This document shows positions 1 to 64,000 of a stretch of DNA of 64,000 bases, piece after piece (position 1 is the first letter of the stretch; each line of letters begins with the position of its first letter). Both the position numbers and the translations under genes were made by a program. Origin of the DNA: a virus; the IMG/VR virus record IMGVR_UViG_3300004369_000009, positions 1 to 64,000 of that record. One strand, written 5' to 3'. Below the pieces are notes generated by a model. It did not search any database. It was given only the letters and a program-made list of their open reading frames with translations, and was not told the origin of the DNA.

Positions 1-471
1 AGAAGCTGCCAATATCTTACTGCCATTCTCCAACTCCATTGAACCTTTGTTGTACACCACAATACCCTGCTGCATCCAGAGAGGCAACTGTTCGTAAGCC
101 AACTGTAATCTTCCCAAAAGATCTCGGGCAGTTGACAGTTTGTTTGCCAGGATACCGATGTTCACGTTGTCATTAAACAGCGCATAGTGAAGTAGGTATG
201 ACACACAGGTGGTAGACTTACCAGTCTGTCGTGGCAGTTTGGCGATATTAAATCTGTTCTCGTGGAAGTTCCTAATTAGTTGCTTCTGAAAATCCCACAT
301 CTTAAATGGCACGACACCCTCGTCAAGAGAAATAATCTTGACGTAGTTCATCGCAAAGTATACAGGATCTTCCTTACACTTCAGATATTCAGCGATTTGT
401 TCTTTAGTGAACTCAATGGCAGTCCCAACCTTTTTAAGGTTGGGATTACCAAGATAAAAATCTTGAGACAT
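1..471 (-). CDS. gp17: Terminase large subunit, N-terminal ATPase part (runs off window start)
   Basis: Absent from the ORF track; translated by hand from ATG at 471: MSQDFYLGNPNLKKVG...KCKEDPVYF...FQKQLI...AKLPRQTGKSTT (Walker A)...ELENGSKILAAS, typical of T4-like gp17. ATG overlaps the TAA of the upstream gene (TAATG). Confidence 0.97.
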   Translation of the reverse strand, partial: MSQDFYLGNPNLKKVGTAIEFTKEQIAEYLKCKEDPVYFAMNYVKIISLDEGVVPFKMWDFQKQLIRNFHENRFNIAKLPRQTGKSTTCVSYLLHYALFNDNVNIGILANKLSTARDLLGRLQLAYEQLPLWMQQGIVVYNKGSMELENGSKILAAS

Positions 472-3400
472 TATGCGGAAGTTCTATATGTAAAATCAAC
501 AAACACGGTACCGAGACCAATAGCACAGTTGCTAGAGCTAATCAGAGAACCTCTCTGATAGTCAGCGTTCAAACCTTGGAGAAAAACGTACTGATTCTGA
601 GAGCCAGCATGAGTAACAATCATATCTCTGGAGTCATCCAAGAAGATTGCCTGGGCAGTATTCAGGAAGTGACCCGAATCATTCTCCATGATAACGCGCT
701 GTACAGCATTATCACTACAAGAAACGTCAGGTTCAAATGGCAGTGGGAATCTCAGTTCACCACCAATCAAACTATTGTCAAGGATATTTACAACCATCTT
801 GGCATAGACGTGAACCATTCTGCCAACTTTGGTGTAGTATCCAGTAGAAGTATTTGACATACCTGCTCTGTTTGTATTAGCAAAGTATGGGGTAGCATCG
901 TAACTACCTTCCTCATAGTGATCAAGGATTTCTCTAGTGGCACCAATAAGTGAGGTTTGGTTGCCAAAATCAATACCCTTATCTGCCTGTAGAACGAAGT
1001 TACCATTCGAGTTGATTCGAGCGGCTTCAGTAAGGGAACCTAACTGAGAGGTGAGGAACTTAATAGCACCACCTTCTTGACCATTGGTAGTAGATTCAAC
1101 CTCCGCAAAGATACCGCCGTAGTTAACGTTAGCGTTATCAGCAGCGTTTCTGCCACGGAAGTCAATACGACCAGGCTGGTGCCCAACACCAATCGTACCC
1201 GACTTGTAGAGAACAAGGTCAGGAGCGGTAGTAGAAGAGTTGGTTGTGTTCTCAATAATAATCTGGTCAGTCGTGTCATTGCCTTTGACGTGGAATTGAC
1301 CAGCAGGATCATCAATACCCAAACCAACCAGTTGACCTCTAAGGACAACAGTGTCAAACAGAGCACCAGCATCCATTACCTGAAGTCTCATCAGACCTCT
1401 TTCGGAGCCAGCAGCAGTCAGGTGAATGTCAGTTTGGATTCTTCCATACTCTAGGTCAGTGGTATTAGCAGCATTTCTACCGACAAACTGGATGGTACCA
1501 AGTTGATCAGCAACAGCAGCAGAAGCACTTTCTCTTCTAAGGATGAAGTTGGGACCGATGAGAGCATCATCAGCAGCAAAGCTAACAGTGGACTGCTCAG
1601 CGTTTACTGTATATCCACTAGATGCTGTAATGCCAATGTTAGCCGATGAGAAGTTAATGTTGCTATCGGAAACTTCAAACTCTGGAGTTCCATCGTTATC
1701 TGTATCAATTTCAAACGCAACTTTAGATGTTGCGGTATTGCGCTTACGGAAACCAAACTGGGCAATAATAGAGCCACCGTTGTTTCTGAAGTCGATGTGA
1801 CCCAGGTCATTACCATCAGCAACAATAGAGTCAGAGGTAAAGTCAATACCACTATGCTTGAACGTGATGTTCGCAGCACTATCTACTGTACCAACGTTGT
1901 CTGTGTTCTGGAGAAGCAACGATCTAGGACCAGCACCACCAGATGTAATATCAGCAAATGTTACATTGGAATTAGTAGCAACATCTTGACCGATAGAAAT
2001 CTGACCAGAGACTGCTGAATACGTGACACCAGTGCCACCACTGAGGTGTTGACGAGTTTCAGCAGCAGAGCCACCAGTGTAGGTGATGACGCCAGTAGCA
2101 GAATCATAAGACAGAGATCCATCACCACCAAGATCAGTGACAGAGAGGTGGGCACGGACTTCGGCAGCACTGGGACCAGTATAATCAAACTGACCAGAAG
2201 TAGCGTTGTAAGTAAGAGAACCGTCTCCACCATTGTCTACAAGCGAGATTGCGTTACGTGCTCTAGCATTAGTGAAGAAGATATTGGTGCTACCTTCGAC
2301 AAGAGAATCAGTATTAAACTCAGAGAAATCGACAGCGAGTGTCAGTTGATCGTTAGCATCATCATATGTTTTATTGATGCCTGTTCCACCTTGAAGGAGA
2401 ACCGCTACACGATCATCAACTCTTTCGTTGGTGAAGAAGAGATTAGTTGGGGATGTTGCGGCTTCCGCAATGTCATCTAGATCCAATGTAATATTGGCGC
2501 TTCCATTAAAGGAAATGCCATTAATTGTTCTAGCAGTTTCAAGTGTAGTTGCGGTTGAAGCATTACCAGTCAGGGGACCAGTGATGCTAGCAAACTGTAC
2601 ACTGTCAGAAGTTCCAACGGCTTGACCGATAGCAACTACTCCACTGGAGATTGAAACTCCTGTACCACCTGAGAAATGGGCACGGGTTTCTGCTGCGCTA
2701 GGTCCAGTATATGTAAATACACCTGAGGTGGAGTTATAGGAAAAAGATCCGTCACCACCTGAGTCGGTTGCCGAGACAGCAGCACGGGCTCTGGTGTCTG
2801 TGAAGTAGACATTTGTGGGAGTGACACTCTCTTGGATATTGTCGGTGACGAGAGTAATATCAGAAGTACCGTTAAAACTAATCCCACTAATGTCGCGAGC
2901 AGTCTCAAGCGCAGTAGCTGTAGAAGCATTACCTGTTAACGCCCCCGTAATCGCTGTAATGTTAGCGGCATCAGCATAAATGTTAGCCCAGCGAGTACCC
3001 GTGGCACCTAAGTCCCAAGTGCTATCTACGTCGGGATAGATATGCTGATTGAATGTCCAAGCGTCATTGACGTTGGACCAAAGAATACTTTTATCTGAGG
3101 TTCCTTTAAGAATGATCCCGCCACCATCGGCTCCAGCATCAGTCGGGGTAGCGGTAGAACCTAGTTCAAATGTCTTGTCATCGATAGTAACGGTCGTCGA
3201 ATTCACCGTTGTGGTGCTTCCGTTTACCGTAAGATTGCCTGTGACTACCAGATCGTTTGGAATGGTTACATCATTCGCGAGACCAAACGTAACGGTATCG
3301 TCATTAGTATAATAGACTCTAACTTGGTTAGCAGTCTCAGCAAAGGTAATATTATCAATAACAGAGTATGATGATGTCATTCTAAAGATGGCACCACCAG

Positions 3401-3623
3401 TAGTGGAAACCATCCTAATATCATATTCTGTACCGATGGAGGAAGCACCACCACCAACGTCAAAGTTTCTAACAACACCATCAGTTCCCTTCAACTTCAT
3501 CGTGAGAACAGTGTTGGAAGTAGCTTCCAAAACAACGTCTCCGATCTGAAGAGGGAAGATGTTTGTTGGTGGTCTGAGAAGGTTTGGGGCTTCCTCAGGT
3601 AACTTACGAATCGTCAGAGACAT
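471..3623 (-). CDS. Tail-fibre-like structural protein (1050 aa)
   Basis: Gly/Thr/Ser-rich; fibre segment GNLTVNGSTTTVNSTTVTIDD; 2x GNASTATxLETARxIxGISFNG; 3x GGDGSxxYxxxxGxxxYTGxSAAExRxH; C-terminal LDHYEEG...GYYTKVGRMV typical of fibre tips; preceded by a late-promoter-like site. Confidence 0.75.
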   Translation of the reverse strand: MSLTIRKLPEEAPNLLRPPTNIFPLQIGDVVLEATSNTVLTMKLKGTDGVVRNFDVGGGASSIGTEYDIRMVSTTGGAIFRMTSSYSVIDNITFAETANQVRVYYTNDDTVTFGLANDVTIPNDLVVTGNLTVNGSTTTVNSTTVTIDDKTFELGSTATPTDAGADGGGIILKGTSDKSILWSNVNDAWTFNQHIYPDVDSTWDLGATGTRWANIYADAANITAITGALTGNASTATALETARDISGISFNGTSDITLVTDNIQESVTPTNVYFTDTRARAAVSATDSGGDGSFSYNSTSGVFTYTGPSAAETRAHFSGGTGVSISSGVVAIGQAVGTSDSVQFASITGPLTGNASTATTLETARTINGISFNGSANITLDLDDIAEAATSPTNLFFTNERVDDRVAVLLQGGTGINKTYDDANDQLTLAVDFSEFNTDSLVEGSTNIFFTNARARNAISLVDNGGDGSLTYNATSGQFDYTGPSAAEVRAHLSVTDLGGDGSLSYDSATGVITYTGGSAAETRQHLSGGTGVTYSAVSGQISIGQDVATNSNVTFADITSGGAGPRSLLLQNTDNVGTVDSAANITFKHSGIDFTSDSIVADGNDLGHIDFRNNGGSIIAQFGFRKRNTATSKVAFEIDTDNDGTPEFEVSDSNINFSSANIGITASSGYTVNAEQSTVSFAADDALIGPNFILRRESASAAVADQLGTIQFVGRNAANTTDLEYGRIQTDIHLTAAGSERGLMRLQVMDAGALFDTVVLRGQLVGLGIDDPAGQFHVKGNDTTDQIIIENTTNSSTTAPDLVLYKSGTIGVGHQPGRIDFRGRNAADNANVNYGGIFAEVESTTNGQEGGAIKFLTSQLGSLTEAARINSNGNFVLQADKGIDFGNQTSLIGATREILDHYEEGSYDATPYFANTNRAGMSNTSTGYYTKVGRMVHVYAKMVVNILDNSLIGGELRFPLPFEPDVSCSDNAVQRVIMENDSGHFLNTAQAIFLDDSRDMIVTHAGSQNQYVFLQGLNADYQRGSLISSSNCAIGLGTVFVDFTYRTSA

Positions 3624-3873
3624 TTACTGTACTGGCTACATGCTTTCTATGGGTATTTAGCTGGTACCAGTCTTCTGCCGCGTCGAACTCATTGAAGAAC
3701 ATAGTATGTCCTTCAAATACAACACAGAATTTATCAATCAAAGAATCATAAGAAATAGGAGCATCCGAAATAGGATGTTCGGCAATGTAACTGCGATACC
3801 AATCTGGATAATCTAAAGCTTCTTGTCGCAATTCTTCAAGAGCGGAAATGCGATCTTCTGGGACTTCACTCAT
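3604..3873 (-). CDS. Hypothetical protein (89 aa, acidic)
   Basis: ORF coupled to neighbours by short overlaps; protein-like composition. Confidence 0.7.
   Translation of the reverse strand: MSEVPEDRISALEELRQEALDYPDWYRSYIAEHPISDAPISYDSLIDKFCVVFEGHTMFFNEFDAAEDWYQLNTHRKHVASTVNVSDDS
3654..3661 (-). promoter_or_regulatory. Putative T4-type late promoter variant (GCTAAATA)
   Basis: About 30 nt upstream of the 1050-aa fibre ATG; variant of TATAAATA. Confidence 0.55.
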
Positions 3874-4126
3874 GATCTTTAGGGTAATCTTTGTCTAGGT
3901 CGGACAGACGCTTTGCCCAGGTGTCTCCACCTTCAGCACCATTAACAGGATTAATACACGTACTATCTCCTAGATTATTACACACTAAGCCTGCTAAGTC
4001 AAGCTCACTCCCTATCTTCCCCGTCGCCCACATGTGTTGACCGTTGATCCACATTGCCCCGCACTTCGGGCAATCCACTCTGCTCATGCTCAGATCCGAC
4101 GTTTCTTTCCCCGAGGATGATTCCAT
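3866..4126 (-). CDS. Conserved cyanophage hypothetical protein with CxxC...H...C (possible Zn-binding)
   Basis: CPKCGAMWINGQHMWATGKIGSELDLAGLVCN resembles a small protein commonly found near gp16/gp17 in cyanomyoviruses (recognised from memory). Confidence 0.8.
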   Translation of the reverse strand: MESSSGKETSDLSMSRVDCPKCGAMWINGQHMWATGKIGSELDLAGLVCNNLGDSTCINPVNGAEGGDTWAKRLSDLDKDYPKDHE

Positions 4127-4331
4127 AATCTTTCTCCATTTGCGTGATTGTACTCTTGAGCTCTCGCCTTAGGCGCTTCTCCATAAAGTACATACGCAAT
4201 TTCACGTATCCATACTTTATCTCCAACTCAATGTATTGAATGAGTTTGAGAGTTTCTTCCCAACCAGCATACGCCACACAGAATAATAAAACTAACAGTA
4301 GCCAGGTTACGGGAGATATTGCCATGATCAA
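4005..4331 (-). CDS. Hypothetical membrane-anchored protein
   Basis: N-terminal hydrophobic stretch VTWLLLVLLFCVAYAG followed by an amphipathic helix; start overlaps the upstream stop. Confidence 0.7.
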   Translation of the reverse strand: MIMAISPVTWLLLVLLFCVAYAGWEETLKLIQYIELEIKYGYVKLRMYFMEKRLRRELKSTITQMEKDYGIILGERNVGSEHEQSGLPEVRGNVDQRSTHVGDGEDRE

Positions 4332-4582
4332 CGGAGAGTCTCGTCAATGATAGCACGCTGGGACTCTAACGCTAAAAATAAAGGTATTTCCTTAATCTTG
4401 TACTCTGACTCAGAGTATGAATATACTCTACACCCAGGGTAGACTTTCTCTGCCTGTTTTTGTATGTCACCCCTTTGGGGTTTATTTAAGTACGGGAAGA
4501 ATACTTGAAGACGATAAGGTTTACCTCGCCATACTACTTCGGCAAGATAATACTTTCCGTATTCGTTGATTCTATTTGCCAT
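4328..4582 (-). CDS. Hypothetical protein (about 84 aa, basic)
   Basis: Likely start MANRINEYG at 4582 (TGATG overlap with the upstream stop) rather than the ORF-track start at 4612. Confidence 0.75.
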   Translation of the reverse strand: MANRINEYGKYYLAEVVWRGKPYRLQVFFPYLNKPQRGDIQKQAEKVYPGCRVYSYSESEYKIKEIPLFLALESQRAIIDETLR

Positions 4583-4842
4583 CAGTTCTTGTAAGCAACA
4601 GCTGTTGCCCAAACAGAATCAGCAGCGCCAGAAGCATCCAAAGCAGATCCTGCTGGCTTCTCGATTATAAGAGAACCGCCTGGGGGAACATAAGCAACAA
4701 AACCAGTGGCAACAACAGTAACCTCAGCAGCAGCTGTGGAAGATCCATTAACGCACAAAACCAGAGGATTGGCAAGAATGGTGGTATTGACACTAGCAGC
4801 AACCTGAATGTCTTCAGCAACTGACAGTGGTTTTACAAGCAT
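4582..4842 (-). CDS. Small beta-rich hypothetical, probably virion structural protein (86 aa)
   Basis: Ala/Val-rich; follows gp16 behind a late-promoter-like AATAAATA. Confidence 0.75.
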   Translation of the reverse strand: MLVKPLSVAEDIQVAASVNTTILANPLVLCVNGSSTAAAEVTVVATGFVAYVPPGGSLIIEKPAGSALDASGAADSVWATAVAYKN

Positions 4843-4863
4843 GAGTCTAAAAATACCTTCTTT

Positions 4864-5274
4864 CTATTTATTGTTTTTAGAAGCATCCTTTAGCATTTTT
4901 TGAAGGTCTGCTGTAGATCCAACAAATAGAGCATTGGTAACATTGGTTGGACCCTTCTTCTTTTCTTCTTTAACATCCTTAGTTGCTTTCTGAAGAGCCA
5001 TCAACTTATCTGTAACGTCACCTACGTTTTTGATAAGTTGACCTGCTACCTCATACGCTCTGGGGTGATCGGATGACATTGCTACGTCAAGAGCACCATT
5101 GATTGCTTCCTGACCTTTTTCAATCAGTTGATACAGTTGTGCTCTACTATACTCATGATCATCCTGAACCTGATCTTTTTCCACAGGAGCAGGTGGTTTC
5201 TTTACTGGTTCGCTGACTGTAGATAATTCACTTACAGTCTCAAACGCTTGATCTAGCCCATCAAACTTATCCAT
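4864..5274 (-). CDS. gp16: Terminase small subunit
   Basis: DDHEYSRAQLYQLIEKGQEAI...HPRAYEVAGQLIK...NALFVGSTADLQKML, the T4-like gp16 signature; directly after gp15. Confidence 0.96.
   Translation of the reverse strand: MDKFDGLDQAFETVSELSTVSEPVKKPPAPVEKDQVQDDHEYSRAQLYQLIEKGQEAINGALDVAMSSDHPRAYEVAGQLIKNVGDVTDKLMALQKATKDVKEEKKKGPTNVTNALFVGSTADLQKMLKDASKNNK
4865..4872 (-). promoter_or_regulatory. Putative late promoter (AATAAATA)
   Basis: Overlaps the gp16 stop, about 22 nt upstream of the next ATG. Confidence 0.55.
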
Positions 5275-6274
5275 AGAAACTCGTCAATTCATTAAATCCA
5301 AAGTCATCCCCAGCATCTAGTAGAGCATCATCCGCAGTGTTGATCAAATCGATAGGAGCACCAGATAAGTGTTCTGCTTTGTTGGTGCCATTCTGACCAC
5401 GGGTGACTGTAATACTTGTAGCGTCTGGAAGTGTTTTGACTTTCATCACTTCATTTCCAATTTCAATGTATTCATCAATAGTGAATACACTGGAGTCTTG
5501 TACTTGAAGTGTAGTAATTGTTTTGCTGATATCTGCCATGAGAGCAGAAGTACCGTCTAGATTCTCGTCTCTGATTGCGGCAGGTGTAACTTGATATTGT
5601 ACTCTGCGTGGTGCCACCACTCGATTGTCGCCCATCTTGTAATCCACAGTGGCTTTCTTGATGGGTGCGCCAGTCTGAGAAGGACCAAACAGATACGTTT
5701 TCATCGAAAACGTAAAGTCAATCGTTGTAAGTTTTCTTTGAGTGAAGTCACCTTCGTATTCATCAGAGTATGATATGCCATTAAGAACGATAGGCACATC
5801 ACGGAACTCATTGAGGTCTTCAATAAGTTTGATCGTAACGTTGTAAGAGGGTTGGAAGAACGGGAGGATTTGCTCCATGATCTCCAAAGCTTCATCGTTA
5901 GTCTTGGATAAAACAGATAGACTAAACTCGATGTTATATGGTACTGGGGTGTAAACTTTTCTAATCGCATTATTCCCATCAGCCTTAAGGTTCAGGGTAA
6001 CTGGACTCAGTTTCCTAGTTCCATCATAACTGATACCAGTTACTTCAAATGATATTCTAGGTAGAGTGATAGCAACCTTTTTATTCAGATCAGGTTGCTG
6101 TTCAATTCTAGCCAGAAATTTTTGCTTTGGACCATACGCCAGGGGCACCTTCATTTTTTGATACGTTGATCCATCAGGGTTCTCTTTGCGAACCTCAATG
6201 TTATTAAACATCGTACCAAAAGCCACTACGCACTTTCGGATGATCTTATTATAAGTGTATCCAGTGTTTAACAT
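5267..6274 (-). CDS. gp15: Tail sheath stabiliser / tail terminator
   Basis: YNKIIRKCVVAFGTMFNNIEV...KVPLAYGPKQKFLARI...LPRISFE...EQILPFFQPSY; synteny gp13-14-15-16. Confidence 0.96.
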   Translation of the reverse strand: MLNTGYTYNKIIRKCVVAFGTMFNNIEVRKENPDGSTYQKMKVPLAYGPKQKFLARIEQQPDLNKKVAITLPRISFEVTGISYDGTRKLSPVTLNLKADGNNAIRKVYTPVPYNIEFSLSVLSKTNDEALEIMEQILPFFQPSYNVTIKLIEDLNEFRDVPIVLNGISYSDEYEGDFTQRKLTTIDFTFSMKTYLFGPSQTGAPIKKATVDYKMGDNRVVAPRRVQYQVTPAAIRDENLDGTSALMADISKTITTLQVQDSSVFTIDEYIEIGNEVMKVKTLPDATSITVTRGQNGTNKAEHLSGAPIDLINTADDALLDAGDDFGFNELTSFYG

Positions 6275-6275
6275 C

Positions 6276-7607
6276 TTATGTTGCTATGCCGAATGGGTTA
6301 GACTCAGTGAAGTCTAAAATGTCGTCTGCTTCAAGTTCAAACTCAACATTATCATAATATTTATCATCTGTGGAATCGATTGGATCGAACGAGTTAATTG
6401 TAACCTGAGAACCAGTATCGCTTCCCATAAGAATTTCATTGATTAGGAAGTCGCCAGTAGGTGCTTTGAGTTTAAGCCAACCTTCTTTAGCATCCCAGTC
6501 AGCAACGACTGCTTGATTACCAGTGCTGCCACCAGTAACACTTTCCCCAATCTTAAAGTCTCCTGTACGACCAGGAGATACTGGTTGAATAGTAAAGGAT
6601 GCTGTTGTATATCCAGAACCTGGCTTCTCCACTACAAGTTTGGATACTGATGTATATCCCTTACCCTGATTAGTGATCTCAGCACCTATAAGAGTTCCAC
6701 TACTATCGAACGTTGGTTTCGCTACAGGAGAGAGTCCTCCAAATGGAGGATTACTAAACGAGATACCAGTTCTAGAAACATCATATCCTTCACCGCCATC
6801 GACAATCTCCAATGCTACAAGTTTACCTTCTTTGGTTGTTGGTTTGAGAACCGCATTTCTTAGTGGTGTTGAACCAGACAAAGAAACGGTAATCATATCA
6901 GCACGAACTTCTGCTCCTGTGCCATCACCATTGACCGTGACAGTTGGTGTAAAGTTATAGTTCTTGCCCTCTTCAGTAAGAACTGGTGAAGAGATTCCAC
7001 CGTTAAGAAGTGTGGGTACACCAATAGCACTGATGCCAGCAGATGTGAGGAAGTAGTATTTAATTGTATATCCAGTATCGACGAGTTCCTCGTCACCAAT
7101 AAAGATCTCTCCCTGCTCGTCACTGTACTCGAACAGTTCACACTTAAGTTTGTAGGTATAGTTCTTACCAAGTTGGTAGAAAGGCTCTTCGTGTTCTACA
7201 AACTTGATCTCAAAATAATTTCCTGCTAGTGGGAACCAGATAAGATCACCCTCTTGTGGTCTCTCCCCAAGTTCTACATCAGTATCTAGAAGAAGGAACT
7301 GAGAAATGAGATCAGAAAATCTTTGCTGCGAGATAACCATTGTGATCTCATCAGTTTGTCTGATTCCAAATTTAGTCAACAAATCTCCACCACCTTGGAA
7401 ACCTTCGGCGTTCTCCAAGTAAGCCTCGATAAGATAAGAGTCATCAAACTCAGACGACACCTCTTCATTAAAGACGCCATCTTTCTGAGTAAGTTGTCTT
7501 GGGATGTAAAGTACATCCATCCCAAACATTTTGATATACTCTTCGACCAGTCCTTGCTGAAGGAACTGTTCGTTACGAGTTCCGTGAGTGAAGAAAACGT
7601 TTCTCAT
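6276..7607 (-). CDS. gp14: Neck protein with internal accessory-domain insertion
   Basis: EYIKMFGMDVLYIPR...LLTKFGI...RPQEGDLIWFP...FEIKFVEHEEPFYQLGK; C-terminal ILDFTESNPFG. Confidence 0.95.
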   Translation of the reverse strand: MRNVFFTHGTRNEQFLQQGLVEEYIKMFGMDVLYIPRQLTQKDGVFNEEVSSEFDDSYLIEAYLENAEGFQGGGDLLTKFGIRQTDEITMVISQQRFSDLISQFLLLDTDVELGERPQEGDLIWFPLAGNYFEIKFVEHEEPFYQLGKNYTYKLKCELFEYSDEQGEIFIGDEELVDTGYTIKYYFLTSAGISAIGVPTLLNGGISSPVLTEEGKNYNFTPTVTVNGDGTGAEVRADMITVSLSGSTPLRNAVLKPTTKEGKLVALEIVDGGEGYDVSRTGISFSNPPFGGLSPVAKPTFDSSGTLIGAEITNQGKGYTSVSKLVVEKPGSGYTTASFTIQPVSPGRTGDFKIGESVTGGSTGNQAVVADWDAKEGWLKLKAPTGDFLINEILMGSDTGSQVTINSFDPIDSTDDKYYDNVEFELEADDILDFTESNPFGIAT

Positions 7608-8413
7608 CCGATCATATCCAGGGGTGGCATTTCATAACGACTGAGCATTTCATCTTCTAGTTTGTTCACGTCATTGTTCCCATCATCAAACAACTCTCTC
7701 CCATTCAGAGTAATACCCCCAGGGAGTTGAGCACCTTGGAACTTGATCAGGTTCTGACCCCACTGCCTCTTAATCAGAGCAGTGACATATCTCTTGAGCC
7801 AGAGATCGTTAAAGATACCAGCATGATCTGCTGGATCAAGAGCTCTGTAGCATTCAAAGACTAGGTGATCACCTGCTGCTACATCCTCTTGGAAGTCAAT
7901 GTCCATGAACAGACGTTGACCTCTCATGTCAAATCTAACTTGTTTCTGCCCTTCCAGAAGGAAGTAGATGTCTTCCATTCTACGGTTGACCATTTCATAA
8001 GTCAAGATCTCAGTCTGGGTTAGATCCCACAGATCATTGAGTCTCCACTGGTAACGGACATCAAAAAGGTTTGAAGTATTCTTCGACGTAAAGTCAAAGA
8101 TTTTGATTACGCTGGTAACGTAATCGGGAACTGTAATATAGTTATTGGCTTCTAAGAAGTCAGTTGCCTTACCACCAACTTGTGCCACCGATGTAGTGGT
8201 GTTGGTTTTCATGGCATCAATAGTTGCCTGATCAAATTGATACTTCAGATAGGTTTTAATATATCCATCGTACATTCTTTCGTTGTACATTTGGATAGCA
8301 TCATCCACCAGATCATCGATCTGATCATCATCGACGTTAATCTCCAGAACTGGGGCACCCAGTTTTCTCAGAGCATAATCGATAAGTTGTTGTCTGGTTC
8401 CTGGTTTAGCCAT
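7604..8413 (-). CDS. gp13: Neck protein
   Basis: RQQLIDYALRKLGAPVLEINVDDDQIDD...WLKRYVTALIKRQWGQNLIKF...LPGGITLNG...PPLDMIG. Confidence 0.97.
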   Translation of the reverse strand: MAKPGTRQQLIDYALRKLGAPVLEINVDDDQIDDLVDDAIQMYNERMYDGYIKTYLKYQFDQATIDAMKTNTTTSVAQVGGKATDFLEANNYITVPDYVTSVIKIFDFTSKNTSNLFDVRYQWRLNDLWDLTQTEILTYEMVNRRMEDIYFLLEGQKQVRFDMRGQRLFMDIDFQEDVAAGDHLVFECYRALDPADHAGIFNDLWLKRYVTALIKRQWGQNLIKFQGAQLPGGITLNGRELFDDGNNDVNKLEDEMLSRYEMPPLDMIG

Positions 8414-8414
8414 T

Positions 8415-11400
8415 TTATACGGTGTCTACGTTGAAGCGAACGCGAACATAATATGTTGTCAATGGCAGTACAACCACATCACCTGGCAAAGTATATGACA
8501 GGAGGTTGGTTGAGTTACCAAGAGACTGGTGAACAATGTCAGTGAACTGATCTGACTGGGAGAATTGCCAATCAGAAGTTACATGCTGATACCCACTCTT
8601 AATCGCTGGAGTAATAACATTGATGGTTGGGTTAAACGCTGGTGTAATGGTTTGAATCTCTGGTTGATCTACCTTTGGTGTAGTGAACTGAATAGGTACA
8701 GAATATGGAGAAACCAAACCTGCGTTATCTTTATATTTAACAGCAACTTGATATAGAGTATCGAAGTCCAGAGTCCCTACAGGAACTGTGAGCGTTGTTA
8801 GGTTGTTGGGATCTCCTTGTGAGAGATCAGGAACCGTAATTGCTGAAGTGTCATAGATCACAACGTTATCAGCGACTCTCTTGATCTGCCAGAAACTAGC
8901 CGCATGGGTAGATCCAGCATACTGAGAATTGAAAGCGGAGGCAGTGAAGGTTGGTTGTCTATTAAATGCCAATCCTGTATCAGGATCAACATTAACATTC
9001 ATGCTGGTGGGAGGATCAACGAACTCAGCTTCATTGACTGTCAGAGCAGCAGCATCAGAAGTTACTGTAATAGCGTTGGAGTTGCTAAGTACGCAACGAT
9101 ACTTTCTATTCAGTGTGGGGAATGGAAGTTCCTCTGTCTGATAACTTGTACCATTAGCAGCCGAAATGTTCGACCAGTTAGCGCCATTGTCAGTAGAGAT
9201 CTGCCACTGATAATTAATTATACCAGATGTGATCGAAGCAGTGATGTTGTATGTGGCTCTGTTGCCTTCAATGACTGCCTGACCTTGTGGTTGGACATCA
9301 ATAGTGATGACCCTATTAACAGTCAGTAAAGCATATGTGGATGTTACTGGCGCTTGAGCACCGACCAGAGAAAGTACGCAACGATATCTGGATTCATTGT
9401 CATCAGCGAACACCAGATTTGGCGTAGTGTAGGACGCACTTGTAGCATCCGTGATGTCAGTGTAATTAACTGTGTCATCAGATCTTTGCCATTGGAAAGT
9501 CTGTGTGCCACTAGAAGTTTGACCAACCACAGTAAAGGTTGCTGTGCCACCTTCATTGCCAGTCTGGTTAGTTGGCTCTGTAGCTACAGAGTGAGTTCTG
9601 TATACTGTTAGTAGAGCAGCACTTGTGAATACTGGATTATCAGCTCCTATAGCATCAAGTTTACAACGATAGCGATCGTCGTGGTCATCGGCATATGTTA
9701 GTGTGCCAGTTGTATAATTGGCGGAGGTTGCTCCAGGAACATCAGTCCAATTGCTTCCTTGATCATCAGATCTCTGCCACTGGAAAGTAACACTGGGGGT
9801 ATGATCGCTAAGGATTTGGGCATATGTTTTATCCCAAAGTGCTTGTTGATCTGGATCATCAAATTGATTTCCACCCCCTGCTGGAGTAGTCCAATCGGCA
9901 ATACCGAAGGAAGAACTTACTAGAGCATTGATAGCCTGATTGACAGCAGTGCCATTCGCAGCAAATGATGCGGTCTCTCCCTCATTAGCCACTTGAGCAG
10001 TGGGTTCCAGGGTGATGCTAATGTTAACGGTTTCTACCTGAAGAACCGCAACATCAGAAGTTACCGTGGGAGCACCAGCAGCAGCGATGAGAACTCTAAA
10101 CTGATACTCATCATCGCCCGCAGTGAGAGTAGGAGTTGTATAAGATGCTGTATTAGCGCCAGAGATGTTTGACCAGTTAGATCCACCATCGATGGACTGT
10201 TGCCATTGATATGTAAGATCGCCAGGAACACCGTCCGATGTAGTAGCGGTCACACTAAATGTTCTAGTGCCACCAACAGATCCAACTTGGTTCTGAGGTT
10301 GAACACTAATAACAACAAGTCTAGTAACTGTTAACTCTGCTGCTGTAGATAGAACATCAGAAGAACCATCAACCCTAAGATTACACTTAAAGAATGTGCT
10401 GTTGTCGTTAGCGTATGTAGTTGCTGGTGTTGTATACGAAGGGGAAGTAGCACCACCAATATCGGAATATACTCCGTTAATGGTAGTGGATCTTTTCCAC
10501 TGATATGCCAAAGTAGCACTATCAGCAGTAGAAGCAACAATTGTGAAGGTAGCTGCGGCAGGAGCAACGACGCTTTGTGGTTGGGGATCTTGAGATACAG
10601 CGATCACTCTGTACATGCTCAAGTTAGCCACATTAGATGTGGTTGTTTGTACCGCAGTGCTGGAATCTAGAATACAACGATACTGATAACCATTAAATGC
10701 GAAGTCGTCATCAACAGTCAGAGTATCAGTAAGTTCTCCACTGTGTCCTGCCAAAGAACTAATGTTGTTCCAGTTGGAGCCCGTATCTGTAGAGTATTGC
10801 CACTGATAAGTAACTGTGGATGAATCCGAAGAGTATCCTTGGAGTGGACCGAAGACCGCATTTGTACCACCACCAGCTTCAATATTTTGATCAACTGGTT
10901 GAGTTGTGATGAATACCAGAACACCCGTTCCGTTTGTTTGGAAGGAATAACTGCGGGATTCACCACTCTTCAGTTCAGTGACAGTGATATTAAAAGTTAG
11001 GTCTTGATAGCTAGAAGTTACTGTTCCAGAAAGAACACCAGAACTGGTACTGAAGGTAAGACCTGTGCCACTAATACTATCCCCACTCAGTTGATATTCC
11101 CTAGCAGCAAATGGTTCATTAGCATACGAAACAATAGTTTGGATGCCAAGTTGGAGATTCACCGAAGCTCCATTATCATATCCCTGACCACTTGTTAGAT
11201 CACCTGCGCTAGTGTACCAAGTGATTGTCTTGGGAATGAATGGGTTGAACATACCCATAACTTTGGAGATGACCGAATCTGTGCTCGATACATCAAAGTC
11301 AACACCAGTATGTACTGGGATATTATTAATGGCTCTACCACTATGAGTTGCCTCTTCAGAGTCAAGCTCAGCGAATAAAGTTATGTTAGAAAATGTTGGA

Positions 11401-13559
11401 CCATCAGTAAACTCATGAGTATCAGAAATAATACACATGTAGTTGTTTGTTCCACCACCGCTTGCTGTGCTAGTAGCAGGGTTCGATACACCGATGGTGA
11501 TCGTATTGTTTACAGGATCCTGTGCTGTAATCTGATGCCATTGATAGGATTCATTTTTAATATTAACACCACCAACACTCAGAGAAGAGGCACCTACTCT
11601 AAACTGGATATACTTGTTAATGTTGTTGAGGAATACAGAAGACTGTGCTGGTGGAAAAGAGATTTTCAGATCAGTGCTAGCCGAAGTTGTAGCAAAAGGA
11701 TCCGTTGGTAGTCTGTATTCTGTAGCAGTATTGATTGGATATGCGGTGCTACTGACAGCAGAGATATCTCCAACAGTACCCCTCTGGCGGATAAAGTCTT
11801 TAGCCAGCCCAGTAAGATCTGTAGTTGTCAGGTTGTAGTTATTGCTAGTCACCCACTGACACATGATACCAGCAACAACAGGGGCAGAGAAAGATGTACC
11901 GCTGATGTTTCCGTAGTTGCTTGTGCTGGTATACGGGGTATTAGCAGTCCAATCGTAGAAAGGAACTGTCATGTGCGCCCCTGGGGCTACGGTGGTTGTA
12001 CCAGATCCGTAGTTAGAAAAGTCTGCCCAACGGTCGTTGTAATCAGAAGCACCAACCGAGATGCTCTTGATATTAACGTCCTGATAGTTTACATCATTAT
12101 CGGAGAAGCCAGAGGATCTAGCACCAGCAACATATCTTGTCTGGAGTGGACCAGCAAAATTATTAGAGGCATCGCTAAATCCATTGCCAGCAGATCTGAC
12201 AAGAATGATATTGTTATCGACGATTACTTTTTCAGCTTCGTCATAGAGTTCCAGGTCGAACCCAGCGTCTTGCCCACTCTCGTTAATCTCAACGTAGGGG
12301 AAAGAACCGCTTGGAGATGCGGGTCCAAAGGAAGCGTTAATAACAGAAGGTCTTGTATTGCCCTTGTAGTTGGGGTGACCCGAATCATTATGGTCAATGA
12401 CCGCCTGATAGGCATCGATGATGTCAGCGAGAGATCCACTACCTGAGCTACTAAAAGCTTTTAGAGCATAGATCTTTGTTTTGCGAGCAACACCTGCCCT
12501 GATGCCAGCCGCACAAATGGCACAGTTAGTTCCGTGACCCTGGTCATCTTCATTGGAGTTGGTACCATATGAACCAACAGTAAAACCAGATTGGAATCCA
12601 GTTACTTCATATACACGATAAGACTGTTGCTCCGAAGTACCGTTTAGGTCGATAATGTTATCGGGGTCATATAGTTCTGGGTGAAGCGCAGCGTTAGTTC
12701 CTGTGGGTCTAGAAGATCCACGAACACCAGTATCAATAACATAGAGGTCGCATCCGTCGCCTTCCTCTGGGCTATTGTACACACCGTTCATGTAGGAACG
12801 GTTTTGCTTTGTAATTCTATCGAGGTGCCAGAAGTCATGAATACAGAACTTACCAAAACGAGCAGGACTATCGTTGTAGTTGCCGTAATTGGAAGAGTTA
12901 GCGTTATACCAGTAGATAACAGATGGGGTGCTAGAACCTACAGTAATTCTTGTATAGGCACCAGACTGTCCAGGAGTACCAGCAGCGGTTACACCTGTGG
13001 AGTAAATAACGCCACCAGCAGTCCATATGCCGTCGGGCGTAATAGAGAGTCTAAGGGGGTGACCTGCGTTTGAGGAGTCTGACTGGTCAAATGTATAAGT
13101 ACCGCCTTGGAGGAATCCAGTAAAGGTTGAGATTCTACTAAATGGTCCACCTGAACTTGTTGAGAAGACGTATCTTGGACCAGCAGTAAAGTTCTGAACA
13201 CGCACATAGATAGTTCCACCAGAGCCAGTGGAAAGAATCCTAGTGTTCTTCGTGTCTTGAAGTTGGGCATCATTATCTTCAACTTCATCACCAACATACT
13301 CTACATTTAATACTTCGCCACCATCGTCATAATCAGTGACGCGAAACTCTCTATCCCAAGTGGCTCCTTTGAGACCTTCGGTTAGACGCACACTTTCAAG
13401 ATTCTCGGCAGTAGCATTCTCGTCTGCCACGCTAAATCTGATGGTGCGGAATGATCTAAGTGTCTTTACAAACTCTAAATAATCATGCTGACTAAGGAGA
13501 GTATCCTTTACATCGTTAACGTCAAATGAGTCTGCGACCTTAACTAATAGGGTTGCCAT
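8415..13559 (-). CDS. Subtilisin-like (S8) protease with cupredoxin-like insert, six Ig-like repeats and FN3-like C-terminus (1714 aa)
   Basis: Catalytic Asp (VIDTGV), His (GHGTNCA), oxyanion Asn (SAGN), Ser (SGTSFSAP); six repeats of P...F...(Y/F)QWxxS...I...(Y/F)(R/K)(C/V); perfect late promoter upstream. Confidence 0.9.
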   Translation of the reverse strand: MATLLVKVADSFDVNDVKDTLLSQHDYLEFVKTLRSFRTIRFSVADENATAENLESVRLTEGLKGATWDREFRVTDYDDGGEVLNVEYVGDEVEDNDAQLQDTKNTRILSTGSGGTIYVRVQNFTAGPRYVFSTSSGGPFSRISTFTGFLQGGTYTFDQSDSSNAGHPLRLSITPDGIWTAGGVIYSTGVTAAGTPGQSGAYTRITVGSSTPSVIYWYNANSSNYGNYNDSPARFGKFCIHDFWHLDRITKQNRSYMNGVYNSPEEGDGCDLYVIDTGVRGSSRPTGTNAALHPELYDPDNIIDLNGTSEQQSYRVYEVTGFQSGFTVGSYGTNSNEDDQGHGTNCAICAAGIRAGVARKTKIYALKAFSSSGSGSLADIIDAYQAVIDHNDSGHPNYKGNTRPSVINASFGPASPSGSFPYVEINESGQDAGFDLELYDEAEKVIVDNNIILVRSAGNGFSDASNNFAGPLQTRYVAGARSSGFSDNDVNYQDVNIKSISVGASDYNDRWADFSNYGSGTTTVAPGAHMTVPFYDWTANTPYTSTSNYGNISGTSFSAPVVAGIMCQWVTSNNYNLTTTDLTGLAKDFIRQRGTVGDISAVSSTAYPINTATEYRLPTDPFATTSASTDLKISFPPAQSSVFLNNINKYIQFRVGASSLSVGGVNIKNESYQWHQITAQDPVNNTITIGVSNPATSTASGGGTNNYMCIISDTHEFTDGPTFSNITLFAELDSEEATHSGRAINNIPVHTGVDFDVSSTDSVISKVMGMFNPFIPKTITWYTSAGDLTSGQGYDNGASVNLQLGIQTIVSYANEPFAAREYQLSGDSISGTGLTFSTSSGVLSGTVTSSYQDLTFNITVTELKSGESRSYSFQTNGTGVLVFITTQPVDQNIEAGGGTNAVFGPLQGYSSDSSTVTYQWQYSTDTGSNWNNISSLAGHSGELTDTLTVDDDFAFNGYQYRCILDSSTAVQTTTSNVANLSMYRVIAVSQDPQPQSVVAPAAATFTIVASTADSATLAYQWKRSTTINGVYSDIGGATSPSYTTPATTYANDNSTFFKCNLRVDGSSDVLSTAAELTVTRLVVISVQPQNQVGSVGGTRTFSVTATTSDGVPGDLTYQWQQSIDGGSNWSNISGANTASYTTPTLTAGDDEYQFRVLIAAAGAPTVTSDVAVLQVETVNISITLEPTAQVANEGETASFAANGTAVNQAINALVSSSFGIADWTTPAGGGNQFDDPDQQALWDKTYAQILSDHTPSVTFQWQRSDDQGSNWTDVPGATSANYTTGTLTYADDHDDRYRCKLDAIGADNPVFTSAALLTVYRTHSVATEPTNQTGNEGGTATFTVVGQTSSGTQTFQWQRSDDTVNYTDITDATSASYTTPNLVFADDNESRYRCVLSLVGAQAPVTSTYALLTVNRVITIDVQPQGQAVIEGNRATYNITASITSGIINYQWQISTDNGANWSNISAANGTSYQTEELPFPTLNRKYRCVLSNSNAITVTSDAAALTVNEAEFVDPPTSMNVNVDPDTGLAFNRQPTFTASAFNSQYAGSTHAASFWQIKRVADNVVIYDTSAITVPDLSQGDPNNLTTLTVPVGTLDFDTLYQVAVKYKDNAGLVSPYSVPIQFTTPKVDQPEIQTITPAFNPTINVITPAIKSGYQHVTSDWQFSQSDQFTDIVHQSLGNSTNLLSYTLPGDVVVLPLTTYYVRVRFNVDTV
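9030..10915 (-). repeat. Six tandem Ig-like domain repeats (about 95 aa each) within the S8 protein
   Basis: Repeat starts ITTQPVDQ, VSQDPQPQ, ISVQPQNQ, ITLEPTAQ, VATEPTNQ, IDVQPQGQ, each with a (Y/F)QW motif; coordinates approximate. Confidence 0.85.
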
Positions 13560-13593
13560 GTACGCCTGTCCAGGTCAGTGTTATCCTCTTCAG

Positions 13594-13601
13594 TATTTAT
13601 A
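13594..13601 (-). promoter_or_regulatory. T4-type late promoter TATAAATA
   Basis: Perfect consensus about 35 nt upstream of the S8 gene ATG. Confidence 0.8.
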
Positions 13602-13606
13602 GCCAA

Positions 13607-13885
13607 ATGTCGTTAAGAGATAGAACCGCACCTACGGGTGAATATAGAAATAGGGAACATCTTTGGTCTCGCATCAAAGCACCCTTTGATGGAACTCCAG
13701 AGACTGTTCCCTATGAAGTAGGCGGTAAGTATGATGGAAGGGAAATTCGTTCCATCGGTATTACCAAAAATATTTACGGTAAAAGATATTACCTAATTGT
13801 TGCTGGTGATAAGACTCATGCTCCTCAAAGATTTGAATTTGATGAGAAGCATGATATGCTTAGCAGTAAGGCTTTACTCAGCTAA
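13607..13885 (+). CDS. Hypothetical protein (92 aa); the only credible plus-strand gene
   Basis: ATG at 13607 (MSLRDRTAPTGEYRN...); fills the otherwise empty gap between minus-strand genes; 8-nt tail-to-tail overlap with the next gene. Confidence 0.7.
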   Translation: MSLRDRTAPTGEYRNREHLWSRIKAPFDGTPETVPYEVGGKYDGREIRSIGITKNIYGKRYYLIVAGDKTHAPQRFEFDEKHDMLSSKALLS

Positions 13886-14075
13886 CAACCTCAACTTCAC
13901 CCGTAGTAGCGGGTTCATCAAGATTCTTTTCAGCCAGACGGAGACCTTCAATTGCGCCACCAAGACGCAAGAGTTGTTCTTGTCTGGCTTTTAGTGCGTC
14001 TTCGATCTCCGAGATTTCACCACGGATCTTACCGCGCTGCTCTTCAAAGTCTTTGATCATTTCTTCAATAGTCAT
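13878..14075 (-). CDS. Small acidic coiled-coil protein (65 aa)
   Basis: Heptad pattern; LRLGGAIEGL motif; ATGA coupling to the upstream gene. Confidence 0.75.
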   Translation of the reverse strand: MTIEEMIKDFEEQRGKIRGEISEIEDALKARQEQLLRLGGAIEGLRLAEKNLDEPATTGEVEVVS

Positions 14076-14341
14076 GCTTCACTCCGTTGGATTTTGGATT
14101 CTTCACCAAGAACTTTGGTGCGTACAAGGTCAAGGGCTTCACAAGCACCTTCAAGTTTGAGGCACTTGTTCCGAACTTCGTTAAGTTCGGTAAGATCTAC
14201 ACGAGTCAAGAGGGCAGAATTCTTTTCAAGCTCGTCTTCGCGCTCTTTAACATCCTTACGGCAAGCGACAAGTTGCTCAACAAAGTCATCCCACACATCC
14301 GTAAAATCTAGAAGACCTTCGGTTGTTGTTTCTTCAGACAT
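14072..14341 (-). CDS. Small acidic coiled-coil protein (89 aa)
   Basis: Heptad pattern; LKLEGACEAL motif similar to the neighbour; overlaps the upstream stop. Confidence 0.75.
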   Translation of the reverse strand: MSEETTTEGLLDFTDVWDDFVEQLVACRKDVKEREDELEKNSALLTRVDLTELNEVRNKCLKLEGACEALDLVRTKVLGEESKIQRSEA

Positions 14342-14966
14342 AGTTTCTCACTTCATCTTTAATGTGTCCTTCTGTCAGCTCATATGGAGTAGCAAGATAG
14401 GGACGAGTATCATACTTTAGATCGCTATAGTGACCATTAGCAAAGACATACTGCATGAAAGCATTCATCTGCTCTCTGCCTGTATACTTCTCACGCCAGT
14501 GGGGAATGAGTGATCCTGAATATATTACCACATCTCCTGGCTCAAGGTCAACCTTTCTCAGGTTACCTTCCCATTCAAAGTAGAGGAACGATGGATGTTC
14601 CTCATCCCTTGCGATGTTGACGTTTACTGCTACTTCAGAACTTCTACGGTCAACGTGCCGAACAAGCTCGCTGCCTTCAGTATATATACGACCATAAGAA
14701 TAGGTCGGATGTAACTTCTCTTCTAGAATCCTCTCTACCTTTGGTTGGAGAACCAGACTTAGAGATTCAAAACAAAGTGGAGAGTACCAAGAGAATGTGT
14801 TAGGAACAGTAGGGTCATTATATCCCTCAGTGTTTCCCATCGCTTTTAGAGCATCTCGCATAAGTCTAAACTCGGTAGCGAGAAGATCAATGGCATTGGG
14901 AGATACCATCTGCCTAACCAGTTTAACAAATGGCTTTCTATGTAATTGTATAGTGTGTTCTGTCAT
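14334..14966 (-). CDS. 2OG-Fe(II) oxygenase (prolyl-hydroxylase-like fold)
   Basis: PTYSYGRIY...LVRHVDR (HxD)...LEPGDVVIYSGSLIPHWRE (distal His); common cyanophage family. Confidence 0.85.
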   Translation of the reverse strand: MTEHTIQLHRKPFVKLVRQMVSPNAIDLLATEFRLMRDALKAMGNTEGYNDPTVPNTFSWYSPLCFESLSLVLQPKVERILEEKLHPTYSYGRIYTEGSELVRHVDRRSSEVAVNVNIARDEEHPSFLYFEWEGNLRKVDLEPGDVVIYSGSLIPHWREKYTGREQMNAFMQYVFANGHYSDLKYDTRPYLATPYELTEGHIKDEVRNYV

Positions 14967-15621
14967 AGAAATTAGAGGGTATCACAGTGGGCATACATGG
15001 GATGCTCATTGACAGTCTTCTGGAAGTTGGTGTGGCTTTGTGCCACGCCCTATCTGGAATATACAACATATCTCCAGGTTTGAGAACCCCCTGCCAGTCA
15101 ACTTCATATTTTGATTCATCTACGGGTTTATCGTTCCTAGCTTCCCATAGAGAGGTAGCCCTATTTTTATAGACTACCCAATCTGTTTCACCTTCGCATT
15201 GAATAATAAAGTTAGCGAAGTGGTCATAATGGCACTTGAAAGAATTAGCCGAATCTCTTGCCCCATAGACATGGATATCAGAGTTTACATCAAAGTGCCT
15301 TTCGATCTCAGCGCATAGAGATCTAACTCTAGCATTTGCTCTACTATATGACAAGATAACAAAACTCTTACCACTTACGATGTGGTTATGGATAAGTTTT
15401 TTATCTTGATCTGGAGTTCTAGCCCATGCTGGTTTATAGATTTCAATGTCTCGCTTAGAACCATCTGGCATGATGAGTTCCCAATACATATCTGATCTAT
15501 GTAAAGCATCCTCTACTGTCTCCCAAGAACAATACTTCTCAGGAGACTTGAGAAAATCTGGAACATAAGTGGCTTGATCCTTTCCCAGTAGATTAGCCGT
15601 TGCGAAGAAATTGTTCCACAT
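14938..15621 (-). CDS. JmjC/cupin_4-type (YcfD/ROX-like) 2OG hydroxylase
   Basis: FKCHYDHFANFIIQCEGETDWVVY...LKPGDMLYIPDRAWHKA: HxD...H triad in JmjC context. Confidence 0.85.
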   Translation of the reverse strand: MWNNFFATANLLGKDQATYVPDFLKSPEKYCSWETVEDALHRSDMYWELIMPDGSKRDIEIYKPAWARTPDQDKKLIHNHIVSGKSFVILSYSRANARVRSLCAEIERHFDVNSDIHVYGARDSANSFKCHYDHFANFIIQCEGETDWVVYKNRATSLWEARNDKPVDESKYEVDWQGVLKPGDMLYIPDRAWHKATPTSRRLSMSIPCMPTVIPSNFYDRTHYTIT

Positions 15622-16207
15622 TTCGAGCTCTACTACACAGGTTTATAGTCAATGCTATTCTAGCATCATGTTCCTTAGGGCAGGAAGAAGCATGATAGTG
15701 CTTTCCATCAAAGACAAACAGTTTGTTCCTCTCAGGATGACACTGGTACTTGATAGTGTATTTGTCAGATTCTGTAGTCTCATTAAATACGACAGTTGGA
15801 CCATCAGAATCATTTACATAATACAAACAAGTAAAGTGATCTCCTACCTGGGTCTCTGGATAATCGATATGTGGTTGATTGTGGAGCATATGCTCATCCC
15901 TAAAAGTAGGGAAGTTCAAACCACAGCGAATCCGAGCCAGTTGCCAATCTCTATAATCTAACTCCATCGCATCCAGGATGTAGTGGTAGATAAAACTAAA
16001 CTTATCATACCACTCACTAGCGCGACCATCGACATAAGGAGTGTGATGCATTCCAGGTTGAGACCTGTAATATGCTGGAACTTCATCCCTAGCATCGGGA
16101 GAAACTGTTACATCATCAAGCCAGTACCAAGGAAAAATATTCGAGGTAAGGAGATCATGAACCTCTAGTGCTAGAGAGTTAGGTAGAAAATTCTTAAATT
16201 CTTTCAT
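15593..16207 (-). CDS. 2OG-Fe(II) oxygenase
   Basis: PHIDYP...CLYYVNDSDGPT...NKLFVFDGKHYHASSCP...RIALTIN: HxD...H plus 2OG-binding Arg. Confidence 0.88.
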   Translation of the reverse strand: MKEFKNFLPNSLALEVHDLLTSNIFPWYWLDDVTVSPDARDEVPAYYRSQPGMHHTPYVDGRASEWYDKFSFIYHYILDAMELDYRDWQLARIRCGLNFPTFRDEHMLHNQPHIDYPETQVGDHFTCLYYVNDSDGPTVVFNETTESDKYTIKYQCHPERNKLFVFDGKHYHASSCPKEHDARIALTINLCSRARNVEQFLRNG

Positions 16208-16767
16208 CGTAAATTAAATGACAAAGATATCCTGTCAGAAAAGGATAGGTTAGCTTTCACATGATGCATCACCCACGCTGGGAAGATAATCAAGCGATTT
16301 GGTATCGGTGTATACTCATACTCAGCATTACTATATCTAGTCATGTTTGGAGCAATGGTTCCCAGAGCGAAGTCATTGGACCCTCTAGTAAAGCATAGAT
16401 TGCCAGCGTTCTCATCTGCTTTCACATAAAAAACCCCAGACAGTTTACATTCTGGATGTACATGAACTTGATTATATGAAAGTCTGGGATTGATATTGAC
16501 CCAGAGATTGACAATACTATCAGCAGGTTCTGGTATACCTAACTCATTGGAAGCCACCGCTGCCATCTTAGCAATTGCTTCGACTAAAGGTTTAAGTGGT
16601 GTCCTATCAAACTCTTTGTAGTCATTTGACTGCCACCCACCAACGTTAGATACCAGTCTACCTTCATCTTTTTCCTTCTCAAGATAAGCCCAATACATGA
16701 TGCTATCGAGATCAAGTTTCAGGTCAGTTCCCCATATGGGAGTGGGGAAGATTTCATCTAGGAACAT
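16204..16767 (-). CDS. 2OG-Fe(II) oxygenase, TIGR02466-like (HxH)
   Basis: IFPTPIW...SNVGGWQS...WVNIN...HVHP...LSGVFYV...IFPAWVMHHV...RISLSFN. Confidence 0.9.
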   Translation of the reverse strand: MFLDEIFPTPIWGTDLKLDLDSIMYWAYLEKEKDEGRLVSNVGGWQSNDYKEFDRTPLKPLVEAIAKMAAVASNELGIPEPADSIVNLWVNINPRLSYNQVHVHPECKLSGVFYVKADENAGNLCFTRGSNDFALGTIAPNMTRYSNAEYEYTPIPNRLIIFPAWVMHHVKANLSFSDRISLSFNLR

Positions 16768-17536
16768 TTCGTAAAGGCGTATACTTAAATCCGAAGCAAT
16801 GACTCCATCTCCATTCTACACTCTCTGGGATCCATGGAGCGTGAATGGTGTTCGCATTGTACAGTGTCATAGTTCCGTACTCTGCTGCGGCGAAACCTGT
16901 CTTAATGAAACCCCAATGCCGTTGCTTATCTGAATCGAAGTTGATCCATCTGTCGTCATGATTGGTGCCGTCTCCGTGCCAACTATGCCACTCTTTATAC
17001 CTGTGGTGATTTGGATCGATTTGGAAATCGTACCGTCCCTCATCAATCGTTCCTTTATACTTAAAGAAGTTGGTTCCTGTTTCATTTTCTTCGTGGTGAG
17101 AAAGCCAGAGGTTAGCAATGAATCCTTCATCAGTGCCAAAGTCTCTATGTGGCATCTGCCAACAACTTACAGGACGGCACCTATCTTTAACATAGATGTT
17201 CCCCCATTCAGAGAATCTCTCATCATGTAGTCCCACATCAGCTGATTGCTTGAAGTGGTTGACCATTATGAAATGACGGATCTGTTCTGCGATGGGGGAA
17301 AATATCCAATAAGGTATCGACGTTTGCGCGAAAGGGTTTGAATCGCTCGCACTACCAGCATTGTTGTAGTCTTCTATTGGATAGCACTTGAGCACCTCAA
17401 CGAATTCATCGAGGTCATAAAACATATCACGAATACGCCAGTATTGCCCATGGAACGTAAAGTTCCATTCATCAAATGGTTTGATGAACTTGGCTTTATG
17501 TTTGGGAACAGGAAGAATCTTAAAATCTTCAATCAT
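16754..17536 (-). CDS. Divergent 2OG-Fe(II) oxygenase-like protein
   Basis: MPHRDF (HxD)...IANLWLS...GTNFFK...LYNANTIHAPW...R: facial triad and double-stranded beta-helix pattern. Confidence 0.7.
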   Translation of the reverse strand: MIEDFKILPVPKHKAKFIKPFDEWNFTFHGQYWRIRDMFYDLDEFVEVLKCYPIEDYNNAGSASDSNPFAQTSIPYWIFSPIAEQIRHFIMVNHFKQSADVGLHDERFSEWGNIYVKDRCRPVSCWQMPHRDFGTDEGFIANLWLSHHEENETGTNFFKYKGTIDEGRYDFQIDPNHHRYKEWHSWHGDGTNHDDRWINFDSDKQRHWGFIKTGFAAAEYGTMTLYNANTIHAPWIPESVEWRWSHCFGFKYTPLRNVPR

Positions 17537-18140
17537 AACCTAGGTAATTAAATGATATAGCGATCCTCTGAGAAGCATTACTTGGTGGGACTCTATGCCT
17601 TACCCAAGATGGGAAAAGAATAAAGTCATACTGCTCTGCTGTCACTTCAGTAGATATAGTATCTATACCTGCCATGTGTTCATATGGTGTCATCCTTAGA
17701 ATGTAATCATTGGGATTACAAAATCGAATGTTAGCCGAACCCTTAGGCTTCTTAAAATAGTAGACTCCAGATACTTGGCATCTACCATTCCAACCATCTC
17801 TATGACTGTGCTCTGCTGTGCTGTCATTAGAGAAATGTTTGTTTGCCCAAGAGTGCTGACACTCAACGTAAGCCATCCTTCTATATCCAAGGATGTTCAC
17901 CCAGTAGTCTCGGACAGCGTAATCAATCCTTTTCCAGAACCATTTCAATTCAGGAATGCCATGAAGGTCCATGCCATTAGGTGCGGTAGATAAACCAGTC
18001 TCACCAGCAAAGTCACCCAACTTAGAATCCAAAAACATTCTAGTAAGGATGTCATCAAACTCGGCTTCTTGATATTCGGTGGGGCAAAGATGCCCCTTGA
18101 ATACTGGAACCGAGAACAAAGGATGGATGGTCATTTCCAA
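17529..18140 (-). CDS. 2OG-Fe(II) oxygenase, TIGR02466-like (HxH)
   Basis: PLFSVPVF...SWAN...EHSH...VSGVYY...LFPSWVRHRV...RIAISFN. Confidence 0.9.
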   Translation of the reverse strand: MEMTIHPLFSVPVFKGHLCPTEYQEAEFDDILTRMFLDSKLGDFAGETGLSTAPNGMDLHGIPELKWFWKRIDYAVRDYWVNILGYRRMAYVECQHSWANKHFSNDSTAEHSHRDGWNGRCQVSGVYYFKKPKGSANIRFCNPNDYILRMTPYEHMAGIDTISTEVTAEQYDFILFPSWVRHRVPPSNASQRIAISFNYLGYD

Positions 18141-18937
18141 TACTTTCGCAAGATTTTATTGGTCTTCAGTTGACGTTTAGTGACGTTAACGTTTTCCTGA
18201 AATTCATTATAAGCCGTAAATTGAAACTCGTTTTCTAAAACAAAATCTTCTGGAGTAGCAACATCAATGGATACATCCAAGTTTTCTAGGAGTTTGCGGG
18301 AAATAGGAACGTAGCAAGCAAGAGGAGTTCCTGCCTTAACTACTTCATCACCTTCCTTCACGTGCCACCAGAGTTGGACATTGACTTCATAAGCCGAGCG
18401 TGGATCAAGGATACCAGAAATAGCGCTGAATCTAGATTCATTTACAAACGGGACCTTAGTCTGAAGGAACACAATGTCATCATCTGCTTGTACTCTCCAA
18501 CACGTATTGACTTTGATGACTTGATCAATAACGTTATCTTTAGAAGAGTCCATCAACCACTTGGCGGTATCACTATCGTGGAGGACCACATAGTCAGAAC
18601 CAGGAGGACTGAACGGAGTGGTAGTGAAAAGAATAGTATGCCCATCCCCATTGGTGTGGACCTTGAAGTCAGCTGGAGCACGAACAACGTACCCAGTCCG
18701 CATCACCGAGTTAATTGCTGGACATTTACCAATACTATGGGGTTGATTAAATGGGATGGCATTCATGATGTTAGCCATAGGGCATTTGGTTTGCCGTTCC
18801 CTATAGTCTTCCTTCTCATTCTTAATCCAATCCCGATCCAGTTCTTCAGATCTAATCACAGGGTACAGAGTATGCGCCCCAGGAATCAGACTAAAAAATC
18901 TAGCACGCGGTTTTTTGGGTTTCTTCATCAACCCCAT
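18131..18937 (-). CDS. Conserved beta-rich hypothetical protein of phage oxygenase clusters
   Basis: SIGKCPAI...GYVVRAPAD...ISGILD...VKAGTPLACYVP; start uncertain (18937 or 18928; the ORF track starts at 18982). Confidence 0.7.
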   Translation of the reverse strand: MGLMKKPKKPRARFFSLIPGAHTLYPVIRSEELDRDWIKNEKEDYRERQTKCPMANIMNAIPFNQPHSIGKCPAINSVMRTGYVVRAPADFKVHTNGDGHTILFTTTPFSPPGSDYVVLHDSDTAKWLMDSSKDNVIDQVIKVNTCWRVQADDDIVFLQTKVPFVNESRFSAISGILDPRSAYEVNVQLWWHVKEGDEVVKAGTPLACYVPISRKLLENLDVSIDVATPEDFVLENEFQFTAYNEFQENVNVTKRQLKTNKILRKYWK

Positions 18938-20462
18938 AAATGTTTTTAACAAGGTAATCATAATGATTTGGGAGTTTAGCAACGTGCCTTTCTAGACTGG
19001 TCTTATACTTTTCAAACTGTCTAACAGCAGATTCTATTTCTGCTTGTGGATACTCGTTACGATTTCTAGTATAGATACTATCGGTCTGAGTCAAAGGATG
19101 GTATCCAAGACCAGCAGCAATATAAACCAATCCTCCAAGGTCTTTCGGAGCATTTGCGATATTGAAATTATGTATGAACTCTTGATAGAGTCTAGGTGAC
19201 CTTACCACTTTATCATACATCTCTTCATATGTCAGTGGACTACGCTCAGTATAATATCTCCAGTAAGGAGTATCGTCTCTGGGTGACAGATAATAATGCA
19301 TGTAGACGAACTCTTTCATTGCTTCGAGTTCGTATGACACAGCATGGTTATATCCATCAATGTCAATCTGAGTGATCTTACCGTTCCTTCTTTCAAAGGT
19401 ATCAACCAATCGAAGAATGTTCTCGTGTGTAGTGAAGAGACCTGTGGATTCTAGTGGCTCTAGGAAACCATAGGATAGTCCAATACCAATAACATTCTTA
19501 TACCACCCAAACTTGTGCTTACCGTGGCGGAACTTGATGTGTTTGACTTCTCCATCCCACTTGACATGATCACGGAACTCCTTCTCTGCCTGTTCTTGGG
19601 AACAGAACTTAGAGGAATAAACATAGCCAGTTCCGATACGATCCCAGGTAGGAATAGTCCATACCCATCCATTACCTAAAGCATAACCATCGGTCGTGTT
19701 AATCATCTGCTCCCTACGATTAGTGTAGGGAATACGTGCTGCGACAGCAGAGTCATTAGGGAGATCATCTTCAAAAGAGATATAGGGAACTCCCATATAT
19801 CCCTCTAGGATTGCTGACTTAAACCCAGTACAGTCAATAAAATAATCGGCATGATACTGATACCCCTCGTCATCGAGCAGGTACACAATCTCACCCTTAT
19901 CATTAAGTGAGGCACCACTGATGTCAGCATAATGGTGAGTCACATTCAGACAAAGGTTCTTACGCAACCATTGCCCAAACTGATCGGCATCAAAGTGGTA
20001 AGCCGCAATCCACTTTTTACTGTAGTTCGGGAAGTATGGATCGTCATCGCACATCTTATTGGCAGCTGCCAGATATGAGACTGGATTATAGAACTCAGAA
20101 AATGTTGTGTCTGGGAATTGTTCTGGGAAGAAGTTATGGATGTGATACCAATCTAGAAATCCACCACGAGAGTAATCAAAGTCACCAAAAGGATACTGGA
20201 AGACATCTCCCTCATTCTTCCAGTTGGTGAACTGAATTGATAATTTATACGTTGCCTTACAGGAAGGCATCCAGTCTTTATCCTCAATACCCAGACAATC
20301 TAAGTACCGATTAAAATGCCCTAGGGTAGATTCACCTACACCCAAAGGCTTAGAGTGTTGGCTTTCGACTAGAGTGATATCCCACTGGGGAAACTTTTTA
20401 GATAAAGCGGCAGCAGTCATCCATCCTGAACTGCCACCGCCAACAATACAAATCTTACGCAT
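18900..20462 (-). CDS. Flavin-dependent (tryptophan-halogenase family) halogenase B, 520 aa
   Basis: True start MRKICIVGGGSSG at 20462 (8-nt overlap with the upstream stop); GVGEST; catalytic-Lys region KATYKLSI; WVWTIP; FLEPLESTG. Confidence 0.93.
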   Translation of the reverse strand: MRKICIVGGGSSGWMTAAALSKKFPQWDITLVESQHSKPLGVGESTLGHFNRYLDCLGIEDKDWMPSCKATYKLSIQFTNWKNEGDVFQYPFGDFDYSRGGFLDWYHIHNFFPEQFPDTTFSEFYNPVSYLAAANKMCDDDPYFPNYSKKWIAAYHFDADQFGQWLRKNLCLNVTHHYADISGASLNDKGEIVYLLDDEGYQYHADYFIDCTGFKSAILEGYMGVPYISFEDDLPNDSAVAARIPYTNRREQMINTTDGYALGNGWVWTIPTWDRIGTGYVYSSKFCSQEQAEKEFRDHVKWDGEVKHIKFRHGKHKFGWYKNVIGIGLSYGFLEPLESTGLFTTHENILRLVDTFERRNGKITQIDIDGYNHAVSYELEAMKEFVYMHYYLSPRDDTPYWRYYTERSPLTYEEMYDKVVRSPRLYQEFIHNFNIANAPKDLGGLVYIAAGLGYHPLTQTDSIYTRNRNEYPQAEIESAVRQFEKYKTSLERHVAKLPNHYDYLVKNIYGVDEETQKTAC

Positions 20463-22023
20463 GAATATAGTGAGGAACATCAACACCAGACACACGTTCA
20501 TAATAGAACTCTTCTGGTGTGGGGAATTCATCGATCTCCCGCACCGTATCGGGGTGGAGCTCGTACCCAGATTCTAGCGTCCTCCACTGGCTTAAGTCAA
20601 GGCTATGCCGCCTTTCCATGTAGTCAGCGTGCCATGAAGTCACTGGATGCTGGTTGAATCCAGCAGCAAGATATGCGTTACCTTCAAGATTATTCATATT
20701 CCAGATGTTCATGTCATGCATATCTAGGAAGATCTGTTTCTGAGGATACACTCGATACTCATCTTGAACGTGAGCACTGAGATAATCAATATCCTGAGTG
20801 ATGTACTTCCAGTAGGGAGTATCTTCCCTGGTGGATAGCATGAAGTGATTGCCCACAAAGTAAGCAAAGTTCTGGAAGTTCTGACGGCAACGACGATTGA
20901 ACTGATCCTTGAGTAGCGTGTTCACCTTGCCATCATGTGCTGACAAAGCATCACACAAATACATGGCGAAGTTGTGAGCACTCATGAGTCCATTGGATTC
21001 GAGTGGCTCAATAAAACCAGCAGAGAGTCCAATGCCAACAACGTTCTTGTTCCAGATCTTCTTGGAGACGCCGTTCTTCCATTCAATCAAACGGAAGTCA
21101 CTGATCTGACGATCCTCAAATCCCTCGCCCAGGTGCGCCTTGAACTCCTCCAGAGCATCCTCATCCGAGATGAACTTGCTGCTGAAGTTATATCCAGTAC
21201 CGTAGCGAGTGCTGAGAGGAACATGCCAGACCCAGCCATTACCCAGTGCGGTACACAGAGTATGGTTGAGCATCTCTGTCTTCTTGTCCTTATACTTCAG
21301 GCGAACTGCCCAGGCACGATCATTGATCAGGAATGGGAATTCATCCCACTCAGTACCCAGGGTCTCACCCAAAAGCAGAGACTTAAAGCCAGTACAGTCA
21401 ATAAACAAATCAGCGCTGTAGAAAGTATCACCAACATAGACTCGCTTGATACCAGTCTCGTCGTGATCAATCTCAGTGACAGTGCCCTGTACATGCTTGA
21501 CGCCACGGGGAACACAGAACTCACGACGCAGATACTCAGCAAACTTCTGAGCATCCATATGATACCCAGCATTGTCTAGATAGCTGAAGTAATCAACGTC
21601 CCGAGGAACGACCTTGTTATCTTCGATGATCTTCCAATAAGGAACCATCCACTCGCAGAAGGACTTATCTGGATTACCGTTAGTAGCACGGTAATGAAGG
21701 AACCAGTCCAGAAGTCCAACCTTTGCGTTGGGTGGCTCTTTACCAGGAAAGAATGGGTAGTGGAAATCACCGTACTCGCTGAAGTTCTTAAACTTCACAC
21801 TGTACTTATAGGTGGCTTCGCACTCATCCATCCAGACATCAGAGAGACACATCTCTCTAGTCCAGTCCCTAAAAAATTGGGTAGTCGATTCTCCGACACC
21901 AATCGTAGGAATGTCTGGTGACTCGATTAGAGTAATTTGCTTTTCAGGAAAAAATCTAATCAAAGAAGCAGCGGCAATCCATCCAGCGGTGCCGCCGCCA
22001 ACAATACAAATTTTATCAATCAT
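20455..22023 (-). CDS. Flavin-dependent (tryptophan-halogenase family) halogenase A, 522 aa
   Basis: IVGGGTAGW; GVGEST; EATYKYSV (PrnA K79 equivalent); WVWHVP; FIEPLESNG. Confidence 0.93.
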   Translation of the reverse strand: MIDKICIVGGGTAGWIAAASLIRFFPEKQITLIESPDIPTIGVGESTTQFFRDWTREMCLSDVWMDECEATYKYSVKFKNFSEYGDFHYPFFPGKEPPNAKVGLLDWFLHYRATNGNPDKSFCEWMVPYWKIIEDNKVVPRDVDYFSYLDNAGYHMDAQKFAEYLRREFCVPRGVKHVQGTVTEIDHDETGIKRVYVGDTFYSADLFIDCTGFKSLLLGETLGTEWDEFPFLINDRAWAVRLKYKDKKTEMLNHTLCTALGNGWVWHVPLSTRYGTGYNFSSKFISDEDALEEFKAHLGEGFEDRQISDFRLIEWKNGVSKKIWNKNVVGIGLSAGFIEPLESNGLMSAHNFAMYLCDALSAHDGKVNTLLKDQFNRRCRQNFQNFAYFVGNHFMLSTREDTPYWKYITQDIDYLSAHVQDEYRVYPQKQIFLDMHDMNIWNMNNLEGNAYLAAGFNQHPVTSWHADYMERRHSLDLSQWRTLESGYELHPDTVREIDEFPTPEEFYYERVSGVDVPHYIHA

Positions 22024-22040
22024 AATCTAGATGGATATCC

Positions 22041-22556
22041 TCAGGAGATTCTAACAGGTCTACCAGTTACGGGATCAGGACCCCAGCCCTCTTCGTAAAC
22101 TGTCCCATTCCTAAAGGTTGTGACCTTTTGACGCTTTTCTGCGGGAAGAGATTCCCAAGCAGGAGCATCCTCGGTACCCATCTCAAACTCTCTCTTATCA
22201 GCGTAGAAAGTAGGATTAGCATCAGCAATAGACTGAGTGGGTTCTGCTGATTTGATCGAGGCAATATGATCTTTCCAGGTGGTCGTTCCGTTGACCTGAT
22301 CCCAGTACATCATATCCAGCTGCTCTTCGATAGAGCCATATGCGACCTTACGCTTCATATCCTGGTTACGTTCCAGGCGAAGATCTCCAGAGAAAAACTC
22401 TCCGTTATAAAGGACCCAAGTATTATCCACATTGTCATCATCACAAATGACCCAGCGGATATGAGAATCGGGACCTTGATATACTTCAAATTCATCACCA
22501 ACATCTCTGATGTCAGTAATAAATCCTCTGTAATCTACAAGACAACTTTTAGCCAT
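22041..22556 (-). CDS. Probable tail-fibre assembly/chaperone-like protein (171 aa)
   Basis: EFEV...IRWVICDDDNVDNTWVLYNGEF plus RKVAYGSIEEQLDMMYWD..NGTTTWKDHI, a motif I recognise downstream of fibre/adhesin genes in marine phages. Confidence 0.6.
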   Translation of the reverse strand: MAKSCLVDYRGFITDIRDVGDEFEVYQGPDSHIRWVICDDDNVDNTWVLYNGEFFSGDLRLERNQDMKRKVAYGSIEEQLDMMYWDQVNGTTTWKDHIASIKSAEPTQSIADANPTFYADKREFEMGTEDAPAWESLPAEKRQKVTTFRNGTVYEEGWGPDPVTGRPVRIS

Positions 22557-22579
22557 TTTACTTTAGATTCCTTGGTAAC

Positions 22580-22587
22580 TATTTAGA
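22580..22587 (-). promoter_or_regulatory. Putative late promoter (TCTAAATA) for the chaperone-halogenase-oxygenase operon
   Basis: In the 32-nt intergenic gap, about 24 nt upstream of ATG 22556. Confidence 0.6.
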
Positions 22588-22588
22588 G

Positions 22589-23344
22589 TTAAATGAATTC
22601 CATAACAACAACACATCCCTTCATGCCATTGGCACCTTGATAAGAACGCTGATAACCAGATGTTCCACCCGCACCATAAGCAGCACGTAGTTGGTTAGAT
22701 CGAGTACCTTGTACCCAGTTACCATGAGCACTCATAGTACCGCAACCAAAGAAAGAGCTGCCACCATGACCCATGTAGTTCATGTGACCAATTCCACCAC
22801 CACCATAAATGTTTAGATTGCCACCAGAGCCCAAACCACCAAGACCACCGCAGTGTTGGAAAGACTGGTTAGCACCGAGACCCCCCGACGCAGAAAGGTA
22901 GTTTCCGAACGAGGATGACTGACCGCCTCCACCATTACCAGAATAATAAGTGCCGCTCTGAGAGCCATTGCCCACAGTAATAGTAACAGACGAGATTCCA
23001 CGGACATCGATTACCTCTTCGGAATAGCCGCCTGCGCCGCCCGATTCAGAATGACCTGATCCGCCACCGCCAGCACCTACGACACGAACCAAGACACGGT
23101 TGATGCCTGCTGGTTTAGTCCAAGTAGCACTATTATAAAAAGTCTGAATACTAGCGGGACCGATATTTTTATACGACGCAGAAGTTCCGTCACTGACAAG
23201 AAACTTACCAGCATTACCTTCTGGTGGGGGTGGAATAGAGTTCTTGTTCAGAGTAGTTCCACCGAGGGACAGGTTGTATCCATCGGGGATAAGAATAGTA
23301 GTTCCCGACGCAGCGTCGAGTTCATTGATACGAATATTAGACAT
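22589..23344 (-). CDS. Glycine-rich adhesin/tail-tip protein, paralog 3
   Basis: TWTKPAG.NRVLVRVVGAGGGG...GGAGGY...SSSFGNYLSASGG...GxxGCVVVMEF: polyglycine-type domain. Confidence 0.85.
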   Translation of the reverse strand: MSNIRINELDAASGTTILIPDGYNLSLGGTTLNKNSIPPPPEGNAGKFLVSDGTSASYKNIGPASIQTFYNSATWTKPAGINRVLVRVVGAGGGGSGHSESGGAGGYSEEVIDVRGISSVTITVGNGSQSGTYYSGNGGGGQSSSFGNYLSASGGLGANQSFQHCGGLGGLGSGGNLNIYGGGGIGHMNYMGHGGSSFFGCGTMSAHGNWVQGTRSNQLRAAYGAGGTSGYQRSYQGANGMKGCVVVMEFI

Positions 23345-23347
23345 TGT

Positions 23348-24109
23348 TTATGCGAAGTTCCAAACTACTACAATACCTGCCATACCTCTAGCACCACGAG
23401 TAGAAGTGTGATAGCCAGGAGAACCACCACTACCAGGGGCAGCTCTGTATTGGTGGTTGTAAGCATAGTGACCGCCACGAGGGTGACCAGTAGCACCAGC
23501 TCCGCCCCAGAAAGATCCACCGCCAGGATATCCAGCCCAATACTCGTGACCAGATCCACCACCACCATAGATGTTAAGTTGACCACCTGAGCCTACGCCA
23601 GGAAGTCCTCCACAGTGCTGGAAGTTACGGTTGGCACCGTTACCACCAGAGGCAGACAGATAGTTACCGAAAGAAGTAGTACCGCCATTAGCAGCACCAC
23701 TAGAGTAGAAAGTACCACCCCAAGATCCAGGTTGCCCAACGGTAATAGAAACAGAAGAGATGCCAGTAACGTCGATAATTTCTTCGGCGTATCCACCAGC
23801 ACCACCTGCTTCACCCACACCTGAACCAGCACCGCCAGCACCAGAAAGTCTAACGAGAATTCTCTTTACGCCAGAAGGTCTACTCCAAGTTCCGTTGGAT
23901 GTCCATACCTGCATCGATACGGCACCATGTTCAGTCCATGATCTAGTAGACCCGTCACTGGTCAAGATTTTACCATTTTGACCAGCTGGAGAAGGCATGA
24001 CACTAGAAGCATCCAGTGTCTTAGTACCCAGTCGAAGACTATAACCACTTTCAATGGTTACATTACTGCCCGACTGGGCTCTCAATTCATTGACCTTAAG
24101 AATAGACAT
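23348..24109 (-). CDS. Glycine-rich adhesin/tail-tip protein, paralog 2
   Basis: Same architecture; N-terminus MSILKVNEL. Confidence 0.85.
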   Translation of the reverse strand: MSILKVNELRAQSGSNVTIESGYSLRLGTKTLDASSVMPSPAGQNGKILTSDGSTRSWTEHGAVSMQVWTSNGTWSRPSGVKRILVRLSGAGGAGSGVGEAGGAGGYAEEIIDVTGISSVSITVGQPGSWGGTFYSSGAANGGTTSFGNYLSASGGNGANRNFQHCGGLPGVGSGGQLNIYGGGGSGHEYWAGYPGGGSFWGGAGATGHPRGGHYAYNHQYRAAPGSGGSPGYHTSTRGARGMAGIVVVWNFA

Positions 24110-24112
24110 TGT

Positions 24113-24865
24113 TTACTTAAATTCCCAGATTACTACCATACCGTGTTTACCATCTGGTCCGAGGTAGGAACGGAACCAGCCATTAGCGCCACCCGATCCA
24201 GGAGCACATCTGTCTTGGTGGTTTCTCGAATAGTCTCCACCACGGGGATGTCCTCTGGCAGCGCAACCACCAAAGAAGGAATAACCACCTGCTCCGTTGT
24301 ATCTACCATGAGCAGATCCACCACCGCCGTACATATTGATATCACCACCAGCACCAATGCCACCCAGTCCACCAGCATGTTGGAATGACTGGTTAGCACC
24401 ATCGCCACCAGTAGCAGAACAAAATGAACCAAAAGAAGTAGAACCGCCCTGGCTAGATCTGCCAGAGTAATAAGTCCCCGCACCACCCTGTCCAACGACA
24501 ACGGATACAGTATTTACTCCAGACACATCACAAACTCTTTCGGCGTATCCACCAGCACCACCAGATTCAGCATGACCTGAACCACCGCCACCGCCACCTA
24601 CAAGTCTAACAAGGACCGTATTTACGCCAGCGCTTTTAGTGTAGGTACCAGAACTCTGGAAAACTTGAATACTTTGAGCACCGTAAGTGTCATATGTCAC
24701 GGACGATCCATCACTACCAACTGCTCTGTTTGCCTGCCCAGAAGCACTGGGCAGGACAGAGTTCTCATCAATCTTGGCTCCACCAAGAGAGAGGGAAGTA
24801 GTAGCAGGGATTGTAATGGTAGATCCGCTATAAGAGCGGATGTTATTTACGTATAACCTACTCAT
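24113..24865 (-). CDS. Glycine-rich adhesin/tail-tip protein, paralog 1
   Basis: Same architecture; N-terminus MSRLYVNNI. Confidence 0.85.
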   Translation of the reverse strand: MSRLYVNNIRSYSGSTITIPATTSLSLGGAKIDENSVLPSASGQANRAVGSDGSSVTYDTYGAQSIQVFQSSGTYTKSAGVNTVLVRLVGGGGGGSGHAESGGAGGYAERVCDVSGVNTVSVVVGQGGAGTYYSGRSSQGGSTSFGSFCSATGGDGANQSFQHAGGLGGIGAGGDINMYGGGGSAHGRYNGAGGYSFFGGCAARGHPRGGDYSRNHQDRCAPGSGGANGWFRSYLGPDGKHGMVVIWEFK

Positions 24866-24873
24866 AGATTTAC

Positions 24874-27800
24874 TTAGAGAATTACCCAGGCACCGCCTGA
24901 GGCGACTTGAATGGTCACGCCACTATTTATAGTGATAGGACCAAAGGATCCACAGGAGTCACCGTTGTTAATGGTGATGCTCTCACCAATGTTGTTACGG
25001 TTTCTCTTGATGATACCATAGGAGTCAAGATACTGCTTGTCTCCACCTGCTCTGAGAACAGTAGACTTTTGACCACTGGAGAGTGCTTCAGAAGCGTTAA
25101 TGTTCAGTCCATTATCGCCAGTGACCTGAACTCTGTAACTAGACTGAATACTATCGCTACCTGGCTCGTGGAAGTGGCATCTACCACCTTCATCCCAAGA
25201 AGCAAAGGTCTGGTCACTATCATTTCTGAAGAAGAAGTCATTACCAGTTCTGATGTATGTATGAGAGTTATTGGAGAAGTAGAATCTAGGTTGACCACCA
25301 GCATCATTGATCCAGGTATTGACTTGGCTAGACAGGTAAGGCAGGTTGTTTGCCTGATAACCATCCAGCAGGTCAGCGTTCAGGTTAGAACATACTGTAG
25401 TGGAATCTACGTTGAAAGGAGAAGTACCAGTAGCAATGCGGGAACGAATCTGACCGAAGAAGTGAACGGTAGAATCGTTATAGCGGTACTTCATGACACG
25501 AGTGTCAGTACCATTATCTCTTCTGTAGAAGGTGATGTCGTCACCAGCCTCAGAACCGAACGAGGCAGGAGAGTTGTCACCGTTGTAGGCAATACCACCG
25601 CCATAAACGCTGTCCTGACCAACGTACAGGTAACCAGTACCTTGGCTGTTGCCGTATGCTTCAAAACCTGCCTGGTTGCTATCGCCTGCGAGTGCGCGGA
25701 CGAAGGTGTTAGCAGATCTACTTGTAGTACCAAAGACAGCATTACCAGTAGAAGTCAGACTTTGAGCTGGGTTGCTATCGCCAATACCAATTCTATCATT
25801 ACGGAAGTAGATTGTACCGTAGGACAGGTGAGTTCCATTGAATCCAAGGCTCTTACCATCACTACCAAACTGGACGTAACCAGAGTTGGTGTCCTGTCTA
25901 CCTCTGATGGACAGGTTGTTAGTGCCTGCCTTACCAAGGTTGATACCGTTGCCATCAGCAAGTTGAAGGATCGATTCACCAGTATTGGCGAAGATACCCT
26001 GGTCAGCGGTGATGTCCGAAACAAAGATATTGCTGCTAGCGTCTCTACGAACCAGAGCATTGGCAGTGTTAGTAGCGCTCTGGATGTAACCATCAACATA
26101 GTGTGCGTCCAACTGAGAGGAAGCACCGTCATTGCCAGAGTGCCATACGGTGTTGCCGTTCAGGGTAAAGGAACTGGTCTTGAGTTCGAGAACACCTTGA
26201 CCGTCCTGTGCGGTACCGCCACTAACTTCAAATCTTACATCATAGTCAGCAGCCAGAGCGCCAGATCTAAAATCAATGGTTGGGGTGGCAACAACGTTAG
26301 TTCTACCGATCTCAAGCAAAGCACCGTTAGCGGTGTTGCTTATAGCGAACACTTGACTTGCGCCAGTGGTCAGCAAGTTGGAAGAAGTAACAGTCCACTT
26401 GGTACCAGGGTTAGGACCAAAGACCTTGATATCTTTATTACTAAAGGCACCAACAAAGTTAATTGTACCTTTGACTAACGTGTAGACAGATCCAGTAGTT
26501 GAATCATTTACTTCAGTGATACCATTAGCAAGAACGGTAATTGTACCGATGTTGTTAACAGCGGCTTCATCGGAGTAGATGGTATAGACTCCGTTGTTAG
26601 ACAAGTTACCAACGGGAGCAGTACCAGTAGAAGCGAAGTAGTCAGGGATATAAAGTTCATAAGTTTCACTGGAAGCAACCAGATAGAGGTTGTCAGCAAA
26701 ATACTTATTGCGACCCAGGAGTTCGGGCAGAGCAGTATCACCAATGACACCATTTGTTCTCTGATCATTAATGTTGTAACCAGACTGGAACCAGAGACCT
26801 TGCTTACCGTCAAGGTAATCAGCGTCTGGACCAGGGAGAGTGCCACGACGAGGATCGTTAGGATCAGGAGCACCATCATTCTCAGAATGCCAAACCTTCG
26901 CCCACTGACCGTAAACCGTACCAGTGTCAGAGTTGCCTCTAAGGTACAGGTTGTCGGTGGCAGAGAAAGCCACCTGAGCAACGGAGTTACCAGTGGCAGA
27001 TCTACGGAAGGTCATGATACCCGCTCTGGTACCACCCGCATCGGTAGGAATACCAGTTACGGAGTTAGATCTCAGAGCAAGCTGAGTACCTACGTTAGCA
27101 GCGCTAACCAGGGAAGCGTTAGCGGAGGATGGAGCAGTTGTCTCGCAGAACAGAGTGTTTGCGTAGTCTGCTGTACCAGAGATCGAGATGTTGTAGGTGG
27201 TGTTTGCCAGACGCTGAGGATCAAGGATACCCTCAACGAGGTTAGTGGCATTCTGATAGAAGGAACCTTCGTTACCATCCAGTTTGTCAGCGTTCAGTTT
27301 AGAACCAGGACCCTGGTCAATGGTAACTTCACCAGCAGTAGTGATAACGAAACCACCGAGGTCTTGGTTAGCCAGTGCTTGCTCAGAAGCGGGCTTACGG
27401 TACTTAGCGATACCATAGTTACCGAAGACAGAACCACCAGCCTGAAGGGTTGTTGGGGTAAGGTTGTTTGCCTTGAGAAGGTCAATCGAAGCATTACCGT
27501 AGTAACGAGAAAGTGTACCCTTAACAGCAGTCAAACTACCTGCTACAGCTGGCTGACCCAGTTCGCTAGGAACAGTCAGAGTAAAGTTTGAGTTATATCC
27601 AGTACCAGGAGTAACAACAGAAACACTGGAGATGGCACCGAATATTGTGCTAGAAGTCAGAGTAGATACAGTTAAGGTTACACCCTGCTGAACAGTACCA
27701 CCGAAGAGTGGACCATCAAATTCGAGAGTATCCCCACCACTGTAACCAGAACCACCATCCAGGATGATGTCAACCGCAATGTCACCGACGGAATCAGTAA

Positions 27801-30800
27801 TGAATCTAATCTGAACACCAAGACCAGCACCATCAGTGTTGGACGCGGCTACATCAAATGTAGAGTTGGGAGTATAAGATCCAGGAACAAAGTTGAGATT
27901 ACTTACGCTGTCAATGATACCGCCAGTTACAACGTCAGAGACTGTGTATGTCGCACGGGCGACCCCAGCTTCAGAGATTTGAACATTACCACCGACCATC
28001 GGGATGTTCTGGTATGTACCAACGGTATATCCAGAACCAGGATTAATGATATCAACTCTTTCAATATAGCTATTATCCTGAATTGAAGATTCACCAACCA
28101 GAACATCATCTGTAGTAAATTTAATCGACTGAACAGCATACTGGAAGGAAGCATCACCTCTAAGGAAGGTAAACGAGTTAGCGATGCCAGTATCAGCCAA
28201 GCGCTGTGGGTCAATAACACCAGCAACGATGTTAGAAGCATCAATGTTAGTGGAGGACAACTGAGTCCAGTTTTGAGCGTTACTAGCAGATGTATTAACA
28301 ACTCTGGTAATATCAACAATTCTCTTTCTGTTGTAGTTACCAGAAGTCAGAAGTGCTGTTTGAGCAACAACTGTATATTCATTTGCGTTGACAATGCTGT
28401 CAATAGCGTAGAATCCACTGGTCGAAGAACCAGAGGTGAACTCCAGGTATACAGTATCACCTTGGCTAAATCCGTGATTGGTTTCAGTAACTGTGATATC
28501 GAAGGTATCGTGGGTATAGACACCACTTACTACAGTTAGGTTTGCTTCGTCAAGAAGGAAGTCAATATCAGAGAGTTTGATATTGTTGGCAAGATCGACA
28601 GTAAGTCTGGCTTCAATTCTAGCAGCATTGCCCTGAGCAGTAGCAGTTGTACCGCCCGTAGGAGCGCCAGTGAAGGAAACTGTAGGTGGGGTGTAGTAAC
28701 CACTACCAGGATTAGTAATGGTGACAGATGCTACCTGACCATTAGTGATGGTACAAGTAGCAGTCGCTTGAGTACCACTGGGAGGAGCACCGATAGTAAT
28801 ACCAGGAGCTGTAGCGTATCCAGAACCAGGATCATCAATCAGAATGTCTCTTACAACACCACCTTCGTAGTTAGTGACGATTACCTGAGCAGTGGTCTGA
28901 GATCCAACAAGTAGAGAATTGTTGTTGAATACGTACTGACTGTTTGGAGTAAACGCAGCAAACATCGTATCAAGGTCATTCTCCAGAATGTAGGAGATGG
29001 CAGCACCCTCTGTACGGAGGACATGAGTACCAGTACCTTGAGATGTCAGGTTTCTTTCTGTACCTGACTGAGCATCAGAAAGTGATGTAGCAAGTTTGAT
29101 GTAGTCGGTGGTGTTAGCACCAACGGCATGTTGAATTACATAGTAGTTGGCACCATCAGCCAAGTTACCGATGTTAGAGGTGCCTTGGAAATATGTCAGG
29201 ATATCACCAGTATTCAAACCGTGAGATGGAATGGTGATGACGTTGTTGACAATATCGACGCTAGATGGAGCAACTTGGAAAGAAGTCGAAGTTGTTTCAA
29301 TAGCGATGTCACCAGCGCTGGCATCTTCAATCGCGAGACGCTCAGCGGTAGATGTAACCGATGTGATATTGAAAGGACGCAGAGCGGGGATCTGTTCAAT
29401 GTTGATCTTACCGCTAGTAGTCAACTGAACCAGAGCGCTAGGAACAGCGTTGGTTGAGTATGGTTGGTTCAGATAAGGACCAAGTTTATTGGTGATGTAG
29501 TCCTTAACAGCAGCCTGTGTAGGCAGCAAGGAGTCAGAAGCAAAAGCACCACCCAGTTCATCACTATCAGAGAAACCAGTAACGGTGATAGAGCCACCAA
29601 CGATCTTAATCGAAGACAGTTCGGAGATACTAACAGTACCAACGAAGCTGATACTACCAGTTCTGTTGAAGATAGTAACGAAGTCACCAACCTTAAAGTC
29701 ACCAAATTCATTAGTACCAGAGGTGTAGACCTGACCGTATGCTTCCTCAACGGCTTCGTTAGCAGGGATACCAACGCCACCGTTTTGAGGCAGAGCGTTG
29801 TAGGTATCACCAGCACCAACATATTCCCAGGTGTGGGAGGAGGAGTTACAGATCGAAGGTCTGTGGAGTCTGATGACAGCATTGTTCAGCAGATCCAGGT
29901 TACCATTCTGGAACGATACGTTTGTACCGTCAGAAGTTCTGATCAGATCGAGACCGAGACCATCGTTAGTAGTAATGTTAGCGGTGATCTGAGTACCAAT
30001 AGAACCCGACAGTTTCTCAGTGCCGAGAATAAAGTATTCCTTGGATGGATCGGTATTTGTAAATCCATCAAACTTGATGATATAATCTTCAACGGGGAAG
30101 TTGGTCATAGGACCACCAACCTCAATGATCTGACGACCAGTCTGAGCACCGTTATTATCTGTCTGGTTTCTGACCTGAGTTACAGTACCAACGTCAAACT
30201 CATAAGCCTCAGTACGGTAACCAGTTGCCTTCAGAGCACGAGTACCAAAGTTAGAAGCAGAGTTAGTCAGAGAAGCATAACCACCAGACTGTACGACAAC
30301 ACCGTCGCCACCAAAGATGACGAAGACCGACACCAACTGGGTGTAACCATCGTTCAGAATGTTATATCCAACACCGCCGTTGACCGAGATGATCGTAAAG
30401 GCGTTGGCAACCATTGACTTGCCCTGAGGTGGGAAAGTAGGACGCTCAATACCGTTACCATCGAGGAACACACCAGGACGGGGAACGTTTGGTTGAGCAA
30501 CCTTAGCACCATCAATTTCAGCACCAGACGCACCCAAGAACGAAATCAGCGATGCGTTCTGGATGTAAGGAGATGCCTCAATGACAGGAAGGTCAAGGTT
30601 ATCAGAGAGCATTGGAACTCTCTTAAGACCGCTATCATCTCTCAGCAAGGAGCTTGGCTCGGTAAGAGTTACGCCAGAGAGTGATGTGCCAGCAGTTGTA
30701 AGCGCATCATCCAGGATTGTATACAGACCTGTCAGGACGTTGATGGAAGCACCACACTCAGGTTGGTTGCTATCAACTGTAGTAGATGCGTTATGGAATG

Positions 30801-33800
30801 GAGCAATACCACTGAAATTGCCTTGAGGGAGTTGGTTGCGAATAGCAAGGATCGACATATCCTTCGCCTTTTCGTATACCTCACGAGTCTGAGGTACCTC
30901 ATTGGTAACATAATTGATGCTAGTACCCTGAAGGTATTTCTGTGCGGCTTCAATAGTCTTAGAGTTGCCGCCATAACGCATATCGTACATCCAAGAACGG
31001 AGTACGTGATATACGTCATCGATACACTGCTGATCTCCAACTGGATAGGTTCTGGTAACACCATTCAGGTTACCAGGGGAACCTGTGCTACCGATAGCAC
31101 CAGTAACAATAGCGGTCAGCGATGTGATAGCAGCTGCTGTATCAGAACAGCGGTTTACATAAGAAAGAGTTCTAGTAACCGTCGAGAGGCTATTTGTATC
31201 AACAGCAACCTCAACAATATTCATCAAAGCAGTAAATGCTGCGATGACATTAGCACAGATAGGTAGACCAGTATCTTGAGTAATGGTCAGATCTCTATAC
31301 TGAGTCAGGTTAGTGTATCCACCAACAGAAACAAGTTCATTTTGGAAACACTCAATCGCAATATCTCTGGCTTGACGGAATGCGTAGATGGAATGATTTT
31401 CTTCACCAGCAACATGAGCACCCGTTATATACAGTTCGGCAGCATCATAGGTGAAGTCATTACCACCCATCGCAGTGTTCCAAGAAGTTACTTCCAGGAC
31501 ATTGATGATGTCATCGATACATGCCTGGTTGCCAGTTGGAACAGAGAAAGCAGTAGGAGTTGTCTTGGTGACACCAGACAGGGTGTCATTCTGAATAGCA
31601 TCAGTGACGATGCCAAAGAGAGTATCAATAGTAGACTGTACGTTAGCACAATCAGCAGCACTATAAGCACCACCAGGAGCAGATTGATCGTGGGTAATTG
31701 TAGTATCAAATACCTGATCGAAATCATGGGTACCCAGTTTAGTATGGGTTCTGTTAGTGATGACCAGTTTGGCAATGTCTTTCGCATGGTTCATAATAGC
31801 GATAGACTTTGCTTCCTCACCATCAAGGTGAGGAGTACCAACATAAAGATTAGCAGCATCCCAAACTTGGTTGTTGCTACCATGCTGGACGTTAAAAGCA
31901 ATTGCTCTCAGAACATCAGCAACGTCATCAATACAATCTTGGGGATCACCTGTTGGTGTGGTCAGTGTTGGATCAGCAGCCAACTCAACTTCATATGCCT
32001 CAGCAGCAATGAAATCGACGTTAGCAATAATCAGATCGTGGGCATCCATGTGTCTGGAGTCCACAATCTCATAAGGAATATTCGCCATCATTCTACCGAC
32101 GGCGATTTCAGCAATAAATTGCTTATTCTTATAGATCAGATTACGAGCATCACCGAAGCGATCACCAACGCCAGACTGAGCAGAGTCTGGGCTAATAGTG
32201 AAGTCCTTAATCTGAGTTAGACCATGACTACCTTGAATAGTAATGGTCTCGTTACGCATTGCCTGAATGGCAAGATCTCTAGCTTGTTCAAAGACCTCTA
32301 CCGATTCATCTTCCTCACCTACAACGTGAGCACCTTGAACATAATACTTGGCAGCATCATACACCTGATCGTTACCACCATAGGCAAGGTTGTATGCCAT
32401 TGCTTCCAAGAAGTCAATAGCATCATCAATACATGCCTGGTTTCCAGTTGGAATGCTGAACGTTGGGTTATTGAGAAGCATACGAGCAACTGCTTCTTGA
32501 GCAATCAGTTGCTTGTTAGCCAAGATCATAGAAGTACCATCACCGTTTCTATCTACGGGAGGTACAGAGTTTGGTGTCTGCCAAGGAGCAGGTACAGTGA
32601 TAGTTACTGTGCCAGAATCTGTGCTAGCGGAAGACAGAATGATTGTGAAGGTTCTGTGATCAGCACAATCATCAACAATGTAAGCACCATCTTGAGTAGC
32701 ACCACTAAAGTTGAAAGCGTATGAGCTCTTAGCAAATACGCCATGACCCCTAGGAGCCACAACCGTCATTACATTGCCAACGCAAGTGTAAGAACCAGTT
32801 CTGGAAAAGCTTGTGTTAGTGCCAGCATTGTACTGAGACTTAACATAAGCATAGGATTCCTCAGCAATAAAGTTAAGGTTGTTGTTGATCGTCTCAGCAG
32901 CATCTCTCTGCTTAGCAGACTCTTGGATGCTAGCACCAAACTCTACCTTGTCGAACGCATAGGGAGAGTTCCTCAGCGACATCAAGGCATAGTTAGTAGC
33001 CGAGCAAACCTGCTGGTCACCACTAGGATCCAGAGCTGTAGCGATTCTTGAGCAAGAACCTCTCGTTACAAATTTCAGTGCGTAACCGTCAGCACGCTCA
33101 ATACGATGAGTAATGTACTTACGACCGTTGAAATCGCCAAGGTTATCAAATACCGTAACGTTACCACTTCTAGTAACACTGTCTACGGCTCTCAGGATAA
33201 AGTAAACTTCATTTGTAGAAGAATTATATCTAGCAACACCAGCACCCAAGTTAGATGGGCTGCCCAGATAAGCACCGAAGTCGGACTGGGTTTGAGCCAA
33301 CGTACCATCTTGATACGTCGCAATATGGAAAGACTTATTGATGTGACCAGTGTTTCCAGCATCGTCAAAGACCATGCGTACGCCAACGCCCTTACCACCC
33401 ACAGGACCCAAGGTCTTGAGGTTTGGCCAAAGAACGTTCATTACTGTTGGGTCCGTATTAGAAACGGTAACAGTAATTTGATTAGCAGTTTGAGTATAGG
33501 TAGCGCTAGCACCAGAACCAAAGCTCAGTGCGGTATATGGCATACCATAGATATGAACTTCCTGACCGACTTCATAGTCGTGCCCAACAAAGTTAATACC
33601 CTCAATAACTCTGGAAGCAGCAGTAACTTCCATGATGATGCCATTATACTCTTGCTGAGTGGCAACATCAGTAGTTACAAAAGCAATGTCAATAACGTTG
33701 AGTGCTTTTTCAAAGCGCTGATAACCAATACCTTCAGAAGTCAGAGGCAGAATTACTGGAGCATCTTCACCAGCAATGTTCTTATTAGTAGCATCTGCCT

Positions 33801-35775
33801 GAGTATTAGCCAGTTTGAAATGGTGACTGTCTACTCTATAGATAAAGATCAGGGAGTTCTCATTGAGACCACCAATACCACCTGCTTTAGAAGCACGATA
33901 ATAAACACCATTACCCGTAAAGAGACCATGGTTGGGGAAGTAAATGGTGTCGTCGTTAGTAGAAACCCTACATGTGAATAGGGTGTGCTCATCGCCACTA
34001 CCTTCATCACTTAGGTTTCTAATACCAGTTGTAGTCTGGAGACTTGTGGCATCCAGCCAAGTATCATACAACTCAATAGTATTCTCATTGATAACACGAA
34101 CAAAGTAAGTGGTGTTATCGTTCAGACCCTCAACGGCAGCGCCGCCTTCATTCTGAACTTTATAGATTACCTTGGCACCAGTATACAATCTGTGGAGTGG
34201 GATTGTAATTCTGTTGTCAGTAGTATCAATGACACTATTGAGATCTGTACCATCAAAGCGCAGAGTCTCAGTTTCGGAAGAGATAACGTGCTGATATCTC
34301 TGGTGCTTGATAACCTCAGTCTCAGGTCTCTGAGATTCACGGTCAGAAACGTCAAGGGAGTCAGATGGAGAAGCACCTGTCTTAACGATGTTGGCGTAGA
34401 TGTCAGCATAATACAGTTTTTCAGCCAACAGGAATGTTGACTGGTCATCGCTCATCAGTACCTGAATGGTACCAGAAGAATATGGAGAAGCAGTAGGACC
34501 AGTAAATACTACAGATTCAATGATACCTCTGGAGGAAGACGAACCACCTTCAACGGCATAACCTACAAGAAGTGTAGTGTTATCACCAGTGTGGTTCTCA
34601 AAGGTAATAGCAAAAATGTTACGACCTTGGTTCCCAAGACCAGGAGAGAATGAGAATGGCTCAAGGTCAGGTTCGTAGTAGAGACGCTGTTTGTCGTCAA
34701 ATACGTAAGCGTATTTCCAGGTCCAGTCTGGAGATCCAGTATTGTCAAGGTGATCTCTGAATACAACGCCTGCAGCATACGTCTCGTTGGACGCCTTGAT
34801 CATGTGGCGATCCTGGTTCAGAGGACGCAGAACAACACGACGGAGGTTGTCACCGATCAGTGAGCAGTTGAAAGGCAGAGAGATCGGGTTGTCTTCAACA
34901 TAGTCACCACCAGAACAGATGATGGACACATACTCAGGTACTTCAGTGTCCTGCTGGAGGGAGTAGGCAATCTGTGCTGCCTTCTTAATAGTACGAACTG
35001 GCTTAGCGGCGGAACGACCATCATTGTCGTCGTCACCGATACCAGGAACCGAAGATACGTATACACGACCGCCGTTATCGGCAGTAGCAACGTCATATAC
35101 GAACTTGGTTGTAGCAATTCTATTGTTCTGTGTCTGACGTGGAGGGTTGTCAGCAGTAGGATAGTAGATCGTACCGAAGTCATCTGCGGTAGGATCAGTT
35201 TCCTCAAAGTTGATCAGGTTAGGACCACGCAGATCCAGACCCTTGGTTACAAACTCGTTAGTAACATCCAGGTTTCTGATTTGCGCTGTATCAGAAATGA
35301 TGGATCGAGTAGTTCTGATCTGACCTTCAACGTCGAGGTCAAATTCGGGGTTGGTGTTGTTAATACCAACACGGATGTTTCCAGTAGGACCCTTGTTAAT
35401 AAAGACAGCATCATCTTCGTTGGCACCAATGCCAACGGTGAACGCCATGGAATCAGTGGCGTTAAGAACAAAAGATCTTACAAGACGATAAGAGCAAGAT
35501 GTAGCCGCCTCAATGAAATTCTGACCAGTGCCAAGAATGGTAAAGGTATCATCATCAATTACATTGATGAGATGTTGACCCTCTGGGATAGTTCTAAGAA
35601 GGGCGTCTTCGCCAAACTTAATGTAGACTCTATCCTGATCATTTAATCTATGAGCAATCGAAGTAACAGTGACGATACCATTAGCTCTACCATAAGTGGC
35701 GGAAGTCCAGGGACCCTGTGGGACTAGACCACTACCTTCAAGTCTCTGTTGTGAAGAATTAAGGCGTAAGCTCAT
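24874..35775 (-). CDS. Giant tail-fibre/structural protein (3633 aa)
   Basis: Pectin-lyase-like beta-helix halves (DDDNDGRS..KPVRTIKKA; SPYIQN...KSMVANAFT...GYTQLVSVF), four nested helical Cys-containing domains, GSGY beta repeats, (D/N)ADxLDG and VWHSxNDG fibre-shaft repeats, C-terminal GPITINSGVTIQVASGGAWVIL. Confidence 0.85.
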   Translation of the reverse strand: MSLRLNSSQQRLEGSGLVPQGPWTSATYGRANGIVTVTSIAHRLNDQDRVYIKFGEDALLRTIPEGQHLINVIDDDTFTILGTGQNFIEAATSCSYRLVRSFVLNATDSMAFTVGIGANEDDAVFINKGPTGNIRVGINNTNPEFDLDVEGQIRTTRSIISDTAQIRNLDVTNEFVTKGLDLRGPNLINFEETDPTADDFGTIYYPTADNPPRQTQNNRIATTKFVYDVATADNGGRVYVSSVPGIGDDDNDGRSAAKPVRTIKKAAQIAYSLQQDTEVPEYVSIICSGGDYVEDNPISLPFNCSLIGDNLRRVVLRPLNQDRHMIKASNETYAAGVVFRDHLDNTGSPDWTWKYAYVFDDKQRLYYEPDLEPFSFSPGLGNQGRNIFAITFENHTGDNTTLLVGYAVEGGSSSSRGIIESVVFTGPTASPYSSGTIQVLMSDDQSTFLLAEKLYYADIYANIVKTGASPSDSLDVSDRESQRPETEVIKHQRYQHVISSETETLRFDGTDLNSVIDTTDNRITIPLHRLYTGAKVIYKVQNEGGAAVEGLNDNTTYFVRVINENTIELYDTWLDATSLQTTTGIRNLSDEGSGDEHTLFTCRVSTNDDTIYFPNHGLFTGNGVYYRASKAGGIGGLNENSLIFIYRVDSHHFKLANTQADATNKNIAGEDAPVILPLTSEGIGYQRFEKALNVIDIAFVTTDVATQQEYNGIIMEVTAASRVIEGINFVGHDYEVGQEVHIYGMPYTALSFGSGASATYTQTANQITVTVSNTDPTVMNVLWPNLKTLGPVGGKGVGVRMVFDDAGNTGHINKSFHIATYQDGTLAQTQSDFGAYLGSPSNLGAGVARYNSSTNEVYFILRAVDSVTRSGNVTVFDNLGDFNGRKYITHRIERADGYALKFVTRGSCSRIATALDPSGDQQVCSATNYALMSLRNSPYAFDKVEFGASIQESAKQRDAAETINNNLNFIAEESYAYVKSQYNAGTNTSFSRTGSYTCVGNVMTVVAPRGHGVFAKSSYAFNFSGATQDGAYIVDDCADHRTFTIILSSASTDSGTVTITVPAPWQTPNSVPPVDRNGDGTSMILANKQLIAQEAVARMLLNNPTFSIPTGNQACIDDAIDFLEAMAYNLAYGGNDQVYDAAKYYVQGAHVVGEEDESVEVFEQARDLAIQAMRNETITIQGSHGLTQIKDFTISPDSAQSGVGDRFGDARNLIYKNKQFIAEIAVGRMMANIPYEIVDSRHMDAHDLIIANVDFIAAEAYEVELAADPTLTTPTGDPQDCIDDVADVLRAIAFNVQHGSNNQVWDAANLYVGTPHLDGEEAKSIAIMNHAKDIAKLVITNRTHTKLGTHDFDQVFDTTITHDQSAPGGAYSAADCANVQSTIDTLFGIVTDAIQNDTLSGVTKTTPTAFSVPTGNQACIDDIINVLEVTSWNTAMGGNDFTYDAAELYITGAHVAGEENHSIYAFRQARDIAIECFQNELVSVGGYTNLTQYRDLTITQDTGLPICANVIAAFTALMNIVEVAVDTNSLSTVTRTLSYVNRCSDTAAAITSLTAIVTGAIGSTGSPGNLNGVTRTYPVGDQQCIDDVYHVLRSWMYDMRYGGNSKTIEAAQKYLQGTSINYVTNEVPQTREVYEKAKDMSILAIRNQLPQGNFSGIAPFHNASTTVDSNQPECGASINVLTGLYTILDDALTTAGTSLSGVTLTEPSSLLRDDSGLKRVPMLSDNLDLPVIEASPYIQNASLISFLGASGAEIDGAKVAQPNVPRPGVFLDGNGIERPTFPPQGKSMVANAFTIISVNGGVGYNILNDGYTQLVSVFVIFGGDGVVVQSGGYASLTNSASNFGTRALKATGYRTEAYEFDVGTVTQVRNQTDNNGAQTGRQIIEVGGPMTNFPVEDYIIKFDGFTNTDPSKEYFILGTEKLSGSIGTQITANITTNDGLGLDLIRTSDGTNVSFQNGNLDLLNNAVIRLHRPSICNSSSHTWEYVGAGDTYNALPQNGGVGIPANEAVEEAYGQVYTSGTNEFGDFKVGDFVTIFNRTGSISFVGTVSISELSSIKIVGGSITVTGFSDSDELGGAFASDSLLPTQAAVKDYITNKLGPYLNQPYSTNAVPSALVQLTTSGKINIEQIPALRPFNITSVTSTAERLAIEDASAGDIAIETTSTSFQVAPSSVDIVNNVITIPSHGLNTGDILTYFQGTSNIGNLADGANYYVIQHAVGANTTDYIKLATSLSDAQSGTERNLTSQGTGTHVLRTEGAAISYILENDLDTMFAAFTPNSQYVFNNNSLLVGSQTTAQVIVTNYEGGVVRDILIDDPGSGYATAPGITIGAPPSGTQATATCTITNGQVASVTITNPGSGYYTPPTVSFTGAPTGGTTATAQGNAARIEARLTVDLANNIKLSDIDFLLDEANLTVVSGVYTHDTFDITVTETNHGFSQGDTVYLEFTSGSSTSGFYAIDSIVNANEYTVVAQTALLTSGNYNRKRIVDITRVVNTSASNAQNWTQLSSTNIDASNIVAGVIDPQRLADTGIANSFTFLRGDASFQYAVQSIKFTTDDVLVGESSIQDNSYIERVDIINPGSGYTVGTYQNIPMVGGNVQISEAGVARATYTVSDVVTGGIIDSVSNLNFVPGSYTPNSTFDVAASNTDGAGLGVQIRFITDSVGDIAVDIILDGGSGYSGGDTLEFDGPLFGGTVQQGVTLTVSTLTSSTIFGAISSVSVVTPGTGYNSNFTLTVPSELGQPAVAGSLTAVKGTLSRYYGNASIDLLKANNLTPTTLQAGGSVFGNYGIAKYRKPASEQALANQDLGGFVITTAGEVTIDQGPGSKLNADKLDGNEGSFYQNATNLVEGILDPQRLANTTYNISISGTADYANTLFCETTAPSSANASLVSAANVGTQLALRSNSVTGIPTDAGGTRAGIMTFRRSATGNSVAQVAFSATDNLYLRGNSDTGTVYGQWAKVWHSENDGAPDPNDPRRGTLPGPDADYLDGKQGLWFQSGYNINDQRTNGVIGDTALPELLGRNKYFADNLYLVASSETYELYIPDYFASTGTAPVGNLSNNGVYTIYSDEAAVNNIGTITVLANGITEVNDSTTGSVYTLVKGTINFVGAFSNKDIKVFGPNPGTKWTVTSSNLLTTGASQVFAISNTANGALLEIGRTNVVATPTIDFRSGALAADYDVRFEVSGGTAQDGQGVLELKTSSFTLNGNTVWHSGNDGASSQLDAHYVDGYIQSATNTANALVRRDASSNIFVSDITADQGIFANTGESILQLADGNGINLGKAGTNNLSIRGRQDTNSGYVQFGSDGKSLGFNGTHLSYGTIYFRNDRIGIGDSNPAQSLTSTGNAVFGTTSRSANTFVRALAGDSNQAGFEAYGNSQGTGYLYVGQDSVYGGGIAYNGDNSPASFGSEAGDDITFYRRDNGTDTRVMKYRYNDSTVHFFGQIRSRIATGTSPFNVDSTTVCSNLNADLLDGYQANNLPYLSSQVNTWINDAGGQPRFYFSNNSHTYIRTGNDFFFRNDSDQTFASWDEGGRCHFHEPGSDSIQSSYRVQVTGDNGLNINASEALSSGQKSTVLRAGGDKQYLDSYGIIKRNRNNIGESITINNGDSCGSFGPITINSGVTIQVASGGAWVIL
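24924..24931 (-). promoter_or_regulatory. T4-type late promoter TATAAATA for the adhesin genes
   Basis: Perfect consensus inside the 3' end of the giant fibre gene, about 60 nt upstream of ATG 24865. Confidence 0.7.
30700..32913 (-). repeat. Four nested phycobiliprotein-like helical repeats in the 3633-aa protein
   Basis: D(A/G)xxxIxxNxxxIAxxA/S (x4), CIDD...G(G/S)N (x4), terminal Cys helix (CANV, CANV, CSDT, CGAS); coordinates approximate. Confidence 0.75.
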
Positions 35776-35793
35776 CTAAGGATACTCCGAAAT

Positions 35794-36333
35794 TTATGCT
35801 GATGTTACATTTGTGATTTCAATCATCGCAAGCCATTTTACAGTAGAGGTATTAGTTACCGTCTCAACATCATAACTAAAGAAAGCTGCTGCCCCAATTT
35901 GGAAAGCAACAGGAGTGTAGTCCCAGGTTTCGATTCCAGGAAGGTGTTCGTGGATAACCGTTTTGTAACTACCCTGAAGGGTTGGAACTCCACTAGCATC
36001 AACAGTTACTACAGACTCGTCAATACCCGCAAGGATGTAGGTATTGTCGTTTGCTTCCTGTCCAAAAATTTTAGCCTTGATAAAGGCTACACTATTATGA
36101 CCAAGGGAAGGAGTATTGGTAGCAATATTTGTACTTCCGTCAAGGCTAAGACGAAGAACCGTATTCGCGGGGTCTGTAGTTCTTTTAGCAATGTACAAAT
36201 CATTTGAAGCATCGCTAAAATTATCACTAACCATGTGGATGGCTGAGATATTTTTAAGCTCGAATTCGGTGTTAAGCACCTCGGTCGAACCTACGGCAAA
36301 CCCCCCTACCGATGAAAAGTTCTTAATCGCCAT
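35794..36333 (-). CDS. Virion structural protein (179 aa)
   Basis: Beta-rich; begins MAIKNFSSVGGFAVG; behind a perfect late promoter between two giant structural genes. Confidence 0.75.
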   Translation of the reverse strand: MAIKNFSSVGGFAVGSTEVLNTEFELKNISAIHMVSDNFSDASNDLYIAKRTTDPANTVLRLSLDGSTNIATNTPSLGHNSVAFIKAKIFGQEANDNTYILAGIDESVVTVDASGVPTLQGSYKTVIHEHLPGIETWDYTPVAFQIGAAAFFSYDVETVTNTSTVKWLAMIEITNVTSA

Positions 36334-36353
36334 TTTTTTAGGTTACCTTTCGT

Positions 36354-36361
36354 TATTTATA
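36354..36361 (-). promoter_or_regulatory. T4-type late promoter TATAAATA
   Basis: Perfect consensus overlapping the upstream stop, about 20 nt before ATG 36333. Confidence 0.8.
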
Positions 36362-39300
36362 CTTTGACTTTAGTAGTAGTGTATCTACCAGTAAAGGTTG
36401 AAGAAGAGGTTGCCTGCGACGATTTAGCCAAGGAAATTTGGACGTTATTGCCAGCAACCGAGACGGAAGCATCCATCAAATCATTGTCAGATGTAATGGA
36501 GTTTGTGACCGTAGCATGTGCTACTGTACCGCTAGCGGCACACACAGTTGTTACTTCAAACATGTGTACCTTACCGTCATCACTCTCAAGAGTGATTAAA
36601 GTCTTAGCACCCTTATACTGAGTCTTCTCAAATTGGGTGATAGTTGCGGTTGTGGAGAAGGAAGTAATTTCACCACCTTCAACTCTGGCATCATTAAGTT
36701 CTACAAAAGAAGCCGTAGAATCGAGTACAGTTAGGTAGTCAACGCCACCAGTTGCGTATGCTCTATTTACCTTCAGTCTAGCATCCGCTTGATTAGAATC
36801 CAGATTAAGGAACTGCTTATCACCATTAAGGTTAAAGCGAAGTTCGCTTTGGAGAGCACTAATCTTACCGTGTGCGGTATCTGGATTGCTAATTGTAGCA
36901 ACTGTGAAGGTAACATCAGTACCAACAGCGCCACCAAGAAGACCACCAGGAATAGTGATGGTTTCGCCAACTTCGTAGTTAATACCACCAGTGGAAATAG
37001 TGATACTTGTAATTCCACCACTGACATTTGTGATTACATTGAAAGCAGCACCAGAACCACCGAACTCAGAGATGCCAGCAATAGCGCTGAATGTCTGGGA
37101 GGGAGTGTAAACATTACCAGAGCTATTGAAGGTCCCATCAGCAGCACCGAGAGATCCATCATTAAATGTGGCAACGGTACCAGCGGCTAATTGATTCTTA
37201 ATGTACAGACCACCAGTGATTTCAAGATCCTTGGTAGTTCTTACCTTGACAATAGATGTTCCCTTACGTTGTACATCTAAAGTGTCAAGACCAGTTGTAC
37301 CATTAATTGAAAGAGTACCTTCAACATCAATGGTGCGAGTAGATTTAAGAACAAATCTATCTTTATCAATACTAAGACTATTGATACCAGCGCTATAGAA
37401 CTGGAAAGTATCTTCGTCAGAACCAGGAGTTACTTCTGTGAGAATGTAGGTGTCCTGGTCAACGTCACGAACACCACCCAGGGATACAAAGTCAATGCCA
37501 TTGTAACCTTCAAACTGAGAAGTAGTTGTGTTATATCTAATACCACCAACGTAAAGATCGTCAGAGTATGGTCTATCGTTTGTGCTACCTACTGGAACGA
37601 TAAACGTACCAGTACCATCGACTCTAACGTTTCTGCGGTTTTGTGGCTTGATATCAATACCACTACCACTTACATCCGTGATAGTAACTGTCTGAGCAGG
37701 ATCAGTACCGATAACGGCAGGATCAATTGTGATTGTATCACCAGCAACATAATCTCTACCTCTGCTTCCACCAGCAGCAATAGTAACACTTGTGATAGTG
37801 CCGCCAGTAACAACAACGTCTACCTGACCACCAGTACCCTTTCCAGTACCCGTAGCAGTGATGTTGACGTTGGTAAATGAACCATTAGTAAATAAAGTTG
37901 CTGTGCCACTAGTATCAAAAGAAACCAGTTCTCCAAAGGAAGACAAAGCCAGAGATTGATTAGACAGTGTGAAGTCATCAATTCTGAATCTTTGACCAAT
38001 AGTAAGGTGCCCAGAAAGTTCTGCGTTTCCACTGTCAAGATCTACCTTGAGCAGTTCATTAGCAGTTCCATCATTAAGAACAAAGTCTTTATCAGTACCA
38101 CCAACAATAGTTACATTTCCTGTTCCCTTTGGCTGAAGGGTAATGCCGATATCAGCAGCAGTACCATTACCCTCAATGAGTCCAGTGCTACTAATACTAA
38201 GACCAGTAGCAGCACTACCAATTCTTACAAGGTTAGTTGCTGGGTCGGCATCGAGCAGAGGAGACGCGGTTATAGCACTAGAACCAACTTGGAATCTAGT
38301 TCCAACGGCATAAGCAGCAGGACCAATTCTGCCAGTCTCAGTACCAGCATTGGAAATTCCAATGATGTCAGTGTCTGCCCAGAACAAACCAGTGGTGGGA
38401 CTGGTGTTAAGAGCCAGGGAAGGAGCAGCAGCACTACCATCAGCAAGAGTGCCAGTCAGTTCTTCGAGGAAAGAAGCACCACCAGACTGAGTGAAGATGC
38501 CATCGATGGTCATATCTCCCGTCAGGTCGAAATTACCAGTCTGGGCAGTATCACCAGTAGCAGTTGTATTAGCAGCAACTGTAATAGTGTCAGCGGCAGC
38601 ATCGTCACCAAGAACAAGGTTGCCCTTAACCGTGAGGTTACCGTCAGTTGTAATGTTACCATACTCGGTTTCCATTACAATCTTAGGAACACCAACACCA
38701 AGACTCAGTGTACCTGGCTCATAGGTGGGATCTTTAGCTCCAGCAACCTTGAACGCTGGATTTACAATAGATCCATCATGAGTTAATTCCCAAACGCCTG
38801 TTGTGGTAGTGCTACCAACAGAGATTTGGAATGGATTACCCTCTGTTTCAGGATCAATTCTGGGATACAGGACTTCACCTGCGGTGTACCCATAACCTTC
38901 ACTGCCCTGAACTACGGTAACGTCTCTTACAAAACCAGCATCGGTTACTGTATATGTAAAGTTAGAGCCAGATCCACCAACGTTCTGACTATCAACACTC
39001 AGAACCATACCAACTTGGTAAGGACCGCCAGCGAGGCTAATATCAGTTACAGAACTGATAGTTGTATCATTAGCAGCAAGAGTCCAAACAAATCCAGTAC
39101 CAGCTCCACTGGTATCCATAGCGAATGGATTGACGGAAAGGGTATCACCTATAGCATAGTCAACACCCTGTCCATCAGATTTAATTGCGGTAATCTGACC
39201 ACCAGAAACAGTAACGTCAGCAGAAAGTCCAGTACCATAGTTACCAGCACTACCTGAAGTAATGGTAATGCCACTACCCATGTTGGCATGGTTTGTACAA

Positions 39301-42300
39301 ATATAATCAGCTACTTCACCAGCAGTACCTGGCTTAACGATAATATCAACAAATGCTCCATCATCTCCTGCTGTTCCATAAGTAACGGCGACAATATCAG
39401 TGGAAAGAGTTCCACCATCTTCTCTACCAACCGACAGTGGGTGTCCACTGTTGGAAGCATCAGACACATCAAATCTGTAAGTATTACCCTCAACAAATGT
39501 GAGAGACTGCTGAGTAACACCATTAATCTGATATACATTATCAGGAGGAGGTGTGCCAGGATTCGAGATTACAGTTACAGTGTAAGTGGCGGCAGGCACG
39601 TTGTACATAACGTGACCGTCATACTGACCGTCAATATATCCAGAACCAGCATTAGTAATGTTGCCAGTCCAACCATTAACGGTAAACGTTGCCGTGGCAT
39701 CAGCAGCAGGAGCCCCAGAACCACCAGAAACATATTCAAGTTGTACAGCATTATATTCGCCAGCAACATATCCACTACCACCATTAGTGATAGTACCGTC
39801 TAGCGACTGAACATTAATAGTAAATCGACCATCGCTACCAGCACCACCATAGAAGGTTACGGTAGGAGCTGAAGAATAGCAAACGCCAAATCCGATGATA
39901 TCAATGGAAGAGATATTTCCTTTCTTCTTATCCAGAAGAGGAGCAAGAACAGCTTCTGTAACTGGAGTGCCACCACTCAGTTTATATTGAGGAGCAAAAG
40001 CATAACCAGCACCAGCATTAGTTACTGTTATGCCATTATCCTCTACCTGAGCAATAGGGAAACCAATAGTAGATGTGGCAGCAGCGCCACCGCCAGAGGT
40101 ATCAATGGCAGCGTTGGTAAAGCTAATAGTTGGAGCAGCATTATATCCACTACCTCTACTGTCGATAGTAAAACTAGCGAGAGGAGATCCAACATAAAGA
40201 GTCAAAGTCGCAGCAGTTGTTGGAGACTGCGATCCATCTTCTTGGACAGCAACACCAGCACCCCTGTCGTACAGAGATCCAGGTTCGTTAATTACGACTC
40301 CAGTAATAGCACCACCACTAACAGTAGCAGTTGCTGTGGCTTGTACACCATCAAATAGATGAGCTTCACCGTTACCAGCAGTAGAAGCAGTCAAAGAAAT
40401 CGCGCCGCCACCTTGAGTGGCAGAAACTTGGAAACTAACACCCGCTCCTGTAAGGGGATCGGAAACTATGTTAACAACGTAGTAAGTAGTTCCGTCACTA
40501 AGACCAATATTTTGAGATCCAGAGTTTTGATTATAGACTACTCTGGTACCATTACGCATTGGGTGGTTAGCCAATACGATAGCGTTACTAACAATCTCAG
40601 TTTCAGTATCAAACGAGAAGTTGCCAGGAGCATCAACAACAAGACCAGGAGCAGCAGTATACCCTTCGCCGCCGTCGTCTACAGTGATTGCTTGAACATC
40701 ACCATAACTGTAAAGAACAGCAGTGACCGATGGAGCAGAACCCTGAGGATCCTGAGGAGCAGTGAAGTTAACGGTTGGTGCGGAAACATAATTATCACCG
40801 CGAGCAGTAACTGTAGCAGTCTTCAGAGAACCATCCTGAAGGTCAAGCGACAGAGTAGCAGTACATACTACTGGGGCATTAGTGTCAGCATTAACTGTAG
40901 TAGCACCACCAGCATATCCATCACCAGGCGCGTCTACATTAACAGTAGCGACAATTTCTTTTGATAGATAAAGGTTGGTGTCAGATTGTACACCATAACC
41001 ATTGAACCCACCACGTCTTTGACTTTGACCTTCATAGAAACCTAGGTTACCAGGAACATCAGTCTTAAAGTTGGCAGCCTTTGGTTGATCAAAGAAGACA
41101 GCCTCAGTAAAGATGGCTTCAGCATTATATACAACGTCCTGGTTACCAGCAGGGTCAAAGATAATATCACCACTCGTAGTGGAGACCGTGTTACCAGCAA
41201 GACGCAGGTTCCCAGTTTCAATATACGCTGGGAAGATATTTGTAGTACCAGTAGCATCAGACAGGGTGATGCTAGCGGCTTCCTGAGAAGTAGAGGTAGA
41301 ACTAAAGTTAACGTTACCAGTTTCCTGGTCAACAATAAAGACGCTACCTACACGGAAGTCACCTTTTTGGTCAGTAGAGGAGTAGAAGACACGACCACCA
41401 TTAAGTTCAATGACCTCATTACTCTGAGCAGCAAGAGATCCGTCGTTGGTGAAGTCTTGTCCAGAACCAATATAAGCAAAGTTGTGAGCAGTAAGAAGGA
41501 GTTTTACGCCGTTACCTTCAGCAACAACACCCTTATTACCGTAGACGTTTGCCGAAGCAATAGATCTCAGTTCAGCACCAAACTGGTTATAGTCAACCAG
41601 AGAAATGCCAGTAGCCGAATCGCCGCCGTCAGAACGGATATCTTTAATAGCAGATCCAGAGTCTATAAAGATCGTAGAGCCATCATTGGCGTTAAAGTGG
41701 AGCAACAGAACTGTAAAGATATCAGTTCCATACTCAACAGAAGGAGGAGTAAAGTTACCAGTAAATCTAGCAGTACCTTTACTCAGTCTGATCTCATCAA
41801 AGTGACCAGCATAGTTTCCAGCATTAGAATAATCAGCACCAAGTTTAAGACCCTTCTCAGCACCGTAATTATTAGTATCAGTGTAGTTGGTACCTACTTG
41901 GTTACCAGCAACAAAGAGCTTTGTAACTCCATTAAATCTAGCAACAGCTATATGTACCCAGTTGCCAGTTGTAAGAGATCCACCAGAAATTCGAGTTGTA
42001 CCACCAACAGCATACTCAACAGTACCACCATTGAGTCTCAGAGTTGGAGCAGTGTCAGCAGCAGATCCTCTAAAGTCAAACAGAGTCTGAGTGCCAGCAA
42101 GAGAATTTGGATAGATCCAAGTCTCAACACAGAAGTTAGCAGTACCGAAACCAAAGTCAGCTTCGGAAGCATAGTTAACGTAGTCGCCAGTACCATCAAG
42201 TAACAGCGAACCAGTACCAAACTGCTTGATAGAATTATCTACCTGAGCGTCAGCATTAGGTACAGCGGTCTTACCACCCTCAACGGTGGTTGTAAATTGA

Positions 42301-43541
42301 CCCTCACCCTTACCACTCAGGTAAATGTAGTTACCATCGTTGAGGGTAATGAGACCGTAACCTTCGGATTTTTTATACGTTACGTTACCACTGGTTGTTC
42401 CAGACGCACCAGTGGAGAATGTAAATGTATTTGTGGTAGCACTAGTGATCTGATAGAAACCATCAGTAGCAGTGCCAGAAATAAAATCTGCGTAGATACG
42501 GTCATTTTGTACAAGACCGTGAGCATTTCTAGATACGGTTACTGTAGTCCCAGAACGAGAATATGTACCAGACTGGAATTGATCTTCCAACTGGTAGATA
42601 GATTCACCAGCCGAGAATGTACCAGAAGTACCAGAAAGTTTAAGACGTGTTCTACCAGTGCCATATACACCTGTAGCACCCTGAACACCTTTAATACCTT
42701 CATCAGCAAAGTAGATAAAGCCGTTAAGCCACTCTACACGAACACCATTGGTTAGATACAAACCAATAGAGTTGGGTACGATAAACGTACATTCATTGAA
42801 AAGAACAGCAGCTTCAATACCAGAGCTGCTAGCAATAGAACCATCCAGTTTGGCACCACGACCAGCATCACCTTGCTGGAAACCATATGGATCCGAACCA
42901 GTAACTACACTACCCTTATTAAGGATAGTTACTCTTTGGACGTAGGCGCTTCTGCTGGAGTTCCAGCCATTCGCACATACAAAACCATATCCAGTATCAT
43001 TTGTACTGTTGTAAAAGAAATCACGAACAGTAAGATCCTCAAGAGTGGTATCACCATTGAGGACGAAAGCATTGAGATCATTTGTGCCGCCAGTTGGCTT
43101 AATCTCCGTTTGGCGAATTCCAGCTCCCCTAACATGAACCCCATCGGGGATAGTTAGAGGAAAGGTCTCAACATAAGTACCAGCACTAATTTCAATAGAA
43201 TCACCAGACTGAGCCACGCTCAGTGCTTTAGCAACAGTTAGAAATGGAGTGTCGGGGTGTTTACCGTTTGCTCCACCACCACCCAGAGTCGTTACATCAG
43301 TACCATTTAGAGCGACAAACCAAGTTTGCCCAGGACCATTTGTAATGTCCGTGGCAAGCATCGCCGTAGTAACACTAGCAGGATTGGGTTCGGCGTTAGC
43401 CACCTCCTCAATCGTACCATTGTTATTGACGTATAATTTCTTGTCAGTAATGTTTAAGGCAACTTCACGATCTTCTAAATTAGAAGTCGTTGGAACTGCC
43501 TGAGCTGTTACTGAGCTTTTGAGTTTGATCCTCGTTGCCAT
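36357..43541 (-). CDS. Large multidomain fibre/structural protein (2394 aa): beta-helix, LamG/ConA-like, GSGY repeats, cupredoxin-like domain
   Basis: N-term MATRIKLKSS...EVALNITDKKLY; PFLTVAKALSVAQSGDSIEISAGTY beta-helix start; FGTGSLLLDG...WVHIAVAR...GHFDEIRLSKG LamG; GHPL...YICTNHANMG; GGIRYNTTTSQFEGY...DVDQDTYI. Confidence 0.85.
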   Translation of the reverse strand: MATRIKLKSSVTAQAVPTTSNLEDREVALNITDKKLYVNNNGTIEEVANAEPNPASVTTAMLATDITNGPGQTWFVALNGTDVTTLGGGGANGKHPDTPFLTVAKALSVAQSGDSIEISAGTYVETFPLTIPDGVHVRGAGIRQTEIKPTGGTNDLNAFVLNGDTTLEDLTVRDFFYNSTNDTGYGFVCANGWNSSRSAYVQRVTILNKGSVVTGSDPYGFQQGDAGRGAKLDGSIASSSGIEAAVLFNECTFIVPNSIGLYLTNGVRVEWLNGFIYFADEGIKGVQGATGVYGTGRTRLKLSGTSGTFSAGESIYQLEDQFQSGTYSRSGTTVTVSRNAHGLVQNDRIYADFISGTATDGFYQITSATTNTFTFSTGASGTTSGNVTYKKSEGYGLITLNDGNYIYLSGKGEGQFTTTVEGGKTAVPNADAQVDNSIKQFGTGSLLLDGTGDYVNYASEADFGFGTANFCVETWIYPNSLAGTQTLFDFRGSAADTAPTLRLNGGTVEYAVGGTTRISGGSLTTGNWVHIAVARFNGVTKLFVAGNQVGTNYTDTNNYGAEKGLKLGADYSNAGNYAGHFDEIRLSKGTARFTGNFTPPSVEYGTDIFTVLLLHFNANDGSTIFIDSGSAIKDIRSDGGDSATGISLVDYNQFGAELRSIASANVYGNKGVVAEGNGVKLLLTAHNFAYIGSGQDFTNDGSLAAQSNEVIELNGGRVFYSSTDQKGDFRVGSVFIVDQETGNVNFSSTSTSQEAASITLSDATGTTNIFPAYIETGNLRLAGNTVSTTSGDIIFDPAGNQDVVYNAEAIFTEAVFFDQPKAANFKTDVPGNLGFYEGQSQRRGGFNGYGVQSDTNLYLSKEIVATVNVDAPGDGYAGGATTVNADTNAPVVCTATLSLDLQDGSLKTATVTARGDNYVSAPTVNFTAPQDPQGSAPSVTAVLYSYGDVQAITVDDGGEGYTAAPGLVVDAPGNFSFDTETEIVSNAIVLANHPMRNGTRVVYNQNSGSQNIGLSDGTTYYVVNIVSDPLTGAGVSFQVSATQGGGAISLTASTAGNGEAHLFDGVQATATATVSGGAITGVVINEPGSLYDRGAGVAVQEDGSQSPTTAATLTLYVGSPLASFTIDSRGSGYNAAPTISFTNAAIDTSGGGAAATSTIGFPIAQVEDNGITVTNAGAGYAFAPQYKLSGGTPVTEAVLAPLLDKKKGNISSIDIIGFGVCYSSAPTVTFYGGAGSDGRFTINVQSLDGTITNGGSGYVAGEYNAVQLEYVSGGSGAPAADATATFTVNGWTGNITNAGSGYIDGQYDGHVMYNVPAATYTVTVISNPGTPPPDNVYQINGVTQQSLTFVEGNTYRFDVSDASNSGHPLSVGREDGGTLSTDIVAVTYGTAGDDGAFVDIIVKPGTAGEVADYICTNHANMGSGITITSGSAGNYGTGLSADVTVSGGQITAIKSDGQGVDYAIGDTLSVNPFAMDTSGAGTGFVWTLAANDTTISSVTDISLAGGPYQVGMVLSVDSQNVGGSGSNFTYTVTDAGFVRDVTVVQGSEGYGYTAGEVLYPRIDPETEGNPFQISVGSTTTTGVWELTHDGSIVNPAFKVAGAKDPTYEPGTLSLGVGVPKIVMETEYGNITTDGNLTVKGNLVLGDDAAADTITVAANTTATGDTAQTGNFDLTGDMTIDGIFTQSGGASFLEELTGTLADGSAAAPSLALNTSPTTGLFWADTDIIGISNAGTETGRIGPAAYAVGTRFQVGSSAITASPLLDADPATNLVRIGSAATGLSISSTGLIEGNGTAADIGITLQPKGTGNVTIVGGTDKDFVLNDGTANELLKVDLDSGNAELSGHLTIGQRFRIDDFTLSNQSLALSSFGELVSFDTSGTATLFTNGSFTNVNITATGTGKGTGGQVDVVVTGGTITSVTIAAGGSRGRDYVAGDTITIDPAVIGTDPAQTVTITDVSGSGIDIKPQNRRNVRVDGTGTFIVPVGSTNDRPYSDDLYVGGIRYNTTTSQFEGYNGIDFVSLGGVRDVDQDTYILTEVTPGSDEDTFQFYSAGINSLSIDKDRFVLKSTRTIDVEGTLSINGTTGLDTLDVQRKGTSIVKVRTTKDLEITGGLYIKNQLAAGTVATFNDGSLGAADGTFNSSGNVYTPSQTFSAIAGISEFGGSGAAFNVITNVSGGITSITISTGGINYEVGETITIPGGLLGGAVGTDVTFTVATISNPDTAHGKISALQSELRFNLNGDKQFLNLDSNQADARLKVNRAYATGGVDYLTVLDSTASFVELNDARVEGGEITSFSTTATITQFEKTQYKGAKTLITLESDDGKVHMFEVTTVCAASGTVAHATVTNSITSDNDLMDASVSVAGNNVQISLAKSSQATSSSTFTGRYTTTKVKV

Positions 43542-43689
43542 TTATAGCATTCTCTGGTGAGTTTTTTTCTTGGTTAATACTATTTAACTGGTTAGTTAAA
43601 TCGAGAATTTTCGCTTCCAACATAATGTTACTCAAGGTCAACTCAGAAACTTTACGTTGTAATGTAGCAATAATAATGTTTACATCCAT
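43480..43689 (-). CDS. Small coiled-coil hypothetical protein (69 aa)
   Basis: LQRKVSELTLSNIMLEAKILDL heptads; fills the gap between fibre genes. Confidence 0.75.
   Translation of the reverse strand: MDVNIIIATLQRKVSELTLSNIMLEAKILDLTNQLNSINQEKNSPENAINGNEDQTQKLSNSSGSSNDF
43581..43588 (-). promoter_or_regulatory. Putative late promoter variant (GTTAAATA)
   Basis: About 40 nt upstream of ATG 43541. Confidence 0.45.
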
Positions 43690-43701
43690 GTTAATTTAAT
43701 T

Positions 43702-45390
43702 CTAGAACGTTCCACCATCAAGGACGTTACTCCAGACGGGGATCCCAGCAGAGGTCACTGTCAGGATTTGGTAAGAGGTAGTAGCATCGCTACCAGTGCC
43801 AGGTGCTCCCATGTTGGCAGCATCGGTAACTTGGAAAGGATTAGCGGCGTTACCGTAGATGATACCATACTGAGTAAAGGTAGAACCACCAGTACCACCA
43901 TACTGAACAGCAAGATCAGTATCAAGTTCCAGGTCTCCCAATACAACAGTACCGCGATTACCATTTATACCGAATACAGTGCCAACATCGGTAGCATCTT
44001 CGATAAAGGTCCAAGCGCCTTGACCGTCAGCACCACCGCTGCGATCGTAACCAAAGAAGCCAAATTTGGCAGCACTACCATCATGGTAGTGAAGTTTAAC
44101 ACCACGATCAAGAGCGTCGTTAGTATCTCTTACAACTGTCAGTTGCTCACCAGCATTACAGTCTGCAGTGAGAGCAGCACTCAGAGTAAGAGTATGGACT
44201 ACTGGAGAACCAGCAGAAGAAATGTTGCTGATTGTGGTAGCAGCAGGAATACCAGCACCAGAAATAGTATCGTTAATGGCAATACCATCTACTTTATCTA
44301 CTTCAATAGTGGTAGCACCCGACAGAGCAGTAGTGGTTGCTGTCAGTACAGTAGTAGGATCACCCAGTTCAATGGTAGGATCGTTAACCGACATAGAAGC
44401 CGAATTAACAGTAGTAGTAGTGCCGTCGATCTGGAGGTCACCTTTGATGATAACCAGACCCTCAGCATCACCACCAGCGGGGAATGGGTCAATGATCAGT
44501 TCTGTACCAGAGGTGGTAGACAGAGCGTTACCATCGAGTCTCAGTTGGTCAATATCAATGTAACCAGTCTGAGCTGTGTTACCAGTAACAGTGCTAGTAC
44601 CATTAAAGATAACGTTACCGTTGAAGGTAGTAGCAGAGTTTACAGTCAGGTTATCTGAGGTGGTATCACCAATGGTGGCATCACCATCAACAGCCAAACC
44701 GTTTGCCCAGACTGTACCACCAACACCTACACCACCAACAACTTGAACAGCACCAGTTGTTTGGGAAGTAGCAGCAGTGTTATCAGCAAACTTTACCTGA
44801 ACGCCAAGATCAAACTCTTGATCGGCACCAGCCCAACGCAGTTTATCGAGAGTTGCCTCATCATAATAAACACGAGCGTCGTTATTAGTACCAAACTTTA
44901 GGGGGATGTCATCTTGTACCAACAGAGCAGCGGCGGCATTACCACCTGCTCTACGAATCTCCACATCACCAGTAGTGTCGTTCCAAGCCAGTTCAATATC
45001 ACCAGATGTACCGAACTCAAGTTCTTGACCGTCTTCCAGGACAACCTTACCAGCACCGTTAGCGCCGAGGATTAGATCGCTATCGACTACGTTGGTGGTA
45101 ATAGTATTACCATCAAGGGTAATGTTATCAACCAGGAATTGATCAACTTTGAGATTGCTGTCAACAATTACAGCACTAGATGCGGTTAGGGTACCATGAA
45201 CCTGATCCAGAAGGTCGGTGAAATACTTACCACCAACTACCTGAGCAGCGGAGTTGTTATCACCAACAAAAAGACGGTCGCCCAGGTTACCTTGACTACC
45301 TGCGCCGACAGTTACGGCAAGTTCACCGTAGTTAATAGTACCAGGCGCAACTGTGCCTGTACTCCTTTTAATTAGAATTTCCGATGCCAC
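43702..45390 (-). CDS. Fibre / baseplate-fibre connector-like protein (562 aa)
   Basis: N-term ILIKRSTGTVAP..INYGELA; GDLQIDGTTTTVNS; GAVQVVGGVGVGG; C-term LDGGTF; begins with GTG overlapping the upstream TAG. Confidence 0.75.
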   Translation of the reverse strand: MASEILIKRSTGTVAPGTINYGELAVTVGAGSQGNLGDRLFVGDNNSAAQVVGGKYFTDLLDQVHGTLTASSAVIVDSNLKVDQFLVDNITLDGNTITTNVVDSDLILGANGAGKVVLEDGQELEFGTSGDIELAWNDTTGDVEIRRAGGNAAAALLVQDDIPLKFGTNNDARVYYDEATLDKLRWAGADQEFDLGVQVKFADNTAATSQTTGAVQVVGGVGVGGTVWANGLAVDGDATIGDTTSDNLTVNSATTFNGNVIFNGTSTVTGNTAQTGYIDIDQLRLDGNALSTTSGTELIIDPFPAGGDAEGLVIIKGDLQIDGTTTTVNSASMSVNDPTIELGDPTTVLTATTTALSGATTIEVDKVDGIAINDTISGAGIPAATTISNISSAGSPVVHTLTLSAALTADCNAGEQLTVVRDTNDALDRGVKLHYHDGSAAKFGFFGYDRSGGADGQGAWTFIEDATDVGTVFGINGNRGTVVLGDLELDTDLAVQYGGTGGSTFTQYGIIYGNAANPFQVTDAANMGAPGTGSDATTSYQILTVTSAGIPVWSNVLDGGTF

Positions 45391-45611
45391 TAGAAGGTGC
45401 CTCCGTTAACTGTGATGTTGTTCAGAACCGTTGTTGGGATAAATTTTGTTTTGTTGGAATCATAAACAAGCAGGCTTCCATCCTGTAATCCACCCAACGA
45501 TGTGTCCGTCAAATCAATGTCCGCAAGTGCGCCAATAGTTCCGCCGCCACCGCCAGTGGCAACGCGGGTCACTCTAGGAACTGACTGATCTCCGAATCTT
45601 AATCTTGCCAT
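45390..45611 (-). CDS. Small structural hypothetical protein (73 aa)
   Basis: LADID...LQDGSLLVYD...NGGTF fibre-type repeat; coupled to both neighbours by 1-nt overlaps. Confidence 0.75.
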   Translation of the reverse strand: MARLRFGDQSVPRVTRVATGGGGGTIGALADIDLTDTSLGGLQDGSLLVYDSNKTKFIPTTVLNNITVNGGTF

Positions 45612-45949
45612 TAGAGTGTAACGCCCTCCAGAACACTAACAGTACCTTCAAGCACTCTAGTTTTTAAGCCAGATGGTGCGGTGATGACAACATCATAAAC
45701 ATAACGACCAGACTTCATTGCTGCTGTCTGTGAGTTATTAAGAGAAAGTTGAATGCGTCCTGCGGTTTCGGGTGTAATAATTGCGGCAGTAACAGTGACC
45801 GCAGAAGAACTTGTGTAGTGCTTCTTAATCTTACATGCCGCAGAATACCCTGACAAATTGAACTCGGTCCCGTTATCATTCTCGACTGAAAAGTCGATGG
45901 TGAAATCGGCACCTTGATAGATCAATAAATTGGATACAGCAGATGCCAT
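45611..45949 (-). CDS. Conserved cyanophage virion structural protein (112 aa)
   Basis: NLLIYQGADF...FNLSGYSAACKIKKHY...GRIQLSL...KSGRYVYDV...RVLEGTV. Confidence 0.85.
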   Translation of the reverse strand: MASAVSNLLIYQGADFTIDFSVENDNGTEFNLSGYSAACKIKKHYTSSSAVTVTAAIITPETAGRIQLSLNNSQTAAMKSGRYVYDVVITAPSGLKTRVLEGTVSVLEGVTL

Positions 45950-45971
45950 TCGCTAAGGTTTTTCTCTTTAG

Positions 45972-45994
45972 TATTTAGCTCACTCTTATTTATC
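45972..45994 (-). promoter_or_regulatory. Two late-promoter-like sites (GCTAAATA 45972-45979; GATAAATA 45987-45994)
   Basis: Both upstream of ATG 45949. Confidence 0.55.
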
Positions 45995-46300
45995 GTTCTT
46001 CTCAACTAGAAGTTTGAGCATTTCTTTCAACTCATTAATCTCATTCTTCAGTTCCTGAGTCTCAGAGACGTTGAGTTTATTCTTTTCCCTAGCCTGAATG
46101 TATTGCTGATAACCAGTCTTATCGGTATTGATAATCGCATTGGATTTAGGATCACGCCCTAAGTTTTCGTGACCCTCAACTTTCATCAATCCAAGTTCTG
46201 ATCTAATATCTCTATTTTTTTCATACTCAGCTTTATCACGACGAGCGAGAACTTCTTGTTCCCGCCGTCTTACTATATCCTCAATTTTATCAAAGTCCAT
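45986..46300 (-). CDS. Conserved hypothetical protein following VrlC-like gene (104 aa)
   Basis: KVEGHENLGRDPKSNAIINTD...ELKNEINELKEML; TAATG coupling. Confidence 0.8.
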   Translation of the reverse strand: MDFDKIEDIVRRREQEVLARRDKAEYEKNRDIRSELGLMKVEGHENLGRDPKSNAIINTDKTGYQQYIQAREKNKLNVSETQELKNEINELKEMLKLLVEKNDK

Positions 46301-49300
46301 TATGCCAGAGCGATAATTCTAAGATCCTTAACTCTTGGAATGTATGGCTGGTTATAATTTCTCAGTACCAACTTCAGTTGGAATCCATCGAAAGCAGCCG
46401 CGTCATTCAGGGTGTACTCATAATCATTCCATACAAATGGGTCATTTTGGGGAACCATTTTTCCGCTATCGGGACGACCATCAGTGTTGAAGAATTCATA
46501 GTTGATGTCGTCTGGATCGCCAGTGTAACCAGCGGGAACGAGTTTGTACATAGCAATGATGTCTGAGAATTCAAATGTATTAGCAGACAAAGCAACCTTA
46601 ACACCTGTAGACGAATTTTCCAGTCTAGCAAGTCTCGTGATGTATATAGCGGCGTTCTCATCACCGATACCCTTACTAGGAGTAGCGTAGTTGATGAGGT
46701 TAGCAGTCGTGGTGACACTCATGCGCTGGGTGTCAATAACTGGTGACAGATGGCTTACATCCGAGAACATGTTCAATTCCAAGGTCAAAGACTTACCACC
46801 AGACATGTTGCTGATTTCATTCTGCTTGGAAGCGATAATCTTATGAGACAGGAAGTAGTTAATATCGTTAAGAGTGATTTCTCTCCAGGTAGAATCTGCT
46901 TGGAAAGAAGTTTCAGGGCTAACACCAGATGGGAAAGGACCACAGGAAGTACCGCTAGTGGCTCTTGCTCTAGCAGCAATCGAACATCCAGGTTGTACTT
47001 GAGTCTGAACTTGTGGCGTCAAAACATCCCAAGGGACATTTTGAGAAGAAAGAATATTTTCACCACCACCATTGATAGTCTTATGGGACTTGAATCCAGT
47101 GATATTCAATCTATACTTATGGGGGCTATTCAGAGAAGAAAAACCACCGAAAGTAGTTGTGTGGTGAGTTCCATTAACTCTTGTCAGAGGAATACCAGCA
47201 AGGTTATAGCACTGAACAGCAGCGTTGGCAGTATGAGCAGTTCCAGAAGCGGAACCAGAATTGCTAGCGGCATCCCAGTTTCTACCAGATACGGTACCCG
47301 AGTTGTGACCCAGAACGTTAATTACCCAGTTAGGAGAACCATTGTTAATATACTCATAAGCAATGATCTCATCGCCAATCTTAATGAATCCAGGATTGGT
47401 GTCAGAGACCGCAGGAGCGGCGTTACCAGGACCCGTGTTAGAAGCAGTCAGAGAAGCGGCTTGAGTGCTGTTGCCGCCGATACAGCGGTGGAATAGTGAG
47501 GCATCAGAGACAACAATCTGAGAAGCCGTAGCAGACAAATCGCTAGAAAGTACAGTGTCACCAATTTCAGAAATAACACCATCCAAGATTACATAGTTGG
47601 CATTACTCTGCATGCCGTGGTTGCTGTGGAAAACTTCAATGTATGCTTGATTGTCAGTTACAGCAATCGAGTTTGGCAGCAGTGGGAGGAAACCACCGTT
47701 GTTCTCTTCGAGAGTAGCGTTGTTCAGGAAGACTTGAGACTGGTTCAGAGTAGTGGGCAGAACAAAGTCTGCTCTGTAGATCTTGAACATCAGGTCTTCA
47801 AACTGAGAAGGTGTCCAAGTAGAAGCGTTCTGAGACTTGAACAGTACACCAATATAGGGTTGCTCAGAGATCTTCTCACCAGCATGAGCAGCGTCGATAG
47901 CATCCTCACCCAGCAAGGAGATGAACACCTTGTACTGGTTAGAGTCGGAGGTTACGACAATACAATGCTCAGTTTGATGGGGAATATAAACGGGGGATTC
48001 AAATGTGAAGGTAGTAGGAGCCGAAGCATCAGTAGAAGTAACTACATCACCCGCTTTCTTAATGACCTTAGAGAAAGGAAGAATAGTCTGAGTTGGAATA
48101 CCATTTTCTACCGTACGAATATCAATGGCAACAGGAATCTCAGAGTCCTTCTGCTGGAAGTACAGATCAATCTTAGTAAGGAATACACCACCCTCAAGCT
48201 CGTCATCTTGAATCAAGAAAGTTTGAGCCAATGGGTCAGACCACAGAGTCCTGTTTTGAGTCAATCTCTCCTCATCGAGTTTAGCATTACGAACCGAGAT
48301 GATTGTTTCCTGAGTGGTCTGGAGAATACCAGTTGCGCTGTATTCGGTTTGAGCGCTGGACTCAGACTCACCAACAACTGTAGAATCATTAGTAGTATCC
48401 GACAAGCGGAATACACGAGTACCAGTCTTAAACTTGGGATTAGTAGATTTACTTGGATCGGGGATAAAGAATGTACCTTTCAGGAAACCTGCCTGGTCAG
48501 TAACCAATCTTCTTTCCTTAACCTTTGCCTTAGCACCAGAAGACTGACCCACAAGAATTTCACCAGCAATAGGATTGCCCGAATAAGCACCTAGAGCCTG
48601 AGCAGCAAGTGAAGTAGTGTCGAGATTAATCCAACCAAGGTTAGCAGTATAATCGTTAACTGATGCGATATTCTGGTTAGTGTATGGGTTTATAGTGTAC
48701 TCATTGTTTGGCTCAAGAATACGAAGAGTCGCACCAGAAGTCAAACCTTTAACAGTTTCGCCAACTTGGAATGGAATACTATTGGTGTCAGAGTCATCAT
48801 TAGGATTCTTAGTCACTTCCAACATCTTAGGTGTGATGTAAGACTTAACTGAAACGCCATCAAAGAAAGCATAGAAACGAGTTTTGGGCTTAAGTTTCTC
48901 TGCCTTAAACTCAATATTTCTAGAGCGCATATTTTGAATGTGCTCAACAGAAACAACTCTATTACCAAGAGACTGCTGCTCAATGATAGGAGTAATTCTG
49001 TAACGGATACCACTTCTGGTCTGATCCGTTCTAACTCTAGAGAAACGTTCTGTACGAGTCGAACGATTCTTACCCTTACCTGTAGTAACTTGGCGACTAA
49101 ACCAAATACGACCAGACCATGTGGTCTGCCAGGAACCCCATTGAATAGGAGTAATACCATTCTGGTCCGCTCTCATATCACGGAGAGTGGTCTGGTAGTT
49201 ACCCTCAACAGTTGGACCCTGAAGAGCAGCCAGAGATTTAGTATCTACCCAGTCATCAGACTCAGGATAGAGTTTAATGTCACCAACGAAAGTAAAGACG

Positions 49301-52300
49301 TTGAATGGATTGACATTCTCAAGCGCAGAGGCAAATGGCTGGTCAACCAAAACAACATCACTATAAGGCAGGGTGATGATGTCACCAGTCTGCTTAATGT
49401 TGGTGGAATTGGAGCTAACAATCAAAGGAACGTTAGTTGTATAGTGAGAAGGGCGCAGATGACCTTCTTCAAAGTCAATAGAAACTCTGTAGTCTGGATG
49501 GAATGTATCGCTAGTTCCCAGAGAAGCAAAGTTGTCTACAATAAAACCATTCTTAAATCTGTCCAGACCATTAGTATCTCTGATCTGAAGAGTAGCAGTT
49601 TCAGTTTCAAGGAGAGACAGTTGAGTGTAGTATTCCAGAGTTTTAATTCTGGTTTCCAACTGTTGAATATCTCTAAAAGTATATCTCTTATAGTTTGTTT
49701 GAGTGATATCTACATCTTTGTCGATGTCAAAGATGTAAGGACGCATGAAGATGGTAGCCAGAAGCATGGCATCTTCAATCTCAGAAGGCTCTACTGGATT
49801 TTCAGCAGGTTCACCTTTAATTACTTGAATCTTATTATCTTTGTTGATGAATACTTTGTCAGTTCTACCCAAGTAGTATTCATAAGAAAGGATAGTGGTA
49901 TCGGACTGACCAGGAAGACCAACAAAGTTTCCAGTAAACTCTCTATTATCAAAGTCAAGTTTACCAGAAGAGGTATGCTCAAAAGGAGACAATCTTGTAC
50001 CAGATCCACTAATCAGGCTTGGAACCATTGGACGGAAGTCCAAAACATTTCTTAGTGGGAACTCAGAGAAAGTTGGAATCTCTTTATATACTTCACTGGA
50101 GTAAGAATCTACAGTATAGAAACCATCACCACCAGTGGTTACAAATCTATCAAAAATTACAAGCAGTTTGTGAGTAGGAGCAGCATACCCAGACTTTCTA
50201 ACGAGTCTGGAATAATCATAATACTGCTCTCTCTGACCATTGTCCAATTCGTAAGCACTGGTTACATTAGAACTGCCTAGAACAATGCTATTGGCTACGA
50301 TACGAGCAGTGGTTGTTTCGGTATTAATGACCTCTGCGTTATCAAACAGAGTATCAGTTAGCATCACAAAGTAAACATAGTTACTATCAAAGGATACAAT
50401 CTGAGCTTTAGCGCCAGAAGAAACACCAGTTATAATCTGGTTGATCGCATAAGAACCAACTAGGTTGGTATATGAGAAGTGTGGAATAACAGGAGACTGA
50501 GAATCTTTGGATTCATAGACTGCCTTAATCTTAAAGACATCAGGACAACCCAAAGAAATTGTACGATCCTCAACTCTAGTACCATAACCAGCTGTATAAC
50601 TGGTAAGACCATTAGCACTACCAAGAGCAGATTTATTAATCAAAGCCACTTTCATGCGTTCAGTGGTCTTAGACTTAGCAGATCTATTGCTACTGTATAC
50701 TGTGGCAATTACAATACAACCATTAACTGTAGTGGGAAGACCAGAAACAGAAACGGAAGCAGATCCAGCACCAGTGCTAGTAGTAAAATTGGGGAAAGTA
50801 TAACTATTACCAAGAACACCACTTCCAGAAGAGACGCTAGTTACAATGATTTGGAAATCATCAGCATCTTGTGGTGCTCTAAAGACAAGGTTTGATCCAG
50901 CAGAAAGCGAGAATGAACCGTTAGTGATCTCAGAAGAAGGAATAACGTATGACTTACGGAAATAACCCAGAGGAGTTACAGAAGCACCCTGGCTGTTTGT
51001 ACTGGTAGATTTGACAGCAGCCTTAGGAATAGGAGTAATCAGAGCACGCTTAGTAGCAAACTGAATCTGAGGTCTCGTCAGAGTAATGGCAGAGGTTACA
51101 GATCCATTAGCAAGAGTCGTGCTACCTTCTCTAGTAATTGTGAAACTAGAGTTGCTAGTTACATTAGTAACTCTAGCGGTATGTTGTTGATTGTTGTTAG
51201 AGAAACGAATGATATCACCAATTCTCAGCTGAGCCGTAAAGTTAGACAGGCTAGCAGTGATAGTAGCGTTTCCTCCAGATACCCCACTAACAACAGGACC
51301 GTTAGCAGAAACCGTTGCTTGAACATCCAAAAGGACATTAGCAGTAAAAGTGCCACTAAGGGTCATAGAACGGATGTCACTAAATTGATATCCGTAGATG
51401 CTAGAAATTGTTCCCAGGTTACTGGAAGCACTTTCATACCTAACGGCTTCACCAGCAACAAAGTTGCCAGTGATTCCGTATACAGTACAAGTGGAGTTAG
51501 AACCATTAGTTCTAACAAAGCCAGACGCGCCAGAGTTGACACCAACAATTTTGGTTCCTTGGACCCAAGTTACCGCACCAGTCATGGTGAGGGTAGTGAA
51601 CAACGTCGTATCCGAGACATTTACTCGGTAAATTGTGCTAGAGGCATCTCTAACACCAGAATCAAAACTAAAGCCAAAGACTCTAGTAAGACCGATAACA
51701 TTACCCACAGCAGTGCCAGGGGTAGTTACCAGTCTATCACGAAGTTCTACAGTTTCGTAAAGTTCTACGCCACCATACAATTCGTCCACCAGAACGTAGT
51801 TTCCAAAGTCAGAAGCAAACGACTGGGAATCAGCAGCAGTAAAAGTTCTTGGTTTATCACTATCCTTAAAGGTATTTGCCAGTTTCTCAGTTCTGTAACC
51901 AGAAATGTAGGCAGTACCAGGAGAGATCTGAATGGACATCTTGTCCTCAGATGGGTCATTACCATCTTGAGTAACAGCATCCGATTCATATACACCATTA
52001 TTGAAAGCGTTATTAAGATTTTCTCTAACATCAATAGAGAATCTCTTAACATAATAATCGCCAGACTCTTCTTTTGTTCTAAGAGCCAGAATATCATTAA
52101 TATAACTAAGATCACTACGCTCTACTTTACTCTCTAATTTACCTTCATTGGTACGGAGAAGTTCAATAAAGTCAGCGGAGTTAGGATCTTTAAGTTCCTT
52201 TTTGATTAGGGTCAGGTTGATCTTGAAGCGATCAGCACCAGGAGCAGAGAAGTTTGTGCTACCAATTGCGTTGTCATAAAGGGTAGGATCTTCATCAGCA

Positions 52301-52980
52301 GTGATGATTCTTTCCTCAACCTTCAAACCAACCTTGTATGAGGGGCTATTGCTATATTGATCAAGAACAACCGTTTGTTCGGGTACAGTTACAAAATAAC
52401 CACGAACAAAATAAACACCTCTACCAATATTAGCGGTGGAAGCAACGGCAGTGCTGTTGGAGTTCAGCAACTGAGCCAGAGGCGTACCAGAAACAATAGT
52501 GGATGTGCTGTAAGTAATATCTTCTTCGCAAGTCAGAACTTCGCCAGCCTGAAAGACGCTAGTAGTATTATCGTCTGCTTTTGTCAGGTAAGTCAAATAG
52601 AACGAAACGTATCCACGAGTAGACTCAGCGGCACTAATACTGAAGTTTACACGAGCACGAATGTTCGAGTTAGAACCTTTGATTACCTTATTATTCAGCG
52701 CTTCCCTATAGAGCTCAACGGGAAGGTTGAGATAGTTATTTTGTACAAGTACAACTGGATACTGTTTGTTGAGGGTGATACCCCCAGGCACAACCATACT
52801 ACCCTCACGGTAGATGCCCTGACCAAACGAGTTGATTTGGTTCTGGAGCAGTGACTGTAGGGTGGTTAATTCTCTAGCTTGGACTGGATATCCAGGCTTA
52901 AAGAGTACCTTGAGAAACCCCTTATCCTCATCAAAGTCGTCAAAATAAGGGGAAATATTAAGGTTGGTATTCTGTGCCAT
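46300..52980 (-). CDS. VrlC-like / DUF4815-type baseplate structural protein (2226 aa)
   Basis: TNLNISPYFDDF...VLFKPGYPVQARELTTLQSLLQNQI; APGADRFKI; RIKTLEYYTQLSLLE...DRFKNGFIVDNF; DPLAQTF; C-term PRVKDLRIIALA. Confidence 0.9.
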   Translation of the reverse strand: MAQNTNLNISPYFDDFDEDKGFLKVLFKPGYPVQARELTTLQSLLQNQINSFGQGIYREGSMVVPGGITLNKQYPVVLVQNNYLNLPVELYREALNNKVIKGSNSNIRARVNFSISAAESTRGYVSFYLTYLTKADDNTTSVFQAGEVLTCEEDITYSTSTIVSGTPLAQLLNSNSTAVASTANIGRGVYFVRGYFVTVPEQTVVLDQYSNSPSYKVGLKVEERIITADEDPTLYDNAIGSTNFSAPGADRFKINLTLIKKELKDPNSADFIELLRTNEGKLESKVERSDLSYINDILALRTKEESGDYYVKRFSIDVRENLNNAFNNGVYESDAVTQDGNDPSEDKMSIQISPGTAYISGYRTEKLANTFKDSDKPRTFTAADSQSFASDFGNYVLVDELYGGVELYETVELRDRLVTTPGTAVGNVIGLTRVFGFSFDSGVRDASSTIYRVNVSDTTLFTTLTMTGAVTWVQGTKIVGVNSGASGFVRTNGSNSTCTVYGITGNFVAGEAVRYESASSNLGTISSIYGYQFSDIRSMTLSGTFTANVLLDVQATVSANGPVVSGVSGGNATITASLSNFTAQLRIGDIIRFSNNNQQHTARVTNVTSNSSFTITREGSTTLANGSVTSAITLTRPQIQFATKRALITPIPKAAVKSTSTNSQGASVTPLGYFRKSYVIPSSEITNGSFSLSAGSNLVFRAPQDADDFQIIVTSVSSGSGVLGNSYTFPNFTTSTGAGSASVSVSGLPTTVNGCIVIATVYSSNRSAKSKTTERMKVALINKSALGSANGLTSYTAGYGTRVEDRTISLGCPDVFKIKAVYESKDSQSPVIPHFSYTNLVGSYAINQIITGVSSGAKAQIVSFDSNYVYFVMLTDTLFDNAEVINTETTTARIVANSIVLGSSNVTSAYELDNGQREQYYDYSRLVRKSGYAAPTHKLLVIFDRFVTTGGDGFYTVDSYSSEVYKEIPTFSEFPLRNVLDFRPMVPSLISGSGTRLSPFEHTSSGKLDFDNREFTGNFVGLPGQSDTTILSYEYYLGRTDKVFINKDNKIQVIKGEPAENPVEPSEIEDAMLLATIFMRPYIFDIDKDVDITQTNYKRYTFRDIQQLETRIKTLEYYTQLSLLETETATLQIRDTNGLDRFKNGFIVDNFASLGTSDTFHPDYRVSIDFEEGHLRPSHYTTNVPLIVSSNSTNIKQTGDIITLPYSDVVLVDQPFASALENVNPFNVFTFVGDIKLYPESDDWVDTKSLAALQGPTVEGNYQTTLRDMRADQNGITPIQWGSWQTTWSGRIWFSRQVTTGKGKNRSTRTERFSRVRTDQTRSGIRYRITPIIEQQSLGNRVVSVEHIQNMRSRNIEFKAEKLKPKTRFYAFFDGVSVKSYITPKMLEVTKNPNDDSDTNSIPFQVGETVKGLTSGATLRILEPNNEYTINPYTNQNIASVNDYTANLGWINLDTTSLAAQALGAYSGNPIAGEILVGQSSGAKAKVKERRLVTDQAGFLKGTFFIPDPSKSTNPKFKTGTRVFRLSDTTNDSTVVGESESSAQTEYSATGILQTTQETIISVRNAKLDEERLTQNRTLWSDPLAQTFLIQDDELEGGVFLTKIDLYFQQKDSEIPVAIDIRTVENGIPTQTILPFSKVIKKAGDVVTSTDASAPTTFTFESPVYIPHQTEHCIVVTSDSNQYKVFISLLGEDAIDAAHAGEKISEQPYIGVLFKSQNASTWTPSQFEDLMFKIYRADFVLPTTLNQSQVFLNNATLEENNGGFLPLLPNSIAVTDNQAYIEVFHSNHGMQSNANYVILDGVISEIGDTVLSSDLSATASQIVVSDASLFHRCIGGNSTQAASLTASNTGPGNAAPAVSDTNPGFIKIGDEIIAYEYINNGSPNWVINVLGHNSGTVSGRNWDAASNSGSASGTAHTANAAVQCYNLAGIPLTRVNGTHHTTTFGGFSSLNSPHKYRLNITGFKSHKTINGGGENILSSQNVPWDVLTPQVQTQVQPGCSIAARARATSGTSCGPFPSGVSPETSFQADSTWREITLNDINYFLSHKIIASKQNEISNMSGGKSLTLELNMFSDVSHLSPVIDTQRMSVTTTANLINYATPSKGIGDENAAIYITRLARLENSSTGVKVALSANTFEFSDIIAMYKLVPAGYTGDPDDINYEFFNTDGRPDSGKMVPQNDPFVWNDYEYTLNDAAAFDGFQLKLVLRNYNQPYIPRVKDLRIIALA

Positions 52981-54504
52981 TTAGAATTCAATTACTACTT
53001 TGAGCTCTTCGTTCTGATCCGCCGATCTGGAAATCGGGTTCCTATTATCTATGTAGAGGATTTCTCCAGAGTTGATTTGAACCTCTCCGTTAGCATAACC
53101 CTCAACAAAAGAGAGACCAAGTTCATAAACAGAAACACCAATCTGAATCTGACTCTTAGGAACAGATGCTGTACCAAAAGTAGAGTCGGGAGTGGCAGTG
53201 ATCAAATCAGATGAGGTAATTTCATAGTTACCAGAGAACTCAATGATGTTACCCGAAGTAACTCCATCAAATGAATCCTGGTAATACTTCAAAAGCTTAG
53301 TATTGGAATCATAGGAAACTACATATCCTTTTGCGAGTGTAGTTGCCTGTGAGATTGTAGATCCAGGTTGGAACGTTCCGTTAGGGGCGCCAGTTCCAGA
53401 CTGAGGGAAGATCATGGCTTTTACACCAGATCTTGTGTTTTGAGAAGACACCGTTGTGGTGTTGTAGTCATATGGGTTAAGAACCAGACCGACTCTACGG
53501 AATGTAAGGTCAGTTGGGAAGTCAACAAACGCAGTAGAGGTTTCAAGTTTGGAAGCAAACATCAAACGATAAGATCCAAGTTCTCTAGCAGCATCAGAAC
53601 CATGACCACCGTTAGGAGGAATAATGATATCCAAATTTGCGTTAGCACCAGTACCGATGTTTGTAATCAAACCAACATCAATAGTGGCAAAACTATAGTT
53701 AGATCCAGACTGAGTAACGGTAACATTACTAATACTACCAGAAACAACAGTAATGGAACAATATGCTTGAGTTCCTCCATTGATTTCCCAATCACCACGA
53801 ATGGGTACATTAGTGAATGTGCCGTTATTATAACCAGCACCAGCATTCTCAATAACAATAGTATCAACTGAACCAGCACCAGCGGCAGCTTCTACCAGAG
53901 CATTGTCAAGGACGGGGATAAACTCAGAAGTAACGAACTTCAGAATGTTATCAGCGTCAATGGTGTACATGTACTTCCAACGATACTTATAGTCGGAAGA
54001 ATCATTAGTTTCAATAACTGTGGTCGAGGTGCCAGTTGGCTCTACTAGCGAAGGACGACCTTTGGGAAATTCGGGAGTCTGACCATTATAAAGACACTTG
54101 TAGACATTAAAGTCTGAGTTCATCACATAGAAGTTAGAGTCATACAAACGGGTCGCGCCATTTGCTGTCGTCTTTGCTGGTGAATAATCAGGTTTGTACA
54201 TAGAGTATGTACGACCAGTACCACCAGTAGTTTCTGTTGGGTCAATCCAGTCAACCCTAGGAATGACGAGAGCGGTGTCAGAAATATCTACGCGCTTATA
54301 TGCTACCGAATCAGAGTATACCTGTCGATGGTATGTAAATGAATCAATAGGCTCGTCTGTGGGAGGTGAATCTGAATTTCCTGCCCATGCCTTAGGTCTA
54401 CCTACAAAGAGATAGACTCTATTAGCATCAGAGCCTGCACTGCCTAAGGTGTTTCGGAACGCCTCGGCAGCATAAATCCTAAATTTGTCGGTTACAAGAG
54501 CCAT
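52981..54504 (-). CDS. gp8: Baseplate wedge subunit
   Basis: YLFVGRP..W; VIPRVDW; FYVMNSDFNVYKCLYNG; YRWKYMYTI; PPNGGHG.DAARELG; SGEILYIDNR.PISRS.DQ.EELKVVIEF. Confidence 0.95.
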   Translation of the reverse strand: MALVTDKFRIYAAEAFRNTLGSAGSDANRVYLFVGRPKAWAGNSDSPPTDEPIDSFTYHRQVYSDSVAYKRVDISDTALVIPRVDWIDPTETTGGTGRTYSMYKPDYSPAKTTANGATRLYDSNFYVMNSDFNVYKCLYNGQTPEFPKGRPSLVEPTGTSTTVIETNDSSDYKYRWKYMYTIDADNILKFVTSEFIPVLDNALVEAAAGAGSVDTIVIENAGAGYNNGTFTNVPIRGDWEINGGTQAYCSITVVSGSISNVTVTQSGSNYSFATIDVGLITNIGTGANANLDIIIPPNGGHGSDAARELGSYRLMFASKLETSTAFVDFPTDLTFRRVGLVLNPYDYNTTTVSSQNTRSGVKAMIFPQSGTGAPNGTFQPGSTISQATTLAKGYVVSYDSNTKLLKYYQDSFDGVTSGNIIEFSGNYEITSSDLITATPDSTFGTASVPKSQIQIGVSVYELGLSFVEGYANGEVQINSGEILYIDNRNPISRSADQNEELKVVIEF

Positions 54505-54523
54505 CAGACAAAGCTTTTAGATG

Positions 54524-54531
54524 TATTTATA
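54524..54531 (-). promoter_or_regulatory. T4-type late promoter TATAAATA for gp8
   Basis: Perfect consensus about 20 nt upstream of the gp8 ATG. Confidence 0.82.
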
Positions 54532-54532
54532 C

Positions 54533-54561
54533 TTGACAAAGAAGAGATTCAGGAGTAGACT
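54533..54561 (+). promoter_or_regulatory. Sigma70-like promoter TTGACA-N17-TAGACT pointing antisense into gp7
   Basis: Perfect -35 at 54533-54538, exactly 17-nt spacer, TAnnnT -10 at 54556-54561. Confidence 0.6.
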
Positions 54562-54599
54562 CTACAGTGTAGCGGGTTCAAGGATGAGCTTTAGCTACT

Positions 54600-57500
54600 T
54601 TATGCGTAGAGTCTAACAATTGGACGGATCTGTAGTGTAGCGCTGGTTTCCTGAAGAGCTACAGTAGAGGTAATTGTAAAGGTTGCGTCACCAGTCTTGG
54701 TAACTTTATATACCCCATTCAAAGAACTATATGACAAAGTACCACCAGAACCAGGAACTGTTCCGCCAGAAGTGAAGAAGATATATCTCTCCATTCCAGT
54801 TTCAAGGTTATGATCACTAGACATAGTTACAGAAATGGTGGTGCCGTTGGCGGTCCAAGTTCCATTTTCAATGTTAATATTGTGTCCAACACCTAGGCTT
54901 GGACCTGTACGCTTGTAACCTCTACCATTAGTTGTAACAACAAAAGTATTAGCGTTATAATCAACTGTTCCGTAAAGAACTCTTTCTACACTCCAATTAG
55001 TACCATTCCAATAAGGAATCATTATTTCACCGTCACTTGGGAAACCTTCACCAGCATCATATCCAAAGTCTTGGCAAGGAATAGTTTGTGCTGTATCTGT
55101 AATAGAAGAAGAAAGAATCGCGGTGTAAAGGAATCTACTATTACTAATGGTCCTATCTCTTTGAGTTCTTTCAACAGCAACTGGGTGGAAAGTTTGTACA
55201 GTTGGAGCATTGACGTAATTAGATCCACCTTGAAGATCAATAACCTCAATGACTTTACCACTACCTTGCTCAATGATAGTTCTAGCGCTAGCGCCAGTAC
55301 CACCACCACCATTAAAGGAGAGGAATGGTGGATATTCATAATTGCCACCAGCATCAATAATATTGACCTTAACTACTTTTCCACCAACAACAACGGCTTC
55401 AAAAGAAGCAACAGATGGTTGGAGACCAGTATATTCATAAGTTTCAATAGAACTTGAAGAAGCAATCTGAGCAAGAATACGATTTTCACCTTCGGAGTCA
55501 ATTCTGAGAAGATCGCCAGGGTCAATACTGTTGTAAGTATCTTCAACTGTGATGTCTAGGTCAGAACCAGTGTAGATGAAGGTCAGACACTCGGCACCTG
55601 CTCGTGGTGCTTCAGTGAATTCAAGAATTGAACCATTCAGAACAAATGATACTTCTGGTTCCTGATAGACACCATTCATGAACATGATAATATTGTTCGC
55701 TGGGATAACGGCAGGAGAATCAGATTCCAGGGAGAATGGCTGATCATTCTTCTTAAGAATGAATGTTTTTCTCTCATTATCAAAGAATGGAGCAATAGGA
55801 TCTAGATCTTTCAACTGACCAACATAGAAGCAGTAGAAATCCATGTTGCCCAGCGGGGCTTCAGTGAAATTGATGGTAGATGGAGTTCCTGTGTAACTGT
55901 AAGAAACACCAAGTTCCTGAATGTGGGAATTAAGAAATAGCAGGAATCTGTCGTTACCTGGCAGAGTATATCCAGTACCACCAACTTTAGCGGGGTACGA
56001 AGTTGTAGTTCCGTCAAAGGTAACGGTCTCAACTTCAATTTGGAAACTGTTGATTACAGTACCGCCAACATCAGCAGCATCAACACCAAGCATATCAGTG
56101 TTAAGGTAATTGCTACCTCCATTTACCAAAGCTACGTCGGTAACCGCACCTGTAACTCTAGCAATTGGATTGGTAGCAGCAGTTGTTGGATTGCCACCAG
56201 TAAATGCCAGAGTAGGTGCTTGATTGTAATCCTTACCTGTTTGTTGAACTTCAAGACGCTCGATAAATCTACCAACAGTGGCAGAAGCCAAAGCAGTTGT
56301 GGTAATAGTATCAGCAGGGTCGTTGATAATTTCAACAACAACATCATCGTAACCATAACCACCGTAAGTAACATTGATTCCAGTAACTGCTCCACCAGAG
56401 ATGGTAGCAGTAGCAGTAGCGTTAAAACCACTATTGGATTTGATCACTACAGTTGGAACATTGTTATAGCCAACGCCAGGTTGGGTTACTGCGATACTCT
56501 TGATGAAACCTTCAGAGGAAAGAACAGCAGAGATTGCGCCATCTGTAACAGCAGTATATCCAGACTGAACAATAGTAGGAGCACCTTCATACCCATCACC
56601 ACACTGACCAACAGTTCTAGTGAAGGTATTGAAGTTGCCCTGACCGATAACGGTGTAGGCAAAATCCATCAAAGTTTCAATCGTAGAGATTACATTTGTA
56701 CAACCTCCAGAAACCGAAGTGATGCTAGGATCCTTGTACTGGCTTCTAGTGCTGAAGTTATACTGCGAATAGGTCTCATAAGTTTCATTGTTAATTGCCT
56801 TCTTGACCATCTGACGTGCTTCTTCAAACACGTATTGGGTCTCGGCTTCTTCACCCTGTACGTGACCACCATTGAAGTACATATCGAGGTTGTCCCACAG
56901 AACGTGGTTACCACCGAATGCTACGTTAACGCCAACGGCACGCAAGATGTCAACAGTGTCAGATTTACACTGTTCATCACCAATACCAGGAGAGTTGAAT
57001 CCAGTAGGAGCAGTTCTAGTAAACGTAGAGAGAGAATCAGTGTCGATCGCAACTTCGATGATATTCATCAGAGTATCAATCGCAGCGGTTACGTTTGTAC
57101 AACCACCAACGACATTAGTAATACTAGAGTCCGTAACCTGAGAAATGCCGTGGGAACCGCGAACGGTAACTGCGGTATTATCAATTACTTCCTTAGCAAT
57201 CTTAGTGGCTTCTCTATAAACGTACTTAGAGTGAATCTCTTCGCCATCCAGATGTGAGGTGCCTACGTAGTAAGCAGCGGCATCATAGATTTCGCTGTTG
57301 GAACCATACTTGACGTTGATAGAAAGCGCTTCCATAACATCAACAACGTCATCGATACAGTTGACATTGCCGTTTGGAACGGTAAAGGCAGCAGGTTCAG
57401 TTCTGGTGGCATGAGTCATCAGATCTGTTTGGATTGCCAATTCGATGATGTCGATCAAAGTGTTGACACCAGAGATGACGTTTGTACAACCACCAGATAC

Positions 57501-60500
57501 GTTGGTGATTCCACTGTCGATCGTCTGGGTGTATCCATGAGAACCAGTGATACTAATTGTCTGGTTATCGATAGCCAGTTCCATCAGTTCTTCAAGTCTG
57601 CCGATAGCAGCAAGAGTTTGTTGCTCTTCGCCATCAATATGGGTTGTGCCAACGTAATAATTGGCGGCATCCCAGACTTGGTTGTTGGCACCATGGAGAA
57701 CGTTAAATGCTACAGCATCTACGATATCCAGGAGGTCATCAATACAATCCTGAGAGTTGCCTGTTGGAGTTACGAATCCAGGGAAATCTACGGTGCTCAT
57801 CAGGTGATAAGCTTCGTATGCTAGCAGGTTTTTGTTAGCGAGGATTGTGTTATATGCGTCAAAGTGTCTGTTGCTTTGAACCTCAAAAGGAATGTCGAGC
57901 AGCATACGCTCAACGGCTTCGTTAGCAATGAAGTTCTTATTGGTTGTAATCAAAGTAGAAGCATCGGCAAAACGATTTGCCTGAGGTGTGCCAAAACGAT
58001 TCATCAAACCAACAGCAACATCAGCAATAAGTCTGGCGTTATTGTTAATCAATACACGAGCATCGCCAAATCTGTCAGCGGTTACATTAGTAGCCGTATC
58101 GAGAACATTGGTAATTGTGATGTTACCAGTAGCTCCAGTGCCATTTCCAATTTTATTTGTAAATGCTACATTATTGTATACGCCAGGAGTGTATCCACTA
58201 CCCTGGTAGATACCATCTGTGGTATTCAGGGAAGTAATAACGTCTCCAAAGATATCCAGCTGGAAGTTGCCGCTGATATCTTGGCGTTGATAATACATGA
58301 TAATACAGACCGAATCCTTAATCGGTGGCTCGGAGAAGGTGAGGGTGCTTCCACTTAGACTATACGAAACTGGGTTCTGTACAATACCGTTGATGGTTAC
58401 CATCAACTGATTTTTGTTTAGAGGTGTTATCTCAGTATCTCTGAATCTCAACTGATAATCAACAGTTTCATCATCAAAGGCAACGGTCAATTTGTGCTTA
58501 ATGCCTGTGGAAACTCCCGTCAGTGGAACTGCGGTACCAGCAGTAGCATTGGCTTTGGTTGTTGCCAATTTGAGATTATCATCATCAACTCTGATGATGT
58601 AGTAATCAGTATTAGCATCCAAACCACCAATGGGAACAGAGTTGGCAATTTCAGGATAATATCCTGGGTTGCGCTCTGGAACGCTGGATGGATTGTCAAT
58701 ACCACCCCATACAATCTCAGCAAGAGTGTCAATAGTATTCTTGACATCTGTACAACCGTTAGTATCCAGAGTGATAGTAATATCAGTTACTGGGAGTTGG
58801 TTTACAATCGCCTGCTTAGCCAGATCTCTGGCATATTGAATAGCACCGATTGTTTCCTCTTCTTCGCCACCAATATAATATACACTATTGTTAGGTACAG
58901 TTCTGGTAAGACTACCAAATGGACCATTAGCACCAGAATCAACAGCATCCGTAAGGATTGTCATGAGGCTAGTGATACTACTAGCGACATTCTGACAGGA
59001 AGCTACATAACCACCTGTCTTTTCAGTTCTATTCTCTACAAGGTGCGAAAGTGGTGCGGTGATGGCAGCAGTTACAATGTCCATCAGAGTAGTGATGGCA
59101 GAAACTTGATCCGCACACTTGACGTATGAAGGATCATCAGCGGGGGCAGTGTCATCTGTAATCGTCAGATCAAAGACTTGACCAGACATGTCACCGACTG
59201 GCTTATTCTGAATTACCAGAATCGCAATATCTCTTGCTTGCTCAAAAGCATAGATCGATTCAGTTTCTTCGCCAAGGATGTGAGTTCCAGTTACATAGTA
59301 GTTCGCAGCATCCCAGATTTCGTCGTTTCCACCACGAGACATATTCTCAGCAAGTGCTTCGAGAACATCTACGATGTCATCTTCGCAATTAACTCTACCG
59401 TTTGGTACAGAGAATGTTGGGAAGTTGGACAGCATTCTGTCTACAGCAGTTACCGCAATCTGAGTCTTATTAGAGAGAATGAGATTTCTGGCATCAGCAT
59501 GTCTATCACTAATGTAACCAGCAGGATCTTTAGTGATAGTGTTATCGAATACTTGAGTTTGGCTGGTATACTGTGGATTGATTGGATAATTTTGCATGGC
59601 TTGAATTGCCATGTCTCTAGCGTGGTTGAATACCTCAATAGTTTGGGTTTCTTCCCCAGATACGTGTGCTCCTGTGATATACAGGTTAGCAGCATCATAT
59701 ACTTCGCTGTTTCCGCCGAATGACAGGTTATAAGCCAAAGCCTCAAGGATATCGATAACATCATCGATACAATCTTGATTATTACCAGTAGGAACAGTAA
59801 ATGCGATATTATTTGGATCAGCAAGCATTCTACCGACTGCTTCTTCAGCAATCAGTACCTTGTTATCGAGGATGCTCTGTCTAGCATTGGCATAGCGATT
59901 GCCAATGGTACCAACACCACCAATGTATTCTTGTACAGCATCCCAGGTAAATGCGTTTCCACCATAACGGAGGTCATTAACCCATGCTACGACAACCAAT
60001 CTAAGGTCACGAGCACATATAGTTCTATCGTAATCTGGTTTGGATCCATCGGTTAGAGCTGGATAATTTGCTTCTAGCCATACAATAGACTGATCAATAA
60101 TATAGTCAATGTTCTTAAGAATTAGGTCTCTAGCATCTTGATATCTGTCAGCAGGGGCAGAGTAATTTGCTTTCTGACCAGTAATAAATCCATGGTTAGT
60201 GAGAGCAAGAGTGTCACTAGCATCTAGAACTACAGCTGGATCTGTGCCATCAAATGTGTAAGTTTTAGATTCGATTTTATCTAGTTTGTTTACAATGGCA
60301 CTAAGAATTCTCTGGACGTCCAGAAGTTGCTTACCTTGAACAAGAACATTTGTAGGCACTGAAGACGTGTAGTCTGGCTTGCCCATAAAGTAGTTCTGAA
60401 TCCTAGAAAGCTTACCAGCATTGGAAGCAGAGGGTTTTGGCGTAAAGAATGTAGTTCCATTGAAGGACTGGAATTCATTACCAAACCTTTGAGCATACCA

Positions 60501-63500
60501 GTTGTTTGGATCTGGGTTTGATGGGTTATTAAAGGAAGCAGCATTGTATCTCTTAAATGCGGTTTGAGAGATAACCTGTGTACCAAGAACCTTAAATCCA
60601 GCAGGGTGAGCTGTTGTCTTAAATTGATTCTTCCACTCACGTACGTTGATTGGAGAACTTACAACGTAAGAGAACTCTTGGAATCTATCTGAGTCATATA
60701 GACGCTGTTCATTAAGATCAAGAATACCAGTGGTTCTCTTAAACTGAGCTGTAGCAGTAGCGATTGGAGAAACTTGGAACGTAGCGTCTGCTTTATCAAA
60801 ATCATGAATCTCACCGAATGCTTTAGTCTCAATACCAAAGATTGGTTGATTAAGTTCAAACTCCCCAGACTGAACTTCAACTGACAAAATTCTACCAAAT
60901 GGATCCCATGCTTTAACAATACCGACAGCATTAAACGATGCTGTAGATGTACCCTGATAAACTGTCTCACCAACAGCAAACGATGCAGGAGTCAAAGAAA
61001 CATCAATTGAATCTCCAAGATCTGTAGTTGTGAGTTGGAATGTAGCGGTACCACCGCTACCAACAGTAGCGGGTCCAGTAAGTGTGACAGCAAGTCCACT
61101 AACTGCGTTAGCCAACGTAGTAGCAAGCCACATTTGGTTAGAACCAAGACCATTAGTTAGGCTTGGAGCAATAGCATAGTAAATTCTATTGGTAAGCAAA
61201 GGTGGTGGTAGTCTACCATCAATTTCACGTAGCTCTACTTTAGTCCCAGTTGGGATCTTAGTATTGTATGGGAAGTTGAGAGTATTGTTAGATGTAAGAG
61301 GTACAAATTGGTGAGTAACTCTAGCCAGAACATCAGGTGTAGATGAGAAACCCTTACCTGGATTAATGACATCAATGCTTTGGATAACTTCATTATCTAC
61401 GTTAACTTTCACTTCAAAACCAGATCCACCACCACCAACAAACTCAATAGTTGGTGTGGAGACGAAGGAATATCCACCATTAGTTACAGTGAAGAAATCT
61501 ACAATTTGAGTTCTAACCAACTGGAGGTTATATGTTGTATTGACCTCTGGCTTGAGAGTTCTATCGTGAGAGTAGTTATAGGTAATGTTGTCACCACCAA
61601 GATTGATGATCTTACCAAGGTCACTAGACTTCAGAAGAATAGAAGCACCTCTACCAAGTTTCTGGTTAATAGCAATAATTGGAGCATTCTGGAACTTAGA
61701 TCCAGCATTTTCAATGATAATCCTAGTTACTGATTCATCTACAATTTCTGCTCTCAATACTGCATCAATACCAGTACCACCAGAAATAGCAACTTCTGGA
61801 GCAGACAAATATCCAGAACCAGAACTTGTTAGAATAATCTCGTCAATAGATGCGTTGATTGTAGTAGAAGTTTCTGCTGGTCTTACAAATTCCAGAGAAT
61901 CAACTCTAAGAACAAAATCATCAGTTCCATCTACGCCGCCAGGAATTTGAGCGCCAGAAATCGTAATAAGGTCACCCAATGAATATGTACTGCCAACATT
62001 AGTTACTACAACAGAAATAATGTCCTGGGTAGAAGCATCGATAGTTATAGTAAATTCAACTCCAAAGCCACCAGTAGGAGCAACAGATTTTTGAGTTACG
62101 CCAGTATGAACTCCTGGAGTAAAGTTGGCAGAACTATTTTGGTTTTGAACTTCAGCAGTCTTAACACCACCGTAGTAAGGATTATCAATATAAATTGTTG
62201 GAGCCTTTCTATAATTTGATCCGCCATTGTTAATAGCGATATTCGCAATAGTTCCGAGCTCTGGACCACTAGGGGGTACAACCGCAGCAACTTGTGCGTG
62301 AGTTCCAGATACAGCAATAACTTCTGCTTGGTTAGGACCACTAAAGACTTTATTTCTCTGTGCGTTGCTAGCATTAAACATTAGGAATCCACGATTAGTA
62401 GCCCCTACCAGATTGTTTCTGAGTGGTTGGACTCTAAGAGTGGATGTATTGGGATTCCAGGAAATTACCTTACCACGAGCACTATCTCCAGATAGATCCT
62501 TCTCCGAAGTAATTACATCACCTTGAGAGAATGTGCCAAATACCTTATCTACAGTGAGGTCAACAAAATCTGGAAGACTACAATATACAGAAGGTGGATT
62601 AGATGGTTCATATCCAATTCCATTTTCAAGAATAGCAACGTCCTCCAAGAATCCAGAAATGGTTGCTGTGGCAGCAGCACCATTACCAGACCTTGTTACC
62701 CCAAGGAACTTAGGTAGAGTAGAATAATTTCTACCTTTATCACCAATATTAATAGACGCAATACCGCCGCTAGGATAAATCGACGTTGTGGAGTAAATTA
62801 CACCATTAGATTTCGAGTATCCACTATCTGGCTCATTTGGCAATATAAACGAAACTGTATTTTGAGTAACGGAAGTGACTGTATTGGATCCAATATAAGG
62901 ATCTTGGATTACACTAAAATAACTACCACTTAGATTACCGTTGATATCAAAATAGAACAACGTTCCAGGAATATCTTTAATGAGAACTTGAATGCCTAAT
63001 TGTTGACCTGTTACTGGATCATTTTCTACATCTGTGATATTTTTGTAAGTAAAGACATTAGTGTTTTCCTTATCAAAGGTAAACTCTAGTCTTCTATTTT
63101 GATTGGAAACATCAGAAGTATTAAATGTATAAGCATGACCATTAATTAGATTCAAGTTTGGCTCTTGGCAGTAAATAACCGCCTGAGTTACGATTGCTTC
63201 ATTTGGAATCGAAGATCCTGTTGGGATATTAAACTGGAATCTTCTCTGAGTTGTAGCACCAGTTACTACAAAGGTTCCATCATATTCAGATGGTTGACAA
63301 CCAGTAACAACAACTTGATCTCCAGCTTTGAGGTTGTGGGAAGCACTAGATCTTAAAGTATATTCAATCAGTACATTATTTGGAGTAAGGGTAAATCCAT
63401 TACCATTACCAATGTTTAGATTGTTGGCTGTCAGTTGCTCCCCAGCTCTATATCCAGAACCAGCTTTGGTTAGAACAACTGAACTGACTTCTTGATTGCT

Positions 63501-64000
63501 GTTGACAGTAATCGTAAATTCGGCACCCTCTCCAGAATCTTGACCATTGAACAGTGGGACATTAAAGTAAACGCCTTCAGTGTATCCACTGCCAGCAAAA
63601 ATAACCCAATCCTGATCGATCAGGGAGCCAGTCTTAAGAACGGTACCAATATCAACACTAAATCCATTTCCACCGCCACCACCAATCTGTGCGTCATTTA
63701 TCGTAAGAACATCTCCATCAAGATATCCTTTTCCTTGATTGGTAATAGTAATCGCAGTAACAGCACCACCAGTAACGGTGATATTAGCAATGGCACCAGA
63801 ACCAGAACCACCACTAAGGCGTCTGCCATTATAAGTGCCGTTTAGATAATTTTCACCACCAGTAATTACCAGTTCACCTTGCTGGATTCTACCAGGACTA
63901 CTTTGGTAATAATCAGTAGCATCAAAGTAACTGAAGTTATATTTGTTATTAATGATTTTGACATCAATATCCTTATTGATGTAATTGTCAGCAATACTTA
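54600..64000 (-). CDS. gp7: Giant baseplate wedge initiator (5' end outside window)
   Basis: I read the frame upstream of the ORF-track start (63155) and found it open without stops to the window edge (>3100 aa). Carries the QRLYDSDRFQEFSYVV...WK...HPAGFKVLG motif of gp7 and lies directly upstream of gp8. Confidence 0.9.
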   Translation of the reverse strand, partial: SIADNYINKDIDVKIINNKYNFSYFDATDYYQSSPGRIQQGELVITGGENYLNGTYNGRRLSGGSGSGAIANITVTGGAVTAITITNQGKGYLDGDVLTINDAQIGGGGGNGFSVDIGTVLKTGSLIDQDWVIFAGSGYTEGVYFNVPLFNGQDSGEGAEFTITVNSNQEVSSVVLTKAGSGYRAGEQLTANNLNIGNGNGFTLTPNNVLIEYTLRSSASHNLKAGDQVVVTGCQPSEYDGTFVVTGATTQRRFQFNIPTGSSIPNEAIVTQAVIYCQEPNLNLINGHAYTFNTSDVSNQNRRLEFTFDKENTNVFTYKNITDVENDPVTGQQLGIQVLIKDIPGTLFYFDINGNLSGSYFSVIQDPYIGSNTVTSVTQNTVSFILPNEPDSGYSKSNGVIYSTTSIYPSGGIASINIGDKGRNYSTLPKFLGVTRSGNGAAATATISGFLEDVAILENGIGYEPSNPPSVYCSLPDFVDLTVDKVFGTFSQGDVITSEKDLSGDSARGKVISWNPNTSTLRVQPLRNNLVGATNRGFLMFNASNAQRNKVFSGPNQAEVIAVSGTHAQVAAVVPPSGPELGTIANIAINNGGSNYRKAPTIYIDNPYYGGVKTAEVQNQNSSANFTPGVHTGVTQKSVAPTGGFGVEFTITIDASTQDIISVVVTNVGSTYSLGDLITISGAQIPGGVDGTDDFVLRVDSLEFVRPAETSTTINASIDEIILTSSGSGYLSAPEVAISGGTGIDAVLRAEIVDESVTRIIIENAGSKFQNAPIIAINQKLGRGASILLKSSDLGKIINLGGDNITYNYSHDRTLKPEVNTTYNLQLVRTQIVDFFTVTNGGYSFVSTPTIEFVGGGGSGFEVKVNVDNEVIQSIDVINPGKGFSSTPDVLARVTHQFVPLTSNNTLNFPYNTKIPTGTKVELREIDGRLPPPLLTNRIYYAIAPSLTNGLGSNQMWLATTLANAVSGLAVTLTGPATVGSGGTATFQLTTTDLGDSIDVSLTPASFAVGETVYQGTSTASFNAVGIVKAWDPFGRILSVEVQSGEFELNQPIFGIETKAFGEIHDFDKADATFQVSPIATATAQFKRTTGILDLNEQRLYDSDRFQEFSYVVSSPINVREWKNQFKTTAHPAGFKVLGTQVISQTAFKRYNAASFNNPSNPDPNNWYAQRFGNEFQSFNGTTFFTPKPSASNAGKLSRIQNYFMGKPDYTSSVPTNVLVQGKQLLDVQRILSAIVNKLDKIESKTYTFDGTDPAVVLDASDTLALTNHGFITGQKANYSAPADRYQDARDLILKNIDYIIDQSIVWLEANYPALTDGSKPDYDRTICARDLRLVVVAWVNDLRYGGNAFTWDAVQEYIGGVGTIGNRYANARQSILDNKVLIAEEAVGRMLADPNNIAFTVPTGNNQDCIDDVIDILEALAYNLSFGGNSEVYDAANLYITGAHVSGEETQTIEVFNHARDMAIQAMQNYPINPQYTSQTQVFDNTITKDPAGYISDRHADARNLILSNKTQIAVTAVDRMLSNFPTFSVPNGRVNCEDDIVDVLEALAENMSRGGNDEIWDAANYYVTGTHILGEETESIYAFEQARDIAILVIQNKPVGDMSGQVFDLTITDDTAPADDPSYVKCADQVSAITTLMDIVTAAITAPLSHLVENRTEKTGGYVASCQNVASSITSLMTILTDAVDSGANGPFGSLTRTVPNNSVYYIGGEEEETIGAIQYARDLAKQAIVNQLPVTDITITLDTNGCTDVKNTIDTLAEIVWGGIDNPSSVPERNPGYYPEIANSVPIGGLDANTDYYIIRVDDDNLKLATTKANATAGTAVPLTGVSTGIKHKLTVAFDDETVDYQLRFRDTEITPLNKNQLMVTINGIVQNPVSYSLSGSTLTFSEPPIKDSVCIIMYYQRQDISGNFQLDIFGDVITSLNTTDGIYQGSGYTPGVYNNVAFTNKIGNGTGATGNITITNVLDTATNVTADRFGDARVLINNNARLIADVAVGLMNRFGTPQANRFADASTLITTNKNFIANEAVERMLLDIPFEVQSNRHFDAYNTILANKNLLAYEAYHLMSTVDFPGFVTPTGNSQDCIDDLLDIVDAVAFNVLHGANNQVWDAANYYVGTTHIDGEEQQTLAAIGRLEELMELAIDNQTISITGSHGYTQTIDSGITNVSGGCTNVISGVNTLIDIIELAIQTDLMTHATRTEPAAFTVPNGNVNCIDDVVDVMEALSINVKYGSNSEIYDAAAYYVGTSHLDGEEIHSKYVYREATKIAKEVIDNTAVTVRGSHGISQVTDSSITNVVGGCTNVTAAIDTLMNIIEVAIDTDSLSTFTRTAPTGFNSPGIGDEQCKSDTVDILRAVGVNVAFGGNHVLWDNLDMYFNGGHVQGEEAETQYVFEEARQMVKKAINNETYETYSQYNFSTRSQYKDPSITSVSGGCTNVISTIETLMDFAYTVIGQGNFNTFTRTVGQCGDGYEGAPTIVQSGYTAVTDGAISAVLSSEGFIKSIAVTQPGVGYNNVPTVVIKSNSGFNATATATISGGAVTGINVTYGGYGYDDVVVEIINDPADTITTTALASATVGRFIERLEVQQTGKDYNQAPTLAFTGGNPTTAATNPIARVTGAVTDVALVNGGSNYLNTDMLGVDAADVGGTVINSFQIEVETVTFDGTTTSYPAKVGGTGYTLPGNDRFLLFLNSHIQELGVSYSYTGTPSTINFTEAPLGNMDFYCFYVGQLKDLDPIAPFFDNERKTFILKKNDQPFSLESDSPAVIPANNIIMFMNGVYQEPEVSFVLNGSILEFTEAPRAGAECLTFIYTGSDLDITVEDTYNSIDPGDLLRIDSEGENRILAQIASSSSIETYEYTGLQPSVASFEAVVVGGKVVKVNIIDAGGNYEYPPFLSFNGGGGTGASARTIIEQGSGKVIEVIDLQGGSNYVNAPTVQTFHPVAVERTQRDRTISNSRFLYTAILSSSITDTAQTIPCQDFGYDAGEGFPSDGEIMIPYWNGTNWSVERVLYGTVDYNANTFVVTTNGRGYKRTGPSLGVGHNINIENGTWTANGTTISVTMSSDHNLETGMERYIFFTSGGTVPGSGGTLSYSSLNGVYKVTKTGDATFTITSTVALQETSATLQIRPIVRLYA
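56640..58076 (-). repeat. Three nested phycobiliprotein-like repeats, gp7 cluster 2
   Basis: Three consecutive R..DA...I..N...(I/L)A..A helices followed by three CxxD...G.N...GEE...GGCTNV blocks; coordinates approximate. Confidence 0.75.
58690..60149 (-). repeat. Three nested phycobiliprotein-like repeats, gp7 cluster 1
   Basis: ICARDL..., DCIDDV..., NCEDDI... each paired with a terminal Cys helix (CTDV, CQNV, CADQ); coordinates approximate. Confidence 0.75.

What the first reader, a model, noticed from the sequence alone, without database searches (positions are those of the whole stretch)
30700..32913. Four more copies of the same phycobiliprotein-like domain in the 3633-aa fibre
Seen: the best copy, DGTSMILANKQLIAQEAVARMLLNNPTFSIPTGNQA-CIDDAIDFLEAMAYNLAYGG, matches the recalled phycocyanin beta register at D1, I6, N9, I13, A17, P26, P31, G33 and N34 (the PGGN Asn methylated in beta subunits), and at C1, D4, L9, Y14 and G19. 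All four copies have both Cys, giving 20 of 20 Cys across the two proteins, which are otherwise Cys-poor. Inference: a mobile decoration module shared by two unrelated tail proteins about 25 kb apart, under selection to keep the thiols, and displayed in many copies per virion.
Basis: partly seen in the sequence, partly recalled or inferred. Interest (0 to 1): 0.82.

Follow-up and report, generated by a model that had tools for sequence, protein, structure and literature searches.

The report
Phycobiliprotein-like domains in cyanophage baseplate proteins
Two giant tail/baseplate proteins of a marine cyanobacterial virus carry tandem copies of a domain that is a true, distant relative of the host's light-harvesting phycobiliproteins and keeps their pigment-attachment residues, so the virus particle itself may carry pigment.

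Summary
The 3633-aa ORF (24874-35775, minus strand) has four tandem copies of an all-helical unit of about 130-165 aa. The neighbouring gp7-like ORF has five full copies and at least one partial copy.

The phycobiliprotein (PBP) resemblance is real homology:
- A 43-unit profile gave 76 PDB hits; the best 60 shown are all PBPs or a PBP derivative (best E 6.5e-6).
- hhalign against 199 cyanobacterial PBPs gave probability 95%, E 2.6e-8.
- AlphaFold models superpose on phycoerythrin beta residues 32-184 (Z 14.6 and 15.8, rmsd 2.4 A).

The unit is a PBP globin core without the N-terminal X-Y hairpin. Across 579 copies from 150 related giant proteins, the Cys is kept in 99%, the Asp in 99% and the Arg in 84%. 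This is the CxRD bilin-binding motif. The window's copies are a CxDD subtype.

By tblastn, the matching records among 50,697 phage records were almost all cyanomyoviruses. No copies beyond the hosts' own PBPs were found in 301 cyanobacterial genomes, and none in 301 genomes of another phylum.

Bilin binding is inferred, not shown. Pfam already flags PF00502 on 75 of 120 listed homologues, but ten searches found no paper discussing it.

The parts
24874..35775 (-). 3633-aa giant structural protein (short-tail-fibre / tail-fibre-like, at the gp11/gp12 place of the baseplate module) that holds the four copies
   Evidence: PHROG phrog_5342 tail fiber and phrog_4527 short tail fiber; whole-protein Pfam PF00502 E 1.4e-4, 22.3 bits against a cut-off of 22.2
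32824..32913 (-). orphan B-type helix (residues about 955-984), a weak partial copy
   Evidence: A2 profile positions 3-32, E 2.7e-4; domain 954-1006, E 0.045
32164..32559 (-). copy 1 (residues 1073-1204): helices B, E, F', G; motif C1115-I-D-D at 32431-32433; the 'best copy' of the finding
   Evidence: AlphaFold model of 1074-1238, pLDDT 83; CpeB Z 14.6
32062..32163 (-). extra B-type helix (residues 1205-1238) that the model places as the last (H-like) helix of copy 1
   Evidence: E 5.5e-4; model helix 135-152 lies within the range aligned to CpeB 32-184
31573..32061 (-). copy 2 (residues 1239-1401): complete B-E-F'-G-H unit; Cys1281 (31933-31935) at the beta-Cys82 place; Cys1376 (31648-31650) directly before the H helix, at the beta-Cys153 place
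   Evidence: model residues 1-157 on CpeB 32-184, Z 15.8, rmsd 2.4 A over 144 aa
31162..31656 (-). copy 3 (residues 1374-1538): has no B helix of its own and starts from the Cys-helix it shares with copy 2; Cys1419 (31519-31521); trailing Cys-helix from Cys1507 (31255-31257)
   Evidence: secondary structure of the two-unit model
30661..31161 (-). copy 4 (residues 1539-1705): Cys-helix from Cys1543 (31147-31149), Cys1584 (31024-31026), trailing Cys-helix from Cys1674 (30754-30756); the most divergent copy
   Evidence: long end branch in the tree
54600..63998 (-). gp7-like giant baseplate protein (runs off the window; open frame 4447 aa in the source record) that holds the other copies
   Evidence: homologues annotated 'gp7: baseplate wedge initiator' in P-HM1 and P-HM2; the next gene, 52981-54504, is a baseplate wedge subunit, phrog_438
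59907..60152 (-). partial copy F0 with the canonical motif C-A-R-D
   Evidence: E 1.7e-19
59052..59906 (-). copies F1 and F2
   Evidence: E 1.2e-43 and 8.8e-45
58695..58883 (-). partial copy (G-H part only)
   Evidence: E 4.2e-8, profile positions 77-149
56616..57977 (-). orphan helix plus copies F3, F4 and F5
   Evidence: E 1.5e-44, 1.3e-37, 6.7e-32; orphan helix 2.2e-5. In the tree F3 pairs with copy 2 (SH-aLRT 96), and F4/F5 with copy 3 (99)

Best explanation
Shown. The repeats are a virus-specific branch of the phycobiliprotein / bilin-binding-globin family. Each unit is the PBP globin core (helices B, E, F', G, H; PBP residues about 32-184) without the N-terminal X-Y hairpin that PBPs use to form alpha-beta pairs. 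Units are strung in tandem inside giant baseplate-attached proteins of T4-like cyanophages. Neighbouring units can share a helix.

Inferred. The three residues that make the PBP chromophore site (Cys82, Arg84, Asp85 in CpcB numbering, the CxRD motif) are the most conserved positions of the whole family. The window-type subfamily also keeps a Cys at the place of beta-Cys153. The domain therefore most likely still holds a linear tetrapyrrole, thioether-linked to the Cys, taken from the infected cell's bilin pool, possibly helped by phage-encoded bilin enzymes. Parts of the baseplate or fibres would then be biliprotein.

The four copies in this window are a derived C-I-D-D subtype (Arg replaced by Asp). 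Their ligand contacts, if any, must differ from the canonical ones.

My odds: homology about 0.9; covalent bilin in at least the CxRD-type copies about 0.45; in the window's CxDD copies lower.
For: Sequence
- Pfam PF00502 is the only recurrent family. Whole protein: E 1.4e-4, 22.3 bits against a cut-off of 22.2. Six of 43 single units hit at E <= 0.01, best 3.4e-5; one other family was hit, by one unit.
- The profile of the 10 window copies against PDB gave 27 hits, 25 of them PBPs, best E 0.0026.
- The profile of 43 diverse units gave 76 hits. The best 60 shown are all PBPs or the PBP derivative smURFP, best E 6.5e-6, and some alignments span CpeB 33-183.
- hhalign of the 43 units against 199 alpha+beta PBPs from cyanobacterial loci: probability 95.2, E 2.6e-8, 104 columns, with Cys on Cys82, Arg on Arg84 and Asp on Asp85. 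Against beta subunits only: probability 79, E 1.5e-5.
- Reciprocal test. The phage profile run on 301 cyanobacterial genomes hit 16 genomes, each at E 1e-4 to 1e-3, in frames of 176-216 aa. Three of three checked are PF00502 at E <= 1e-20. It hit 0 of 301 genomes of the phylum of a MAG titled Rhizobium.

Fold
- AlphaFold2 without templates: pLDDT 83.0 and 83.3.
- All Foldseek PDB rows listed to rank 50 are PBP beta-type chains or one PBP-like 'bacterial fluorescent protein' (8u0f); TM 0.54-0.62, best E 2.1e-3.
- VIA-align: CpeB 5aqd_M Z 14.6 (rmsd 2.4 A, 142 aa) and Z 15.8 (2.4 A, 144 aa). Next come allophycocyanin, the ApcE bilin domain and other PBPs at Z 10.8-14.3. Interleaved with them or below are an RsbR stressosome globin (11.2), photocobilins (10.2-10.8) and haem globin sensors.

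Site
- In 579 near-full copies from the 150 best library proteins plus this one: Cys 99%, Asp 99%, Arg 84%. By motif: CxRD 485, CxDD 59, CxED 10, others 25. Mean column identity of the 43-unit alignment is 26%.
- Rockwell et al. 2023 (PMC10151467, passages read) state that CXRD is the PBP chromophore motif. They also show that BBAG globins carrying it attach bilins without lyases.
- The second Cys lies directly before the helix that superposes on PBP helix H. It aligns in register with 'GDC153' of CpcB: 6 of 21 identities, ungapped.

Distribution
- tblastn of the four copies against 50,697 phage records gave 354 records: 353 named Synechococcus, Prochlorococcus or Cyanophage, and 1 'Marine'.
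- A single CxRD unit gave 133 records: 132 so named, plus 1 'Marine'.
Against: - No chromophore evidence of any kind. Nothing here shows a pigment, and I know of no report of coloured cyanophage particles (recalled, not searched as such).
- The window's four copies have Asp where PBPs have the propionate-binding Arg.
- The family lacks the roughly 7 residues that precede the Cys in PBPs, and it lacks the X-Y hairpin.
- Single units score below Pfam's cut-off: 15-17 bits against 22.2.
- Foldseek E-values stay above 1e-3.
- For helical models Z up to about 13-14 can arise from common arrangements (tool notes), and non-bilin globins reach Z 9-11.
- The Cys-helix alone does not match PBP helix H significantly: E 0.16, probability 0.4%.
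- Up to 34 matched stretches per protein looks more like a length-building structural repeat than a sensor.
- All carriers belong to one viral lineage, so 'cyanophage-restricted' cannot be separated from common descent.
- tblastn would miss very distant copies in other phages.
Confidence: 0.45

Rival explanations
1. Apo structural module. A phycobiliprotein-derived helical domain was kept only as a rigid building block that sets the length and shape of baseplate fibres. It binds no chromophore. The conserved Cys/Arg/Asp, GGN and Tyr serve folding or inter-unit packing.
For: Tandem arrays with up to 34 matched stretches per protein and variable spacing, 100-170 aa, mode about 160. Units share helices, and some lack helix B. 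Several PBP site elements are lost: the X-Y hairpin, the 7 residues before the Cys, and Arg in the window's copies. Other strongly conserved positions are phage-specific: Asp +14 from the Cys 91%, GGN 82/82/90%, Tyr 92%.
Against: A domain freed from its ligand should not keep exactly the three chromophore-site residues at 99/84/99% while the rest drifts to about 26% identity. Cys is otherwise rare in these proteins, 0.3-1.3%.
Confidence: 0.4
2. The pocket binds another ligand (haem, another tetrapyrrole, a metal or a host surface molecule), so the domain acts as a receptor-binding or sensing module unrelated to bilins.
For: Globin-coupled haem sensors, RsbR and photocobilin globins also superpose at Z 9-11. 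The CxDD subtype replaces the propionate-binding Arg by an acid.
Against: The sequence profile hits PBPs almost exclusively (25 of 27 hits; all of the best 60) and no haem globins. The proximal-His signature of haem globins was not looked for and is not among the conserved columns.
Confidence: 0.1
3. Chance resemblance: an unrelated helical repeat that merely looks like a phycobiliprotein.
For: Single-unit scores are weak: E 0.0076-0.5. Helical folds give inflated structural scores (notes).
Against: Four partly independent lines agree on the same register: HMM against PDB (E 6.5e-6), hhalign (E 2.6e-8), reciprocal genome scans (16/301 against 0/301), and the fold (Z 14.6-15.8 over the whole unit).
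Confidence: 0.03

Closest known systems
Phycobiliprotein beta subunits (CpeB, CpcB; Pfam PF00502)
   Same: Globin-like core with helices B to H. The Cys-x-(Arg)-Asp motif is in the same register at Cys82. A second Cys sits directly before helix H, as beta-Cys153 does. These are the best sequence and fold matches.
   Different: No X-Y hairpin, so no alpha-beta pairing as in PBPs. About 7 residues shorter before the Cys. It is not a free protein of about 170 aa but a tandem domain in proteins of 1,000 to 7,000 aa. It sits in virion baseplate proteins, not phycobilisomes. It forms a separate clade on a long branch. The window's copies have Asp for Arg.
ApcE (core-membrane linker) bilin-binding PBP domain
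   Same: A PBP-type domain embedded in a large multidomain polypeptide. Z 12.0-13.7 to 4xxi_A. From established knowledge (recalled), ApcE attaches its bilin without a separate lyase, a precedent for self-attachment.
   Different: One domain per protein, inside the phycobilisome. Its attachment Cys is at another position (recalled). No tandem arrays.
BBAGs (bilin biosynthesis-associated globins; Rockwell et al. 2023, PMC10151467)
   Same: Distant PBP paralogues outside phycobilisomes. BBAG-1 and BBAG-3 carry CXRD and self-assemble with bilins (passages read).
   Different: Small free proteins of heterotrophic bacteria and some cyanobacteria, next to HO/FDBR genes. I had no BBAG sequences, so the relation to the phage clade is untested. 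That paper's text mentions phages only for PcyX/PcyA. Its supplements could not be seen.
Photoglobins / photocobilins (8j2y, 8j2w) and RsbR-type sensor globins
   Same: Same globin-like fold, Z 10-11. These are light or signal sensors.
   Different: No sequence-level match. Different ligand chemistry. Not in virions.
Cyanobacteriochrome-like GAF folds in cyanophages (PMC12481020, 2025)
   Same: Another proposal, from structure prediction only, that a cyanophage encodes a possible bilin-binding photoreceptor-type domain (passages read).
   Different: A GAF fold, not a globin. A small protein of a siphovirus, not a structural array in myovirus baseplates.

Membership tests
Phycobiliprotein (PF00502) | Significant match to the family's sequence model | tested here: inconclusive
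   Whole 3633-aa protein: 22.3 bits against a gathering score of 22.2, E 1.4e-4. Single units: 15-17 bits, below the cut-off. Profile-based tests are significant: E 6.5e-6 against PDB, and hhalign E 2.6e-8, probability 95%. Of 120 listed homologues, 75 carry a precomputed PF00502 hit.
Phycobiliprotein (PF00502) | Globin-like core fold (helices B, E, F', F, G, H) | tested here: met
   Models superpose on CpeB 32-184: Z 14.6 (rmsd 2.4 A, 142 aa) and Z 15.8 (2.4 A, 144 aa). All Foldseek rows listed to rank 50 are PBPs or one PBP-like protein.
Phycobiliprotein (PF00502) | N-terminal X-Y helix hairpin that builds the alpha-beta monomer | tested here: not met
   All alignments start at PBP residue 31-35. 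The unit begins with the helix-B equivalent, and the preceding sequence is the previous unit.
Phycobiliprotein (PF00502) | CxRD chromophore motif at the Cys82/84 position | tested here: inconclusive
   Family-wide it is met: 485 of 579 copies are CxRD, with Cys 99% and Asp 99%. The four copies of this finding are C-I-D-D, so Cys and Asp are kept and Arg is not. One partial copy in the other protein is C-A-R-D.
Phycobiliprotein (PF00502) | Covalently bound bilin | not testable with these tools
   Needs spectroscopy or mass spectrometry.
Phycobiliprotein (PF00502) | Free subunit of about 160-185 aa assembling into (alpha-beta)3 discs of a phycobilisome | tested here: not met
   It occurs as tandem domains in proteins of 1,070-6,982 aa; three short library entries of 166-304 aa may be fragments. 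It is encoded in a T4-like baseplate module.
BBAG (bilin biosynthesis-associated globins) | Free globin with or without CXRD, encoded next to haem oxygenase / FDBR genes | not tested
The neighbours here are structural genes.
T4-like cyanomyovirus giant structural proteins (PHROG 5342 / 4527 / 701 / 18802) | Full-length similarity to annotated cyanophage tail-fibre / virion structural proteins | tested here: met
   phrog_5342 E 0 (2313 bits), phrog_4527 E 7.4e-94. tblastn hit 354 phage records, 192 of them covering at least 80% of the four-copy query.

The most novel reading that the evidence does not exclude
Cyanomyovirus particles are biliproteins. The PBP-like arrays in gp7-like and fibre proteins are chromophorylated in the infected cell, using host or phage-made bilins (ho1, pebS, pcyA). 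The second Cys, at the beta-153 place, would be served by the phage's own T-type lyase CpeT. The pigment would act as the virion's light sensor, gating baseplate or fibre conformation.

This would explain two long-standing puzzles at once:
- Why phages of Prochlorococcus, which lacks phycobilisomes, carry bilin-synthesis genes. Sullivan et al. 2010 (PMC3037559) call this 'a mystery'.
- Why adsorption of S-PM2, P-HM1 and P-HM2 needs light independently of host photosynthesis. Light-sensitive tail fibres have been suggested, but no photoreceptor is known (PMC6628666).
Probability: 0.15. Interest if true: 0.95.

Novelty: new variant of a known kind. Interest (0 to 1): 0.8.

Why it matters
Phycobiliproteins are known as soluble antenna subunits of cyanobacteria and algae. 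Here the same fold, with the pigment-site residues intact, is a mass-produced building block of virus baseplate proteins: 969 library proteins at E <= 0.001, with up to 34 matched stretches each.

If the units bind bilin, this would be the first pigmented phage structural protein that I know of. It would give a concrete molecular candidate for light-dependent adsorption of cyanophages, and a substrate for the unexplained phage bilin genes and CpeT.

If they do not, it is still a clear case of a host-type light-harvesting fold turned into a virion structural repeat, and a source of small hairpin-less PBP scaffolds.

The bench test is simple and cheap.

Tried and rejected
I used the genome search and a DNA-pattern scan instead.
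- Gasper et al. 2017 on phage CpeT is not held. What I say about it is recalled or taken from a review.
- unintentionally repeated. The MAG titled Chitinophaga (L041) drew the same phylum sample as the Synechococcus genome.
- CpeT (PF06206) was not found in the 73.6-kb source record. That record is about 40% complete, so this says nothing.
- The ESM Atlas gave only unnamed viral clusters at 0.79-0.82, which is uninformative.
- The Cys-helix alone against PBP beta aligns in register but is not significant.
- The tree has no outgroup and no allophycocyanin, ApcE or BBAG rows. It cannot say whether the phage clade is sister to all PBPs or a fast-evolving offshoot of beta.
- Disulfide reading of the two Cys: I could not measure distances in the models. 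By the PBP superposition they sit at the places of two separate chromophore sites, which argues against a disulfide but is inference.
- A genome-by-genome test of cpeT against the Cys-helix subtype was considered and dropped as too costly and probably uninformative.
- P0040 also hit one Pelagibacter and one Ralstonia phage record. I did not check which part matched. The single-domain query hit neither.
- Ten literature searches found no paper on a PBP-like domain in cyanophage structural proteins. Subscription journals and supplements were not searchable.

Full report
WHAT IS THERE

The window is the baseplate-neck module of a T4-like cyanomyovirus.
- DNA and protein searches of the region hit only Synechococcus, Prochlorococcus or 'Cyanophage' records, apart from one 'Marine' record in the protein search.
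- Neighbouring genes match tail sheath stabilizer, head closure Hc2, head-tail adaptor Ad2 and baseplate wedge subunits.
- The source is a 73,656-base IMG/VR record, estimated 40% complete.

The finding lies in the 3633-aa ORF 24874..35775 on the minus strand. Its PHROG matches are 'tail fiber protein' and 'short tail fiber protein'.

THE REPEATS

An HMM built from the motif-centred segments finds four strong copies in this protein: residues 1074-1226, 1239-1390, 1374-1523 and 1540-1691. It also finds five strong and several partial copies in the ORF 54600..63998.

A profile made mostly from units of other proteins (A2, 43 rows) recovers the same places in the six-frame DNA at E 6.8e-47 to 1.6e-32, plus orphan helices.

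The second ORF runs off the window and has a 4447-aa open frame in the source record. Its homologues in P-HM1 and P-HM2 are annotated gp7, baseplate wedge initiator.

Outside the arrays the two proteins share only short weak matches: E 2e-4 to 7e-6 over 52-104 aa.

In a tree of units, copies pair by position across the two proteins. Copy 2 pairs with F3 (SH-aLRT 96). Copy 3 pairs with F4/F5 (99). Copy 1 sits nearest F1 and F2 (group support 88, unresolved). This points to a block of units that was duplicated or exchanged between the two genes.

IS IT PHYCOBILIPROTEIN-LIKE? Yes.

(a) Pfam's Phycobilisome model (PF00502) is the only family that recurs.
- Whole protein: E 1.4e-4, 22.3 bits against a cut-off of 22.2.
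- Six of 43 single units hit at E <= 0.01, best 3.4e-5. One other family was hit, by one unit.

(b) Against all PDB sequences:
- The raw 738-aa region has only two hits at E <= 10, both PBP beta chains, E 0.47-0.5.
- The profile of the 10 window copies gives 27 hits, 25 of them PBPs, best E 0.0026. The other two are LipJ and an aminotransferase.
- The 43-unit profile gives 76 hits. The best 60 shown are all PBPs or smURFP, best E 6.5e-6, with alignments up to CpeB 33-183.

(c) I fetched real PBP genes from cyanobacterial genomes with a motif scan and extracted 98 beta and 101 alpha sequences.
- hhalign of the 43 units against all 199: probability 95.2%, E 2.6e-8, 104 columns.
- Against beta only: probability 79%, E 1.5e-5.

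(d) Reciprocal scan with the phage profile.
- In 301 cyanobacterial genomes it finds only weak hits (E 1e-4 to 1e-3) in 16 genomes, in 176-216-aa frames. Three of three checked are PF00502 at E 1e-20 to 1e-46.
- In 301 genomes of the phylum of a MAG titled Rhizobium it finds nothing.

(e) Fold.
- AlphaFold2 without templates gives pLDDT 83.0 for residues 1074-1238 and 83.3 for 1239-1540.
- All Foldseek PDB rows listed to rank 50 are PBP beta-type chains or one PBP-like 'bacterial fluorescent protein': TM 0.54-0.62, best E 2.1e-3, so none reaches 1e-3.
- VIA-align over 48,161 representative chains ranks Phormidium phycoerythrin beta first. Z 14.6 (rmsd 2.4 A, 142 aa, model 1-153 on chain 32-184) and Z 15.8 (2.4 A, 144 aa).
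- Next come allophycocyanin, the ApcE bilin domain and other PBPs at Z 10.8-14.3. Interleaved with them or below are an RsbR stressosome globin (11.2), photocobilins (10.2-10.8) and haem globin sensors.
- The tool warns that helical models can reach Z 13-14 by common arrangement. The fold evidence therefore counts mainly because it agrees in register with the sequence evidence.

ANATOMY OF A UNIT

- A full unit, for example residues 1239-1401, has five helices that superpose on PBP helices B, E, F', G and H.
- There is no X-Y hairpin. All alignments begin at PBP residue 31-35.
- About 7 residues before the Cys are missing relative to PBPs.
- Copy 3 has no helix B of its own. It begins at the Cys-helix that serves as helix H of copy 2. 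The units are therefore interlocked rather than beads on a string. Inter-unit geometry is uncertain (pTM 0.60).

THE WIDER FAMILY

The exhaustive profile search found 969 library proteins at E <= 0.001, of which 231 at <= 1e-30. The best 150 are 166-6,982 aa long, with up to 34 matched stretches. Spacing between successive copies is mostly 100-170 aa, with a mode near 160.

In 579 near-full copies the most conserved columns are Cys (99%), Asp three residues on (99%) and Arg between them (84%). By motif: CxRD 485, CxDD 59, CxED 10, others 25. hhalign puts these residues on Cys82, Arg84 and Asp85 of CpcB.

Rockwell et al. 2023 (PMC10151467, passages read) describe CXRD as the chromophore motif. 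The Cys makes the thioether, and the other two residues hydrogen-bond the bilin. They also show that BBAG globins with this motif attach bilins without lyases.

Other conserved positions are phage-specific: an Asp 14 residues after the Cys (91%), GGN (82/82/90%) and a Tyr (92%).

The four copies of the finding are all C-I-D-D. One partial copy in the gp7-like protein is C-A-R-D.

A second Cys directly precedes the last helix in the window-type subfamily, ten instances in the two proteins. It aligns ungapped with 'GDC153 + helix H' of CpcB at 6 of 21 identities, and in register in hhalign. On its own that is not significant: E 0.16.

According to a review (PMC10452541, passages read), position beta-153 is served by T-type lyases (CpcT/CpeT). 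The same review reports cpeT in 31 of 153 cyanophage genomes, myoviruses only.

DISTRIBUTION

- tblastn of the four copies: 354 of 50,697 phage records, 353 named Synechococcus, Prochlorococcus or Cyanophage, plus 1 'Marine'.
- tblastn of one CxRD unit: 133 records, 132 so named, plus 1 'Marine'.
- A whole 2048-aa relative: 423 records, including one Pelagibacter and one Ralstonia phage. I did not check which part matched those two.
- Of ten library proteins looked up, one cluster carried an organism name, Cyanophage S-RIM50. The rest come from metagenomes.
- No strong phage-type copy was found in the 301 cyanobacterial genomes searched.

All listed carriers with a listed genome size are myovirus-sized, 144-252 kb. 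The restriction to cyanophages is therefore confounded with descent from one viral lineage.

In the tree, the 43 phage units form one clade (SH-aLRT 99) on a long branch. That clade lies outside the rod alpha clade and the beta clade, not nested in beta. The tree is unrooted and has no allophycocyanin or BBAG rows.

HOW IT MOST LIKELY WORKS

Shown:
- Homology and fold.
- Conservation of the chromophore-site residues.
- Tandem, interlocked arrangement in baseplate-attached proteins.

Inferred:
- The units still bind a bilin covalently at the conserved Cys. I put this at about 0.45 for the CxRD type, and lower for the window's CxDD copies, whose Arg-to-Asp change would alter contact with the propionates.

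Speculative:
- The pigment makes the baseplate or fibres light-responsive.

Two literature points make this worth testing:
- The role of phage bilin-synthesis genes 'remains a mystery', especially in phages of Prochlorococcus (PMC3037559, passages read; PMC2984593).

The main rival, at about 0.4, is that the domain is now a pigment-free structural repeat. Large copy numbers, shared helices and lost PBP elements favour that reading. The 99/84/99% conservation of exactly the site residues against roughly 26% overall identity argues against it.

IS IT KNOWN?

Automated Pfam annotation already marks PF00502 on 75 of the 120 listed homologues, so the signal is in the databases.

Ten full-text searches found no paper that mentions a phycobiliprotein-like domain in cyanophage structural proteins.

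The closest idea in print is a 2025 report of cyanobacteriochrome-like GAF folds in cyanosiphoviruses, also untested (PMC12481020, passages read).

Supplementary files and subscription journals could not be searched. The notes of earlier agents were closed.

VERDICT

- The phycobiliprotein homology is well supported.
- Pigment binding and any light function remain hypotheses with a cheap decisive test.
- I file it as a new variant of a known kind: a virion-borne, hairpin-less, tandemly arrayed branch of the bilin-binding globins.

Noticed in passing
window 54600-63998 (-), continuing beyond the window end: The gp7-like ORF is cut by the window. In the source record its open frame is 4447 aa. 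One of its partial units (59907-60152) has the canonical C-A-R-D motif, whereas all full units in the window are CxDD, CxED or CxSD.
   Followed up: partly
window 30661-32559 against 56616-59906: Units pair by position between the two proteins in the tree: copy 2 with F3, copy 3 with F4/F5, and copy 1 nearest F1/F2. This suggests that a block of units was duplicated or exchanged between the two genes, rather than amplified independently.
   Followed up: partly
window 31573-31656 (residues 1374-1401) and 31162-31257: One Cys-bearing helix is claimed by two neighbouring units: as helix H of the unit before and as helix B of the unit after. Copy 3 has no B helix of its own. Two such helices lie in tandem between copies 3 and 4.
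   Followed up: partly
window 5267-8413 and 36357-54504 (-): The gene order is a T4-like baseplate-neck module: tail sheath stabilizer (5267-6274), head closure Hc2 (6276-7607), adaptor Ad2 (7604-8413), a 2394-aa baseplate wedge protein (36357-43541) and a gp8-like wedge subunit (52981-54504). Between them lie a 2226-aa protein (46300-52980, phrog_358) and a 562-aa protein (43702-45390, phrog_15769), both of unknown function.
   Followed up: partly
window 8415-13559 (-): A 1714-aa protein combining a protease-like stretch (phrog_3677, residues 243-567) with repeated 'head protein' / virion-protein-like stretches (phrog_613, five stretches) and a tail-protein-like part (phrog_3995).
   Followed up: no
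window 24907-33981 (+), e.g. 24907-26478, 29464-30417, 31276-32220: Many long open frames (150-520 aa) lie antisense to the giant genes. They are probably by-products of the codon usage of the sense strand, not genes.
   Followed up: no
L041, L021, L007 (genome-contig loci): Contigs of MAGs titled Chitinophaga, Rhizobium and Tatlockia carry the phycocyanin-beta motif. At least L007 encodes a 174-aa beta and a 162-aa alpha subunit. The 'Chitinophaga' genome drew the same phylum sample as a Synechococcus genome. These are probably mis-binned or mislabelled cyanobacterial DNA.
   Followed up: partly
homologues P0211, P0212, P0242-P0250, P0280 and others: Some relatives of the fibre carry other precomputed domains beside or instead of PF00502: PF14240, PF23786, PF21471, PF13884 and PF02839. 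The PBP-like array is therefore combined with varied distal modules.
   Followed up: no
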